A DNA stretch of 64,000 bases, taken from contig CM126202.1 of assembly GCA_052327205.1 (NCBI GenBank), positions 367,412,001 through 367,476,000 on the forward strand. The letters are read 5' to 3'. Made by a program: the position numbers and the translations under genes. Positions within the stretch are counted from its first letter, which is position 1. The number at the start of each line of letters is the position of its first letter. The DNA is from Somniosus microcephalus. Its lineage: Eukaryota. The notes under the pieces were generated by a model. The model searched no databases, was not told the origin of the DNA, and saw only the letters and a list, made by a program, of their open reading frames with translations. Of the stretch, positions 1-64,000 are shown piece by piece.

Positions 1-609
1 ATTGACTTATGATCATCTGCACAATTCCATGTGCATGCAATGTTTATCTCACATGTATAACTCATGCCTTTACTCCCCCACAGGACCATCGACAGCCCCC
101 CTCCCCACTGTCCAGGAGGAAGAGCCTGAGCCGGATGACTCCTCAGAGGACGCTGCAACCTCTGAGGGTGTAGTGTTGGCAGAATTAAGCGCACCCAGCA
201 CCAGCACAGACACTCACACCTCGGTGGGACCTTCGCGACATAGAGTAGTGCTGTCACCTGGTGTAGCACTTCTCACAAGTGAGCATCAGCAGATGGTGGA
301 GACAGCGACAGCAGTGGAGAGTCCTCATCGGAGGGCGCTCCCAGCTCTGCTCAGCTGCATGTGGACCCTGTGCCTTCGGGTCCATCCAGAAGGAGAGCGG
401 TGCTGGAACTCCAGGAACAGGTGCAGGCGTCTCTGGCAGGTTTTGTCTCCAGGGTCACTGCGAGTGTGGAGAGGATGGAGGAGTCCATCGTTAACATGAG
501 CAGAGCATTTGTGGAGGCATTGGCACATGAACGCATCACCACGGAAAGGATGGCAACTTCCATAGAGGAGAGGATGGCTACAGTAGAGCAGAGGATGGCT
601 ATGGCCATG

Positions 610-844
610 TGTGGTGTATGTAACCGTTCCACCTTTAAGAGAACTATTTTAAGAGATGCACTACTTTATCTTGGCTGCTGTATACTGTAATACCGGTGGT
701 GACCACACCGGTATATAAGTGCTGTGTAATGATTTATTGGGCAGTTCAGCCTGACCTTCGACTAGTAAAGACCTGTTGAATTTATTCTTGTGGTCTGTGT
801 GCAGTGATTCTTATTAACAATAATTAGAACACACAGACTTAACA
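610..844 (+). repeat. 5' LTR of Gypsy-1
   Basis: Direct repeat of 5018-5252, no difference found by eye. Inverted repeat taccggtggtgaccacaccggta runs into a TATA-like tatataag. Confidence 0.97.
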
Positions 845-1004
845 GTGGCGATGATGACGATCTTACCCTGCGGCAGAGATATATCCAAGGCAGTTTAACG
901 GGCGTCGAGAAGAGGCATCCACCCTCATCATTCTGCTGAGAAAAGACTCGGGTCTGAAAAGCAAGGAAGAATCCTGACACGAAGCCTTCCATCAGCAACA
1001 GGCA

Positions 1005-4000
1005 GTGATCATCCCTTCTACCACGATTGCGAGGACGCCTAAGCGTGGTAACATCAACGATTTCGATGCCGATGTTGAAGATTGGGCCACATATGTAGAA
1101 CGCATAGAGATATATTGTAAGGCAAATAAAATATCAGATGAAGATAAAGCACTAACCTTACTAAACTCAATGGGTGCGAAGACATACGGGCTATTGAAGC
1201 ATCTTCTATCACCAGCTAAACCGGCGGATCAGGCTTTCGCTAATATTGTTGCTGTCCTGAGAAATCATTTGAACCCTACACCGCTGATGTTAGCGGAACG
1301 ATTTAAATTTTATGCGAGAACGCAACTGAAAGAGGAAAGCAACGCGGAGTATTTAATTGAACTGCGTAAGCTAGCGAAATACTGTCAGTTTGGGGAAAGA
1401 CTGACAGAGGCACTGAGAGACAAATTCGTGTGTGGATTGTCGAAAGAAGGAACACAAAAGCGGCTGCTTGAAGAGAATGATCTTACACTTGATAAGGCTG
1501 TCACTATTGCAGCATCGCACGAAGCCGCAGCGAGAGGCACTGCGGAAATGCAGCTGAAGGCAGCGGTACTCAGCGTAGATCAAATGGCTTTGGGTACAGT
1601 GAAATGTTATCGTTGTGGAAAGACAACACACGATCAGAACCAATGCTGGTTTAAAAATCAGGAATGTAGAAAATGTGGCAAGCTTGGTCACATAGCTAAA
1701 GTATGCCGGTCAGGAAAGAAGACCAGCAACAAAAAGTCACCGCAGGAAAAGTGCAGAAAGGTACATAAGGTGGCTGAGAAGAGTTCGGATGAACAGAATT
1801 CGGATTCAGACTCCAACAGCAAGGAACTGGGTAGTCTGAGAATTCACAATGTGAGTAAGGAAGCTGACCTACAAACTATCTGGGTCACACTTCAGATAGC
1901 AGGAGTCCAAGTGAAGATGGAATTGGACACCGGATCGGCGTTGATGGTCATGAATAAGCAAGATTACAAAAGGTTATTCACACACATTCCCCTATGGGAT
2001 ACGGAGATAGTATTGCAGACATACACGGGGCAAAGAGTATACCCCATCGGAAAGATAAAAGTCAAGGTGGTACACAAGGGCAAAGAACACCAAGGAATGG
2101 ACTTATATGTACTACCTGAGGGAGGTCCACCACTTCTGGGACGGGAGTGGATCAGGAAAATAAATATGGACTGGCACTCCCTAAAAGCAATAACGGTAGA
2201 TTCTGGAAAAAAAGATGTCAAACCTGAACGATTGTCCAGAATATTGGATGAGGCTAAAGAGGTGTTCCAACAGGGACTGGGAACACTGAGAGGAATTACG
2301 GCAAAAATCAAGATTGCAGAACATGCAAACCCAAAATTTTTCAAAGCCAGACCGGTACCTTATGCGATACGACCTGCTGTGGAAGCTGAGCTGGAAGGGC
2401 TAGAACGTTCAGGAGTACTGTCTAAGGTGGACTGGAGTGAGTGGGCCACGCCCATTGTTCCCGTCATGAAGCGTTCATCGAGTAACAAGCCAGGGGAACC
2501 AGGGAAGGTCCGCATCTGTGGAGACTTCAAGATCACGGTTAATCCGGTGCTTCACACGGTGCAATATCCGCTTCCGCAGATTGAGGATATCTTTGCTTCA
2601 TTGTCTGGCGGGAAACACTTCACCAAGATAGACCTGGCGCAAGCGTACTTACAGATGGAAGTTGAGGAAGAGTCGCGCCAGTATCTCACAATCAACACGC
2701 ACAGAGGCTTGTATCGATATAATAGACTGGTTTTTGGAGTGGCTTCGGCTCCAGCAATTTGGCAGAGAGCCATGGAGCAGGTATTACAGGGAATTCCAGG
2801 CACTCAATGTTACTTGGACGATATCCTGATTACAGGAGATGACGATGAGGAACACCTTGCAAATTTGAAACTGGTGCTCACCAGATTGAAGGAATATGGA
2901 CTTCGAGTTAATCGCCAGAAATGTGAGTTCTTTCAGAAACGGATCTCGTACTGTGGTCATGTCATTGACCAGGAGGGGCTGCACAAGTCACCTGACAAGA
3001 TCGAAGCTGTTGTGAAGGCTCCCGCTCTGGAAAATGTATCCCAGTTGAGGTCGTTCCTAGGGTTGATTAACTATTACCATAAGTTTCTGCCAAATCTATC
3101 CACGGTGCTGCACCCGCTGAACGCTCTTTTGCAGAAAGAAGTACCATGGAAGTGGAGCAAGGACTGTAAGAAGGCCTTTCGCAAAAGCAAGGCATTGATC
3201 ACCTCAGAGGAAGTGTTGGCTCACTTCAACCCAACGCTACCTATTCGTTTAGCTTGTGATGCTTCTCCTTATGGTATTGGAGCAGTACTCTCACACAAGT
3301 TGCCAAATGGCTTGGAAAGGCCAGTCGCATTTGCATCCAGATCATTGACCTCCGCTGAGCGCAACTATGCTCAGATAGATAGGGAGGCTCTCAGCCTTGT
3401 GTGGGGAGTAAAGAAGTTTAATCATTACCTGCAGGGCCAGAAGTTTACACTGCTGACAGACCACCAGCCGTTGGTATCCATTTTTAACCCTAAGAAGGGT
3501 GTTTCGGTGATGACAGCACAGAGGCTCCAGAGATGGTCCCTTTTCCTAGGGGCACATCAATATCAGATAGAATTCAAAGGTACAAAGCAGCATGGTAATG
3601 CTGATGGGCTGTCGCGCCTGCCACTACCTACTGAGGAGGAGGCACCGACGGTTGACCTGGTGGAGTTATTTCACTCGGCCATCATCGAATGTTTACCTGT
3701 CACCAATGCAAATATTGAAAGGGAGACTAGGAATGACCCGACACTGTCCCGGGTCTACGAATTGACAGTAAAGGGATGGCCAGCCCATGGTGATCCACTG
3801 TTACCGGCATTCTCAGCAAGACGAGAACAGCTGTCCATCTGTCAGGGAACATTGATGTATGGAACAAGGGTGATTATCCCTCCTAAGTTAAGAGCCTTGC
3901 TAGGGCTTATGTGTGGTGGCCGGGTATTGACCAACAGATGGAGGATCTGACGAAAAGCTGCTCAGGGTGCCAAAAAATTCCAAAATGCACCTCCAATTGC

Positions 4001-4933
4001 ACCGCTGCATCCATGGGAATGGCCTTCAACCCCATGGCAACGTGTACATATTGACTTTGCTGGTCCATTCATGGACTCCATGTTTTTAATTGCGGTGGAC
4101 GCACATTCTAAATGGCCAGAAGTGATTAAAATGACTACCACTACCTCGGAGAAGACGATCGCGGTGCTAAGAACGATATTTGCAAGAAATGGATTGCCAG
4201 AGCAAATATGTTCAGACAACGGACCACAGTTCGTGTCAGAGGAATTCCAGAAATTCCTGAAGAAGAATGGGGTGAAACATTATACCTCTGCCCCATATCA
4301 TCCAGCTACGAATGGGCTGGCCGAGAGGTTTGTACAGACGTTCAAAAGGCAATAAAGGCCATGAGCGAAGATCAGATTCCACTGCAACACAAGGTGGACA
4401 ATTTCCTACTGGCATATCAAAACGCCACCCATGCAACAACAAACCAAAGTCCTGCCATGATGTTCTATAACAGGAGGTTGCGGTCCAGGTTGGACTTGTT
4501 AAAACCAAATGTGCGGAGGGAAGTCGAAAACAAACAGTTCCAGCATATCAATAACAAGCCCACTCGGAGTTTTGAAATAGGACAACCGGTGTTAGCCAGG
4601 GACTATAAAAACGAGAAATGGCAATCTGGAACAATTCGGGCCAGACAAGGACCCCTGATGTACACGGTAGATGTTGGTGAAAACGTAATGCGACGTCATG
4701 CTGACCAACTGGTGGGATCGAGAACAAGGGTCGAGCCCATGGTTACGACAGAGACAACCGTGGAGGAAGTTAGTGAACCTGAAGCATCTACCTCAGAAAT
4801 GAATATACCTGATGATGATGTCCTATCCATAGGGGATCAACTAGATGAGTCACCCCAGCAATGAGAACCAGAGACCCCTGAAAGGCGTTATCCATCTCGG
4901 ATCAGGAGGCCTCCTCAGAGACTGAATCTGTGA
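1005..4933 (+). pseudogene. Gag-Pol polyprotein (2x CCHC, PR, RT, RNase H, IN) with integrase lesions
   Basis: 981-aa ORF with CYRCGKTTHDQNQC and CRKCGKLGHIAKVC knuckles, LDTGS protease, YLDD RT, DASPYG RNase H. Integrase (HIDFAGP, SDNGPQF, NGLAER) is broken by a ~55-nt deletion at ~3893, a 1-nt frameshift at ~4348 and a TGA at 4862. Confidence 0.93.
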
Positions 4934-5017
4934 ACTGTTTTTACATGAAGTTGTGTATATATGTTATTATGTTATGTTAAATGGGGAATATATATTGTTA
5001 AGCTAAAAAGGGAGGAT

Positions 5018-5252
5018 TGTGGTGTATGTAACCGTTCCACCTTTAAGAGAACTATTTTAAGAGATGCACTACTTTATCTTGGCTGCTGTATACTGTAATA
5101 CCGGTGGTGACCACACCGGTATATAAGTGCTGTGTAATGATTTATTGGGCAGTTCAGCCTGACCTTCGACTAGTAAAGACCTGTTGAATTTATTCTTGTG
5201 GTCTGTGTGCAGTGATTCTTATTAACAATAATTAGAACACACAGACTTAACA
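5018..5252 (+). repeat. 3' LTR of Gypsy-1
   Basis: Matches 610-844 and is followed by TSD ccatg. Confidence 0.97.
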
Positions 5253-6041
5253 CCATGGAGGAGCTAAGTCGCCAGAGTGTTGAAAACATGGTGATTGGTC
5301 AGAATAGACGGACATCTCTGGAGGGGTGATGGGCAGCTATTGAGCAGAGAAACCAGAGCTTCATGGAAGTCCTCTAGAGTAGGACTGCCAGTGCAGTAAC
5401 AGGTGCTCATGGCCCCCCTGAAGTGCTGTCAAGCCACTTGCTAGCTCTGAGGTGGGGCTGACCCATGAGAGGGATGTTGGTGGCAGACAACAAGGAAGTG
5501 GGGGCTCCTCTCCAAGCGCTCACACTCTCATGCCACTGCGGAGCCCTCGGTCAGAGCCCCACCAGAGTCCTCACCCAACTGAGATGGGCGTCTCATCCCC
5601 TGCACAGATGCAGGAGCAGCAGACTTTTGGCGAGCCCTCACAGGCTCACAACCCCAGAGGATGCCCGCCAAAGGCGTCGAGGCAGGAGCAGCATGAAAGT
5701 GAGCAAGGGGCCTCCACATCTGCTGAAGCCACAGGGAAGTACCACATAGGGGCATGCATAAGAGGAAGTTAGAGCACAAGTAGTCACAAGGGTAGTCACT
5801 TGGGTGTTCTATTGTGTTTAATTGTTAAATGCCATCCTTTAGTCAATGTAATCAAATGAAGTGATGGCAAACTGTTGAAGTTCTTGGCTGTGTCATTTTG
5901 CAAATGGCAGTTCCACATTGAGGGCTCAGGGTGACTTGGATTTGTCATGATGGTGGTCAGAGTGATAGGAAGCCATAGGTTCTTGTCCATTGTCTATGGT
6001 GTGGTAAGAAGGTGCAAGCCAAATGTGTTTCATTGGAGAAC

Positions 6042-7176
6042 CTAAGCAAATCTGGTCAAGATGAGTGCATCCCTTGTATCCCAGGCAGCAATGTGCTCAC
6101 GTGCTGCTGCCGCTGGTTTATGCGCCTCCATAAGATCTTTGTTCTCGTTCTCTTCCTCATCTGAGGAGGCTATGTGCTGAACCATTTGTCCCGCAGGCAG
6201 CTGCAAGCCACGATGCTGTGCGATGTTGTGAAGTGCACAGCAGGCCACGATGATTCTAGAGACCCTGGCTGCTGAGTACTGCAGGGCTCCACCTGATCTA
6301 TCAAGGCATCTGAATTGCATCTTCAGCAAGCCGATGGTTTGCTCGATAATGGATCTGGTGGAAATGTGGCTGGAGTTGTAGCGCTCCTCAGCTTCGTTGG
6401 ATGGCCTCCTGAATGGCATCATTAGCCACATCTTCAGGCAGCCATCTGGAAGGTTGGTTTGGCGAAATGAAGAGCGGAGACACACTAGACTGCCGTAGGA
6501 TGAAGGATTCATGGCAACTGCCAGGGTACTTGCCGCAAACATGCAAAATGTCCTTCTTGTGGTTACACACCAGCTGCACGCTGAGGGAGTGGAAGCCCTT
6601 GCGGTTGACAAATTACCTGGATTATGATGGGGTGCCTTAAGGGCCACATGCTTGATCTGTGGAGAAGTGGATGTAATTGTGTGCCTTTGCAAAGAGGGCA
6701 TTGGTAACCTGCATGATGCAAGTGTGTGCGGCTGACTGGGAGATGCCGCTGATGTCTGTTGATGGTCCCTGGAACGAGCTTGAAGCAAAAAATGTGAGTG
6801 CGGTGGTGACTTTTACAGCCACTGGTAAGGGGTGTCCACCCGCTCCTCTGGGCTCCAGGTGTTGGCGCAGCATTGCACAGAAGTCACCCACTACCTCTCA
6901 CGAAAGTCTCAGCATCCTTTGGCACTGCTGCTCAGTCATGTTGAGGAAGCTCATCCTCATCCTGTAAACCCTGTTTTGGGGGTATCTTCTGTGGCGATGT
7001 GCTTCCCTGTGTTGGCGTCTTCTGGCCTGTGCAGCTTCAGGTGGGTGAGCATCAGCTTGGCGCTCCTGTTGTTGCTCCTGCTGTTGGTGCTGCTGCTGTC
7101 CCTGGTTCTGCTGCTGTTGCGGCTGGTCTTCGTCTGAATCTGAGATCCAGGAGGAAAGGAAATAAATGGTTCCCTT
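6042..7176 (-). pseudogene. HARBI1-like (DDE_Tnp_4) transposase, decayed
   Basis: Motifs [67 protein letters not shown]. Deletions remove both the GxIDCT and GDKGY catalytic motifs. The start codon of copies 2 and 3 reads AAG here. Confidence 0.9.
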
Positions 7177-7892
7177 GCTGCTGGTATATACCTCAATTGA
7201 GGAAGTGCTCAGTCAATGTGGGGAGAGGATTTTCCCAGGAGATCAAAGGGGAGATGGATCTCAGCTTCACCACATCCAAAATCAGTAGACCTGCAAAAAG
7301 TTCTCCAAGACCTGAGAAAACAAAGTTCTGCCACCTGCAACTGATCCTTGTTGAAACTTCGTTTTTATGGTGGAGCTGCAGCTGTTAGGAAGCCAGCCAC
7401 TTGTGAACCCAACAGGATTAGCTGGCATGTTTCAGGAGAGACGTGCAGCACACAGGAAATGTGGCAAAATTTGAAAGGCCTCTCAAAATGGGATTATAAA
7501 AGTCGTTAAGTAGCTGTTAAGTGCCTTAAGGGCCTATCCCACCGCTAAGAGGTGGGACCGAAATGGAGTCTGCAAGCCCGCCTTTGGGAAAGTTGCACGG
7601 AGGCAGGTTGATGGCGGGATCAGAACCCACCATTATTTTTTACAACTTTCCCACCTGACCCGCCCTCAAACTCGCCTCCTCAGGGCTGGTAAAATCCAGC
7701 CTTGTGTCCTCCTCACAACTTGCTTTCCCACCTATCTTTGATCATCAGCAAATTTGGTAACAGTACACTTAGTCCCTTCATCCAAGTCATTAATATAGAT
7801 TGTAAGTAGTTGAGGCCCCAGCACTGTACCCTGTGGCACCCCACTAGTTACAGTTTGACAACCGGAAAATGACCCATTTATCCCGACTCTTT

Positions 7893-8726
7893 GGGTGTGA
7901 TTTTGCCAATGGTGGCACGTTGGAGGTGGGACTGCTGCTTGTCGGGTTTTAGTCCCGCCTCCATTGACTTGTGGCCAACCCACACTATTTTCCCTTGATT
8001 GACCTTGTTAAGCCAACCCGGCGGGTCAATTAAGGAGAAGCCAATTACAGAGAACGTCAGCGTATGACGTTTCATCTGTCAAAATTTTTTGACAAATGAA
8101 TTGTCATCGTTTGACAGCTCTGTGAAGCTGTCAAACACTGACATTCTCTGTTGTTTGATGAGTCCTAGTATTCAAGACTCATCAAACCTATCTGCTGAGC
8201 GAAAATCAGATGACTGTTGCATTGGAGAATGCAGTAGCCATCTGTCATCTCTGCTGCGGAGTTGCCGGAGTCTCCGGTTCCCCAACTGTTGAAGCCTGCA
8301 GGAAGAAACAAAGGTAAGTAAACATTTTCTATCACTTTTCACTCACCTCACATATTTACCCCTCCACACTTTCACCCATCACTCACTTCCACAGTGCACT
8401 TTTGGACCCCTCCGACCCCCGCAGACCCACTGCTCGCCTCACTGACCCTGGCAGGGTTTCCCGATGTCGGGAAGCCTGCACCTCTGCTGGAAAAATGGGG
8501 ATAATTCTCTTAACTGCCTGTTAATTACCTGTTAACAGGTAGTTAAGTGACTGTAATCCCCTTCCCACCTCCAGGAGATGGGACCCGGTGCAAGTCAGGT
8601 ACCCGCCTCCTGGGAAGATGGTACGGAGGCGGGTTGGGGCGGGATTGGTACTCGCCCCCAGATTCTGCCATTTTCCCAGCAGTCCCACCTCCAAACACGT
8701 CTCCCCAGGGCTGGCAAAATTGCCCC
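7893..8726. mobile_element. Non-autonomous Harbinger-type element (MITE family B)
   Basis: Imperfect TIR ggtgtgattttgcca / tggcaaaattgcccc. Internal blocks (ttgattgaccttgttaagcc, ttaacaggtagttaa) are shared in inverse orientation with 59655-60498. It interrupts CR1. TSD is ambiguous. Confidence 0.8.
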
Positions 8727-9138
8727 TGTAGTCTTCTGTTAGTTAGCCAATCCTCTATCCATGCTAATATATTACCCCCAACCCCGTGAGCTCTTATCTT
8801 GTGCAGTAACCTTTTATGTGGCACCTTATCGAATGCCTTCTGGAAATCCAAATACACTGGGCTGGATTTTGTCATTGGGGCAGGCTGGGGTCGTGTCATC
8901 TGCTTTTCGTGTTATCCACCCGATTCCAAATCGATGTGGGAGATTGATGCAATTTTCACAAAATTGGGAAACTGAGTTCCAGCATGTGGGAACCCATGGC
9001 CCATTTAGTTTTTTCAGTCTGAAACTTGCCTCCGACGACATCATCATAGCTGCTGCATTTAAGGTCTACAAGAAGCCTTGCTTCTTCTGCAGACTGCCAA
9101 ACTTTTGGCCCTTGCAGTGAGAGGGACCTGGAGGCAGA

Positions 9139-11031
9139 ATGAGCAGTGGGAGACCTAAGTCTGCTCTCAGATTTGATGACGTCGCCCTGCAAGCTTTGGT
9201 GGAGGGAGCAAGAGCTAGTAAGGTGGTGCTCTTCCCTTCAGAGAGGAAGAAGCCTCCTCAGCAGACGAAGGCTGTGTGGATCCACGTGGCCCAGGAGGTC
9301 ATCTCGTTGTTGATGATCCGCAGAACCTGGCTTCAGTGCAGGAAGAGCTTTCATGACATTCTGTGCACTGGAAAAGTGAGTATGACTTTGCCATCACCCT
9401 CAATCTGATCCTCAATGCCTCTCCTCACCAGCACTCAGCTTTAGCAACCTCTTCCTCCACATCCCACTTGACACTGACATTCCTGCATGCTTACCCATTA
9501 CCTCTCTCTCTATGGTCACATTCACCTAACTATTCGACTATGAAGCCCTCACACTCCCTATCACTGTGATGCTATGAAAACAACTTACAAAACTCAGGGA
9601 GGGCCTTGGCCTTGCCAACTCACTCCATCTTTGTCTCCTTCTAAGCATCTATTCTATGGATTCCCTACACTCACTCTTTCATTCTCACTCAAACTCCACT
9701 TGTCTCCCTCATTGCAGGAAAAGAGAGCTCACAATAAGAGGGAAAGAGCGAGGACAGGAGGAGGCCCACACTCAGTAGCCCCCCTCACCCCTTGGGTGGA
9801 GGTGGTCCTGGAGATCGTGGAACTCGAGAACGATGCGCAAGTGGGTGCATTAGAGAAAGCTGGTGACAGAATAGTTTTTATCTCTCTCATTGACATTGCA
9901 TGAGTCGCTGATAATGAATCTGATGCTCTAGCAGATGGACTTATGATCATCTGCAATATGCAATGTGCATGTAACCTTGGCCTCACATCTCTGACTCTTT
10001 CCTTTACTCCACCACAGGACCATTGCAAGCACCCATCCCCACTATCCAGGAGGAACAGCCTGAGCCTCCAGACTCCTCAGAGGAAGCTACAACCTCTGAG
10101 GACGCAGAATTTAGCCAACCCAGCACCAGCGCAGTCACTCACACCTCGGTGGGACCATTGCGGGATAGAGTACTGTTGTCACCTGGTGTATCACAGCTCA
10201 CAAGTGAGCATCAGCAGATTGTGGAGACAGGGACAGCAGTGGAGAGTCCTAGTTGGAGGGCATACGACGCTCCCAGCTCGGCTCAGCTTCATGTCGACAC
10301 TCTGCCTCTGGGTCCATCCAGAAGAACAGGTTTTGTCTTCAGGGTCGCTGCGAGTGTGTAGTGAATGGAGGAGTCCATCGCAAACATGAGCAGAGACTTT
10401 GTGGAGTCATTGGCGCATGAACACAGCACCACGGAAAAGATGGCAACCTCCATGAAAAGGATGGCTACAGTAGACGAGAGGATGACTACAGCCATGGAGG
10501 AGCTAAGTCGCAAGAGTGTAGAAAACATGGTGAATGTTCAGAATCAACTGACATCTCTGGAGTAGCGATGGTCAGCTATTGAACAGAGAAACCAGACCTT
10601 CATGGAAGTCTTTCTGAGTAGGAATGCCAGTGCAGATACTGGTCCCCATGGCCCCGCTGATGTGCAGCAAGGTGCTCTCAAGCCACTTGCAAGCACTTAG
10701 GTGGACCTAACCCATGAGAGGGATGTTGGTGGCAGGGAACAAGGAAGTGGGGGCTCCTCTCCAAGTGCTCACACTTCCATGCCACTGCCAAGCCCTCGGT
10801 CAGAGCCCCACCAGAGTCCCCACCCAACTGAGATCAGCGTCTCAACCACTGCACAATCGCAGGAGTAGCAGACAGTTGCCGAGCCCTCACAGGTTCGCAA
10901 CCCCAGAGGACGCCCGCCAAAGGTGTCGTGACAGGAGCGGCAAGAAAGTGAGCAAGGGGCCTCTACATCTGCTGAAGCTACAGGGGAAGCACCACGTAGG
11001 AGCACGCGTAAGAGAGATACTGCACAAATAG
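9139..11031 (+). pseudogene. Three-exon Myb/SANT-like ORF2 (exons 9139-9375, 9718-9862, 10018-~11031)
   Basis: RFDDVALQALVEG...WIHVAQEV...RTWLQCRKSFHD trihelix. Donor aaa|gtgagt, acceptor ttgcag|gaa giving ERARTGGGP, acceptor ccacag|gac. The second donor (gtgaca) is weak. Exon 3 contains stops. Confidence 0.85.
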
Positions 11032-11285
11032 TCACAAGGTTAGTTACTTGGGTGAAATGTGTTTATTTTTAAAATGCCATTAGTTGGTTATTGTAAATAA
11101 AAATTCTGATGGCAACTATTGCAGTTGTGGCATGTGTCATTTCGCTAATGGAACTTCCACACTGAGGGCTTAGGATTACTTGTAATTGTCAGTATGGTGA
11201 TCAGAGTGCTATGAATCCGCTGGTTCTTTGCCATTGTCGATGCTCTGGTAAGATGCTGCGAGGCAAAAGTGCATGATTGGCTAGG

Positions 11286-12505
11286 CTAAGCAAATCTGGC
11301 CAAGATGAGTGCGTTCCTTGCATCCTGGGCAGCAATGCTCACGCATACTTCTGCCACTGGTTGATGGGCCTCTGCAAGATGTTTGTTTTTGCTCTCCTCC
11401 TCCTCCTCCTCCTCCTCCTCATCTGAGGACGATATGTGAGGAGCCACTTGATCCTCAGGAATCTGCAAGCCACGACGCTGTGCCAAGTTGTGAAGTGCAC
11501 AGCAAACCACGATAATTCTGGAGACCCTGGGTTCTGAGTACTTCAGGGCTCCACCTGATCTATCCAGGCATCTGAAGCGCATCTTGAGCATGCCGATGGT
11601 TTGCTTGATTATGGATCTGGTGGAAATGTGGCTGTAGTTGTAGCTCTCCTCAGCTTCGTTGGATGGGCTCCTCAACGGCGTCATTAGCCACGTCTTCAGG
11701 GGATAGCTATCCATTAAATTGGTCTGGCGGACTGAAGAGTGGAGGCATACTAGACTGGCGCAGTATGAAGGAGTCATGGTAACTGCCAGGGTACTTGGCA
11801 CCAACATGCAAAATTTCCTTCTTGTGGTCACACACCAGCTGCACATTGAGGGAGTGGAAGCCCTTGCGGTTGACAAAAATGCCTGGATTGCAATGGGGTG
11901 CCTTATGGGCCACATGTGTGCAGTCAACGACACCCTGCAGCCTTGGAAAGCCTGCCAGATTAGCTAATTCAACCGCACATGCCGTGGCACTTGCTTGATC
12001 CTTGGTGAAATTGATGTGATTGTGCGCGATGGCAAAGAGGGCATCAGTTACCTGCGTGATGCAAGTGTGCGCGGCCACCTGGGAGACACCGCTGATGTCT
12101 GCTGCTGATCCCTGGAATGAGCCTGAAGCAAAAAAGGTTGAGTGCGGTGGTGACTTTGATGGCCACTGGTAAGGGTTGTCCACCTGCTCCTCTGGGCAGC
12201 AGGTCTTGCTGCACCATTGCGCAGATGTCACCCACTACCTCTTGAGAAAGTCGGAGCCGCCTTTGGCACTGCTGCTCACTCATGCTGAGGTAGCTGATCC
12301 TCTGTCTGTAGACCCTGTATGTGGGGTATCTCCTGCGCCAGCGGGCTTCCATGGGCTGGCACCTTCTGGCCTGTGCAGCTTCAGGTGGGTGAGCAGCAGC
12401 TTGGCGCACCTGTTGTTGCCGCTGTTGTTCATAGTCCTGCTGCTGCCGTGGCTAGTCTTCACCCGAATCTGATGTCCAGAAGGAAAGGAAATAAATGGTT
12501 CCCAT
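11286..12505 (-). pseudogene. HARBI1-like transposase, decayed
   Basis: Q-rich N-terminus, [53 protein letters not shown]. Frameshifts present and the GDKG motif is deleted at ~11707. Confidence 0.92.
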
Positions 12506-13500
12506 ACTTCTGGTAGATACCTCAGTTGAGGAAGCGCTCAGTCAAGGTGGCGAGAGGGGTTTTCCAGGAGGTCACACTGGAGATGGGTGTCAGGCTCCAA
12601 ACTTCCACAGCTATGGTTATGCCTGCTAAAAGTTCCCCCAGACCTGAGACAACAAAGTCCTGCCACCTGTAAATGATGACTGATCAAATCTCCTATTTAA
12701 TGGTGGAGCTGCAGCTGATAGTCAGCAATCCAATTGTGCTCCTGCCAGGTTTCACGGTTGTGTTTCAGAGGAGACGTGAATCACGTGGGAAATTTGTTAA
12801 AATTGGAAAGGCCTCTCAAAATGGGATTATAGAGGCAATTTAGTGGTTGTTAAGGACCTTAAGGGCCTATCCCGCCTCTTGGAGGCGGGACGGAGACGGG
12901 ATCAGAAACCACGCATTTGGGAAAATTGTATGGAGGCGGGGTCAGGCCTGCCCGCCACTTTCTGCAATTTTAACACCCCACATGCCTCCATTCCCACCTC
13001 CTCGGGCTTGGCAAAATCCAGCCACTACGTCTGTTGGTTCCCCTTTATCCTCCCTGCTCATTACATCCTCAAAGAACTCTGGTAAATTTGTCAAATACGA
13101 TTTCCCTTTCATAAAACCATGTTGACTCTGCTTGATTGTATTATGATTTTCTAAATGTCCTGGTATTACAGCCTTAATAATGGATTCCAGCATTTTCCCA
13201 ATGACAGATGTTAGGCTAACTGGCCTATAGTTTCCTGCTTTTTGCCTCCCTCCTTTCTTGAATAGGGGCGTTACATTTGCGGTTTTCCAAACCGCTGGGA
13301 CCTCTCCAGAATCCATGGAATTTTGGTGGATTACAACCAATGCATCCACTATCTCTGCAGCCACTTCTTTTAAGGCCCTGGGATATAGGCCATCCGGTCC
13401 AAGGGACTTGTCAGCTTTTAGTCCCATTAGTTTGCCTAGTACTTTTTCTCTAGTGATAGTCATTGTTTTAAGTTCCTGCCTCCCTATAGCCCCTACACAA

Positions 13501-13919
13501 AATTAGGAATGTATTCCCTAGCATTTAGAAGGTTAAGGGATAATCTGATCGAAGTTTGCAAGATATTAAGGAGAACAGATAGGGTAGATGGAGAGAAACT
13601 ATTTCCCCTGGTTGGGGATTCTACGACTAGGGGGCATCGTCTAAAAATTAGAGCCAGACTTTTCAAGAGTGAAATTAGGAAACACTTCTACACACAAAGG
13701 GTGGTAGAAGTTTGGAACTCTCTTCCGCAAACAGCAATTGATGCTAGGTCAATTGTTAATTTTAAATCAGAGATTGATAGTTTTTTGTTAACTAAAGGTA
13801 TTAAGGGATACGGGGCAAAGGCGGGTATATGGAGTTAGGTCGCAGATCAGCCATGATCTCACTGAATGGCGGAACAGGCTCGAGGGGCTGAATGGCCTAC
13901 TCCTGTTCCAATGTTCTTA
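13501..13919 (+). mobile_element. 5'-truncated CR1 LINE 3' end
   Basis: YSLAFRRLRDNLIEV...RGHRLKI...WNSLP...GIKGYG* plus the tail gatcagccatgatc...ggcctactcctg. Flanked by acacaa at 13495-13500 and 13920-13925. Confidence 0.9.
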
Positions 13920-13925
13920 ACACAA

Positions 13926-14100
13926 TAGTTAAAACTTTTAGTGTTAATCTCGATATCCCTCACAAATTTCTTTTCATATTCCCTTTTTGCAGCTCTTACT
14001 ATCATTTTTGTCCTCCTTTGCTGTTTTTATCTGTCCCAGTCCCCTGGATCTACACTATTCTTTGCACTTGTATATGCTCTTTCCTTTAGTTATATGTTAT
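13926..14100 (-). mobile_element. Older CR1 ORF2 fragment
   Basis: Minus strand reads EKKFVRDIEINTKSF, similar to ESKLAKNI.TDSKSF near 46200. Confidence 0.55.
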
Positions 14101-14104
14101 CTGA

Positions 14105-14510
14105 GATCATGAGTTGTGACCAAAGCTTGGTCAAAGAGGTGGATTTTAAGGAGGGTTTTAAAAGAGGAAAGTGAGATGGAGATCTGAGTGGTTTAGGGAG
14201 AGATTCCATAGCCTGGGCCCTAGGCAGCTGAAAACACTAACACTGGTGGTGGAATGAAGGGAGGGAGAATGCACAAGAGGCTGCAGTCAGAGGAATGGAG
14301 AAGTTGGACGGGTTGTAGTACGGGAGAAGGATACTGAAATAAGAAGTGCTGAAACCATGGAGAGATTTAAGCACAAAGATAAAAACTTTAAATTTTAGGT
14401 ACTGGGGACTCAGAGCCAATATATGGCAGTGAGGACAGGAGTGATGCACAAGTGGTACATGGTATGTGATAGGATATGGGCAGCAGAGTATTGGATGCGC
14501 TAAAGATCCA
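14105..14510 (-). mobile_element. L2 LINE 3' fragment
   Basis: Reverse-complement similarity to 48684-49327 (FKVFIFVLKSLHG, gaccaagctt, cagctgcctagg). Confidence 0.75.
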
Positions 14511-15694
14511 CAATAGCACAATGAGAAACAATCACATTTACAAAACTGAAAACATTAACTGGACTAGATATTCCTATTACCAGTATACTGTTTGGAAGAT
14601 GACCAGCAGCTTTTCATGTCCTTCGAATAGATTCTGCACCTTCTCTTACTACTTTTCATGATTGGAAATTGCATTCTGTAATTGTTCACATGTTAATGGA
14701 GCAAGCTTCGTGTAAATAGTATCATGGCTCATTTCCACAGTCCTCATGTTTGCACTGGGTGAGCTCATTGCCAACGACAGCCCAGTGCCCACTTTTGCAG
14801 TTAATTCAGCAGAATCAAATTTATTGTATTCCAGGAAACCTTGCTGACTAATGCAAATTCCCCCAGAGCATTGAAAATTAAGATCTGCTGGTTCTAATCT
14901 GCTGTGCACTGCTGCTGAAAACTTCCTGAACTTGAGAATTCTACTTTTAAGCCATTGAAGTCACTTTGTAACTGTAAGTACTAATTTTCAGCATCTATTT
15001 ACACATTCTATGTGGTGGTGGTACAGTTGTAATGAAGGTGAATAGCAAAATAAAAGTCTGAGTTCCATGTCCCTTAGTGCTGCCCCCCTATGTTTTCTGC
15101 AAGCTCATACTTAGGTTAATACTGCACCAATTTATTGTCCACATTGACTCCTTGAAATAATAATAAATTCCTGAAAACTTAACGTGTGAGTCCCAAATAA
15201 CTGATGGATTCAGAATGCTATATCTAATTGTGACCTAGGCCTACCTTTTTTGATGAAGCTTTATAGCCATCTTTGGTAAGTTGGAACAGATACCCTTTAA
15301 GATGATGCCCTTTTGTTTTCCCTTTACCTACTGTATGATATTTTGCCTCTGTAAATTTATCAGCTGTGTCAATGCTATTTACCTCAATTGTAGAGTATTG
15401 TTTCAAGCTCCCATTTGACTCAGGCTGATAATGACCATGAATTCAAGGTGATGTCTGCAATGTCTTCTTTCATTATGAGCCACTGAGCTTTTTTTCCCAT
15501 ATGGCCTTCAATCTGCTTAAATGATTCAACTTTCCAATGATCCAATGGCAGGATCATTTTTAATGTTTTCATTTGATGGAATTTGCAACTAAGGCCAGAT
15601 TTTCTTTTCCCTCGGTGGTAGTGAGTAATGCAAATGGTGTTTGTTTGGAGTCTTTGCTTCATTATCCCTTCATTTGAATATTAATGTGGTGCAG

Positions 15695-15810
15695 TGCTCT
15701 GTGGACTGGGTAGCACAGTGGAATTAAATACTATTCTTTTACTTCAGAGATGTAGGGTTGGATCCAGCCCAGACTGAGAGAATTAAAGTTTCCTTTCTTC
15801 AAAAGTTGCT
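15695..15810 (+). mobile_element. Decayed tRNA-derived SINE head
   Basis: A-box-like tagcacagtgg and B-box-like gggttggatccagccc. Resemblance to LF-SINE-type heads is from memory only. Confidence 0.45.
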
Positions 15811-16444
15811 GACGGTGCCATATTGGATACTTATATAGAAGAATATTGCAGATTTCATGCTATCGTGGGTTATAACACTGTCCTTTTATCTTTGGGACCT
15901 GCATTTAAAAAGCCAAGGCCTGTGGGATAGACATCTCCCTCTTTAAAGGTTGTAAGATACTTAACTGAAATGAATTTCAGTCATATTAATTTAATTCTTG
16001 ATGGACATTGGTCGACAGAAAGAAACTTGCATTTATGCAGTGCAAAATCTTCCATGATTTGTCACGAAATATCAATACTTAGGCAGTTGTTACTTTCATA
16101 TCTTAACATAGTGTGAAGTAGTGAGCGAAATCGCAGGCTGATTAACAGTCTGACCTGTAGTGTCCGAGGATCAATAATACTCAGACTGCAGGAGAACAAT
16201 AAAACAGGTATTTACTGAACAGTGAGTAATTCAAGACTGAAGTACAGAAGCCTGCTAGGGCTTTTTATACAGGTGTGGTCACTGCCGGTACTGCAGTATA
16301 AAATCAGTTCTTCTCTTAAAGGTACATACACAACAATTCCTCCCCTTTTAGATAAACAGTACATAACATTCATTTAACAACTAAATAATAACTAATTACA
16401 ATTACAATTTTCTCTGTACTATATACATCAACTGAAATAATTAT

Positions 16445-19400
16445 TTATAAGTTCAGTCTTTGAGGAGGCTTCCTGATCCTGACTGGATAGCGCCTTTCTC
16501 GAGTATCCTGTTCTTGCGGCGGAGTCGATTCTGGCTCATTGTCATTGGTTGATTCGTCAGCTTCCAATACCACTGCTTCTGATGTAGATGCAATCTGTAC
16601 TTTGGGTTCATTACCAGGTGCACATGCTCATGGTATAGGTTTGGCTTGTTCCTGTGACTCTAGAATCTGGTCAGCATAGCGTCTCACGATGCTCTATCCA
16701 ACGTCCACTGTGTACATTAGTGGTCCCTGCTGTGTGCATATAGTTCCTGGCTGCCATTTTTAGTTCGGTAGTCGCGGGCCAAGACTGGTTGCCCTATCTT
16801 GAAGCTCCTGGTTGGCTTCTCATTGATGTGCTGGAATTGCTTATCCTCAACATCTCGTCTTATGTTTGGTTTGAGCAAATCCAGGTGACATCTTAGCCTT
16901 CGGTTGAAGAACATTATGGCTGGAGCTTGGTTGGTGACTGCATGTGTCGCATTCCGGTAAGCAAACAAGAAATTATCTACCTTGTGTTGTAGTGGTATGT
17001 CATCGTTATACATCGCCTTTATTGCCTTTTTAAAGGTCTGAACAAACCTCTCAGCCAATCCATTTGTGGCTGGATGATATGGGGCAGATGTGTAATGTTT
17101 CACCCCATTATTCCTCAGAAACCTCCGGAAATCCTCGGACACAAACTGTGGCCCATTGTCGGAGCAAATCTGTTCTGGCAAGCCATTCCTGCCGAAGATG
17201 GTCCGTGGGACTGCAATAGTTTTCTCCGTGGTGGTGGAGGACATTTTGATGACCTCTGGCCATTTTGAGTGGGCATCCACGGCGATTAGAAACATTGAGT
17301 CCATAAATGGACCATCAAAATCAATGTGTACCCATTGCCATGGAGATGAGGGCCACTCCCATGGGTGTAGCGGGGCCTGTGGTGGTGCGTTTTGGACCTT
17401 CTGGCATCCTGTGCATCTCTTGGTCATATCCTCAATTTCATTATCGATTTCCGGCCACCACACAAACGCCCTGGCTAGGCTTTTCATTTTTACCCCTCCC
17501 AGATGACCCTCATGAAGCTCATTGAGCACTCTATTTCTCAACTTGGGTGGAATTACCACTCGGGATCCACACATCAAGGTCCCCCGGCACACTGACAGCT
17601 GTTCTCTCCTTGGCGAGAATGCTGGCAACAGTGAGTCGCCATGTGCTGGCCATCCCTTCACTGTCAAATCATAGACCCGAGAGAGTGTCGGGTCATTTCG
17701 GGTTTCCTTCTCTATACTTGAGTTTGTAACAGGCAGACATTCGACTATGGTCGCATGGAATATCTCAACAGGGTCCACTGCAGGTGCTTCCTCTACCATA
17801 GGCAACGGTAGACACAACAGCCCATCAGCGTTTCCATGCTGTTTCATACCCTTGTACTCTATGTCGTACTGATGTGCCCCTAGAAAAGGTGACCATCTTT
17901 GCAGCCGTTGCGCCGTCATCACCGGAACTCCCTTCTTTGGGTTAAAAATGGAGACCAGGGGCTGATGATCAGTCAGTAGGGTGAATTTCTGCCCGTGCAG
18001 ATAGTGATTGAACTTCTTCACCCCCCACACCAGGCTGAGGGCCTCCCTGTCAATCTGGGCGTAGTTACGCTCGGCTGAGGTTAACGAGCGCGACGCAAAG
18101 GCTATTGGCCTCTCTGAACCGTCAAGGAATTTGTGTGACAGCACCGTTCCAATGCCGTAGGGAGACGCATCACATACCAACCGAATCGGTAGTGTTGGGT
18201 TGTAGTGGGCCAATACTTCTTTTGAAGTGATTAGGCATTTACATTTCTGAAAGGCATGCTTATACTCATCACTCCATTTCTATGTTACTCCAGTTTGCAG
18301 CAGGGCGTTCAGTGGGTGCAGAATTGTAGATAAATTCGGCAAGAACTTATGGTAGTAGTTCACCAACCCGAGGAACGACCTCAGTTGCGACACATTTTCC
18401 GGTGCTGGAGCCTTGACTACAGCCTCAATCTTGTCTGGTGACTTATGCAACCCTTTCTCATCAATCATGTGGCCACAATACGAGATTTGTCTCCTGAAGA
18501 ACTCGCATTTGGGGCGGTTGGCTCGTAGCCCATATTCCTGTAATGTAGTGAGCTCCTGCTCCAGGTTGGCAAGGTGTTCACTGTCATTTTCGCCCGTAAC
18601 CAGGATGTCATCCAAATAACACTGGGTCCCCGGGATCCCTTGCAGGACTTGTTCCATTGCCCTCTGCCAAATAGCCGGGGCTGATGCTACCCCAAATACC
18701 AGTCAATTGTACTGGTAAAGGCATTTGTGAGTGTTTATGGTGAGGTATTGCCTAGATGCTTCTTCCACCTCCATTTGTAGATATGCTTGGGCCAGATCAA
18801 TCTTCATAAAGCGTTTCCCTCCAGATAGTGAGGCGAAAATATCTTCTATCCGTGGAAGAGGATATTGTACTGTGTGCAGGACTGGGTTCACAGTTACCTT
18901 GAAATCCCCACAGATGCGAACCTTCTTCGGCTCCCCTGGCGTTCTGCACAATGATTTCTTCATTACAAGAATGATGGGTGTGGCTCACTCACTCCAGTCT
19001 ACCTTGGACAGCACACCCGAATGCTCCAGACTCTCCAGTTCTGCTTCAACAGCTGGGCGGATCGCGTACGGTACCGGTCTGGCCTTAAAAATTTTTGGGT
19101 TTGCGTTATCTTCGATTTTTATCATTGCCTTTACTCCTTTTAGAGTCCCAAGTCCTTGTTGGAACACCTCTTTCGCGTCAGTTAGAATTTTTGACAGTCG
19201 TCCAGGTGTGACGTCATCATCCTTTATGCCAGTCACAGTTAGCGCCTGAATGGAATGCCAATCCAATTGTATTTTTCGGATCCATTCACGTCCCAATAAT
19301 GGTGGTCCTCCATCTTGTAGTATATATAGATACAGTTTCTGTGTGTCCTTGCCGTTGTATTTAACTGGCACCCTTATTTTTCCTCTGGGGTAGACTTTTT

Positions 19401-20398
19401 GCCCTGTGTATGTCTTCAATACAATAGACGTGTCCTTCAAGGGTATGTGTGAGAATAGCCGCTCCTAGTCTCGTCGATTCATGACAGTTAGGGCTGATCC
19501 TGTATCCAATTCCATCTTTACTTGGGACCCTGCTATCATGAGGGTGACCCAAATGGTTCGGTGATCCTCCTTTGCGATCACGTTGTGTAACTTTAGACAA
19601 CTTAGTCTCCTGCTCCCGGAGTCATTATCACTCTCCTGATCTTCCGAACTACTGTCTGTCATTTTTTTTTACTTTCTTGTACTTTTCCTTAGTAGTTCTT
19701 GTAGTGTTGGTTTTCTTTCCCAACCTGCAGACTCTTGCTATATGTCCCATTTTCCCGCATTGCCTGCATACTTTGTCCTTAAACCAGCAGTCCTTCTGAT
19801 CATGGGTTGTTCTGCCGCAGTGATAGCACTTTTCTGCTCCATACGCCATTTCGTTAGCGCTGTATTCTTGTGGTTTCTGTTGTATTTCCGCAGCTCCCCG
19901 TGCTGCTGCTTCGTAAGATACTGCCACGCTGAAAGCCTGTTCTAGCATCGGGTTCTTTTCCGAAAGTAGTCGTTTCTGGGTTCCTTCACTCTGGAGCCCG
20001 CAGACAAACTTATCCCGTAAGGTGTCTGCCAGTCCTGCTCCGAACTGGCAGTGCTTCGATAACTTGCGTAGTTCCGTAAGATAGTCAGCATTGTTCTCAT
20101 CTTTGTACTGGTTTCTTTTATGGAACTTGAATCGTTCTGCTATCAGCAGCGGTGTAGGGTTTAGGTGTTCCTGTAAGATATTAACAATCTCTTCAAAACT
20201 TTTCTCCATTGGTTTAGCTGGGGTAATTAAATTCCGCAATAAGCCGTACATTCTCGCGCCCATCAAATTTAATAATACCGACGCCTTCTTTCCATTGGCC
20301 ACCTCATTGGCATTGCAGTACACGTCAATTCTTTCCACATACGTGGCCCAGTCTTCTACCTCGTTATCGAAAGCAGTGATACTGCCACTCTTCGGCAT
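16445..20398 (-). pseudogene. Gag-Pol polyprotein, several stops and frameshifts
   Basis: MPKSG...EDWATYVERI gag, two CCHC knuckles, LDTGS, YLDD, DASPYG, HEGHLG HHCC and SDNGPQF integrase core. Confidence 0.93.
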
Positions 20399-20410
20399 CT
20401 TGGGTGATTT

Positions 20411-20528
20411 AAAATGGCACCTCCTGCGCTTTTTCTTCTTCCCCAATGTAATAAAATGGTGCCTCCCGCGCTTTTCCTTCTTTCCCAATGGAATAAAATG
20501 GCGCCTCCCGCGCTTTTCCTTCTTCCCC
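20411..20528. repeat. 42-bp tandem repeat (~2.8 copies) in the Gypsy-2 leader
   Basis: Units aaaatggcgcctcccgcgcttttccttctt... start at 20411, 20453 and 20495. Confidence 0.9.
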
Positions 20529-22205
20529 TTGCTGCCCCGCTGCTCCTAGCGTTCTACAGGGTAATGGCGGTGACCCGCGGCTTCGGCGCATATCACTTTT
20601 CCTTCCCCGCATTCTATCCTCTCCACGCTGCCAGGTTCTTGAGCACCGACCGCGCCCTGTGCGCTCCACCCTCTCTCTCTCTTCCTCCCGACGACGCTGC
20701 ATGGCCCCTTTGCAGAGCCGCTCGATCGAGCCCGAGCCCACCACAGTCCGGAAGGGTCAGTGCACTACCTGCTACCAGCACGACTTGCTGGAACACCTCG
20801 ACTGGGGAGCCAGGCCCAGCTCTCCACAGCCTCCCCTGCAACTCTCCCATGGATCCCTGGGCGGTTGCCCGTGGTCGACGCCCGCCATTCTGACTTCGAC
20901 CTCCAAGAAGCTTCTCTTCAGGGAAAAGATCCCCGTGAGGTGATGCAGTACTGCAGGTGAGTTCAAACCTGCCCGTCACCAGTGTAGTGTCCGAGGGTCA
21001 ATAATACTCAGACTGCAGGAGAACAATAAAACAGGTATTTACTGAACAGAGAGTAATTCAAGACTGAAGTACAGAAGCCTGCTAGGGCTTTTTATACAGG
21101 TGTGGTCACTGCCGGTACTGCAGTTTAAAATCAGTTCTTCTCTTAAAGGTACATACACAACATGACCGGTCGTGAGATGAGTGCTCCTTCCATGGCCATA
21201 ACCACCTTTATACTATCCGATAGGGTGGTTAGTCCTAAGCAGTGGGAGGGTTTTATTGGCTCCCACAAACCCCATGATGCAAGAGGGCCTCCTACACCCA
21301 CCAGATTTGAATATCCACGCTGGATGTCAAGCCAGAATTCAGAGCCGGAGCTCCAGCCTCCACTCGCCCAGACCCTCAGGTTCGAACCCTGCACCTTCTG
21401 TCTCAGAGGCAGGAACATTACTACTGAGTCAAAGGCTCACTTGTCAATTAGGCAGAGTCACTCTGGGAATCCATTGGGCTATCTGATGCTGGAAATGAAA
21501 AGGTTTCACTGGTCTGTTTCAGCATGTGCTGCTCTTTTGAGGTTAGGGATAAGGTAATTTGTTGAGGTAGTTGGAAATTGGATAAAAATTGTGAGAAATG
21601 TTTTTTCACATACAACCATTTACACACATTATATATTAGTGAACACAACTACTTGCAATCATATAGGGCTGGAATTTGTCAGCTCAGAGGAGGCGGGAAT
21701 GGATGCGTGTGGGGTGTTAAAATTGCAAAAAGTGGTGGGCGGGCCCGACCCCGCCCGACCCCGCCTCCATCCCGCCTCCAAGCAATTTTCCCAAATGCGT
21801 GGTTTCTGATCCCGTCTCCTTCCCGCCTGTTTGAGGCGGGATAGGCCTTTAAGGTCCTTAACAACCATTAAATTGCCTCTATAATCCCATTTTGAGAGGC
21901 CTTTCCAATTTTATCACATTTCCCACATGATTCACGTCTCCTCTGAAACACAACCGTGAAACCTGGTGGGAGCACAATTGGATTGCTGACTATCAGCTGC
22001 AGCTCCGCCATTAAATAGGAGATTTGATCAGTCATCATTTGCAGGTGGCAGGAATTTGTTGTCACAGGTCTGGGTGAACATTTAGCAGGCATAACCATAG
22101 CTGTGGAAGTTTGGAGCCTGACACCCATCTCCAGTGTGACCTGCTGGAAAACCCCTCTCACCACCTTGACTGAGCGCTTCCTCAACTGAGGCATCTACCA
22201 GAAGC

Positions 22206-23434
22206 ATGGGAACCATTTATTTCCTTTCTTCCTGGACATCAGATTTGGGTGAAGACCAGCCGCGGCAGCAGCAGCACTATGAACAACACTAGCACCAACA
22301 GCAGCATCAACAACAGGAGCGCCAAGCTGCTGCTCACCCACCTGAAGCTGCACAGGCCAGAAGGTGCCAGCCCATGGAAGCCCGCTGGCGCAGGAGATAC
22401 CCCACAAACAGGGTCTACAGACAGAGGATCAGCTACCTCAGCATGAGTGAGCAGCAGTGCCAAAGGCGGCTCCGACTTTCTCAAGAGGTAGTGGGTGACA
22501 TCTGCGCAATGGTGCAGCAAGACCTGCTGCCCAGAGGAGCAGGTGGACAACCCTTACCAGTGGCCATCAAAGTCACCACCGCACTCAGCTTTTGCTTTAG
22601 GCTCATTCCAGGGATCAGCAGCAGACATCAGCGGCATCTCCCAGGCGGCCGCACACACTTGCATCACGCATGTAACCGATGCCCTCTGCCATTGTGCATA
22701 ATCACATCCATTTCTCCAAGGATCAAGCAAGTGTCACGGCGCGTGCAGTTGGATTAGCTAATCTGGTAGGATTTCCAAGGGTGCAGGGTATCATTGACTG
22801 CACACGTGGCCCTTAAGGCACCCCATCGCAATCCAGGAATTTTTGTCAACCGCAAGGGCTTCCACTCCCTCAACGTGCAGCTGGTGTGTGACCACAAGAA
22901 GGAAATTTTGCATGCCTGTGCAAAGTACCCTGGCAGTTGCCATGACTCCTTCATACTGCGCCAGCCTAGTATGCCTCCACTCTTCAGTCCGCCAGACCAA
23001 CTTAACAAGGGCTATCCCCTGAAGACGTGGCTAATGACGCCGTTGAGGAGCCCATCCAACGAAGCTGAGGAGAGCTACAACTACAGCCACATTTCCACCA
23101 GATCCATAATCGAGCAAACCATCGGCATGCTAAAGATGCGCTTCCGATGCCTGGATAGATCAGGTTAGCCCTGCAATACTCAGCAGCCAGGGTCTCCAGA
23201 ATCATCGTGGTTTGCTGTGCACATCACAACATGGCACAGCGTCGTGACTTGCAGATTCCTGAGGACCAAGTGGCTCCTCACATATCATCCTCAGATGAGG
23301 AGGAGGTGGAGGAGGAGGAGGAGGAGAGCGAAAACGAACATCTTGCAGAGGCCCATCAACCAGCGGCAGCAGTATGCGAGAAAATTGCTGCCCAGGATGC
23401 AAGGAACGCACTCATCTTGGCCAGATTTGCTTAG
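22206..23434 (+). pseudogene. HARBI1-like transposase, decayed
   Basis: MGTIYFLSSW...[56 protein letters not shown]. In-frame loss of GWLxGD at ~23005. Confidence 0.92.
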
Positions 23435-23691
23435 CCTAGCTAATCAAGCACTTTTGCCTCGCAGATTCTTACCAGAGCATCGACAATGGCAAAGAACCAG
23501 TGGATTCCTAGCACTCTGACCACCATACTGACAATTGCAAGTAATCCGAAGCCCTCAACGTGGATGTCCCATTTACGAAATGATGCACGCCACAACTGCA
23601 ACAGTTTCCATCAGAATTTTTATTTACAATAACCAACTGATGGCATTTTAAAAATAAAAACATATTTTCACCCAAGTGACTACCCTTGTGA

Positions 23692-25634
23692 CTAATTGTG
23701 CAGTCTTTCTCTTATGCGTCCTCCTACGTGGTGCTTCTCCTGTGGCTTCAGCAGATGTGGAGGCCCCTTGCTCACTTTCTTGCTGCTCGTGTCTTGACAC
23801 CTTTGGTGAGTGTCCTCTGGGGTTGCGAACCTGTGAGGGCTAGGCAAAAGTCTGCTGCTCCTACGGCTGTGCAGATGTTGAGATGCCGATCTCAGTTGGG
23901 TTGGGACTCTGGTGGGGCTCTGACCGAGGACTTGGCAGTGGCATGGAAGTGTGAGCACTTGGAGAGGAGTCCCCACTTCCTTGTTCTCTGCCACCAACAT
24001 CCCTCTCATGGATCAGATCCACCTCAGCACTTGCAAGTGGCTTGATAGCACCTTGCTGCACTTCAGGGGGACCACGGGGACCCCCATCAGCACTGGCAGT
24101 CCTACTCAGAAAAACTTCCATGAAGGTCTGTTTTCTCTGTTCAATAGCTGACCATCGCTCCTCCAGAGATGTGAGTCTATTCTGAACACTCACCATGTTT
24201 TCTACACTCTGGCGACTTAGCTCCTCCATGGCCATAGTCATCCTCTCGTCTACTGTAGCCAACATTTCCGTGGTGCTGCGTTAATGCCCCAATGGCTCCA
24301 CAAAGGCTCCGCTCATGTTCGCGATGGACTCCTCCATTCGCTCCACACTCGCAGTGACCCTGGAGACAAAACCTGCAAGAGACTCCTGCACCTGTTCCTG
24401 GAGTTCCAGCACCGCTGTTCTTCTGGATGGACCCAGAGGCAGAGTGCTGACATGCAGCTGAGCCGAGCTGGGAGAGTCCTGCGCCCTCTGACTAGGACTC
24501 TCCACTGCTGTCCCTGTCTCCACAACCTACTGATGCTCACTTGTGAGCTGTGATACACCAGGTGACAACATTAATCTATCTCGCGATGGTCCCACCGAGG
24601 TGTGAGTGTCTGCGCTGGTGCTGGGTTGGCTGAATTCTGCTGACGCTGCGCCCTCAGAGGTTGCAGCTTCCTCTGAGGTGTTTGGAGGCTCAGGCTGTTC
24701 CTCCTGGATAGTGGGGATGGGTGCTTGCGATGGTCCTGTGGTAGAGTAAAGGAAAGAGTCAGAGATGTGGGGCCAAGGTTACATGCACATTGCATATTGC
24801 AGATGATCATAAGTCCATTAGTTAGAGCTTCAGAATCATTATCAGTAACTCATGCAATATCAATGAGAGAGATGAACAACTATTCTGTCACCAGCTTTCT
24901 CTGATGCACCCGTCTGTCCGCCCCCCCACTTGTGCATCGTCCTCGAGTTCCACAATCTCCAGGACCGCCTCCTCCCAAGGGGTGAGGTGGGCTACTGAGG
25001 GTGGCCCTCCTCATGTCCTCGCTCTTTCCCTCTTATTGTGAGCTCTCTTTCCCTGCAATGAGGGAGACAAGTGGAGTTTGAGTGAGAATGAAGGAGTGAG
25101 TGTAGAGTACCATAGCATAGGTGCTTAGAAGGAGACAAAGATGGAGTGAGTTAGCAAGACCAAGGGCCCTCCCTGTGTTTTGTAAGTTGTTTTCATAGCA
25201 TCACAGTGATAGGGAGTGTAAGGGCTTCATAGTCGAATAGTTAGGTGAATGTGACCATAGAGAGAGAGGGAATGGGTAAGGATGCAGGGATGTCAGTGTC
25301 AAGTAGGATGTGGTGGAAGAAGTTGCAAAAGCTGAGTCCTGTTGAGGAGAGGCAATGGGGATCAAATTGAGGGTGATGGCAAAGTCATACTCACTTTTCC
25401 AGTGTGCAGAAGGTCACAAAAACTCTTCCTGCACTGAAGCCAGGTTCTGCGGATCATCGACAATGAGTTGACCTCCTGGGCCACGTGGATCCACACAGCC
25501 TTCGTCTGCTGAAGAGGCTTCTTCCTCCCTGAAGAAAGGAAGAGCACCTCCTTACTAGCTCTTGCTCCCTCCACCAAAGCTTGCAGGGTGACGTCATCAA
25601 ATCTGGGAGCAGACTTAGGTCTCCCGCTGCTCAT
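23692..25634 (-). pseudogene. Three-exon Myb/SANT-like ORF2 (exons 25634-25395, 25052-24892, 24735-~23692)
   Basis: MSSGRPKSAPRFDDVTLQALVEG...RTWLQCRKSF. Same splice sites as copy 2. Contains stops. Confidence 0.85.
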
Positions 25635-26530
25635 TCTGCCTCCAGATCCCTCTCACTGCAAAGGCCAAAAGCTTAGCCATCTGCAGAAGAAGCAAGGCTT
25701 CTTGCAGACCTTAAATGCAGCAGCAATGATGACGTCATCGGAGGCGAGTTTCGGACTGAATAAACTAATTGGGCCATGGGTTCCCACACGCTGGAACTGA
25801 ATTGCCCAATTATGTGAAAATCACATCAATCTCCCACATCGATTTGGAATCAGGTGGATAACACGAAAAGCGAAGGACATGACCCCAGCCCGCCCCATGA
25901 CAAAATCCAGCCCACAGTGTCTTTAATGTAATAAAATATCCCAAGGCGCTTCATAGAGTAAGATCAATTATCAGAATATATCCAATTTGGAAGAAACTTC
26001 CTTAGACTAAGAACTATGTAAGGAAATTAGATTTTTTTTTGCTTGTGAAAATGTTTCAAATTAAAGAAAAACATTTATTGAAATAATTAGTGATTTGATT
26101 TTACTGACCAGTAAGTGGAGCAGGCTCGAAGGGCCGAATGGCCTACTCCTGCTCCTATTTCTTATAACCAGGAAAATGGCCATCTCAGTGGGATGTGAGA
26201 AGAGGGGGGAGGATAGCAATTCTTTGTTTTTTTTTTAATTGCCCTATTTATATATAAAACAGATTATTGGTGATAGAATCGCAATATTAGCAAAATGTAC
26301 CAGCAGACTACCAAGACTATTTCTACCTTTCCATTAAAGAAAGCAGCCTGAGATTCACCTGGTCTGCAGTTAGCACTGTCTGATTACCCTGAGCTCCATG
26401 AGACATCATTTCACCATCCAAAACTCTACAGCATTGTGGGTCACAGCTCCCTGGTGATAAAGGTGAGTAGAAACATTTCTGAGGTTGGATCAGAGGATTG
26501 TGTTATTATGTGCACGACTTAAGATCTTAT

Positions 26531-27227
26531 AGCCTAGAAATTGAGTGGGGTTAGCGCCCAATTAGAGGCGCTAGAGGGCCTTGCGCCGGAATTATAGCCG
26601 CTTCGGAAATTGATTTGGGCCCTACCATCGGCGTTAGCCGGTAGCGCTGCGCCGGCACCGATGACGTCATCGGTGTGCGCAGCGTCCCGGTTGCCGTGGT
26701 AACGCGGCCGGACGCCGAAATTCAGTTGCGACCGCCTCGCCCGTGGCAGCCGCAACCAACGATTTTTCAAAAGTTTCTTGCTGGACTTAGCGCCGGCGCA
26801 TTAAGGTGGCGCGGCGGCCGGCCGCTTTCCCGGCGGCCGCCTGCCCGCACCTCCCTCCCCGGACTCCTCCACCACCCCCCCGCGGCACAGATGTGTGTGG
26901 GCCTCGAGCCCGGCACTTCTTCGAGGTGCCGGGCTCATTTTTCGTGCGATTCCACCGGCCAGCGGTCGGCTGCAGGCAGCTCCTCCTTAACAGAAGGAGG
27001 AGGCCTGCAGTACCCCAGCCTGCCGCACCGCATCGGGTGCCGCAGCGGGGGATTAGCGCCGCAATCCTGCATTCGGCGGCCATTGCGAGGCGCTGACACC
27101 CTCCATTAGCGCCCGCAGCCGTCTGGGCGCGGCGCAGCTGAATTTTTGGCGGGCGCAGTGGCAATTAACGCTGGCGCTAAATTTTGGGCGCTACAGCCCT
27201 GGCGGAGGCAAACTCAATTTCTAGGCC
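26531..27227. mobile_element. GC-rich Harbinger-type MITE, family A
   Basis: TIR agcctagaaattgag / ctcaatttctaggcc, TSD tat. Internal homology to 44448-45157 and 58812-59521. Confidence 0.92.
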
Positions 27228-27959
27228 TATATCTCACAAGTGCCAAAGCGAACTTTTTCATGACTGGAATAACTTTCACTTCTTAAGTTCTTCATTGAGT
27301 GTTGTAGTTGTGACACACATTTTAACAATTTTGTTTTTTAAAAAGAATTTTAATTTGTTTGTGTTTTCATTTTAATTCTTAGTTAAAACTTATCATAACC
27401 ACAGAAAACATTTTAATAGTCTTTATCAGATCACATGAAATACCTATGCCCTGATTTCCTTAGATGAAGAATTAAGTTCATTGACTGCTCTCGACCAATA
27501 TTAAGGCATAGTATCATAAAGTTTCAGAGATAGGACAAGGCTGTTGTTCTGTGCTGCTATGAACAATAAAAAAGGAGGCTAAATTCCTTCGGCCATTCCA
27601 CTAGACTCCCACTATAAGTCCAGTGGAAGTCCGACAGAATGAGTTGAAAAAAACTACAAAACACAGATATACTGGGCAAAGTACTAAGCTTCACCCCCAT
27701 CATGATGAGGCCAGGCATGTCAGAGAGGGGCAGAGTCAGGAGTAAGGACTCCTTGTGCTGGAAATTTACACTTCCCCACCCCATAAGGGACCTGGTATAA
27801 GACTGAAAGATACTACACGGAGCCAGATGAAGTGTACCGACCTCTAGAGCTGTGGAAGTTGACACTACTGTGGGTTCTGGCCCAGGGAATCTAACTGGAA
27901 CCTTCTGAAAATGGGGAAATGTATTCCTTTCAGAAATTCTTTTATCAACCCCCTTACAC

Positions 27960-28850
27960 AGCAGCCACTGGACGTTAAGGGGAAGTGATTGGGCTCTCTT
28001 TTGTTGGAGACGGTCATTGCCAGACACTTGAATTGTGCAAATGTTACTTGCCACTTATCAGCTCAAGCCTGGATGTTGACCAGTTCTTGCTGCATGCAGG
28101 CATAGGCTGCTTCATTATTTGAGGAATTGTTAATGGAGTTGAACACTGTTCAATCATCAGCAAACATCTCCACTTCTGGCTGTATAATGGAGGGAAGGTC
28201 ATTGATGAAGCAGCTGAACACAATTGGGTTTAGGGTGATGCCCTGAGGAACTCCTGCAGCAATGTCTTGTGGCTGAGATGATTTGCCTCCAAAAACAACC
28301 ATCTTCCTTTTGTGCCAGGTAAGGCTCTAGCCATTGTAGCATTTCCCCCTGATTCCCATTAACTTCAGTTCTACTAGGGCTCCTTGGGGCCACACTTGGT
28401 TGAATGCTGCCATGATGCCAAGGACAGTCATTATTATCTCACCTCTGGAATTCAGCTCTTGTGTCTATGTTTGAAAAAAGGCTGAACATAGGAACAGGAG
28501 TAGGCCATTGAGCCCCTCAAGCCTGTTCCACCATTCAATGAGATCATGGCTGATCTGCGACCTAACTACATATACACGCCTTTGGCCCATATCCCTTAAT
28601 ACCTTTGGTTAACAAAAAGCTATCAATCTCCGATTTAAAATTAATGAGGTCTAAAGCTGGGTAGCCCTGGCGGAACCCAAACTGAGCATTGCTGAGCAGG
28701 TAATTGGTGAGTAAGTGCCACTTGATAGCGTTGATGATTACTTATTTCATCACTTTGCGAATGATAGGCTGACAGGGTGGTAATTGACTGGATTGCATTT
28801 TCCTGCTTTTTGTGGACAGGAGATACCTGGACAATTTTCCACTTGTGTTC
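27960..28850 (-). mobile_element. Decayed CR1-group LINE RT fragment with a CR1 3' tail nested at ~28485-28643
   Basis: WKIVQVSPVHKK and GVPQG-like remnants on the minus strand. The nested piece is the reverse complement of the tail at 13760-13915. Confidence 0.7.
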
Positions 28851-29219
28851 CATTTGGTGTAAAAAGTGGTGTGGAGAGCATGCAAGTAGTTTGAGGAGCC
28901 AAAGTGAGCAAGTGAACAAACAAGCAATAATTCTGTGAGTGAAAGAAAGCATTGGCCTTTGTCTGTAATGAAGTTGGGACAGAACCTTCACTGAGGTAGT
29001 GGTGAGGGAATGCTAGATGTGAGGGCTGTAGCCCAATACTTTGTTGGCTGCATTTTTAGAGTGGCAACATGATGTAGGATGATTGCTTGGTGGAAGCATA
29101 TAGTGTTCTGGACCCTCTGGTGGTAGCTATCGTATAGCAGTGACATTCTGGACATTTTTACATGCAGATAGCACCCTCTGGTGGTGGTTATTGTGTTAGC
29201 AGTGTGTTTGTATGAAACA

Positions 29220-29359
29220 GAGGTCATTTGGCCTTTGTTCCTTTCTTCCTGTGTGAGGTCATTTGACCTTTGTTCCTTTCTTCCTGTGTGAGGTCATTTG
29301 ACCTTTGTTCCTTTCTTCCTGTGCGAGGTCATTTGACCTTCGTACCTTTTTTCCTGTGC
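29220..29359 (+). repeat. 35-bp tandem repeat x4 in the 5' LTR (x3 at 33411-33515 in the 3' LTR)
   Basis: Unit gaggtcatttgacctttgttcctttcttcctgtgt. Confidence 0.92.
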
Positions 29360-29951
29360 GACTCAGGACGCAGAATCCCAGGAAGTAGAATTCCAGGAAG
29401 AACCTGGCAGTAATGGAGAATTCCATGAGGGTTTCACAATCCAATGTAATCTGATTTCGTTTGTTAGGCCAAGCGCAATATCTGTGAGTATCTTTGTTTG
29501 TTAGCATAATAGCAACATTGTCAGAGTAGTATTTTGACAATAATATGTTTATAAAAGGTTAATATTTGATAGTTACAGAAGTTAGTCCAAATGTTAGTTA
29601 GTTATACAATTAGTCTATTCTACTGTTGTAAATATGTTTATATCTTATGTAATATCGAATGTATAGTACTCAGTTTATGTACAAAACATACTTTATCTTT
29701 GTTTACAGTTTCACAAATTTGTTCAAGTAAAGGCTTCAAACAGCAAACAGCTTCACGAAGAATTATTTTGAATAAGTGTTTAACTTGCTGAATAACTAGA
29801 TAGGAGCACGTCTAGCGCGGCCAGTACAGTGAAAAGATATTAGTGAAAAGATATCAGTGAAAAGATAGCAATACGGCTAGCTGTGACGAGCGGAGAAGGA
29901 GGAACCCAGTGTAAGCCTTAACCTCGTAGAACACACCTACCTCACATCAAC

Positions 29952-32240
29952 ATGTCAGAAGATAATAACGAAAATGCTTTGCAGCGAGGAGAAGACCTTA
30001 AACAGGCAGACAAAACTGTAGAAGGTGACAATCGGTCTATAATCTCCGGTTACGTCAGATCGCAAGCTGGTTCACGGTCATCGGGTGGTTCTAGAGTAAG
30101 CGTGACCATCGCCAGAGCACGAGCTAAGCTAATGGCAGCTCAAGCCAGAGCTGCGCATGTGAACAGTGAAATAGAAATAAAAGTAAGACAGGCCCGTCTC
30201 CAAGCTGAATCCCAAGCCGAACAGGCCCGACTCCAAGCCGAACAGACCCGTCTTCAAGCTGAATCACAAGCCGAACAGGCCCGACTCTACGCTGAATCAC
30301 AAGCCGAACAGGTCCGATTCCAAGCCGAACAGGCCCGTCACCAAGTTGAACACCAGGCTGAACAGGCCCGTCACCAAGTTGAACGCCTGGCTGAACAGGC
30401 CCGCCTCCAAGCCACATTAGACGCTCTGCAGCAACAAAAAGAGATAGATGCTGCATTCGCCGAGACACAAGTATTCGAGGCAATTTTGGAGGGAGCTGAT
30501 CCCGAGACAGCTTACAAACCTTTAATTCCCGTTTCATGGCAGAGTCCACGACAGCGCACCATAGATTACGTGAGCGACCATGCCGACATACAGTTTACAG
30601 GAGAAAGGGATGGAGGCCCGCACATCTCTACAGACGCAAGCACTTCGTATAACATGCCACAAGTTGCCAATCAAGGTCAAAGCAGACGGCGTGCCTCAAG
30701 CCACAGAGCCTGCCCCAGCAGAACGGAAGACACGGTGCAGAGGAATAGGACGCCGAATAGTGAAAGTCAGAGGCAAATCCCCTCTCGGTTCCTTGAGACC
30801 CCCAACAGAGCCCCTAGCCAAGGCAACCCTGGCACATGTCCCAGCACCTACGACCTTGCCAATTACCTTGCACGCACCCAGCTGGTGACTTCGGGATTAA
30901 TTAAGTTTGATGACAGGCCGGAGAATTATCGGGCTTGGAAGTCCTGCTTCCACGATGCCATCTCGAGCTTAGATCTGTCAGCAGGAGAAGAGCTCGGCCT
31001 CCTTATCAAATGGCTCGGCCCAGAGTCCGCCGGACAGGCCTGCAGGATAAAAGCAGCCAATGTGGGACAGCTGCCAGAGGGGTTGAAGAAGGCTTGTGCG
31101 AGGCTGGAAGAAAGCTACGGCTCGCCCGAAGCCATTGAATGGGCTCTCTTTGACAGGTTGGAGAACTTTCCGAGGTTGACGAGTAAGGAACCCCAGAAGC
31201 TCCGCAACCTTGGAGATCTGCTGTCGGAACTCGAAGCCGCAAAGCAGGACGGCTACCTACCCGGTCTATCGTACTTAGACACTTCCAGAGGGGTAAGTCC
31301 CATCATCGAGAAGCTTCCATTTAACCTGCAGGAGAAGTGGATAACGTTTGGATCAAAGTTCAAGCTAAAGCACAACGTGGCGTTCCCACCATTCTCTGCG
31401 TTCGTTAAATTCATCCGTAAAGAAGCCAAAGCAAGGAACGACCCCAGATTCAACTTCTTCTCCGCCCACCCAGCACTTGCCAGAAGAGACAAGTTCGACA
31501 GACATGGAAAGATACCAATATCTGTCCACAAAATGCAAGTGTCCTCAACTGAGCACACAAAGATTCAGAAGAAACCTGAGGATATGAACAAACAATGCCC
31601 TATCCACAACAAGCCCCATCCTTTAAAGAAGTGCAGAGGCTTCGGGGAGATGTCCCTGGAAGATCGGAAACAATATCTTAAAGAGAACTCTATATGTTTC
31701 AAGTGCTGCTCTTCCACGATCCATCTCGCCAAGAACTGCAAGGTAGATGCAAAATGCACAGAAGGCGAAAGTGATCAGCACATTTCAGCACTACACCAAG
31801 GCCCAGCTCCTTGGGAGTCAGAGACGCCTCCTCCCGCTTCAGAGCACGGCGGGGAGAGAGAGGGAGCTGCTGGTCTGGAGATTACATCCAGGTGCACCGA
31901 GGTGTGTGGAGAAGGAGTGAGCGCAAGAGCATGCTCCAAGATATGCCTCGTTAATGTGTACCCTGTAGGACGTCGCACACTAGAGAACAAGCCATCTCAG
32001 GTGAGCACACTCAAGACTTCCATCTTGGAGAATGGTCGCCCAAGCTACCTTACCCCATGCAGTAGTCAGATCCGCGTGGTGTTTGACTCCAGTGCACCAT
32101 ATCAGGGAGTCTCTCTCAACGACGTACTCCTCACAGGGCCCGATCTCAACAACAGCCTCTTGGGAGTGCTCATGAGATTCAGGAAAGAGCCGTCGTCATC
32201 ACTGTCGATATCCAACACATGTTTCATTGCTTCGTGGTGA
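29952..32240 (+). CDS. BEL Gag, open, fused in frame to deleted pol remnants
   Basis: 762-aa ORF with EQARLQAESQA repeats, FDDRPENYRAWK capsid-like region, Cys/His knuckles (CPIHNKPHPLKKC, CFKCCSSTIHLAKNC), then jumps into RT motifs. Confidence 0.85.
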   Translation: MSEDNNENALQRGEDLKQADKTVEGDNRSIISGYVRSQAGSRSSGGSRVSVTIARARAKLMAAQARAAHVNSEIEIKVRQARLQAESQAEQARLQAEQTRLQAESQAEQARLYAESQAEQVRFQAEQARHQVEHQAEQARHQVERLAEQARLQATLDALQQQKEIDAAFAETQVFEAILEGADPETAYKPLIPVSWQSPRQRTIDYVSDHADIQFTGERDGGPHISTDASTSYNMPQVANQGQSRRRASSHRACPSRTEDTVQRNRTPNSESQRQIPSRFLETPNRAPSQGNPGTCPSTYDLANYLARTQLVTSGLIKFDDRPENYRAWKSCFHDAISSLDLSAGEELGLLIKWLGPESAGQACRIKAANVGQLPEGLKKACARLEESYGSPEAIEWALFDRLENFPRLTSKEPQKLRNLGDLLSELEAAKQDGYLPGLSYLDTSRGVSPIIEKLPFNLQEKWITFGSKFKLKHNVAFPPFSAFVKFIRKEAKARNDPRFNFFSAHPALARRDKFDRHGKIPISVHKMQVSSTEHTKIQKKPEDMNKQCPIHNKPHPLKKCRGFGEMSLEDRKQYLKENSICFKCCSSTIHLAKNCKVDAKCTEGESDQHISALHQGPAPWESETPPPASEHGGEREGAAGLEITSRCTEVCGEGVSARACSKICLVNVYPVGRRTLENKPSQVSTLKTSILENGRPSYLTPCSSQIRVVFDSSAPYQGVSLNDVLLTGPDLNNSLLGVLMRFRKEPSSSLSISNTCFIASW

Positions 32241-33252
32241 GAAAAGACCACAGAGACCTCCTCCGCTTCCTGTGGTATTGGGACAATGACCCCAATAGAG
32301 ACATTGTGGACTACAGAATGCGTGTCCATGTCTTTGGGAATAGCCCATCCCCTGCTGTCACCATATACGGACTAAGGAGGGCTGCCAAGGAAGAAGACGA
32401 CGACTTTGGCAGTGATGTGAGAGGGTTCATCGAATGAGAGTTCTATGTCGACGGCACACTGAAGTCATTCCCGACCGAAGCAGAGGCCATCAGTACCCTC
32501 GGACGAGCCCAGGAACTACTTGCACTATCCAACCTCAGGCTGCATAAGATAGCCTCTAATAGACCAGCAGTGATGGAGGCATTCCCCCCTGAAGATTGTG
32601 CTAAGGACGTCAAAGACCTAGACCTCTTCACTGATGACCTCCCCTTACAGCGTAGCCTAGGGGTGTCATGGAACATAGCAACAGGCACGTTCACGTTCCA
32701 AGTCTTAGACGTCAAGAAACCCTTCACACATAGAGGAGTGCTCTCTACAGTCAACAGCCTATACGACCCTCTTGGCTTCTTAGCCCCTGTCACCATACAA
32801 GGCAGGCAGCTCCTCAGGGAACTCTGCACACGTGCTGAAGAGTGGGATTCACCTCTCCCCGAAGAGATGGAAGCAGAGTGGGACAGATGGAGAGACTCAC
32901 TCCAAGACTTACAGGAGATCCGAATACCTCGCTGCTATTTGTCTTTCTCTCCCTTAAATGCCCAATTCAAAGAGCTTTGCATCTTTGCAGACACATCCAC
33001 TAAGGTCATTGCAAGTGTGGCTTATCTGAAGGTCACCACTCAAGAAGGACAAAGCAAAATCGGCTTCATCTTTGATAGAGGCAAGTTGGCACCCCAGCCA
33101 GACCTCACCATACCCAGATTGGAACTGTGCATAGCAGAACGCAACCTGCCCCCTCACAGCAGTCTACAGAAGCTTCATCCTATCATTGACACTGATGGAC
33201 CATCTCTGAGGTGGTTCTTCTTTTGTCGCCAGAGGACTCCAGTAACAAGTAG
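32070..33252 (+). pseudogene. BEL pol remnant (RT, RNase H, integrase C-terminal tip)
   Basis: YVDD reads YVDG, RNase H FADTST. Sequence jumps from PRLELC to LQKLHPIIDTDG and then to ISEVVLLL. No integrase core. Confidence 0.85.
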
Positions 33253-34039
33253 AGTTCAGACTATGTGGAGTCGTTAACGACCCCAGACGGGGAGTGTTCT
33301 GGACCCCCTGGTGGTAGCTATCGTATAGCAGTGACATTCTGGACATTTTTACATGCAGATAGCACCCTCTGGTGGTGGTTATTGTGTTAGCAGTGTTTCT
33401 GTATGAAACAGAGGTCATTTGACCTTTGTTCCTTTCTTTCTGTGTGATGTCATTTGACCTTTGTTCCTATCTTCCTGTGAGAGGTCATTTGACCTTCGTA
33501 CCTTTCTTCCTGTGTGACTCAGGAAGCAGAATCCCAGGAAGTAGAATTCCAGGAAGAACCTGGCAGTAATGGAGAATTCCAAGAGGGTTTCACAATCCAA
33601 TGTAATCTGATTTTATATGTCAGGCCAAGCACAATATCTGTGAGTATCTTTGTTTGTTAGCATAATAGCAACGTTGTCAGAGTAGTATTGTGACAATAAT
33701 ATGTTTATAAAAGGTTAATATTTGATAGTTACAGAAGTTAGTCCAAATGTTAGTTATACAATTAGTCTATTCTACTGTTGTAAATATGTTTATATCTTAT
33801 GTAATATCGAATGTATAGTACTCAGTTTATGTACAAAACATACTTTATCTTTGTTTACAGTTTCACAAATTTGTTCAAGTAAAGTCTTCAAACGGCAAAC
33901 GGCTTCACGAAGAATTATTTTGAATAAGTGTTTAACTTGCTGAATAACTAGATAGGAGCACATCTAGCGCGGCCAGTACATATAGTATAGACATTCCTTT
34001 CCCCTCAGTGCCCAGCATTTATTGAAATGTATTTTGCTA

Positions 34040-34545
34040 CTCTTTCACTCTGGTAAGACCTCACCTTGACTACTGCATCTCGCCAACCAGAAAAAAGAAA
34101 GACATTCAAGCACTGGAGACCATGCAAAGAAGAGCCACGAGGCTGATCCCCAGTGGCAGCCGTCTGAGTTATGAGGAAAATTTGAAGAAACCTGAGCTTG
34201 TCAACCTAGAAAGAAAACATCTGACAGGTAGTCTTATGGAAGTATATAAGGTTGCTAAGAGAATAAATAAAGTAAATCTAGAATATTACTTTACATTAAG
34301 TTGTGGGAATAGAACAAGGAGACACAGGTTAAAACTAGGAAAATGTAACTTTAGGCTTGGTATAAGGATATTCTTCTTCACAAAAGTCAGCAACATATGG
34401 AATACACTTCCAATAGAGTAGCGGAAGCAAAAACCCTGGAATTATTTAAGAAACAATTGGATGCTACAAGGGGGACCTTTGCTCTGCTTCTGGATGGATG
34501 AACTAAGATTGGGTGAATTGCCTTCTTCATTCATAATTATCTTGC
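34040..34545 (+). mobile_element. Old CR1 LINE 3' fragment
   Basis: QRRATRLIP...LSYEE.L...RTRRHRLKL...WNTLP. Confidence 0.75.
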
Positions 34546-34564
34546 AATCACAAAGGCAATTTAT

Positions 34565-34760
34565 GTTGGCCAACCATTCACCTGTGAAGGACACCACAGT
34601 TATACCTGATTATCCATTTGAGTGACCCCCCACACATATATTCCTGGGTCACTGGATTTTAATCAAGAATGGAAACCCTGGCTGAGTTCCCCCTTTCTAG
34701 CCGAGGGCACTGCAAAGTATAGCTGCCCTAGCTTAGCATAGACCAACAATCGAAGCTGGA
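34565..34760 (-). mobile_element. Ancient SINE body (AmnSINE2-like, from recall)
   Basis: Minus strand reads ggctagaaagggggaactcagccagggtttcc...atccagtgaccc, resembling my recollection of the AmnSINE2 core. Not database-checked. Confidence 0.45.
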
Positions 34761-37700
34761 AGATCAGCAATAGTTAACAGTCCATTTAATTCATGCTGTG
34801 CTCTCAGTTTGCTATGATATTTAAGACTTAGTATCAATCTCATCAATGTGATTTTCAGAGTACAATACATTCTGTATTTGTAAGATATTGAATTCTATGT
34901 TGTTGCAGAAACAATAGGAAAGCTCTGCTATGTACTTGGGATTTTAGTTTTACCATGCAGCAAAATTTATAGCTTCCCTTCTTCCCTCATTCACTTCAGA
35001 AGCAAACTCAAACTTCGAGGCTGGCAGTTCTGAGAAATGAGGACACAGAGAAGTAAACCAGAATCTAAAGACATGTTGCACTGATTTCTATTATCTTGAA
35101 TAATGACGGATATAATTCACTCAATTGGAGAAATCTGTGGAAAATTAGTTTAAAATCAGTTGAGTCTTATGTAAAAATATGCAGGACAATGCAGCTAAAT
35201 TTTCCCATATTCTCAGCAAGCAATAAAAATCTCTCAAGCATCTCTTTCCAAAACAAACAAAGCCAAAGTATTATAAATAGATTTTTTAAATAAGCACTGA
35301 TTCTTCAAACTTAGCAAATATATTTGTTGTTAATTTTTCTAGCTTATGATTCCAGTGAGAGGAAATATCTTGTGCACTTGTATATTGCATCACTGCATTT
35401 GATACTTTCATTAGGGTAAATGATCATTTCAAAGATTACAATGACTCGGAGTTTGGAATTTGCTTTAATTTTATTGATGATTGTGAACTAGGATCATCCT
35501 GTTAGAAGCATATTAGAACAGCCACTCAATGCAAACGTTTTTGGTATTAAGAAGGACTTTTGACATTATTAGCGCTAAATCACATTTAGCACAGTGAACT
35601 GATCGCAGGTGCAATGCGTTGGTGTGCCAGTGCAAAATGACCATTTATTAAGGAGAAAAACTGAGATCTCATGTACCACCATTGTACACATGTATGATAC
35701 GGCACTACTGAATAAAACTGTAGATGGATAACAAGAGATGAAAAACATGGACTATAAGATATTTCACTGAGCAAGAACTAATTGCAGTTGTCCCTTGATG
35801 CAACATATTGTTTTGGATGCAACATTATTTTTGTTCAGCCTTTAATCATGTTCAGCTTTAAACTACAACTCGTTTAAACTGTGTTTCAGCTTTAAAATGT
35901 AAAATCAATAACACCTTATTTATGTGTGGGTGGATCTGCTATTCAATGTCATGATTCATCAATTACAATGGGTACTTATTTGCCCACTACAATTGATCAA
36001 CTGCTTTGAAAACCAAGCTTTAAATCTTCAATTCCACTGGTAATTTTTCTTGCAGAAATGCAGAAAGTATTAACATCAGTCATTCATTTTTTTAAGAAAA
36101 CGAATTGTTCATTACCCAGCAAGCACTCCAACATCTCGAGAACTGATACAGATTTCAACAAAAAAAAAGCCAGATCTACACTGAAACATCTCACTTACCA
36201 TTTTATTAATTTAACTGTTCATTTAACTGTGCAGTTAAATTGCCAGACAACTAATCAGGAGCATGCTTTCCCCTTTTGCAAGCAGGCACTCCAGCTCAGT
36301 GCTCTTCCCACTGCCCGAGTACATTCCACCCATCAGATGATAACTTTGAGAGATGAACAGTGGGGAAAGTGATATCTGATAGCGAGACCCCTGCTTCTGA
36401 AAACGATTTGCTCAGATTGTACTTCTGCAATGGCTGGCCTGTCAAATCACAGTGAATTGTAAAACGGTGGCGCAGTTTGTGGTGTTTGGGTAGGAATTGT
36501 GTAAAAAGCCTTTCTTAACAATTGAATCCTATGGATAGAAACTGCAAGCTCAGAAGTACGAGATGCTTTAAAAACTGATGGGATTTTAAATAAAATTGCC
36601 AAAATACGATTGGGGTGGTTGATGGCAATTAGCAAGCTCCCACTACTTGCACTTTCCGCTTAAACCAATCAGTTGGCCAGTAAAACAATGCAACCTAAAC
36701 CACATGTGGAAAATATTTGAAATGCAACCCCGATTCATGGGGATAAGTTAGAGCTCATGTATGTAACACTACTTTTCCTTCGCTCTTCGGTACAGAGGGG
36801 CAGCTTTATTGGACATCTATCACTCAGCACTGCCTACACTTATTTAAGTTCGCTGGAGAGGTTCTAACTGGCTCGCATCACCAGTTGCACACAGACATAG
36901 AATTATCCACTGTAATTATAGCTAATCTACCTGTGGTTACGACAAGTATTGCTACCAAAAGCTTTGAAACTATTGGTTCTTTCCAGGCACTAGGATGTAA
37001 TTCTGCACGGATCTCTCATGTCCAATTGTACAAAGGCAGTCATTAACACACTGCTCAAGAGCTTCGGAAATTATACATTTCTTAAGCAGAGGAGCAGTTA
37101 GCTGCTCAGCCCAGGTTTCTTGGCAAGAGCACTTGGTGCCATGAACTGCATACATTTGCAGGGCATTGATAATGCTCAGAATATCATTACATGTGTATAT
37201 GCCAACAAGCTCAATATATGTTTCACCCCTTCTGCCTCAATCTGCTGAGCTTAGAATGCTTGTGAGAGATGCTAGTTTACAAGGATAGCTATCGAGAGAC
37301 TGTGAATACGAAATTAAGTCACAGAGGAGGAATCCACTACATAACCTTTGTTAAGTGCTTGCAAAGAGCTTGTATAATGAGCTGCCTAAAACTACACATT
37401 CCGTTAGTTAATGAAAGATATTTGTAATGCTGAAGTACACTTCAGTTCTTTTGACTGGTTGAGAGGTGCTATTCAGGATACTCTGCAATCGGTGTTCAAC
37501 ACGTTTCTCTGTTGAGTGCTGGTTATTGCTTGATATGCCCATAGAGCATAGCACCTCTTTGATCTGCCTGAGGAAAGACTGTGTGCTTTTTCAGTGTTGG
37601 CAGCTTAACAATATATTTGCTGGGACAAAGTAATAACAGCAAATCGTATCAAGGGTCTCTTTCCTGGGAAAAGAAAGCATACTATTTTGTGAAAGAACAG

Positions 37701-40116
37701 GCATAAATCCAGCATAAAACATATGAGTTGCAAATATCCATAGGACTAATTTCTGAAGAAAACCTATGCCCTGTTAAACAATCTTCTTAATCATTTCCAA
37801 AATTCAACATGTAATGCAACCAATGAAAATGCAGTATAGACCCAGCTTTCTTGATGCTTTTTCTATAGTATACACAAATGCATTCATAATCATGAAGTTT
37901 AAATTGCAGGAATGCATAAATAATGAAGTCTACCCATAATATTTAAAGCATTGGGGTTTTTTGCCCCCTGGTTTCTATGTTTTCATTTTCAATGGGCATT
38001 TGGTTGTGTTTGTGTCCCTGTTTGTTGCCAGCCATGGTGGAGGGAGGAGATGCATCAGCTTCCTCAATGAGTAATGCTGAACTGGAGAAAGCAATTATCA
38101 TAGTGCCATTGACTGGTGCCTCAGCCTCTGGCACTTATGATTCCTGCCCATGTATGTACCACCTAAAGAGCTTTAAAAACTACAGATGCCATGATTTTGC
38201 CACACAATTAAAGCCAGTGGTCAGATTAATTCTGCAGATATTTTATTTTAACTTGTGGCTGTTTTTTCATTGACGAGTAGATTCTGTGGGCTGAATTTTG
38301 CCGGCGCTGAGAGGGCGGGTTCAGAGGCGGGTCTGCTGTCAAAATCAATCAGATTGACAGCGGGGCGGTATCCCACTCTAAACCCACCTCCTTGTGAGTT
38401 ACCCGAGTGCTGGCTCTGCCTGCGCTTTGCAGACTCGGCACACAGTGGTGGGTCATGTAAGTGTGCCAGTTAAGAGGGTGTTTAAAGCAATTTAATCACC
38501 ATTTTACCAGGTACAAAGCATTTCCCCAAGTTTTCCACGAGATTCCCATCGCTCGGGGATCACACCAGGTAAGTGTGTCGGGTTCTGAACAACTCTCCAT
38601 TTCTTTGAATAGGTGACAGCTGCAAAAGTGGAATTAAACCTACCATTTTACAGCTGGTCACCACTTTCCAATGTCAGAAGCTTGAGCATTAATGATTTGG
38701 AATCCATTTTTGAGTTTTATGCACTTTTGAAGTGTTTGGAGTATTCTCTCCATCTACTGTCACCTCCTTGGAACAACCTACCTCAACATTGACAGATTAT
38801 TTATATCAACTCAACCTCACTGGCCAAGTATTCCATCAGCATCGGTGCCCTTGAAAAAATCTCACCTTGGTCCTCAGAATCCCAACACGATCAGCTCCAA
38901 CACCAGCAGAACCAATATCCACACCAACCTTCTCCACAATCAACTGATGCTGCACTGGACACAGGGTATCATCACCCATACACATTACTGCCCGGGACGC
39001 CAGCGATGGCCTCACCACTTCCAGATTTGCTTCACTTAACACTGTACACCCTGGCTGCCACATGAAGCACCAGGTTGGCACCACCCCACACCAGTACCAT
39101 AAAGCATCCCTACAATGTCCAAACCATTCCTTTCACACTCATCACCATTGGGGGGGGGGGGTGGTAGAGAAGTTACATCTCACCATTCACTGCAACTCAC
39201 TAAGCCACTTCTAAAGGTACACACAAATCTGTCCAAGAACGCAAAGTGTTCAAAATAAAGATTTCAATGTTTTGACAGCACATTAACAGAAACTTCACAT
39301 GAACATTAGCTAAACCATCCAAGTGCCTACCCTTGTGTGTTGTTAGTTGATATGCTTGCAGTAGGATGAGGGTGGCTAATGAGATGGGGAAGTGATAATG
39401 TAGATAGAGAGGGATGCATGGAGGTGCAAGGTAAGTTGGTGTGAGTAAGGATGTGCAGGAGTAGGGTAGGGAAGGCAGAGTTATGGGGATGTGATGAGTG
39501 GCACAGTAGGGTGAGGTTGAGTGTGGCATGGCAGTAATGTTTCATGATCTACTGAGATCATTGAAAGGTTTGCGCCACTGCAGCCTGGTCCTCCTGACGA
39601 CATCGCTGCTTGTGTCCTCCTGTGCAATGTGAAACCAGGCTGCGTTGGTTTCCTGGGAGGTGTCTTCTGCCCATGGGAAGGGAAGAGAACCTCCCTGTGT
39701 GCTGTGACTCCCTCCATAAGCATATGGTGTAATGATATCAGCAAATAGTGATGGTATTTGCCTGTTTGATTATGATGCCTTACCAGCATGTTTGCATGTA
39801 TTGATTACTTATGCCTGACCAGCAGAGGTCATGTGAGAGACAAGCAGTTGAGTTTAGTTTCAGTTTCGTTCTAGATGGATTTCTAGCATGGTGTCTCCTG
39901 TAAGGCTGTTAAAAAGAGTTGAACATACTTTAGATTAAAAGACATTCTCTTTCATAAATGTCTCGTCATTGAACCCACGAAGAAATCAATACATGGTGTC
40001 AGAAGTGATTGAAAGAGATGAAGAGGAAAAATCTGAAGTTAAATCAGCTCTCCACAGATTAGCAAGCCAAAAGAGAACATCGTTGCTTACTGGAGAATAG
40101 CTAACGAAGTGAAAAA

Positions 40117-43100
40117 ATGGAAGGATTACACCCACCGGCGAAGCTTCAGTTGACAGGTAATGTGGCTGAAAATTGGAGGAGATTCAAACAACGTGTGGAA
40201 TTGTATTTAGCGGCAATCGGAGCTGACGAGAAAAGTAATAAAAGGAAATCGTCACTGTTCTTACATGTCGTGGGTGATGAAGCGCTGGAGGTGTATAATA
40301 ACTTCACATTCGCTGCTGATGGAGACAAAATGAAACTAGATAAAATAATGGAACAGTTTGAGGCCTACTGCATACCTAAATGTAACGTGACGTTTGAGAG
40401 GCACAGATTTTTCACATGTGTACAGAAAACGGGTGAGACTATTGATCAGTATGTGACTGAACTGAGAAACCGAAGCAAAACATGTGAATTTGGGGGACTG
40501 ACAGACTCGCTGACAAAAGACAGACTGGTGTGTGGTATTCCAGATAATGGTCTAAGGGAAAGACTGCTAAGAGAGCAAGATCTAGACCTGGGAAAAGCCA
40601 TAGCACTGTGTAGGGCTACAGAGACTGTGAAGTTGCAGGCAAAGGAGCTGTTCAGTGACAATAGCTGCAACATGGATGCAGTGAGAATGAACCGACACAA
40701 ACCGGTTAACTAAAAGAGCGCCAATGTGAAAAAAGAGGCGTGGCCAGCGAACAAAAATGAAAGGCACAATCGAAAGTCATGTAGTCGATGCGGTACACAG
40801 CATACACCAAGAAAGTGTCCAGCATGTGGTAAAACATGCAATAGTTGCAACAAAAACAACCATTATGCCCGTTGCTGTAAGAACCAAGCGCAACAAAGCA
40901 AGGTCCATACAGTAGATGAAAGCGAGATAGAGGAGTTCTACGTAGGTGTTGTGTCTGAAAACAAAAAAGAAAAAAGAGACTGGATGTTGACACTAAAAGT
41001 GAATGACATACATATTCCATTTAAATTGGATACTGGAGCACAAGTTAATGTGATATCAGAGACTGATTTTAAGAAAATTAGACCCAGACCAAAGATACAT
41101 GGAATAAAAGTGAAAGTGACAGGATACTCAGGTACTGATATACCAGTGAAAGGAAGATGCATTGTCAAAGTAACACACAAGGACAGAGAGCACACGCTAG
41201 CATTAATTGTGGTGCCAAAGGATGTGCAAGCCATACTAGGTTTAAAAGCCTGTGAGAGACTGAACCTGGTAAAGAGAGTCCTCGTTGTGGAAAGCGAAGG
41301 AGAGACAGTCTATGATGAACACATGAAAGAGTACAATGACCTATTTCAGGGTCTAGGCTGCATTCCAGGAGAACACACGATCAGAGTAGATAAAAGTATG
41401 CCAACGGTCATACATCCATGCAGAAAAGTTCTGTTTGCTCTTCAAAAGCAACTGAAGGCAGAGTTGGACAGGATGGAAAGCCTGAACGTGATTCAGAAGA
41501 TAGATGAGCCAACTGAGTGGATGAGTTCCCTCGTCGTTGTGGCCAAAAGAATGGAAAGCTCAGAATTTGCCTGGATCCAAGAGATCTAAACAGAGCAATA
41601 AAGAGAGAGCACTTCAAGCTTCCTACACATGAGGAAATCATGGCACAGTTTGCAAATGCAAAGTATTTCAGCAAGTTAGATGCATCATCAGGATTTTGGC
41701 AGATGAAATTGGACGAGGCTAGTTCAAGACTGTGCACGTTCAACAGTCCATTTGGCAGATACAGATTCCTAAGGTTACCATTTGGCATTGCCTCAGCTCC
41801 TGAAGTGTATCACAAAACTATCCATATGATCTATGAGCACCTGGAGGGAGTTGATACATCAATGGATGACATCATAGTATGGGGAACCATGAGAACTGAG
41901 CATGACGAGAGACTGAAAAAAGTGCTGGAAGCAACAAGGAAAACAAACCTGAAGCTGAATAAAGAGAAATGCCAGCTCGGGGTGACAGAACTGACATTCG
42001 TGGGAGATATCCTTAGCAGTGAGGGCATCAGACCAGATCCCAGAAAGGTGTCCGCCATTGAGAATATGCCAAAGCCACAATGCAAAAAGGACGTGCAGAG
42101 GTTTAATGGAATGATCAACTATATGGGTAAATTCATATCCAATCTCTCAGAAAAGATGGCGCCACTGAGAAGACTAACTGAAAAGAACATGGAATGGGAA
42201 TGGAATCATGAGCATGAGAAGTCATGGAGCGATCTAAAGAAACTGCTCACAGAGGAACCAGTTCTGAGGTTTTATGACCCAGCGAGACCCATCAAGATAT
42301 CATCAGATGCATCACAGAGTGGGCTCGGTGCTGTTCTTCTGCAAAAATATGACTACTGGCAACCTATTGCATATGCATCGCGCTCAATGACAGACGCGGA
42401 GACGCGATATGCTCAAATAGAAAAGGAGCAGCTCAGCATCACATACGCCTGTGAAAGATTTCACCAGTTTGTGGCAGGACAAGCAATCAGTGTAGAGACT
42501 GACCATAAGCCCTTGATTGCATTGTTCCAAACGCCACTAAATAGCTGTCCGCTTAGAATACAAAGAATGATGATCAGGCTGCAACGCTATACACTGAATG
42601 TTGCGTACACACCGGGTAAGCTGATGTATACAGCAGACACGTTGTCCAGAGATGTAGACCCAAGTGAGCCCGCAAACACCAAAATGGATGAAAAAGTGAA
42701 CGCCTACGTGGACATGATCACAAGTGCACTGCCCATAGCAGATGCAAAAATGGAGCTCATAAAGAATGAGACAAACAATGATGAAACAATGAGACGACTG
42801 AGGAAAAGCATCTTGGATGGATGGCCCAACATGAAGCAAGACTGCCCACCTGACATGGCAGAGTACTGGAACTGCAGAGCGGAACTATCAGTGGTCGAAG
42901 ACATCATCTACAAAGGAAGTAAAATAGTTATCCCAAAGAGTCTGAGAAAAGAGATGCTAAAAAGGATCCATGGAGGACATCTGGGAATCGAAAAGTGTAA
43001 GAAAAGAGCACGAGAGGTGATGTACTGGCCACGAATCAACCAAGATGTGACAAATGAGGTGTCAAACTGCACAATATGCCTGAAATATTGAGCAAGCAAT

Positions 43101-44009
43101 CCGGTAGAACCACTAAAGCCACACCCAGTGCCAGACAGACCTTACCAGAAGGTAGGCGCTGACCTATTCGTCTGTCAAGGGAAGGACTATCTTGTAGTCA
43201 CAGACTATTACTCCCTGTATCCAAGGGTGTGTAGACTGTACACCACCACTGCAGATGCTGTGATAACATGTATGAAAGCCATATTCTGCAGACATGGCGT
43301 GGCAAGCGAGGTCTTCACAGACAATGGACCCCAGTTTTACAATGCAAGTTTCCGACACTTTGCCAAAGAGTGGGACTTTGTCCACACAACTTCAAGTCCT
43401 CACTATCCACAGTCCAATGGACTAGTGGAAAAATTGGTCCAGACAGTGAAAAGACTGATGTACAAGGCAAAAGACAGTGGAACTGACTTCTACCAGAGCA
43501 TGCTTGTATACCGCACAACGCCGCTCGAGTGTGGTAAGTCACCAGCCCAACTCCTTATGGGACGTCGGCTAAGGTCAAACCTACCCATCCCGGAGAACCT
43601 CCTGAAAACAAAAGAGGGGGAGAAAGTGAGGAAGTTCAAAGAACAACAGAAAGAAAAGCAAAAGTACTACTATAACAGAGGAACACAAAACCTACCTGAA
43701 CTCCACACTGGTGACCAAGTAAGGTTCAAAGACAAAACAAACATATGTACTCAGAAGGGAACTGTCCTGAGTGAAGTTCAACCAAGATCATACACCATTC
43801 AGACAGATGAGGGTGCTGTTCTGAGAAGAAATCATCGAGATCTTCTCATGGGACCAGCCACAGCAAGTCAAAAGACTGATACTGTTGAACAACCTGATAA
43901 CACAGCTGAGAAACCATCATCTGAGGCAACAGCTCAGATTCAAGGACAATCAATCAGAAAATCCTCAAGACATGTGAAGCCTCCTGAGAGACTCATTGAG
44001 CAAATTTAA
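40117..44009 (+). pseudogene. Gag-Pol polyprotein with stop at 40711, frameshift ~41548 and stop at 43089
   Basis: GNVAENWRRFKQR gag, Cys knuckles, LDTGAQ protease, TSMDD RT, SDASQSG RNase H, HGGHLG HHCC, TDNGPQF and SNGLVE integrase. Confidence 0.93.
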
Positions 44010-44447
44010 GGACTATTGTTATAGAAGGAAGTAATGTTATCTTATTCTTTCTTCAAGTTCTAGTGTATTTACATATTTCATGTGAACACACAAAGCAAGG
44101 TTAAAAAACCTTGATCATGATAATGATAATGTAAGTTCATTAAGTGTTACATTTAAAATGCAGATTAATACAAAGAAAACATGTTGTTAGTTAAAAGTAA
44201 AATACTTTTGTTTTAAGAAAAGGAGATGTAATGATATCAGCAAATAGTGATGGTATTTGCCTGTTTGATTATGATGCCTTACCAGCATGTTCGCATGTAT
44301 TGATTACTTATGCCTGACCAGCAGAGGTCATGTGAGAGACAAGCAGTTGAGTTTAGTTTCAGTTTCGTTCTAGATGGATTTCTAGCATGGTGTCTCCTGT
44401 AAGGCTGTTAAAAAGAGTTGAACATACTTTAGATTAAAAGACATTCT

Positions 44448-45157
44448 GGCCTAGAAATTCAGTAAGGCTCCGCCAGCTTTGCACCCAGGTACCGCTGAAA
44501 GAGGGCTTCTGCGCCAAAAGAGGAGGCTCTGATATTCAGCGCAGCGGGAATGGCGGCGGTAGCCGGTAGCACTGCGCCGGCACCGATGACGTCATCGGTG
44601 TGCGCAGTGCCCCGGTTCCGCCCCGATACCGGCCTGACCCCCATATTTAGTTGCGGCCGCCTCTTCCGTGGCGGCCGCAAACAACGTTCAGGGACCGGGT
44701 CCGTAATGCAGCCTTAGTGGGGCGCTTTATGGTGGAGGTGCGGCCGGCCACTTTTTCGGCGGCCGCCTGCCCGCACCTCCTTCCCCGGCCTCCTCCACCC
44801 CCCTCCCCCGCGGCATTGCCGGCTGGTTTCCGGGAGCCCGGCACTTCTCCGTTGTGCCGGGCTCTTTTGCCGGCACTCGCGATCGGGGCTCCGGCTGTTG
44901 CAGGCACCTCCCCCTTAAGAGAGGGAGGAAGGCCTGCAGTACTGCAGCCTGCCGCTCCGCTGCGGGTGGCGCTGCGGCAACTAGCGCGCCGATATTCAGT
45001 TGCAGCGCCCCAAGCGGGGGCGGCCACACCCTGGAACAGCGCCCGTCCTCGACTTGGGGCACTGAAACTGAATATCGGATGGGCGCGAGTGGCTCCGCGC
45101 CCAGCGGTAAATTCTGGGCGCAAGCGAGCTGGTGGGGCTATAGCTAATTTCTAGCCC
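44448..45157. mobile_element. GC-rich Harbinger-type MITE, family A, in the Gypsy-3 3' LTR
   Basis: TIR ggcctagaaatt / aatttctagccc. TSD tct, confirmed by the empty site acattctctttc in the 5' LTR. Confidence 0.95.
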
Positions 45158-45490
45158 TCTCTTTCATAAATGTCTCGTCATTGAATCCACAAAGAAATCA
45201 ATACATATGGAGGGAGTCATGGGAGAGCCTGGGTGCAGCCGTGCATCTCTGTGCACTGCTTGTCAGTGTTTGCAGCACCTCAATGCTTCAGAACACTGAG
45301 AGCAGAACTGTCAAAATCAATGTGGACATGGCCCCTTTAAGGAAACTGGCTGATGACGCATCATCAGATGACGTCATGAGACCCGCTTCCTTTTAATTGT
45401 CTGAGAACCTGGCAGGGCGGGCTTAACAATCCTAATCAGGGCAAAATCACTTGGAGGAGGTGGGATGAAGATGGGTGCGGAGTTTGAGGC

Positions 45491-48227
45491 CGCTAGTGGG
45501 CGTAGTCTATAGGCCTCCGATCAGTGGCAACTCTGTTGGACGGAGTATCAATCAGGAAATAGTTGAGGCTTGTAATAAGGGAACATCTATAATTATGGGA
45601 GATTTTAACTGTCATATTAATTGGACAAATCAAATTGGACAGGGCTGCCTTGAGGATGTTCATTGACTGTATTAGGGATGGGTTTCTTGAGCAGTATGTA
45701 ACTGAACTGACCAGGGGGCAAGCAACCTTAGATCTGGTCCTGTGTAATGAGACAGGATTAATTAAAAATGTCCTAGTAAAGGATCCCCTTGGAATGAGTG
45801 ACCATAACATGGTTGAATTCCATATTCAATTAGAGGGTGAGAAGGCTGGATCTCAAACAAGTGTGCTAAGCTTGAATAAAGGTGACTATGAAGGTATGAG
45901 AGCGGAATTGAGTAGAATGGATTGGGAAAATTGATTAAAGGGTAAGACGATTCATGATCAGTGGTGTACATTTAAGGAGTTATTGTACAACTTCCAAAAA
46001 ATATATATTCCACTGAGAAGAAAAGGGTGTGAAAGAAAAGATAGCCATCCGTGGCTAAGTAAAGAAATTAAAGATAGTATTCGACTAAAAACAAGGGCAT
46101 ATAAGGTAGCCAAATCTAGTGGGAGGATAGAGGATTGGGAAAACTTTAAAAGACAGCAAAAAATAACAAAAAGATTGATTAAGAAAGGGGAGATAGATTA
46201 TGAAAGTAAATTAGCAAAAAATATATAAACAGATAGTAAGAGTTTTTATAGTTATATAAAAAGAAAAAGGGTGGCTAAAGTAAATGTTGGTCCCTTAGAG
46301 GATGAGACCGGGAAATTAATGGTGGGAAATATGGAGATGGCAAAAACACTGAATGAATATTTTGTATCAGTCTTTACAGTAGAAGACACTAAGAATATCC
46401 CAACACTGGACAAACAGGGGGCTAAAGGGGGGGAGGAGCTAAACACGATCAAAATCACTAAGGAAGTGGTACTCGGTAAAATAATGGGACTCAAGGCAGA
46501 TAAATCACCTGGACCTGATGGCTTACATCCTAGGATCTTGAGGGAAGTGGCGGTAGGGATTGTGGATGCATTGGTAATAATTTTCCAAAACTCCCTGGGC
46601 TCGGCAAAGGTCCCGGCAGACTGGAAAACTGCCAATGTAACACCCTTATTTAAAAAGGGCAGTAGACAGAAAGCTGGAAACTATAGACCGGTTAGCCTAA
46701 CATCTGTGGTAGGTAAAATTTTGGAATCCATTATTAAGGAGACAATAACAGGACATTTGGATAATCATAATTTAATAGGACAAAGTCAGCATGGTTTTAT
46801 GAAGGGGAAGTCATGTTTGACAAATTTGCTGGAGTTCTTTGAGGAAGTAACATATAGGGTGGATAAAGGGGAACCAGTGGACGTAGTGTATTTAGACTTC
46901 CAAAAGGCATTTGACAAGGTGCCACACAAAAGATTATTGCTTAAGATAAAAAATCACGGGATTGGGGGTAATATTATGGCATGGATAGAGGATTGGCTAT
47001 CTAACAGAAGGCAGAGAGTTGGGATAAATGGTTCATTCTCAGACTGGCAATCAGTAACTAGTGGTGTTCCGCAGGGGTCAGTGCTGGGTCCCCAACTCTT
47101 TACAATCTATATTAACAATTTGGAGGAGGGGACCGAGTGTAACATATCAAAGTTTGCAGATGATACTAAGATGGGAGGGAAAGTAGTGAGCGAGGAGGAC
47201 ATAAAAAACCTGCAAGGGGACATAGACAGGCTAAGTAAGTGGGCAGAGATTTGGCAGATGGAATACAATACTGGAAAGTGTGAGGTTATGCACTTTGGCA
47301 GGAAAAATCGTAGAGCAAGTTATTATCTTAATGGCAAGAAACTGGAAAATACTGAAGTACAAACGGATCTGGGGGTCCTGGTGCACGAAACTCAAAAGGT
47401 TAGTATGCAGGTGCAGCAAGTGATTAAGAAGGCCAATGGAATGTTGGCTTTCATTGCTAGGGGGATAGAATATAAAAATAGGGAGGTATTGCTTCAGTTG
47501 TACAAGGTATTGGTGAGACCGCACCTGGAATACTTCGCACAGTTTTGGTGTCCATACTTAAGAAAGGACATACTTGCTCTTGAGTCAGTACAAAGAAGGT
47601 TCACTCGGTTAATCCCGGGGATGAGGGGATGGATATATAAGGAGAGGTTGAGTAGATTGGGACTCTACTCATTGGAGTTCAGAAGAATGAGAGGCGATCT
47701 TATTGAAACATATAAGATTGTGAAGGGGTTGGATCGGGTGGATGCGGGGAAGATGTTCCCGATGATGGGTGAAACTAGAACTAGGGGGCATAGTCTTAGA
47801 ATAAGGGGCTGCTCTTTCAAAACTGAGATGAGGAGGAACTACTTCACTGAGAGGGCGGTAGGTCCATGGAATATGCTGCCCCAAAAAGCTGTAGAAGCTA
47901 CATCATTACATAAATTTAAAACAGAAATAGACAGTTTCCTAGAAGTAAAGGGAATTAAGGGTTACGGGGAACGGGCAGGAATTTGGACATGAGTCTAGGT
48001 TCGGATTGGTCATGGCCCTGTGGGTAGCGGAGCGGGCCCAGGGGCCGTGTAGCCTGATCCTGCTCCTATTTCGTGTGTCTAATTCTGTTAGATTCAGGAG
48101 ATGGTTCTGTGATAGTGGATTGGCGGTTAGGATCAGATCAGCCATGATCTTATTGAATGGCGGAGCAGGCTCGAGGGGCCGATTGGCCTACTCCTGCTCC
48201 TATTTCTTATATTCTTATGTTCTTATG
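45491..48227 (+). mobile_element. CR1 LINE, 5'-truncated within the endonuclease, with 3' UTR and (ttcttatg)n tail
   Basis: GVVYRPP, MGDFN, LDLVL, SDHN APE motifs, then RT and tail. Confidence 0.95.
46271..47992 (+). CDS. CR1 ORF2 reverse-transcriptase portion (open); upstream APE part disrupted
   Basis: 573-aa ORF with SPGPDG, NYRPVSLTS, LDFQKAFD, GVPQGSVLGP, FADD. Confidence 0.85.
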   Translation: MAKVNVGPLEDETGKLMVGNMEMAKTLNEYFVSVFTVEDTKNIPTLDKQGAKGGEELNTIKITKEVVLGKIMGLKADKSPGPDGLHPRILREVAVGIVDALVIIFQNSLGSAKVPADWKTANVTPLFKKGSRQKAGNYRPVSLTSVVGKILESIIKETITGHLDNHNLIGQSQHGFMKGKSCLTNLLEFFEEVTYRVDKGEPVDVVYLDFQKAFDKVPHKRLLLKIKNHGIGGNIMAWIEDWLSNRRQRVGINGSFSDWQSVTSGVPQGSVLGPQLFTIYINNLEEGTECNISKFADDTKMGGKVVSEEDIKNLQGDIDRLSKWAEIWQMEYNTGKCEVMHFGRKNRRASYYLNGKKLENTEVQTDLGVLVHETQKVSMQVQQVIKKANGMLAFIARGIEYKNREVLLQLYKVLVRPHLEYFAQFWCPYLRKDILALESVQRRFTRLIPGMRGWIYKERLSRLGLYSLEFRRMRGDLIETYKIVKGLDRVDAGKMFPMMGETRTRGHSLRIRGCSFKTEMRRNYFTERAVGPWNMLPQKAVEATSLHKFKTEIDSFLEVKGIKGYGERAGIWT

Positions 48228-48639
48228 TCTGCTCTGACCGCACCAGACTCGCCACGGCTGGTGAAATCGCGGTCAGAGCGTTTGTGACTGAAGGCTGCAC
48301 TGCATATTCGTAGTGACCTTAGTAGGCCTGGTACAACGAAATTTTCTCTTTTCCAATACTCTCATCCAAGACAAATATTATTAGTTGGTTAACTCTCTTC
48401 CCCCACATACTCCAATGTAGAAGCTCATATGTATATTGCAAAAAACATGAGCTACAGCTGATTGAATGATGTTGGTTCTTAAATTTGCATAAATACATTT
48501 CAATACTGCACCCATGACAAACCCTATGCACAGAGATTAACAGACATGCCATCAAATGTCAACTGAGAGCTGTGTCTCAGTTTACATCTGAGTGAAAAGG
48601 AACAGCCAAGTTATATTATTCAATACACATTACAAGGGG

Positions 48640-49432
48640 TACATAGATGAATTTAAGGGGAAGCTAGATAAGCATATGAGGTAACATCCATAACATCGCC
48701 CGAATTCGCCCCCGTCTCAGCTCATCTGTTGCTGAAACCCTCATCTGTGACTTTGTTACCTCTAGATTTGACTATTCCAATACACTCCTGGCCGGCCTCC
48801 TGTGTTCTACCCTCTGTAAACTTGGGGTCATCCAAAGTTCTGCTGCCTGTGTCCTAACTCGCATCAAGTCCCATTCACCTGTGCTCGCTGGCCTACATTG
48901 GCTCCTGATTAAGTAATGCCTCGAATTTAAAATTTTCATCCTTGTTTTCAAATCCCTCCATGGTCTCATCCCTCCCTATCTCTATAAACTCCTCCAGCTC
49001 TACAACCTTCTGAGATATCTGTGCTCGTCCACCTGGCCTCTTGAGCATCCCTAATTTTAATCGCTCCACCACTGGCAGCCATGCCTTCAGTTGCCTAGGC
49101 CCTAAGCTCTTGAAATCTCTCCCTAAACCTCTCCGCCTTGCTACATCTCTTCCTCCTTTAAGACGCTCCTTAAAACCTACCTTTTTGACCAAGCTTTTAG
49201 TCATCTGCCCTAATATCTCCTTATGTGGCTCAGTGTCAAATTTTGCTTGATAATGCTCTTGTGAATCACCTTGGGACATTTTACTACATTAAAGGTGCTA
49301 TATAAATACAAGTTGTTGTTGATGTTGTAGGAAGGAGTAGGATGGGAGGAGTACTGTGTGGAGCTTAAGCGTGGCATAGACCAGTTGGGCCGAATGGCGT
49401 GTTTCTGTGCTGTAAATTCTATGTAATTCTAC
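48640..49432 (+). mobile_element. CR1 3' tail fragment interrupted by L2
   Basis: tttaaggggaagctagataag at ~48652, then gggccgaatggcgtgtttctgtgctgtaaattctatg at ~49390-49425. Confidence 0.6.
48684..49327 (+). mobile_element. L2 LINE 3' fragment
   Basis: SRFDYSNTLL, LHWL, FKIFILVFKSLHGL-type C-terminus and tail ggtgctatataaatacaag(ttg)n. Confidence 0.85.
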
Positions 49433-49664
49433 ATAATATATCATGTTACATGAATGTATTTGAGCTCTGATTATTTTTAGTTCTGGTGCTACAGATCCAA
49501 CAAGACTCACAGGGCTTTACAGTGAGCTTTTCTCTGTAGCCTTCCAGCATTGCATCCTTGTTCTGATTGAGCAAAACTGCGTCCTTCTCGGGCTTCAATT
49601 AGGTACTCCTTTGTTTTCTCAAAAGGCATTACATCAGGGCGACTCATTCCTCTTAACTGATAAT

Positions 49665-50017
49665 TGGCTAAGCCTGCCCCTGAGTCAGAAGGAGCAGGTT
49701 TCAAACCCCGCTCCAGATGGTCCAGTGAATAGAGCCCCAGCTCTGAATTCTGGGTTGACGTCTGGCATGATATTCATGTCGGGTGGGTGTGGGTGGTCCC
49801 TCCCCCCCACAATCGTATGGATTGTGGGAGCCCATAAATCCCTCTTCCTTTATCAGACTAACCACCCTAACGGCTGGTATAAAAATGGTTGCGGCCTTGG
49901 AAGGAGCATTCATCTCACGGCCTCTCAGACTCTTAATCAGCACGCAAATCCTTCCTCTTCTTCACACTATTCTTCAAGGGAAGAGTGCAAAGATATGAAA
50001 ACAACAACAACTGGCTA
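49665..50017 (+). mobile_element. tRNA-derived SINE, same family as the copy split by Gypsy-2
   Basis: Head ctgagtcagaaggagcaggtttcaaaccc. Shared core gactaaccacccta...ggaaggagcattcatctcacg. Confidence 0.75.
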
Positions 50018-51104
50018 GCAGCAGCAAGGGAAAGGAAAACAATTTATTTTGTGCTCAGAAATACAAGTTAGTTGACTATGGGGAGGGATTGCCTCTGTAC
50101 ATCAGCTGTAACAAGATCACACACCTGCTTGTAAATACAGGTTTCCTGTTTTGCTACGTATTGTGCACAAAATAAATTTCCCCTATTTTGTATCAGGTTC
50201 AGCCTTGTACTGAAGTAAATGAAACACCGCAATTACTCACATAAAAGTATTGTGGGATATATGTGAAAATAGTATCAGTGTAGAGGACTGAGCTATTTAA
50301 CCCTACGTCAAATATGATTTATAGCACAACTGTTTAGCATCTGTAACAAAGCAGAAAGTACCAGTCTGGCCTATTTTGTCCAAATCTGCCCTCAATAATT
50401 GGCTTAATTAGTGTTTTATCCCATATGTAATAATCTATTTCAGCTGGGTTAAGCTGCACGTGCAAAACATGGCTTTATTATTAATGTAAATCCAAAGGTA
50501 GCACAATGCATTAACATCACTGCACACTTGTGATATTACTGCATGCAATGATTTTGACACAGATGCAAATTACCAAGATACTTTGTTTACCACCTCACCA
50601 AAGTTGAAAAGTAACTTGCCCCAATCAAGAGGGGACTTGTTTCTTTTAGCTACCTTTTAATCTTTACTGTACAATAAAACGAAGGCAATCTTCATGATGA
50701 ACCACAATGGGCTACTTTAGCCTTGGGGTTACATTCAATTATGTCGCTTTTGTACATCTGAAATTTCCCAAAAGCCACAGCCATGTAGGGATGCAATCAG
50801 AACTAATGAGGCCTCACTCCTCATTTCATTTAATTACTGAATGTCCCTTTACACACATTTATGTAACATTTTTTTTAAAAACTGCTTCTCCAAAGATTTT
50901 TCATTTTGTTATTTAGTATTTTTGGAGGTCTATGCAAATCTCTCATTACTCGCATTGTTGAATAGCAGTGAATTACAAATATCAGCTAACAAAAACTAAA
51001 ATCATCTCACCAAGGACCAAATACTAAAAAGGGACAGATCTTAGTTCAATCCTTATTGCATATGCCAAAGATTGCTAAGGAAAAGGTGGGCCATCCATTT
51101 GGGA

Positions 51105-51250
51105 TAGCCTTAACTCACAGCTTAGTGGATATAGTCACATCTCACGATGTGGTACTGATGCAACACCAGACTAAGATCTTTCCAGATTTAGTCCCCTGCC
51201 TATGCCGAATTAGCTGATCTCAGCCACTTGACAAGCGGGACATTGCAGTC
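51105..51250 (+). mobile_element. Decayed SINE head (AmnSINE2-like, from recall)
   Basis: agcttagtgg...gtggtactga...ttagctgatctcagcc. Confidence 0.45.
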
Positions 51251-51611
51251 AACCTTTTTCTTGTTTGTTTTGTAACATGTTGTGACTCATTAGGGGAGCT
51301 GAATCTCGTTCATTCATGTGTATCTGTGAAAAAAATAGAAAAACAAGAGTAGCAGATAAAAAGCCAACTTAAAGCAGGCAAACCTTGGAAGGACTTTATC
51401 ATCATTCAAGTAACAAGGGGTGGTCTCAATAAAAATAGGCCTGCATTTAGACATGAGACATAAACAGGAGCTCTTTAATACCTATAAGCTCGTTAGCAGA
51501 AATGTTGGTGAAGAAGGAAAGCTGTCATATCGATGTGTATTTTCTTAGATTTTTGAGTTATTCATTTTTAGCATAAAAACCCATTTTCTAGTCCAATGGA
51601 TCAGTCTGTTT

Positions 51612-52252
51612 AAAGTTTTAACTCCACAGCATGCGTGTGACATCACTGACAGATTCCCCACCCTGAAGTCAGCTTGATTGACAGCCTTGGCTTCCAGTCA
51701 GGTGGGGAACGCTGGAGAAGAGGCCGCAGCCTCAGGTAGGTCTGAGACCTGACCCTGTGGGGCGTGGGGGCGGGGGGACGGTGGTGATACGATCCCGAGG
51801 AGGTCCTAACCCGGGGGGTCCGATCCCCGACCTTGGGGGCTCGGATCCCTGACCCAGGGGGTCCGATCCTGGGGAAGTCCGACACTCAACCCTGGGCGGG
51901 TCCGATCCTGGGGTGTTGGGGGGGGAAGCTGATGCTGTGGAAGCTTGGGGAAAACACTGCTGCTCCTCCTGGCCCACAAGGAGTGCTCCCTGAGGCTGTC
52001 CTCGCCTCACTGCAGCTGCTGGGATCCCCGGCCAGTCACAGTTAAACCTGCAAAGCAGGTCAAATCCGAGGCTTCCAGCCTCATTACCATATTAAAAGGG
52101 CCAACTCGCCTCCTGGGAGCAGGTTGACTGTCCGCCCCGTCCCGACTCCATAAAAAATGGAAGTGGGTGGGTTGGAGTCGGGATTCAGATTTTTTAACAC
52201 TTTAACCTCCCACGCAACCAAACCTGCTCTTTAGGGGGTTAAAATTCCCCCC
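51612..52252 (-). mobile_element. Harbinger-type MITE family C (one end decayed)
   Basis: End ttaaaattcccccc. Reverse-complement homology to 54949-55723. Confidence 0.7.
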
Positions 52253-54948
52253 TATTTAATTCTATGTAATTTATTTGATTTTGTTAGCAGGTTTGAATAT
52301 GATTATTGTATTTTTGGAATGTATTATAATTTGTATTAATTTTGTTAAGAATACTATATTTTGTATCTTTAAATGTGGAGGAATCATAAAATAATATTAT
52401 CTTAAAGTTATTTTCATACCTGTGCTTTTTGTTTGCTAAGAAAATTCCCTATTTTCTGTGAGCATTTTTGATTGAACCTTTTAGTGTTATCAAATGACAA
52501 ATCACTGGCAAATATCAACTGGCTTTAATCACAGTCAGGTGACCACTGTGCCTAACTCAGGTAAACTAAGAGAATGAGAGCATAAAGGAAGGTAAGAAAT
52601 GATGAGGCAGAATGCAGAATATCCATTAGAGCTGGCCAGATTCACACTGGAAAGATGTCAAATCTTCTTCAGGGTGGCATATGCTTGTGTGAATTACTTT
52701 TTGATTCTTATTTCTGTGTTTTCCCCTTGATCTATCCATAAGGAAAGGGTTATGTTACACTGATAGGTAATGCATGACATATATATAATGCTCTCCTCTC
52801 AATACTGCTTATTAATATAGATTTTTAAGTCATTAGGCACTACTGTTCTGTTTAAAATGTCTAACCTGTCATCACAGCTAGAGTTGGGCATATGCACATT
52901 CAAGTATTTTTATCCTTAAAGGGGAAACACCAGAAAGGGTTATTTGTCCTAATAAGGAAACCAAAAAATTTTGTTTTTAAACTAAAATAGCATTCATAGT
53001 AGATATTTAAAATAACTATGTAGTCAGGCAGTGACCAACTGTGGATTATATATCATTACTGAGGGTTGAAATCCGATTTTATTTTGAGAATTTAGTTTCT
53101 GGGATCTCTTCAATAGTCGGAGTGGGATGTCGGTGACAGATTACTGAAAGACCATAAAATATCTCTGCGAATACACTTGCATTTGTTTAGTGATAAAACA
53201 GAAAAATTGCTTGCTACAGACAGGTTGTTCTCTGTCAAAGTTTGGAATACGATCCTGATGTCAATGTTCTGTGCTTCAGAGGCAACATTGATGCTATCGG
53301 ATTGTATTCAATTTATAGAAACTTTTGAAACTGTGTCAGGTTGCATTTAAAAATAAAATGATGCAGAATTGGCAATGATAGCTGTTTTACAAAAAAGCAT
53401 TTTTGCAGTTCCTTCATCCTGTTGTTAGAGGTATATTAAGCGACTGTAAGAAACTTAAATGATATTTTCAAAAGTGACAAGGAAGCACATAATTTACATT
53501 TAAATAGTGTGTGTCAAAGAAGCGGTTGTACTTTTTTATTATTTGTTGAATAATATATGCCACTGCACATAACAATTGTTCGATAGCAAGGGTTATAAGA
53601 CTAGGAACAATAACTTTAATACGTTTTGTGGAATGGTCACTGCCACAATAATTTGCATTTAAATTGGCACATGCAGAGGTATTTTCGCTCAACATATGCT
53701 GTGACTGACCCTGTTATCAAAGCAGATTTTTTTTATCTCTTTGATGACACGATATTTTATTTGATGAGGTATTTTACTGATGTACTGCTAACATAAATGG
53801 AGATGCTGAATTAACATTAGCATTCACAAGAACGCCTTTTCCCCTGTGGGAGTGCACAAGTCCATAGGAAGAATTAAATGCTGAATTGATGGCCAAGTCT
53901 ACACAATACTATCTTTCATTTATGCTTCCATTTAGCTCAATCAATGTAATACTCAATTTGGAGAAATATGCCATTATTTGAATAAAATTTGATTATCACT
54001 TTTGAATTAGGCACATAGCTGACCTACTCATTGAGGCTGAAAGATATTCCTTAGGTAAAATACAACAAAAAGGGATATTAAGGTGATATTTATGTTAAAA
54101 TTAGTGAAGGAATTAAATTTGCAGCTCCACGCCACTTCACACAGTAGTACGTGATTATTCATAGCACATGATTCCTTCAAACAATCAAGAAATCCGTAGC
54201 AGTTTGTAAACAAATAAGGTGTATACAATGCATCTGAGGGATGATAAACAATCTATGTTGCCCATGGTGCAGAAGCCACTTTTTATCAGGTGTGAAGACC
54301 CAATGCTGACTCTGTGCCTGATGAGCCCTGCACATGTTTTTATGATCCAGAAATGCTTTCACTAATTGGAGCTTGTGCACACATTGAGCACGGGGCTCAT
54401 TAAAGGCTGATTCTGTTGCTAATGAATATGCCCATAACACAATGCCTGGATCTGAATAGCCCCGGTTGGCTAAGCATCCATATGCAATGGACACAGTCAC
54501 AAAAGCCTGCTCCTTTTGGGAAGGCTCTTGTTATTAAAGGTACACTGTTGTTTTCAGACACAACTGCTCCAATGTCCTCTTTGCTGGCTTCCCAACATCC
54601 TCCTTTCATAAAATCTAATTTATCTAAAACTTTGCTGCTATACTATGTCTCATTTGCCCATCCTGATCAACCACTCTCTCCCCAGCCCACTACATATTAC
54701 ATTTAAAATCCTTGTTCTTGTCTATAAATCCCAGTCTCACTCTATCTTAGCAAATTCCTCCAGCCCTATAATCCCTCCTAAATGCTCTACTATTCCACCA
54801 TTCCATTTATCCATCTTCCTTTCACTCACAATTTGTGGTAAATTTTCCAGTCCTATTCTCTGAAAACAAAGTCAGCAACAACAGAAGAAGGCAATGCCAA
54901 CCATGAGGCAGAGCAACTGGCTGCACAATTAGAAGGCCAGACAGCAAA

Positions 54949-55723
54949 GGGGGAATTTTAGCACACAAAAATGGGTGGGTTGGGAGCAGGTTGCGGGTGA
55001 AAATTTTAAAATTCTGAACCCCGATCCCAACTTGTCTCCATCCCACCCAGTTCTGGGTTTTACAGAGGCAAGACAAGGGTCAGGCAGCCAACCTGCTCCC
55101 GGGAGGCGAGTTGGCAATTTAAATATGTTAATGAGGCTGGCAGCCTCTGATTTAATCTGCTTTGCAGCGAGGTGAGGATAGCTTTGGGGAGAAGGTTAAG
55201 TGTCTTCACAGCACTGCTTGTGGATCAGGAGGAGCAGGAGTGCTTCCCCTCGGCCTCCAATGCTCCCCCCCCCCCCACCATCAGAACCCCCTCCCCCATA
55301 CAAAGGCATTGGGGTCGGGGTTTGGATCTCCCCCCACCCCAGAATCGTGGATTGAAACCCCCCCCCGGGATCAGGGATCGGACCCGCACCTGAGATCGGA
55401 CACCACCCCCCCCAACCGGAGTCGTGGATTGGACCTTCTTCGGGATCGATCTCCCACAGGATCGGACCTCGTTCCCACCCTGTGATCAGGGATTGGATCC
55501 CCATTCTCCCCCCAGTGTCATGGATCGGACCTACCTGGTCCTGCAGCCTGCTCCGGAGTGGTCCCCACCCAACTGGAAGCCAAGCCTGTCAATCAGGCTG
55601 GCTTCCGGGCGGGGAACCTGTCGGGGCCAAAAGACACATGCTGTGAAGTTTTAACATTCGGGTTTCTCATCTGAAACTCCAATCCACCCAACCTATGTAA
55701 CCCGACCCTGTTAACATCCAATC
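54949..55723 (+). mobile_element. Harbinger-type MITE family C
   Basis: Begins gggggaatttta. Shares blocks (aggaggagcag, aagccaagcctgtcaatca) with 51612-52252. Right end is degenerate. Confidence 0.7.
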
Positions 55724-58700
55724 TAAAAAGTCATCAAATAGGGTCTCTTCTAAGCTGGCAGTCAAAATTTCAGTATTTCAGAAGAAAAATCAGCTTTTTT
55801 CACTAGGGTTACAGGTTGCTAACCAATCATCAGTTGTAGGGCAGGATTGGAGTTTGTTAACTAAGTATCTACAGGGAAGGATAATCTTAATGGAGAGATA
55901 GCATAAGTGTTAATGATGAGGTATTCAAATGTGGAGAAGAGGCTGTTGGAATAACACAGGTGGGATATTAGGAAGATTGCCTCGCCACCACCACAACGGT
56001 TTGTACGGGGATCATGATGAAACTTGATACCAGGCAGCAGCCTCGGTGAGGAAGAAGAAATCACTGGTGGTTAGTCAGAATTTAGTCAGACCCTGGGATG
56101 TTGATTTGTTCCTAGAACTTGAGTTCATTGAAGAGGAGGGCATTGTTTCAAAGAATGAGTTTTGAAGGGTAATGTGGAAGGAGAGGGTGGTACCAAATCG
56201 TTTGATGGTTCATGGGACAAGAACACACTCTTGGAGATGGGGTGGTTGGAGATGATACTAGTGAAGCCAAGAGGAATGTGGGATTGGGAGGGTGAGGGGA
56301 TGTTGAGTTTAGTAAATTAGCTCCAGAGTTCCGAAGTGAGTGGCGGGGTGCCGGGAGAGGGAATGGGATAGCTAGAGTAACTACTGTAATGGAGCCAGCA
56401 GTGTGTTCCATGTTTGTTGAAAAGAATTGATGATTTACAATATCATTTAAAGGCCCATGCAATCAAACTTTTTCCACAACATAGCATATCATCCACCTTA
56501 TGTCCATCTGGCTCAGAAATCTACAGTGTTTTGTGTAAGCCAGTAAACTATCTATTGTGAAGACAATTAGAAGCATTCAATGTTTACTGGGTATCTGGAC
56601 AAGGTGGCATACATCACAGAATCCTGAAGGAAATGATTAATGAAACAAAAGAAGCTCCCATTAACATCTTTAGAAACTCCATAAATATTGGTGTATCTGA
56701 AAATAGGATGGTGGGTAACACAAATGAGATATTCAGGAAATGAGTGAGAAATGAATCGGGGAATCATAGACCATTTTGTATAATATTGCTAATAATAAAA
56801 ATGTTTCAGAGCTTTTTACAGTACATTATTACTGTTCATCTAAAAACACAGAAGTCATAAAGGGCAGTCAGCATGCTATTTGGCAGCAATAGGTCATATC
56901 TCATGAATCTGAGTAGAATTCCTCGAGCAGGTCATTAAATTAGTAAATGAGCTATCAATATGATATAATTTACGTGTATTTTTCAGGAGCTGTTTAATAA
57001 AGTTGCACAACTGAGGCTTTAAAGACAACTAAGGCAACTAAAGTTAATGACCCTTTAACTCAAGAGATTGAAATTTGGTTTGAGAGCGGAAGGCAGAAGA
57101 TAACGATAAAAGGAAAAGGAATTCTTTGGAAATTGATGACTACTGGAAGAATCTGCTCTAGCTCCCCCACTGCTTAAATGATAAAAGGTTTAAAAAGTTG
57201 CAAAAATTAAGAAGAAATGTTTCTATAGGATGAAAAGACAATATTTAAGATTCCTTAGAGTTATCTGCATGGATTTTATGGTTGTGCAGAGCTTCTGAAC
57301 CATAAAGATTGCTACATTTGTCAACTTGGATGTTGTTTGGTATGATTTATTTTCCAGAAAAGTGTAGAAAAAAATTGGCAAAGAGAGAATTTGAGAGTAG
57401 AATGGAGGTTAACATAAAAGGGAACCCAAAAATCTTCTACCGGCATGTAAACAGTAAACGGGTAGTAAGAGGCGGGGTGGGACCTATTAGGGACAAAGAA
57501 GGTGTTATATGCTTAGAGGCGCAGAGCAAGGCTAGAATACTCAAAGTACTTTGTATCGGTGTTTACTAAGGAGGTGGATGCTGACAAAATATCGGTAGAA
57601 GTGGAAAAGGTAGAAGCAATGGAAGGGGTGAAAATTGATAGACAGGATGTACCAGAAAGGCTGGGTGTGCTTAGAGTGGATAAATCGGCTGGTGTAAGGA
57701 CAATCATAGTAATTACAGGCCAGTCAGTTTAACATCAGTTGTGGGTAAAGTTTTAGAAACAAAAATCAAGGAAAAAATTAACGGGCACTTGGAGAGGTTT
57801 AAGCGAATTAAGGAGAGCCAACACGGATTTGTTAAGGTTGATCATGTTTGACTAATCTAATTGAATTTTTTGATGAAGTAAGAGGGAGGATCAATGAAGG
57901 GAATGCAATGGATGTTGTCTACATGGATTTTAGGAAGGTATTTGACAAAATACCACTTAGAAGGCTGGTTAACAAAACTGAGGCTCATGGAATAGGTGAG
58001 TCAGTGGCAGCTTGGATAAGGAGTTGCCTTAAGGATAGAAAACAGCGAGCTGTGGTAAATGACTGTCTTTCAGACTGGAGGATGATAGACAGTGGTGTTC
58101 CCCAAGGGTCAGTGTTGGGAGCCACTGCTTGTTTTGATACATATAAATGACCTGGGTATTGGAATACAAAGTAAAATTTCTAAATTTGCCGATGACACCA
58201 AACTTGGGGGTGTGGCAAACAGTGAGGATGATACCAAGTGACTGCAACAGGACATAGAAAGGCTAGCAGAATGGACAGACAAGTGGCAGATGGCATCTAA
58301 TACAGGGAAGTGTGAGGTGAAGCATTTTGGCAGAAGGAACAGGGAGAGGCAATATACACTTAATGGCACAGTTTTAAAAGAGTATGCAGGAACAGGGGAA
58401 CCTGGGAGTTAATGTGCATTGGTTCCTGAAGGTGGCAGGACATATTGAGAGAGTGGTTAGCAATGCATATGGGACCTTGGGTTTCATAAATAGAGGTATT
58501 GAGTACAAAATTAGAGAAGTTATGCTGAACTTTTATAAAGCGCTGGTTAGGCTACAACTGGAGTATTGCTTCCAGTTCTGGTCAACACACTTTAGGAAGG
58601 ATGTGAAGGCCCTTGAGAGGGTGCAGAGAAGATTTACCAGAATGGTTCCGGGGATAGGGGATCTTAGTTACAAGGGCAGGTTGGAGAAGCTGGATTTGTT

Positions 58701-58811
58701 TTCATTAGAGCAAAGGCGGTTAAGGGGTGATTTGATAGAGGTGTACAAGATTATGATGGGTTTGGATAGGCTAGACGGGGAAAGGCTGTTCCCACTAGTT
58801 GAAGGTACAAG

Positions 58812-59521
58812 GGCCTAGAAATTCACTATGGCCCCGCCAGCTGGCTCGCGCCCAAAAGTTAGCGCTGGGCGGGAATCCTATAGCGATCGTCAGATATTCA
58901 TTGTTAGCGCCCCAATTCGGAAGCGGGCGCTATACCAGGGTGTGCCCGCCTCCGCTTGGTGCGCTGACACTGAATATCAGCGCTCTTGGCGCCGCTGCGC
59001 CAGGCGCTGCGCAGCGGCAGGCTGCGGTACTGCAGGCCTCCTCCTTCTCTTAAGGGGGAGCTGCCTGCAACAGGGAGATCGCCGCTGGATAGTGCTGGCA
59101 AATGAGCCCGGCACCACGGAGAAGTGCCGGGCTCGCGGAAAGCAGCCGGCAATGCCGCAGGGGGGGGCGTGGAGGAGGCCGGGGAAGGAGGTGCGGGCAG
59201 GCGGCCGCCGCAAAAGCGGCCACCCGCACCTTCCGCTTTAAAGCGCCCCACTAAGGCAGCAGGACGGCCCCATTTTCTGGTCGCTGTTTGCGGCCGCTTC
59301 GGAGGAGGCGGCCACAACTAAATATGGGGATCGGCGCGGTTTCGGGCGGAAACGGGGCACTGCGCACACTGATGACGTCATCGGTGCCGGCGCAGCGCTA
59401 ACGGCTACCGCCGCCAATACCGCTGCGCTGAATATCTGCGCAAACTCATTTTTGGCGCAAAATCACCCTTTAGGCGTTAACTGGGCGCAAAGCTGGCAGC
59501 GCCTTAATGAATTTCTAGGCC
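58812..59521. mobile_element. GC-rich Harbinger-type MITE, family A (inverted relative to 44448 copy)
   Basis: TIR ggcctagaaattca / tgaatttctaggcc, TSD aag. CR1 GTR|TSGH is restored on removal. Confidence 0.95.
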
Positions 59522-59654
59522 AAGGACTAGCGGACACAGATTTAAGGTTCTGGGCAAGAGATACAGGGGGGATGTGAGGAAAAACTTTTTTACGCAGCGA
59601 GTGTTGAGGACTTGGAACTCGCTGCCGACGGAAGTGGTGGAAACGGAGAGACTC

Positions 59655-60498
59655 GGGTCGATTTTCCTGGAGCCGTCAAGCGAGGTTTCAGGCATGTGGG
59701 GGGGGGGGACAATCCCAATTTCGGGGGTCCCGACACCATCCCGTGCAAAACCCGCCACCTCGTAAGTTTCAGGAGAGGCGGGTACCCGCCCCGCACTGGG
59801 ACCCGCCGACCCGAGGCAGGAAGGGATTAGTGCCAATTAACTGCCTGTTAACAGGTAGTTAACAGACAGTTTTTAGCCTAATCCCTCTTTTGAGGGGTGT
59901 CGTGTGGGATTCCCGATGGTTCCAAACCATGGCAGGTTAGAGCAGGCGGGCTGTCGGGTTGAAGGACTTGGAGGGGTCGCGATGTCGGTGTTCAGGTGAG
60001 TGATGGGTGCATGAGTGCAAAGGTAAGTGTGTTTGGTGTGTCTAAAGTGTGTAAAGAAGTTTAAATTACCTGTACTTACCGTAACAGCCTTTCTTCCTCG
60101 AGGTTTTGGGAGTCCATCACTCAGCCGGCACTGAAAGCAAAATGGCTCTGCGAGCTGTCAAAAGTGACAGCCTTCAGCTTTCATTGCCGGTGAGACTTCT
60201 AACTGAGTCTGTGTAGAATGACTCAGGTTAGAAGTAAGGCTGTCAGTGTTTGACAGCTTCAAACATCTGTGAAACACTGATACTTCATCTGCCAAGACCT
60301 CTTGACAGATGAAATTTCAGTCTGTGACGTCACCTGTTGCCGGGTGGCCCTTAATCGGCCCGCTGAGCCCGCTGGGTGGGCTTAACAAGGTCAATCAAGG
60401 GAAAATCGCGTAGATTGGCCAAAAGTCGATGTAGGTGGGACTAAAACCCGAAAGTTGTTGTCCCGCCTCCTTCCCGACAGCTTTATGAAAATCTACCC
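59655..60498. mobile_element. Non-autonomous Harbinger-type element (MITE family B)
   Basis: TIR gggtcgattttc / gaaaatctaccc, TSD ctc. Homologous to 7893-8726. Confidence 0.9.
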
Positions 60499-61006
60499 CT
60501 CAATGTTTTCAAGGGGAGCCTGGATAGGCACTTGAGGGAAATAAACTTGCAGGGCTACGGGGATAGGGCGGGGGAATGGGACTGACTCAATTGCTCTACA
60601 AAGAGCCGGCACAGACTCGATGGGCCAAATGGCCTCCATCTCTGCTGTCATGCCTCTATGACTCAAAGGCCTAGAAATTCAGTCTGGACACTTTTGGGGC
60701 GCTAAAGTCGGGCGCTCGCTAAAGTTAGCGGCCGCCGAAATTCAGTAGAGTTGGCCCTAAGTTTGGCCGAGCGCTGAAACTGGCGTTGAAATGCTGTGTT
60801 CCGGCGCTAAGCCGGCGATGCGGCCTAATAACGCCGAAGCCGGGCGCAGCGCAGGTGCGGTCATGTTTTGATTGACAGCAGACACCCTGACGCCGGCCAG
60901 CTCTTAAAGGGGGAAGGGTCAACTTTGACTGCTGCCACGCCCTGCATACTGGAGCCCTGCAGCTAGGCCTCAGCACTACTGGTGTGCCAAAATAGCGCCT
61001 GGAGCA

Positions 61007-63174
61007 ATGGAAAGGGCCCGTGAGCGAGCGCAGCGCTTCTCAGAGCATGCTCTGAGTGTGCTCATTCATGGTGTGGAGAAGAGAAGAGAGATCCTGTGCC
61101 CGGACAGTGGCAGGAAGGCTCCCAGGAGACAGTACAGGAGAGCCTGGGGCAAAATCGCCTGCAGGGTGTCATCCACCTGTGATGTCCCCAGGAGTGCGGA
61201 CCAATGCCGCAAGAAGTTCAACGACCTCACTCGGATGGTGAAGGTGAGTACCCTTTCCAATGTCCCCCTCATCCTTGCATGTGCACCTCACATTATGGGC
61301 AAAGGGACCTCAAAGGCCTAATGGGCAGCCCTCCTCCCGCAGCAATGGCACTTGCATGTTGATCAATAGCACTTTCTGCACTTAACACACTGGCCAAGCT
61401 ATTCGACCATGGGAGGCAGTGCACCCAGCAACAGGGCACCACACTGGCCAAGCTATTCCACCATGGGAGGCAGTGCACCCAGCGACAGGGCACCACACTG
61501 GCCAAGCTATTCCACCATGGGAGGCAGTGCACACAGCGACAGGGCACCACACTGTACTTAGAGGCCGTCCTTTCTCTTGCAGGCCAAGCTGGCGAGCAAT
61601 GTAAGGAGCCAGGCTGTCACTGGTGGAGGCCGTCCCGAGTACCAGGCGCTCACTGATCTGGAGGAGAGCGTGGCACGACTCATGCGTGGCCGGGTGACTG
61701 GCCCTGTCGCGATCGGCGAGGCGGACCCTGTACTGGTACCCACTGGTAAGGACATGACCGGTTGCACCTCTCTCGTTGCCCTCGCGCTTCAGATCTACAT
61801 CCTTTCCCACTGACCGACAAATGCGCATAATGCACCACTCAGGCCTCCCTCGCTGACGGCCTGTCCTCACTCTAAAGCTACTCTTGTGCCTTCCTGCTTT
61901 CAGCTGGTGAGGAGGAGGTGGTCCCTGAAGCGCAGAGAGCCAGGCCCTTGGAGGAGGAGGACGTCGAGGACCAGGAGGAAGGCGGCACATCGGGGGAACC
62001 CTGCTCCGTGCCAGGGGATGGCAATGGAGGGGAGACGTCTGGTCTGCAGGAGAGCCAGGGGGAGGTGTTGGAGGGGAGGGCCGAAGCTGGTCCCAGTAGG
62101 GTGGACGCACGCGGGAAGGGTCCGGCAGCACGCCAGCCTTCTGCCCAGAGGGGGGAGGTGTTGGAGGGGAGGGCCGAAGCTGGTCCCAGTAGGGTGGATG
62201 CACACGGGAAGGCTCCTGCAGCACGCCGGCCTTCTGCCCAGAGGGGGGAGGTGTTGGAGGGGAGGGCAGAACCTGGCCCAAGTGGGGTCGACGCACGCGA
62301 GAAGGGTCGGCCAGCTCAGCGGCCTTCTCCCCGGAGGGAGAGTCCGCCCTCCAGTCCGGACACGGTCCTCGCCCAGGAGGTGCGCGTCCTCGATGAGATG
62401 TCGGCGGCGTCTGAGCGGCGCCACCAAGAGTTCATGGGGGTGGTCGAACAGATGCCTCACGCCATTGAGTCCCTGGCTCAGAGTGTGGTGCCTTTCGGGG
62501 AATCACAGGCCAGGGGGTTCGAACAACTCACGGCAGCGCACGACAGGGGTGTCCAGCAACTGGCCGCAGCGCACGACAGGGGTGTGCAGCAACTCGCGGC
62601 AGCGCAGGACGCGGGTGTGCAGCAACTGGCGGCAGCGCAGGACGCGACTCGCGAGATGAGTGGTGCCGTCCACACACTGGCAGAGCTGATGCGGGCACAT
62701 ACCAGGGCAGTTCGGGCACTCACTTCTGCCACACTCGCTGTGGCACGGAGGCATCGCCATGGCACCCGCCACCCTGCTGCAGCACAGCGGTCTGGCCTCC
62801 CCCAGATTGCTGCGCTTGCTACACTGCCAGCCCGGCCGAGTGCCAGTGTCTCTGGCGAGCAGCGCGCACCTGCCATCAGCCAGCTTGCCCCCAATGGTGC
62901 TGCCGACACTGCCACTCCCCCAGCCAAGGTGGAACGAGCTGCTGCTAAGACTGATGCTGCCCAGCCACAGCTGCAGCAGTCAGCAGCCGGCCCCTCCCGG
63001 GCCAGGCCTCGTCTAGGCCGACCCCCAAGGGCATCTGCCGACACGCTTTGTGGCCCTCATGAGCCTTCCCCCAGCCTCGCCACACCCGCAGGGCCCAGGT
63101 TGAGGCGGAGCAGCAGGTCGGCCAGCGGCCGGAGAAGCCTGTCTAAGGACTCGCCCTCTCGGCACACCCATTAG
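61007..63174 (+). CDS. Myb/SANT-like Harbinger ORF2 protein, join(61007-61243, 61583-61745, 61904-63174), predicted 556 aa
   Basis: RFSEHALSVLIHGV...WGKIA...RSADQCRKKFNDL trihelix. Canonical sites aag|gtgagt, ttgcag|gcc, ctg|gtaagg, ttcag|ct. Exons 237+163+1271 nt join without stops and include TGGG. Confidence 0.88.
61386..61554 (+). repeat. 54-bp tandem repeat x3 in intron 1
   Basis: cacactggccaagctatt... at 61386, 61440, 61494, partial at 61548. Confidence 0.92.
62059..62336 (+). repeat. 93-bp coding repeat x3 (31 aa)
   Basis: GEVLEGRAEAGPSRVDA...; gtgttggagg at 62065, 62158, 62251. Confidence 0.92.
62512..62646 (+). repeat. 33-bp coding repeat x4 (11 aa)
   Basis: RGFEQLTAAHD RGVQQLAAAHD RGVQQLAAAQD AGVQQLAAAQD. 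Confidence 0.9.
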
Positions 63175-63580
63175 AGTGTGGTGAGAGCGGTTTCTTTTAT
63201 ATTGGGGGGCTTGTGTTGTGGGGGGCATTATTTTGTTAAGGCCGAGGATCAAGGCATTTTTTGTTTTCATGGGGGTGTCTCTGTTGTGGGGGGGGGGCTT
63301 ATTTTTGTAAGGCCGCTGTTGAAGGCCTTTTGGATGGGCAAGTTTTGTTAGTCCTCCCCAGATTTTGGGAGTGACAGATGTTTTTGACTGTTTTTTGGGG
63401 GTCTTGTCTGTTTTTCTGTTTCATGTGGGAAGGGCCCTGAGTTTGTGAAATAAAGCTTTTGATTTATTCAGCATGTCCAGATGTCATGTTTGAAGTGGTT
63501 GTTGCGTTAACCGGCTGAGGGCTTGCGGAGCGGCTGCCTCAGGTGCGTTCATTGCCACAGGCCATTCCCTGACAGGGGGC

Positions 63581-64000
63581 CTAGAAGTGTCGATCAATAA
63601 GCCCCCGGCGGACGGCCCTTGGCCCTTGTCGCTCCCTCCTGGGCTGGTCCTCCTCCTCCTCCTCCTCCTCCTGCTCGTCCTCCTGAGGTGGTGGTGCAAT
63701 GCCAGGTGGCAGTGCCTGAGTCCTGCGGATAGCCAGGTTGTGCAGCATGCAGCACACGACGACGAACTGGGAGACTCTATCTGGCGAATACTGAAGAGAT
63801 CCTCCGGAACAATCCTGGCAGCGGAACCATTGCTTGAGGACGCCTATCGCTTGCTCGATGATGTTCCTTGTGGCTTGATGGCTTTCGTTGTATGCCTCCT
63901 CCGCTGGGGTCCTGGGCGCGCGGAGCGGGGTCATGAGCCATGTACACAAAGGATAGCCCTTGTCCCCGATAAGCCATCCCCTTGGTGGAGGCTGTGCCTC
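63581..64000 (-). CDS. HARBI1-like DDE transposase, C-terminal part
   Basis: Open frame [18 protein letters not shown]...[21 protein letters not shown]...CCMLHN plus acidic tail. Catalytic D2 and E are intact. Confidence 0.9.

Follow-up and report, generated by a model that had tools for sequence, protein, structure and literature searches.

Recurrent short deletions through the Gly-Asp codons of a shark PIF/Harbinger transposase and their possible origin at a hairpin

PIF/Harbinger elements in the window

The window analysed here comprises 64,000 nt of the Somniosus microcephalus genome (GCA_052327205.1, CM126202.1:367,412,001–367,476,000, forward strand) and includes four copies of PIF/Harbinger elements. 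Copy 2 (8859..13023, minus strand) and copy 3 (21666..25913, plus strand) are complete elements bounded by terminal inverted repeats. The transposase half of copy 1 (5253..7701, minus strand) has a terminal inverted repeat at 7701 and sits inside a CR1-type LINE, while the remainder of the element, on the partner-gene side, lies past a Gypsy insertion (1..609, minus strand) and extends off the window. Copy 4 is partial (60668..64000, minus strand), with a Myb-like gene on the plus strand and the 3' half of the transposase on the minus strand; the Myb-like partner gene of copy 2 is likewise encoded on the opposite strand, from about 9139. Harbinger derivatives are abundant within the window.

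The HARBI1-like domain PF13359 (DDE_Tnp_4) is recognised in copy 3 (E = 2e-22), copy 4 (2e-17), copy 2 (4e-13) and copy 1 (5e-13). Scans of the partner gene in copies 2 and 4 identified the Myb/SANT-like domain PF13873 in copy 4 (E = 1e-12) and, under the curated cut-off, in copy 2 (E = 0.0017), and copies 1 and 3 align to copy 2. Three-nucleotide duplications flank copy 2 (ACT/ACT, the right repeat being one base short), copy 3 (ATA/ACA) and MITEs (TCT/TCT and AAG/AAG), and an unoccupied TCT site is visible in a sister LTR. GAC occupies positions -5 to -3 of the duplication at 5 of 15 ends (p = 5e-7, the motif having been noticed before the test). Two genes on opposite strands (HARBI1-like PF13359 and Myb/SANT-like PF13873), short terminal inverted repeats, 3-nt duplications and an extended target preference are all shared with vertebrate PIF/Harbinger elements; the difference is the recurrent deletion of the Gly-Asp codons reported below, of which we found no description.

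Copies 2 and 3 form a sister pair at 92.6% identity, and copy 1 is 82% identical. With 66.5% DNA identity over 233 nt and a place in a separate clade, copy 4 belongs to a different subfamily and is therefore not an undeleted sibling of copies 1–3. Among relatives, the ‘putative nuclease HARBI1’ proteins of Pristiophorus japonicus come closest (60–66% identical); the exact family is absent from the protein collection searched, and no DNA of the relatives was found among prokaryote genomes. The dN/dS ratio between copies (0.48–0.55, without CpG correction) suggests partly constrained ancestors.

The Asp of the G-D-x-G-Y motif, which we take to be the second residue of the DDE triad in PIF/Harbinger, is the most conserved acidic column of the alignment (D in 90% of 89 rows). 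In the structural model of the relative P0014 (pLDDT 86) this Asp follows a strand, while the first core strand holds the first Asp and a helix carries the Glu; the modelled fold matches DDE transposases and integrases with Z of 8–9 and rmsd of 4–6 over 127–230 aligned residues. A Foldseek search with the transposase model gave no match at E of 0.001 or better, and a sequence search for solved structures returned designed-repeat noise only. Column conservation and placement in the model both agree with the original statement that this is the second catalytic Asp, the triad assignment itself being background.

The deletion alleles

In copies 1, 2 and 3 distinct short deletions run across the Gly-Asp codons that contain the second catalytic Asp, with the junctions where they had originally been placed; the sizes come from aligning the copies, with frameshifts allowed, to a profile built on 20 named shark transposases. 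In copy 1 a 20-nt frameshifting deletion follows the W-L codons and removes G-D-K-G-Y (junction 6432..6447, minus strand); in copy 2 a 17-nt frameshifting deletion lies between two GGCT repeats (11700..11715, minus strand); and in copy 3 an 18-nt deletion is in frame, leaving ..DQLN|KGYPL.. (23001..23018, plus strand). The three junctions show microhomologies of 1, 4 and 2 nt, respectively, and deletions at this site recur in two further proteins of the same subfamily; the idea of a recurrent site with independent, microhomology-type junctions holds. Copy 4 does retain an undeleted GWLIGDKGY motif (63951..63979, minus strand); its presumed status as a sibling falls with its assignment to another subfamily, and the deletion sizes hold regardless.

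All three transposase genes, whose starts were placed by eye, are pseudogenes with further lesions in the conserved ORF. Copy 1 (6042..7176, minus strand) has a stop, a -1 frameshift and a 77-nt deletion that takes the first catalytic Asp; copy 2 (11286..12506, minus strand) has a +1 frameshift and a change of the catalytic Glu to Lys; and copy 3 (22206..23434, plus strand) has four additional frameshifts (-2, -2, -2 and -1). Extra length changes occur in the Gln-rich start and the Glu-rich tail of the ORFs.

The deletions are independent events even in the closely related copies 2 and 3. A single shared deletion would cost six edits for these two and 14 for all three copies, against three or seven substitutions if the deletions arose independently, and 12-column windows with at least five differences between copies 2 and 3 are found exclusively at the deletion junction. 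Copy 1 could be derived from the copy 2 allele by an extra 3-nt loss and one substitution; copy 3, however, retains K-G bases that are missing from its sister, and we reject one ancestral deletion with later modification as extremely improbable on these edit counts.

Survey of shark relatives

Two of the 15 proteins of the same subfamily bear additional deletions at the Asp site (36 and 20 nt), and the members of this subfamily are only 50–61% identical. None of 154 proteins from other shark subfamilies has a gap of 4–20 residues over the Asp, which speaks against the proposal of a general Harbinger-silencing mechanism. The 15-protein clade differs from the rest by Fisher's test (0.007 by protein, 0.010 by gap) and by simulation (0.025); with all 169 proteins pooled there is no clear excess, the Asp being covered by 2 of 65 short gaps. 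Among 129 named shark proteins, 99 retain G-D and none has a gap of 3–10 residues over the Asp, and a shark-wide hotspot is accordingly rejected. A low-score boundary peak at 216–235 was also discarded as a hotspot, as a variable loop produces it. Small frameshifts adjoin the motif in other subfamilies, namely a -1 in K-G (P0110 and P0150) and a complex -2 (P0120).

A predicted hairpin at the deletion site

The candidate causes originally put forward omitted the simplest one, namely that the lost segment is an imperfect hairpin, with the breakpoints coinciding with its ends and its loop. The G-W-L-L-G-D-K-G-Y-P codons would make up a 29-nt imperfect inverted repeat with an outer stem of 7 bp (the G-W codons pairing with those of G-Y-P), an inner stem of 4 bp (CTTG/CAAG) and a 4-nt loop over the Gly-Asp codon boundary; nine lost bases are reconstructed, and the inner stem depends on these codons while the outer stem consists of bases present in the window. 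The lost codons were taken from out-of-frame stretches of relatives, which read CTT-GG(A/C)-GAC in P0110 and P0150 and (C/A)TT-GGA-GAC in P0213; P0057, from the 15-protein sister clade, is compatible though mutated.

The filled site is predicted to fold into one stem-loop of -6.3 kcal/mol that covers the combined extent of the three deletions in the window, a property shared by about 1% of ORF 33-mers, and a 7-bp stem at the outer breakpoints, counted on window bases only, has a background of 0.9–1.8%; these geometry statistics were selected after the hairpin had been noticed. The breakpoints fall at the stem base or in the loop, at short repeats. The copy 3 deletion takes the left arm and the loop; that of copy 1 takes the inner stem, loop and right arm; and that of copy 2 takes the top of the hairpin, leaving a perfect 12-nt palindrome (11701–11712) that is perfected by a G-to-A change found at 3 of 244 comparable sites. 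What all four DNA-resolved alleles have certainly lost in common is three of the loop's four bases, and in P0224, at codon resolution, the entire hairpin is gone together with a few bases on either side. Weak folds accompany the absence of such deletions in copy 4 (outer stem only, -3.1 kcal/mol) and in the P0171 subfamily (-1.2 to -1.5).

A deletion hotspot that is directed by this hairpin and coincidentally overlies the catalytic codon is our best reading, to which we give an even chance. The DNA of the site would fold when single-stranded, either on the lagging strand or during gap repair following excision of the element; a polymerase may then slip over the hairpin, or the loop may be cut and the ends rejoined, at nearby short repeats. 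Each event would remove one arm, the top or the complete hairpin, and the loop every time. Folding in vivo and the repair route are inferred, whereas the fit of the breakpoints to the predicted structure is observed. With the loop, the catalytic Asp codon would go every time; its connection with catalysis would be incidental because the conserved protein motif itself writes the hairpin.

Several observations weigh against this reading. The stem is modest, ranking near the 10th percentile among the best local folds of these ORFs, and hairpin strength by itself is rejected as the cause. In the region common to the three copies, copy 3 has 16 hairpins at -6 or better, several at -8 to -11, of which none is deleted in all three; 32 other indels of at least 9 nt between repeat pairs of the window show no hairpin bias (three of them fall in the top tenth, and the mean quantile is 0.57); and across these two sets deletion did not track hairpin stability. 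Of 72 possible codon fills, only 50 give a stem-loop that closes at its two ends on one strand or both, whatever the energy, the P0057 sister-clade fill folds at -4.6 at best although two deletions occur in that clade, and the inner dyad is also present in other subfamilies that have no such deletions.

Other local features were discarded. Slippage from dense short repeats fails, as the site has 1–3 repeat pairs of at least 4 nt against a mean of 2.2. A 7-of-9 repeat, 20 nt apart, frames the deletions of copy 1 and P0228 and is present at 51% of positions; repeats thus set the breakpoints and not the rate. A cryptic terminal repeat matches at 6 of 12 bases, a score attained at 121 of 1120 positions, a G-quadruplex would have to use GG tracts only, as found in 9% of 30-mers, and inspection by eye gave no heptamer-like match to a cryptic RAG signal at the site.

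Alternative explanations

A host or mobile-element nuclease might instead recognise a long, subfamily-specific site centred on the dyad CTTG-N4-CAAG and cut it at the Gly-Asp boundary, which we consider unlikely. End joining would then delete 17–36 nt and cutting would be repeated until the site is destroyed, a cycle for which our confidence is equally low. Deletions of this size with microhomologies of 1–4 nt resemble the repair of point breaks, and the 3-nt core common to the four DNA-resolved alleles could mark a common cut point. The deletion of three out of three copies while stronger hairpins are spared, the restriction to a single subfamily yet across members as divergent as 50–61% identity, and the small frameshifts adjoining the motif in P0110, P0150 and P0120 point the same way. 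A point cut, however, predicts neither outer breakpoints at the stem base nor the perfected palindrome of copy 2, and the window yields no candidate enzyme or guide: there is no Rfam match and the long ORFs are ordinary retroelement genes. The window holds no further copy of the site apart from copy 4. Our literature search found neither a nuclease system of this kind nor a recurrent G-D deletion, and the portions of PMC4671723, PMC9710019 and PMC10288884 consulted contain nothing on the G-D site. We hold it equally doubtful that a long-lived, sequence-specific germline nuclease, of the host or of a rival element, destroys the copies of this one shark subfamily singly at the Gly-Asp codons. 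Such a cut would fall in the stretch that an active element can least change, and would amount to an undescribed form of vertebrate defence against transposons by DNA cutting, perhaps with a new enzyme.

Ordinary microhomology deletions may have overlapped by chance and been selected from a large scan, which we hold to be distinctly improbable. With random placement of the observed deletions, a three-way overlap anywhere in the ORF has a probability of 0.0036 (0.0009 excluding the 77-nt deletion), one within the shared element 0.008 and one on the catalytic codon about 1e-4; these values disregard the selection of the case from a genome scan, and the overlap was picked post hoc. An event of probability 0.001–0.008 should recur many times over tens of thousands of windows. 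The background between repeat pairs of the window, about two indels of at least 9 nt per kb of aligned pair, is compatible with a chance overlap, the 2 of 65 pooled gaps at the Asp are by our own estimate close to uniform placement, and P0224 had been noticed before the clade was defined. Against this, both Asp gaps sit in the 15-protein clade (p = 0.007–0.025) at a position preset by the window, and the fit of the hairpin adds a further coincidence of 1–2%.

Repeated insertion of a Harbinger element or MITE at the Lys codon, with a 3-nt AAG duplication and imprecise excision until the target is gone, is very unlikely. All three junctions are compatible with an AAG duplication, Harbinger derivatives are dense in the window, and 9–11 of 15 bases of the site agree with the target of MITE M2, this register being best in 46 of 48 fills. 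Matches of ten or more bases to this target nevertheless occur at 0.8% of positions, or about 10% across the 13 registers tried, and the site scores 1.0 at the median and 3.4 at best against 2.9–8.2 for true targets; the suggested self-targeting thus finds a weak fit to the Harbinger target preference of the window. No element-bearing copy was seen at the Lys codon. As far as the consulted portions of PMC2836001 and PMC4561436 go, PIF/Harbinger elements usually excise precisely (109 of 110 events in yeast), and losses of 17–20 nt do not conform to precise or near-precise excision repair.

Selection, with the host retaining only catalytically dead copies or with deleted derivatives spreading better in trans after losing a repressor or small-RNA site, seems scarcely probable. 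Copy 1 lacks both catalytic Asp residues and copy 2 an Asp and the Glu. However, any frameshift kills the enzyme, two of the three alleles are themselves frameshifts and every copy carries other inactivating lesions, and therefore host selection, as had been suggested, cannot single out this codon. G-D is kept in the majority of annotated shark copies (99 of 129 named).

Slighter still are the prospects of a PRDM9-type meiotic break hotspot inside the element that is eroded by deletions. PRDM9 targets turn over fast, at odds with a long-shared site, and the identical site is lost in lineages 40–50% apart in protein. Meiotic breaks do raise indel rates 100–1300-fold per break, with microhomology, and the indels at autosomal hotspots lean to insertions (PMC7615360, in part); not all cartilaginous fish have the SSXRD domain, and the elephant shark PRDM9 is not fast-evolving, according to the sections of PMC5519329 consulted.

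Relation to known systems

In Ds, P and MITE formation, abortive gap repair gives rise to internal deletions at short repeats that are usually large and scattered. The shark alleles are likewise short-repeat deletions inside a cut-and-paste element but are short and cluster around a single codon. Conserved coding motifs are the targets of homing endonucleases and of target-specific mobile elements, and here too one point of a conserved motif is repeatedly affected; the window contains no such enzyme, guide or inserted element, and we know of no homing endonuclease or target-specific element for a vertebrate Harbinger gene.

Closer parallels come from inverted-repeat reporters. In the available parts of PMC9262586 and PMC12872147, deletions in the yeast lys2-InsH and in a mammalian 29-bp cruciform reporter likewise have microhomology junctions and lose the loop; in either polarity one breakpoint is internal and the other lies at the stem or beyond it. 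The yeast deletions mostly pair a microhomology within the repeat with another beyond it, in both polarities (PMC9262586), and the perfect 29-bp repeat suffers loop-tip breaks with microhomology junctions in mammalian cells (PMC12872147). These experimental repeats are perfect or longer and their deletions often large, whereas the shark site is a short, imperfect, protein-coding repeat of 29 nt with germline-fixed deletions of 17–36 nt; in mice the 29-bp repeat gave mostly large deletions, those below 30 bp being rare (PMC12686595, from the part consulted).

If the hairpin reading is true, the catalytic motif of the transposon encodes a fragile hairpin and with it a built-in decay route, from which protein constraint would make escape hard save through codon choice. 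Recurrent loss of a catalytic residue need not imply selection or targeting. Codon usage would on the hairpin reading be tied to transposon lifespan, and other shark subfamilies use less-folding codons.

Deletions through the Gly-Asp codons

Copies 1–3 belong to a single PIF/Harbinger family (copies 2 and 3 are 92.6% identical, copy 1 82%) and possess a PF13359 transposase, terminal inverted repeats, 3-nt duplications and a weakly matched Myb-like partner gene. Compared to a profile built from 20 named shark proteins, 20 nt are missing over the Gly-Asp codons in copy 1 (6432..6447, minus strand), 17 nt in copy 2 (11700..11715, minus strand) and 18 nt in copy 3 (23001..23018, plus strand), as the original prediction had it. 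The Asp, which it took for the second residue of the catalytic triad, is the acidic column with the highest conservation among 90 named homologues and probably occupies the position expected for that residue, judging by a confident model of a relative whose predicted fold matches DDE enzymes. The independence of the events was likewise upheld: a single shared deletion requires 14 edits as opposed to 7 with independent events, and the three alleles arose independently. Deletions of this size are otherwise as scarce as had been claimed; the only other non-repeat deletion of at least 10 nt within the conserved ORF is one of 77 nt in copy 1. Microhomologies at the three junctions amount to 1, 4 and 2 nt. 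Under random placement of the deletions a three-way overlap has a probability of 0.0009–0.008 and an overlap on the catalytic codon of about 1e-4; since a genome scan examines many families, the window by itself is nevertheless compatible with chance.

The ORFs carry further lesions. The 77-nt deletion of copy 1 (6652, minus strand) takes out the first catalytic Asp, and stable folding of the corresponding segment is predicted for copy 3 (z −2.3), not for copy 2. Copy 3 has a 2-nt deletion directly past the first catalytic Asp (22801, plus strand), and in copy 2 the catalytic Glu is changed to Lys.

Occurrence in shark and ray proteins

An independent test made use of predicted proteins, i.e. 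gene models, whose annotation favours intact copies. The named set comprised 130 proteins from sharks and rays (63 from a list of 120, 4 from a list of 13 and 63 new ones), with other taxa and unnamed matches dropped; of 115 new unnamed matches, the 39 with the best scores were added to it. The Gly-Asp is retained in 99 of the 129 named proteins that span the site and none of the 129 has a 3–10-residue gap over the Asp, so that, on these gene models, the deletion does not appear to be a shark-wide feature. In phylogenetic trees 15 proteins join copies 1–3, and 12 of these are named proteins from Pristiophorus (support 0.995 in FastTree, 94.6 in IQ-TREE). The check in related species and families that had been proposed came out positive within this clade, where two of the 15 proteins, both unnamed, have an apparent deletion at the site. 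The gene model P0224 reads PPNTL joined directly to KTW, with 12 codons or 36 nt gone, while P0228 reads GWLL joined to EDVAHD; the latter is the frameshifted reading of copy 1 with the breakpoint shifted onward by two or three bases, and its deletion would therefore also be one of 20 nt. Outside the clade the check was negative: none of 154 proteins has a 4–20-residue gap over the Asp, and the gaps of 27–48 residues found in four of them may be predicted introns. The contrast between the clade and the rest gives p values of 0.007 when proteins are counted, 0.010 when gaps are counted and 0.025 in a simulation, all of which are to be read with P0224 having been spotted before the clade was drawn. 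When all proteins are pooled, the Asp falls within only two of 65 short gaps, about the number that uniform placement would yield by a rough estimate. We regard the deletion hotspot as very probably real.

In other shark subfamilies, small frameshifts or in-frame gaps neighbour the motif in six proteins (P0110, P0150, P0120, P0209, P0113 and P0032), none of them cleanly through it; those in P0110, P0150 and P0120, which lie outside the clade, are small frameshifts adjoining the motif. These lesions may be background, or they may reflect the hotspot in a weaker form.

A predicted hairpin at the site

The lost codons that are fixed or constrained by out-of-frame stretches of relatives are CTT, GGA or GGC, and GAC, and with this codon fill a stem-loop of 29 nt is predicted at the site. 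Its outer 7-bp stem consists of bases still present in the window, against a background of 1–2% at those breakpoints. The alleles remove different parts of the structure: the left arm and loop in copy 3, the loop and right arm in copy 1 and P0228, the top in copy 2 and the entire hairpin in P0224; the certain common loss of the four DNA-resolved alleles is three loop bases. Owing to a G-to-A change, of which there are comparable instances at 3 of 244 comparable sites, the junction of copy 2 forms a perfect 12-nt palindrome. The geometry, with one breakpoint within the stem and the other beyond it in both polarities, is that of inverted-repeat deletions as described in PMC9262586, and the alleles match the loop-centred breaks of PMC12872147.

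The recurrent catalytic-codon deletion is best filed as a structure-linked deletion hotspot. The hairpin accounts for the positions of the breakpoints better than for three of three copies being affected, because its stability is only moderate, sixteen hairpins of equal or greater stability in the shared region are without such deletions, 32 other indels display no hairpin bias and the sister clade's version of the site may, by prediction, fold less well. Precedent points the same way: small deletions were rare at a perfect 29-bp repeat in mice (PMC12686595), and risk attaches to longer and more perfect repeats (PMC7999016). Searches of Creative Commons PubMed Central and bioRxiv found no report of a recurrent deletion at the Gly-Asp motif, nor of an element targeting Harbinger genes.

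Alternative explanations

Because the hairpin leaves the frequency unexplained, a sequence-specific and hitherto undescribed nuclease could be at work, with its target centred on the same dyad; neither an enzyme nor a guide for it was found within the window, and we consider it unlikely. PRDM9 could raise indel rates at the site, an effect for which there is precedent in PMC7615360. However, its status in cartilaginous fish is doubtful (PMC5519329), and distant members are affected at the same site.

Cleavage or excision by the transposons themselves at a preferred target, one of the causes originally offered, is a weak candidate. The 15 Harbinger-type ends of the window (7701, 7893, 8726, 8859, 13023, 21666, 25913, 27227, 38288, 44448, 45157, 58812, 59521, 60499 and 60668) do show a preference, with GAC at positions −5 to −3 relative to the 3-nt duplication in five and A or T as the first base of the duplication in 13, a combination that provides a target consensus for shark Harbingers. 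The site appears to fit this preference poorly, however; its Asp-Lys-Gly codons share 9–11 of 15 bases with the flanking target of the MITE at 58812-59521, a likeness within chance and not significant, and PIF/Harbinger excision is described as mostly precise in PMC2836001 and PMC4561436. Selection for loss of the Asp, leaving only catalytically dead copies, fails because every copy is fatally damaged elsewhere.

Harbinger families and their surroundings

The window consists of animal DNA rich in repeats, among them retroelements of the Gypsy, Pao and CR1 types, and the closest relatives of its transposases are shark ‘putative nuclease HARBI1’ proteins (top identity 66% among the matches listed), which makes a shark the likely host. 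By comparison with PMC9179366 its Harbinger elements are ordinary. A Gypsy element at 610-5252, with identical LTRs of 235 nt and a CCATG duplication, sits in the partner-gene side of copy 1 and is a recent insertion. At 7702-13493 three Harbinger-type elements lie in about 350 nt of a single CR1-type LINE, namely the end of copy 1, a non-coding element (7893-8726) and copy 2. Copy 4 (60668..64000, minus strand), whose motif is intact (63951..63979), was assigned to a different subfamily, which is the likely mobiliser of the MITEs at 26629-27227, 44448-45157 and 58812-59521 because they have its terminal repeat (60668) in common.

The terminal repeats (727 nt) of a Pao-type element at 29102-33980 have diverged by 3% substitutions plus an indel of 35 nt. 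A Harbinger derivative without the entire catalytic core (38288-39728) is interrupted by a Gypsy element starting at 39728, inside the right LTR of which lies the MITE at 44448-45157. A weak match (15 bits) to the N-terminal region of the transposase at 36807-37034 is perhaps a very old Harbinger remnant. Finally, two related elements inverted to each other (51612-52251 and 54949-55658) are about 73–75% identical, and a terminal 18-nt stretch of the former (52235-52252) resembles two terminal repeats fused.
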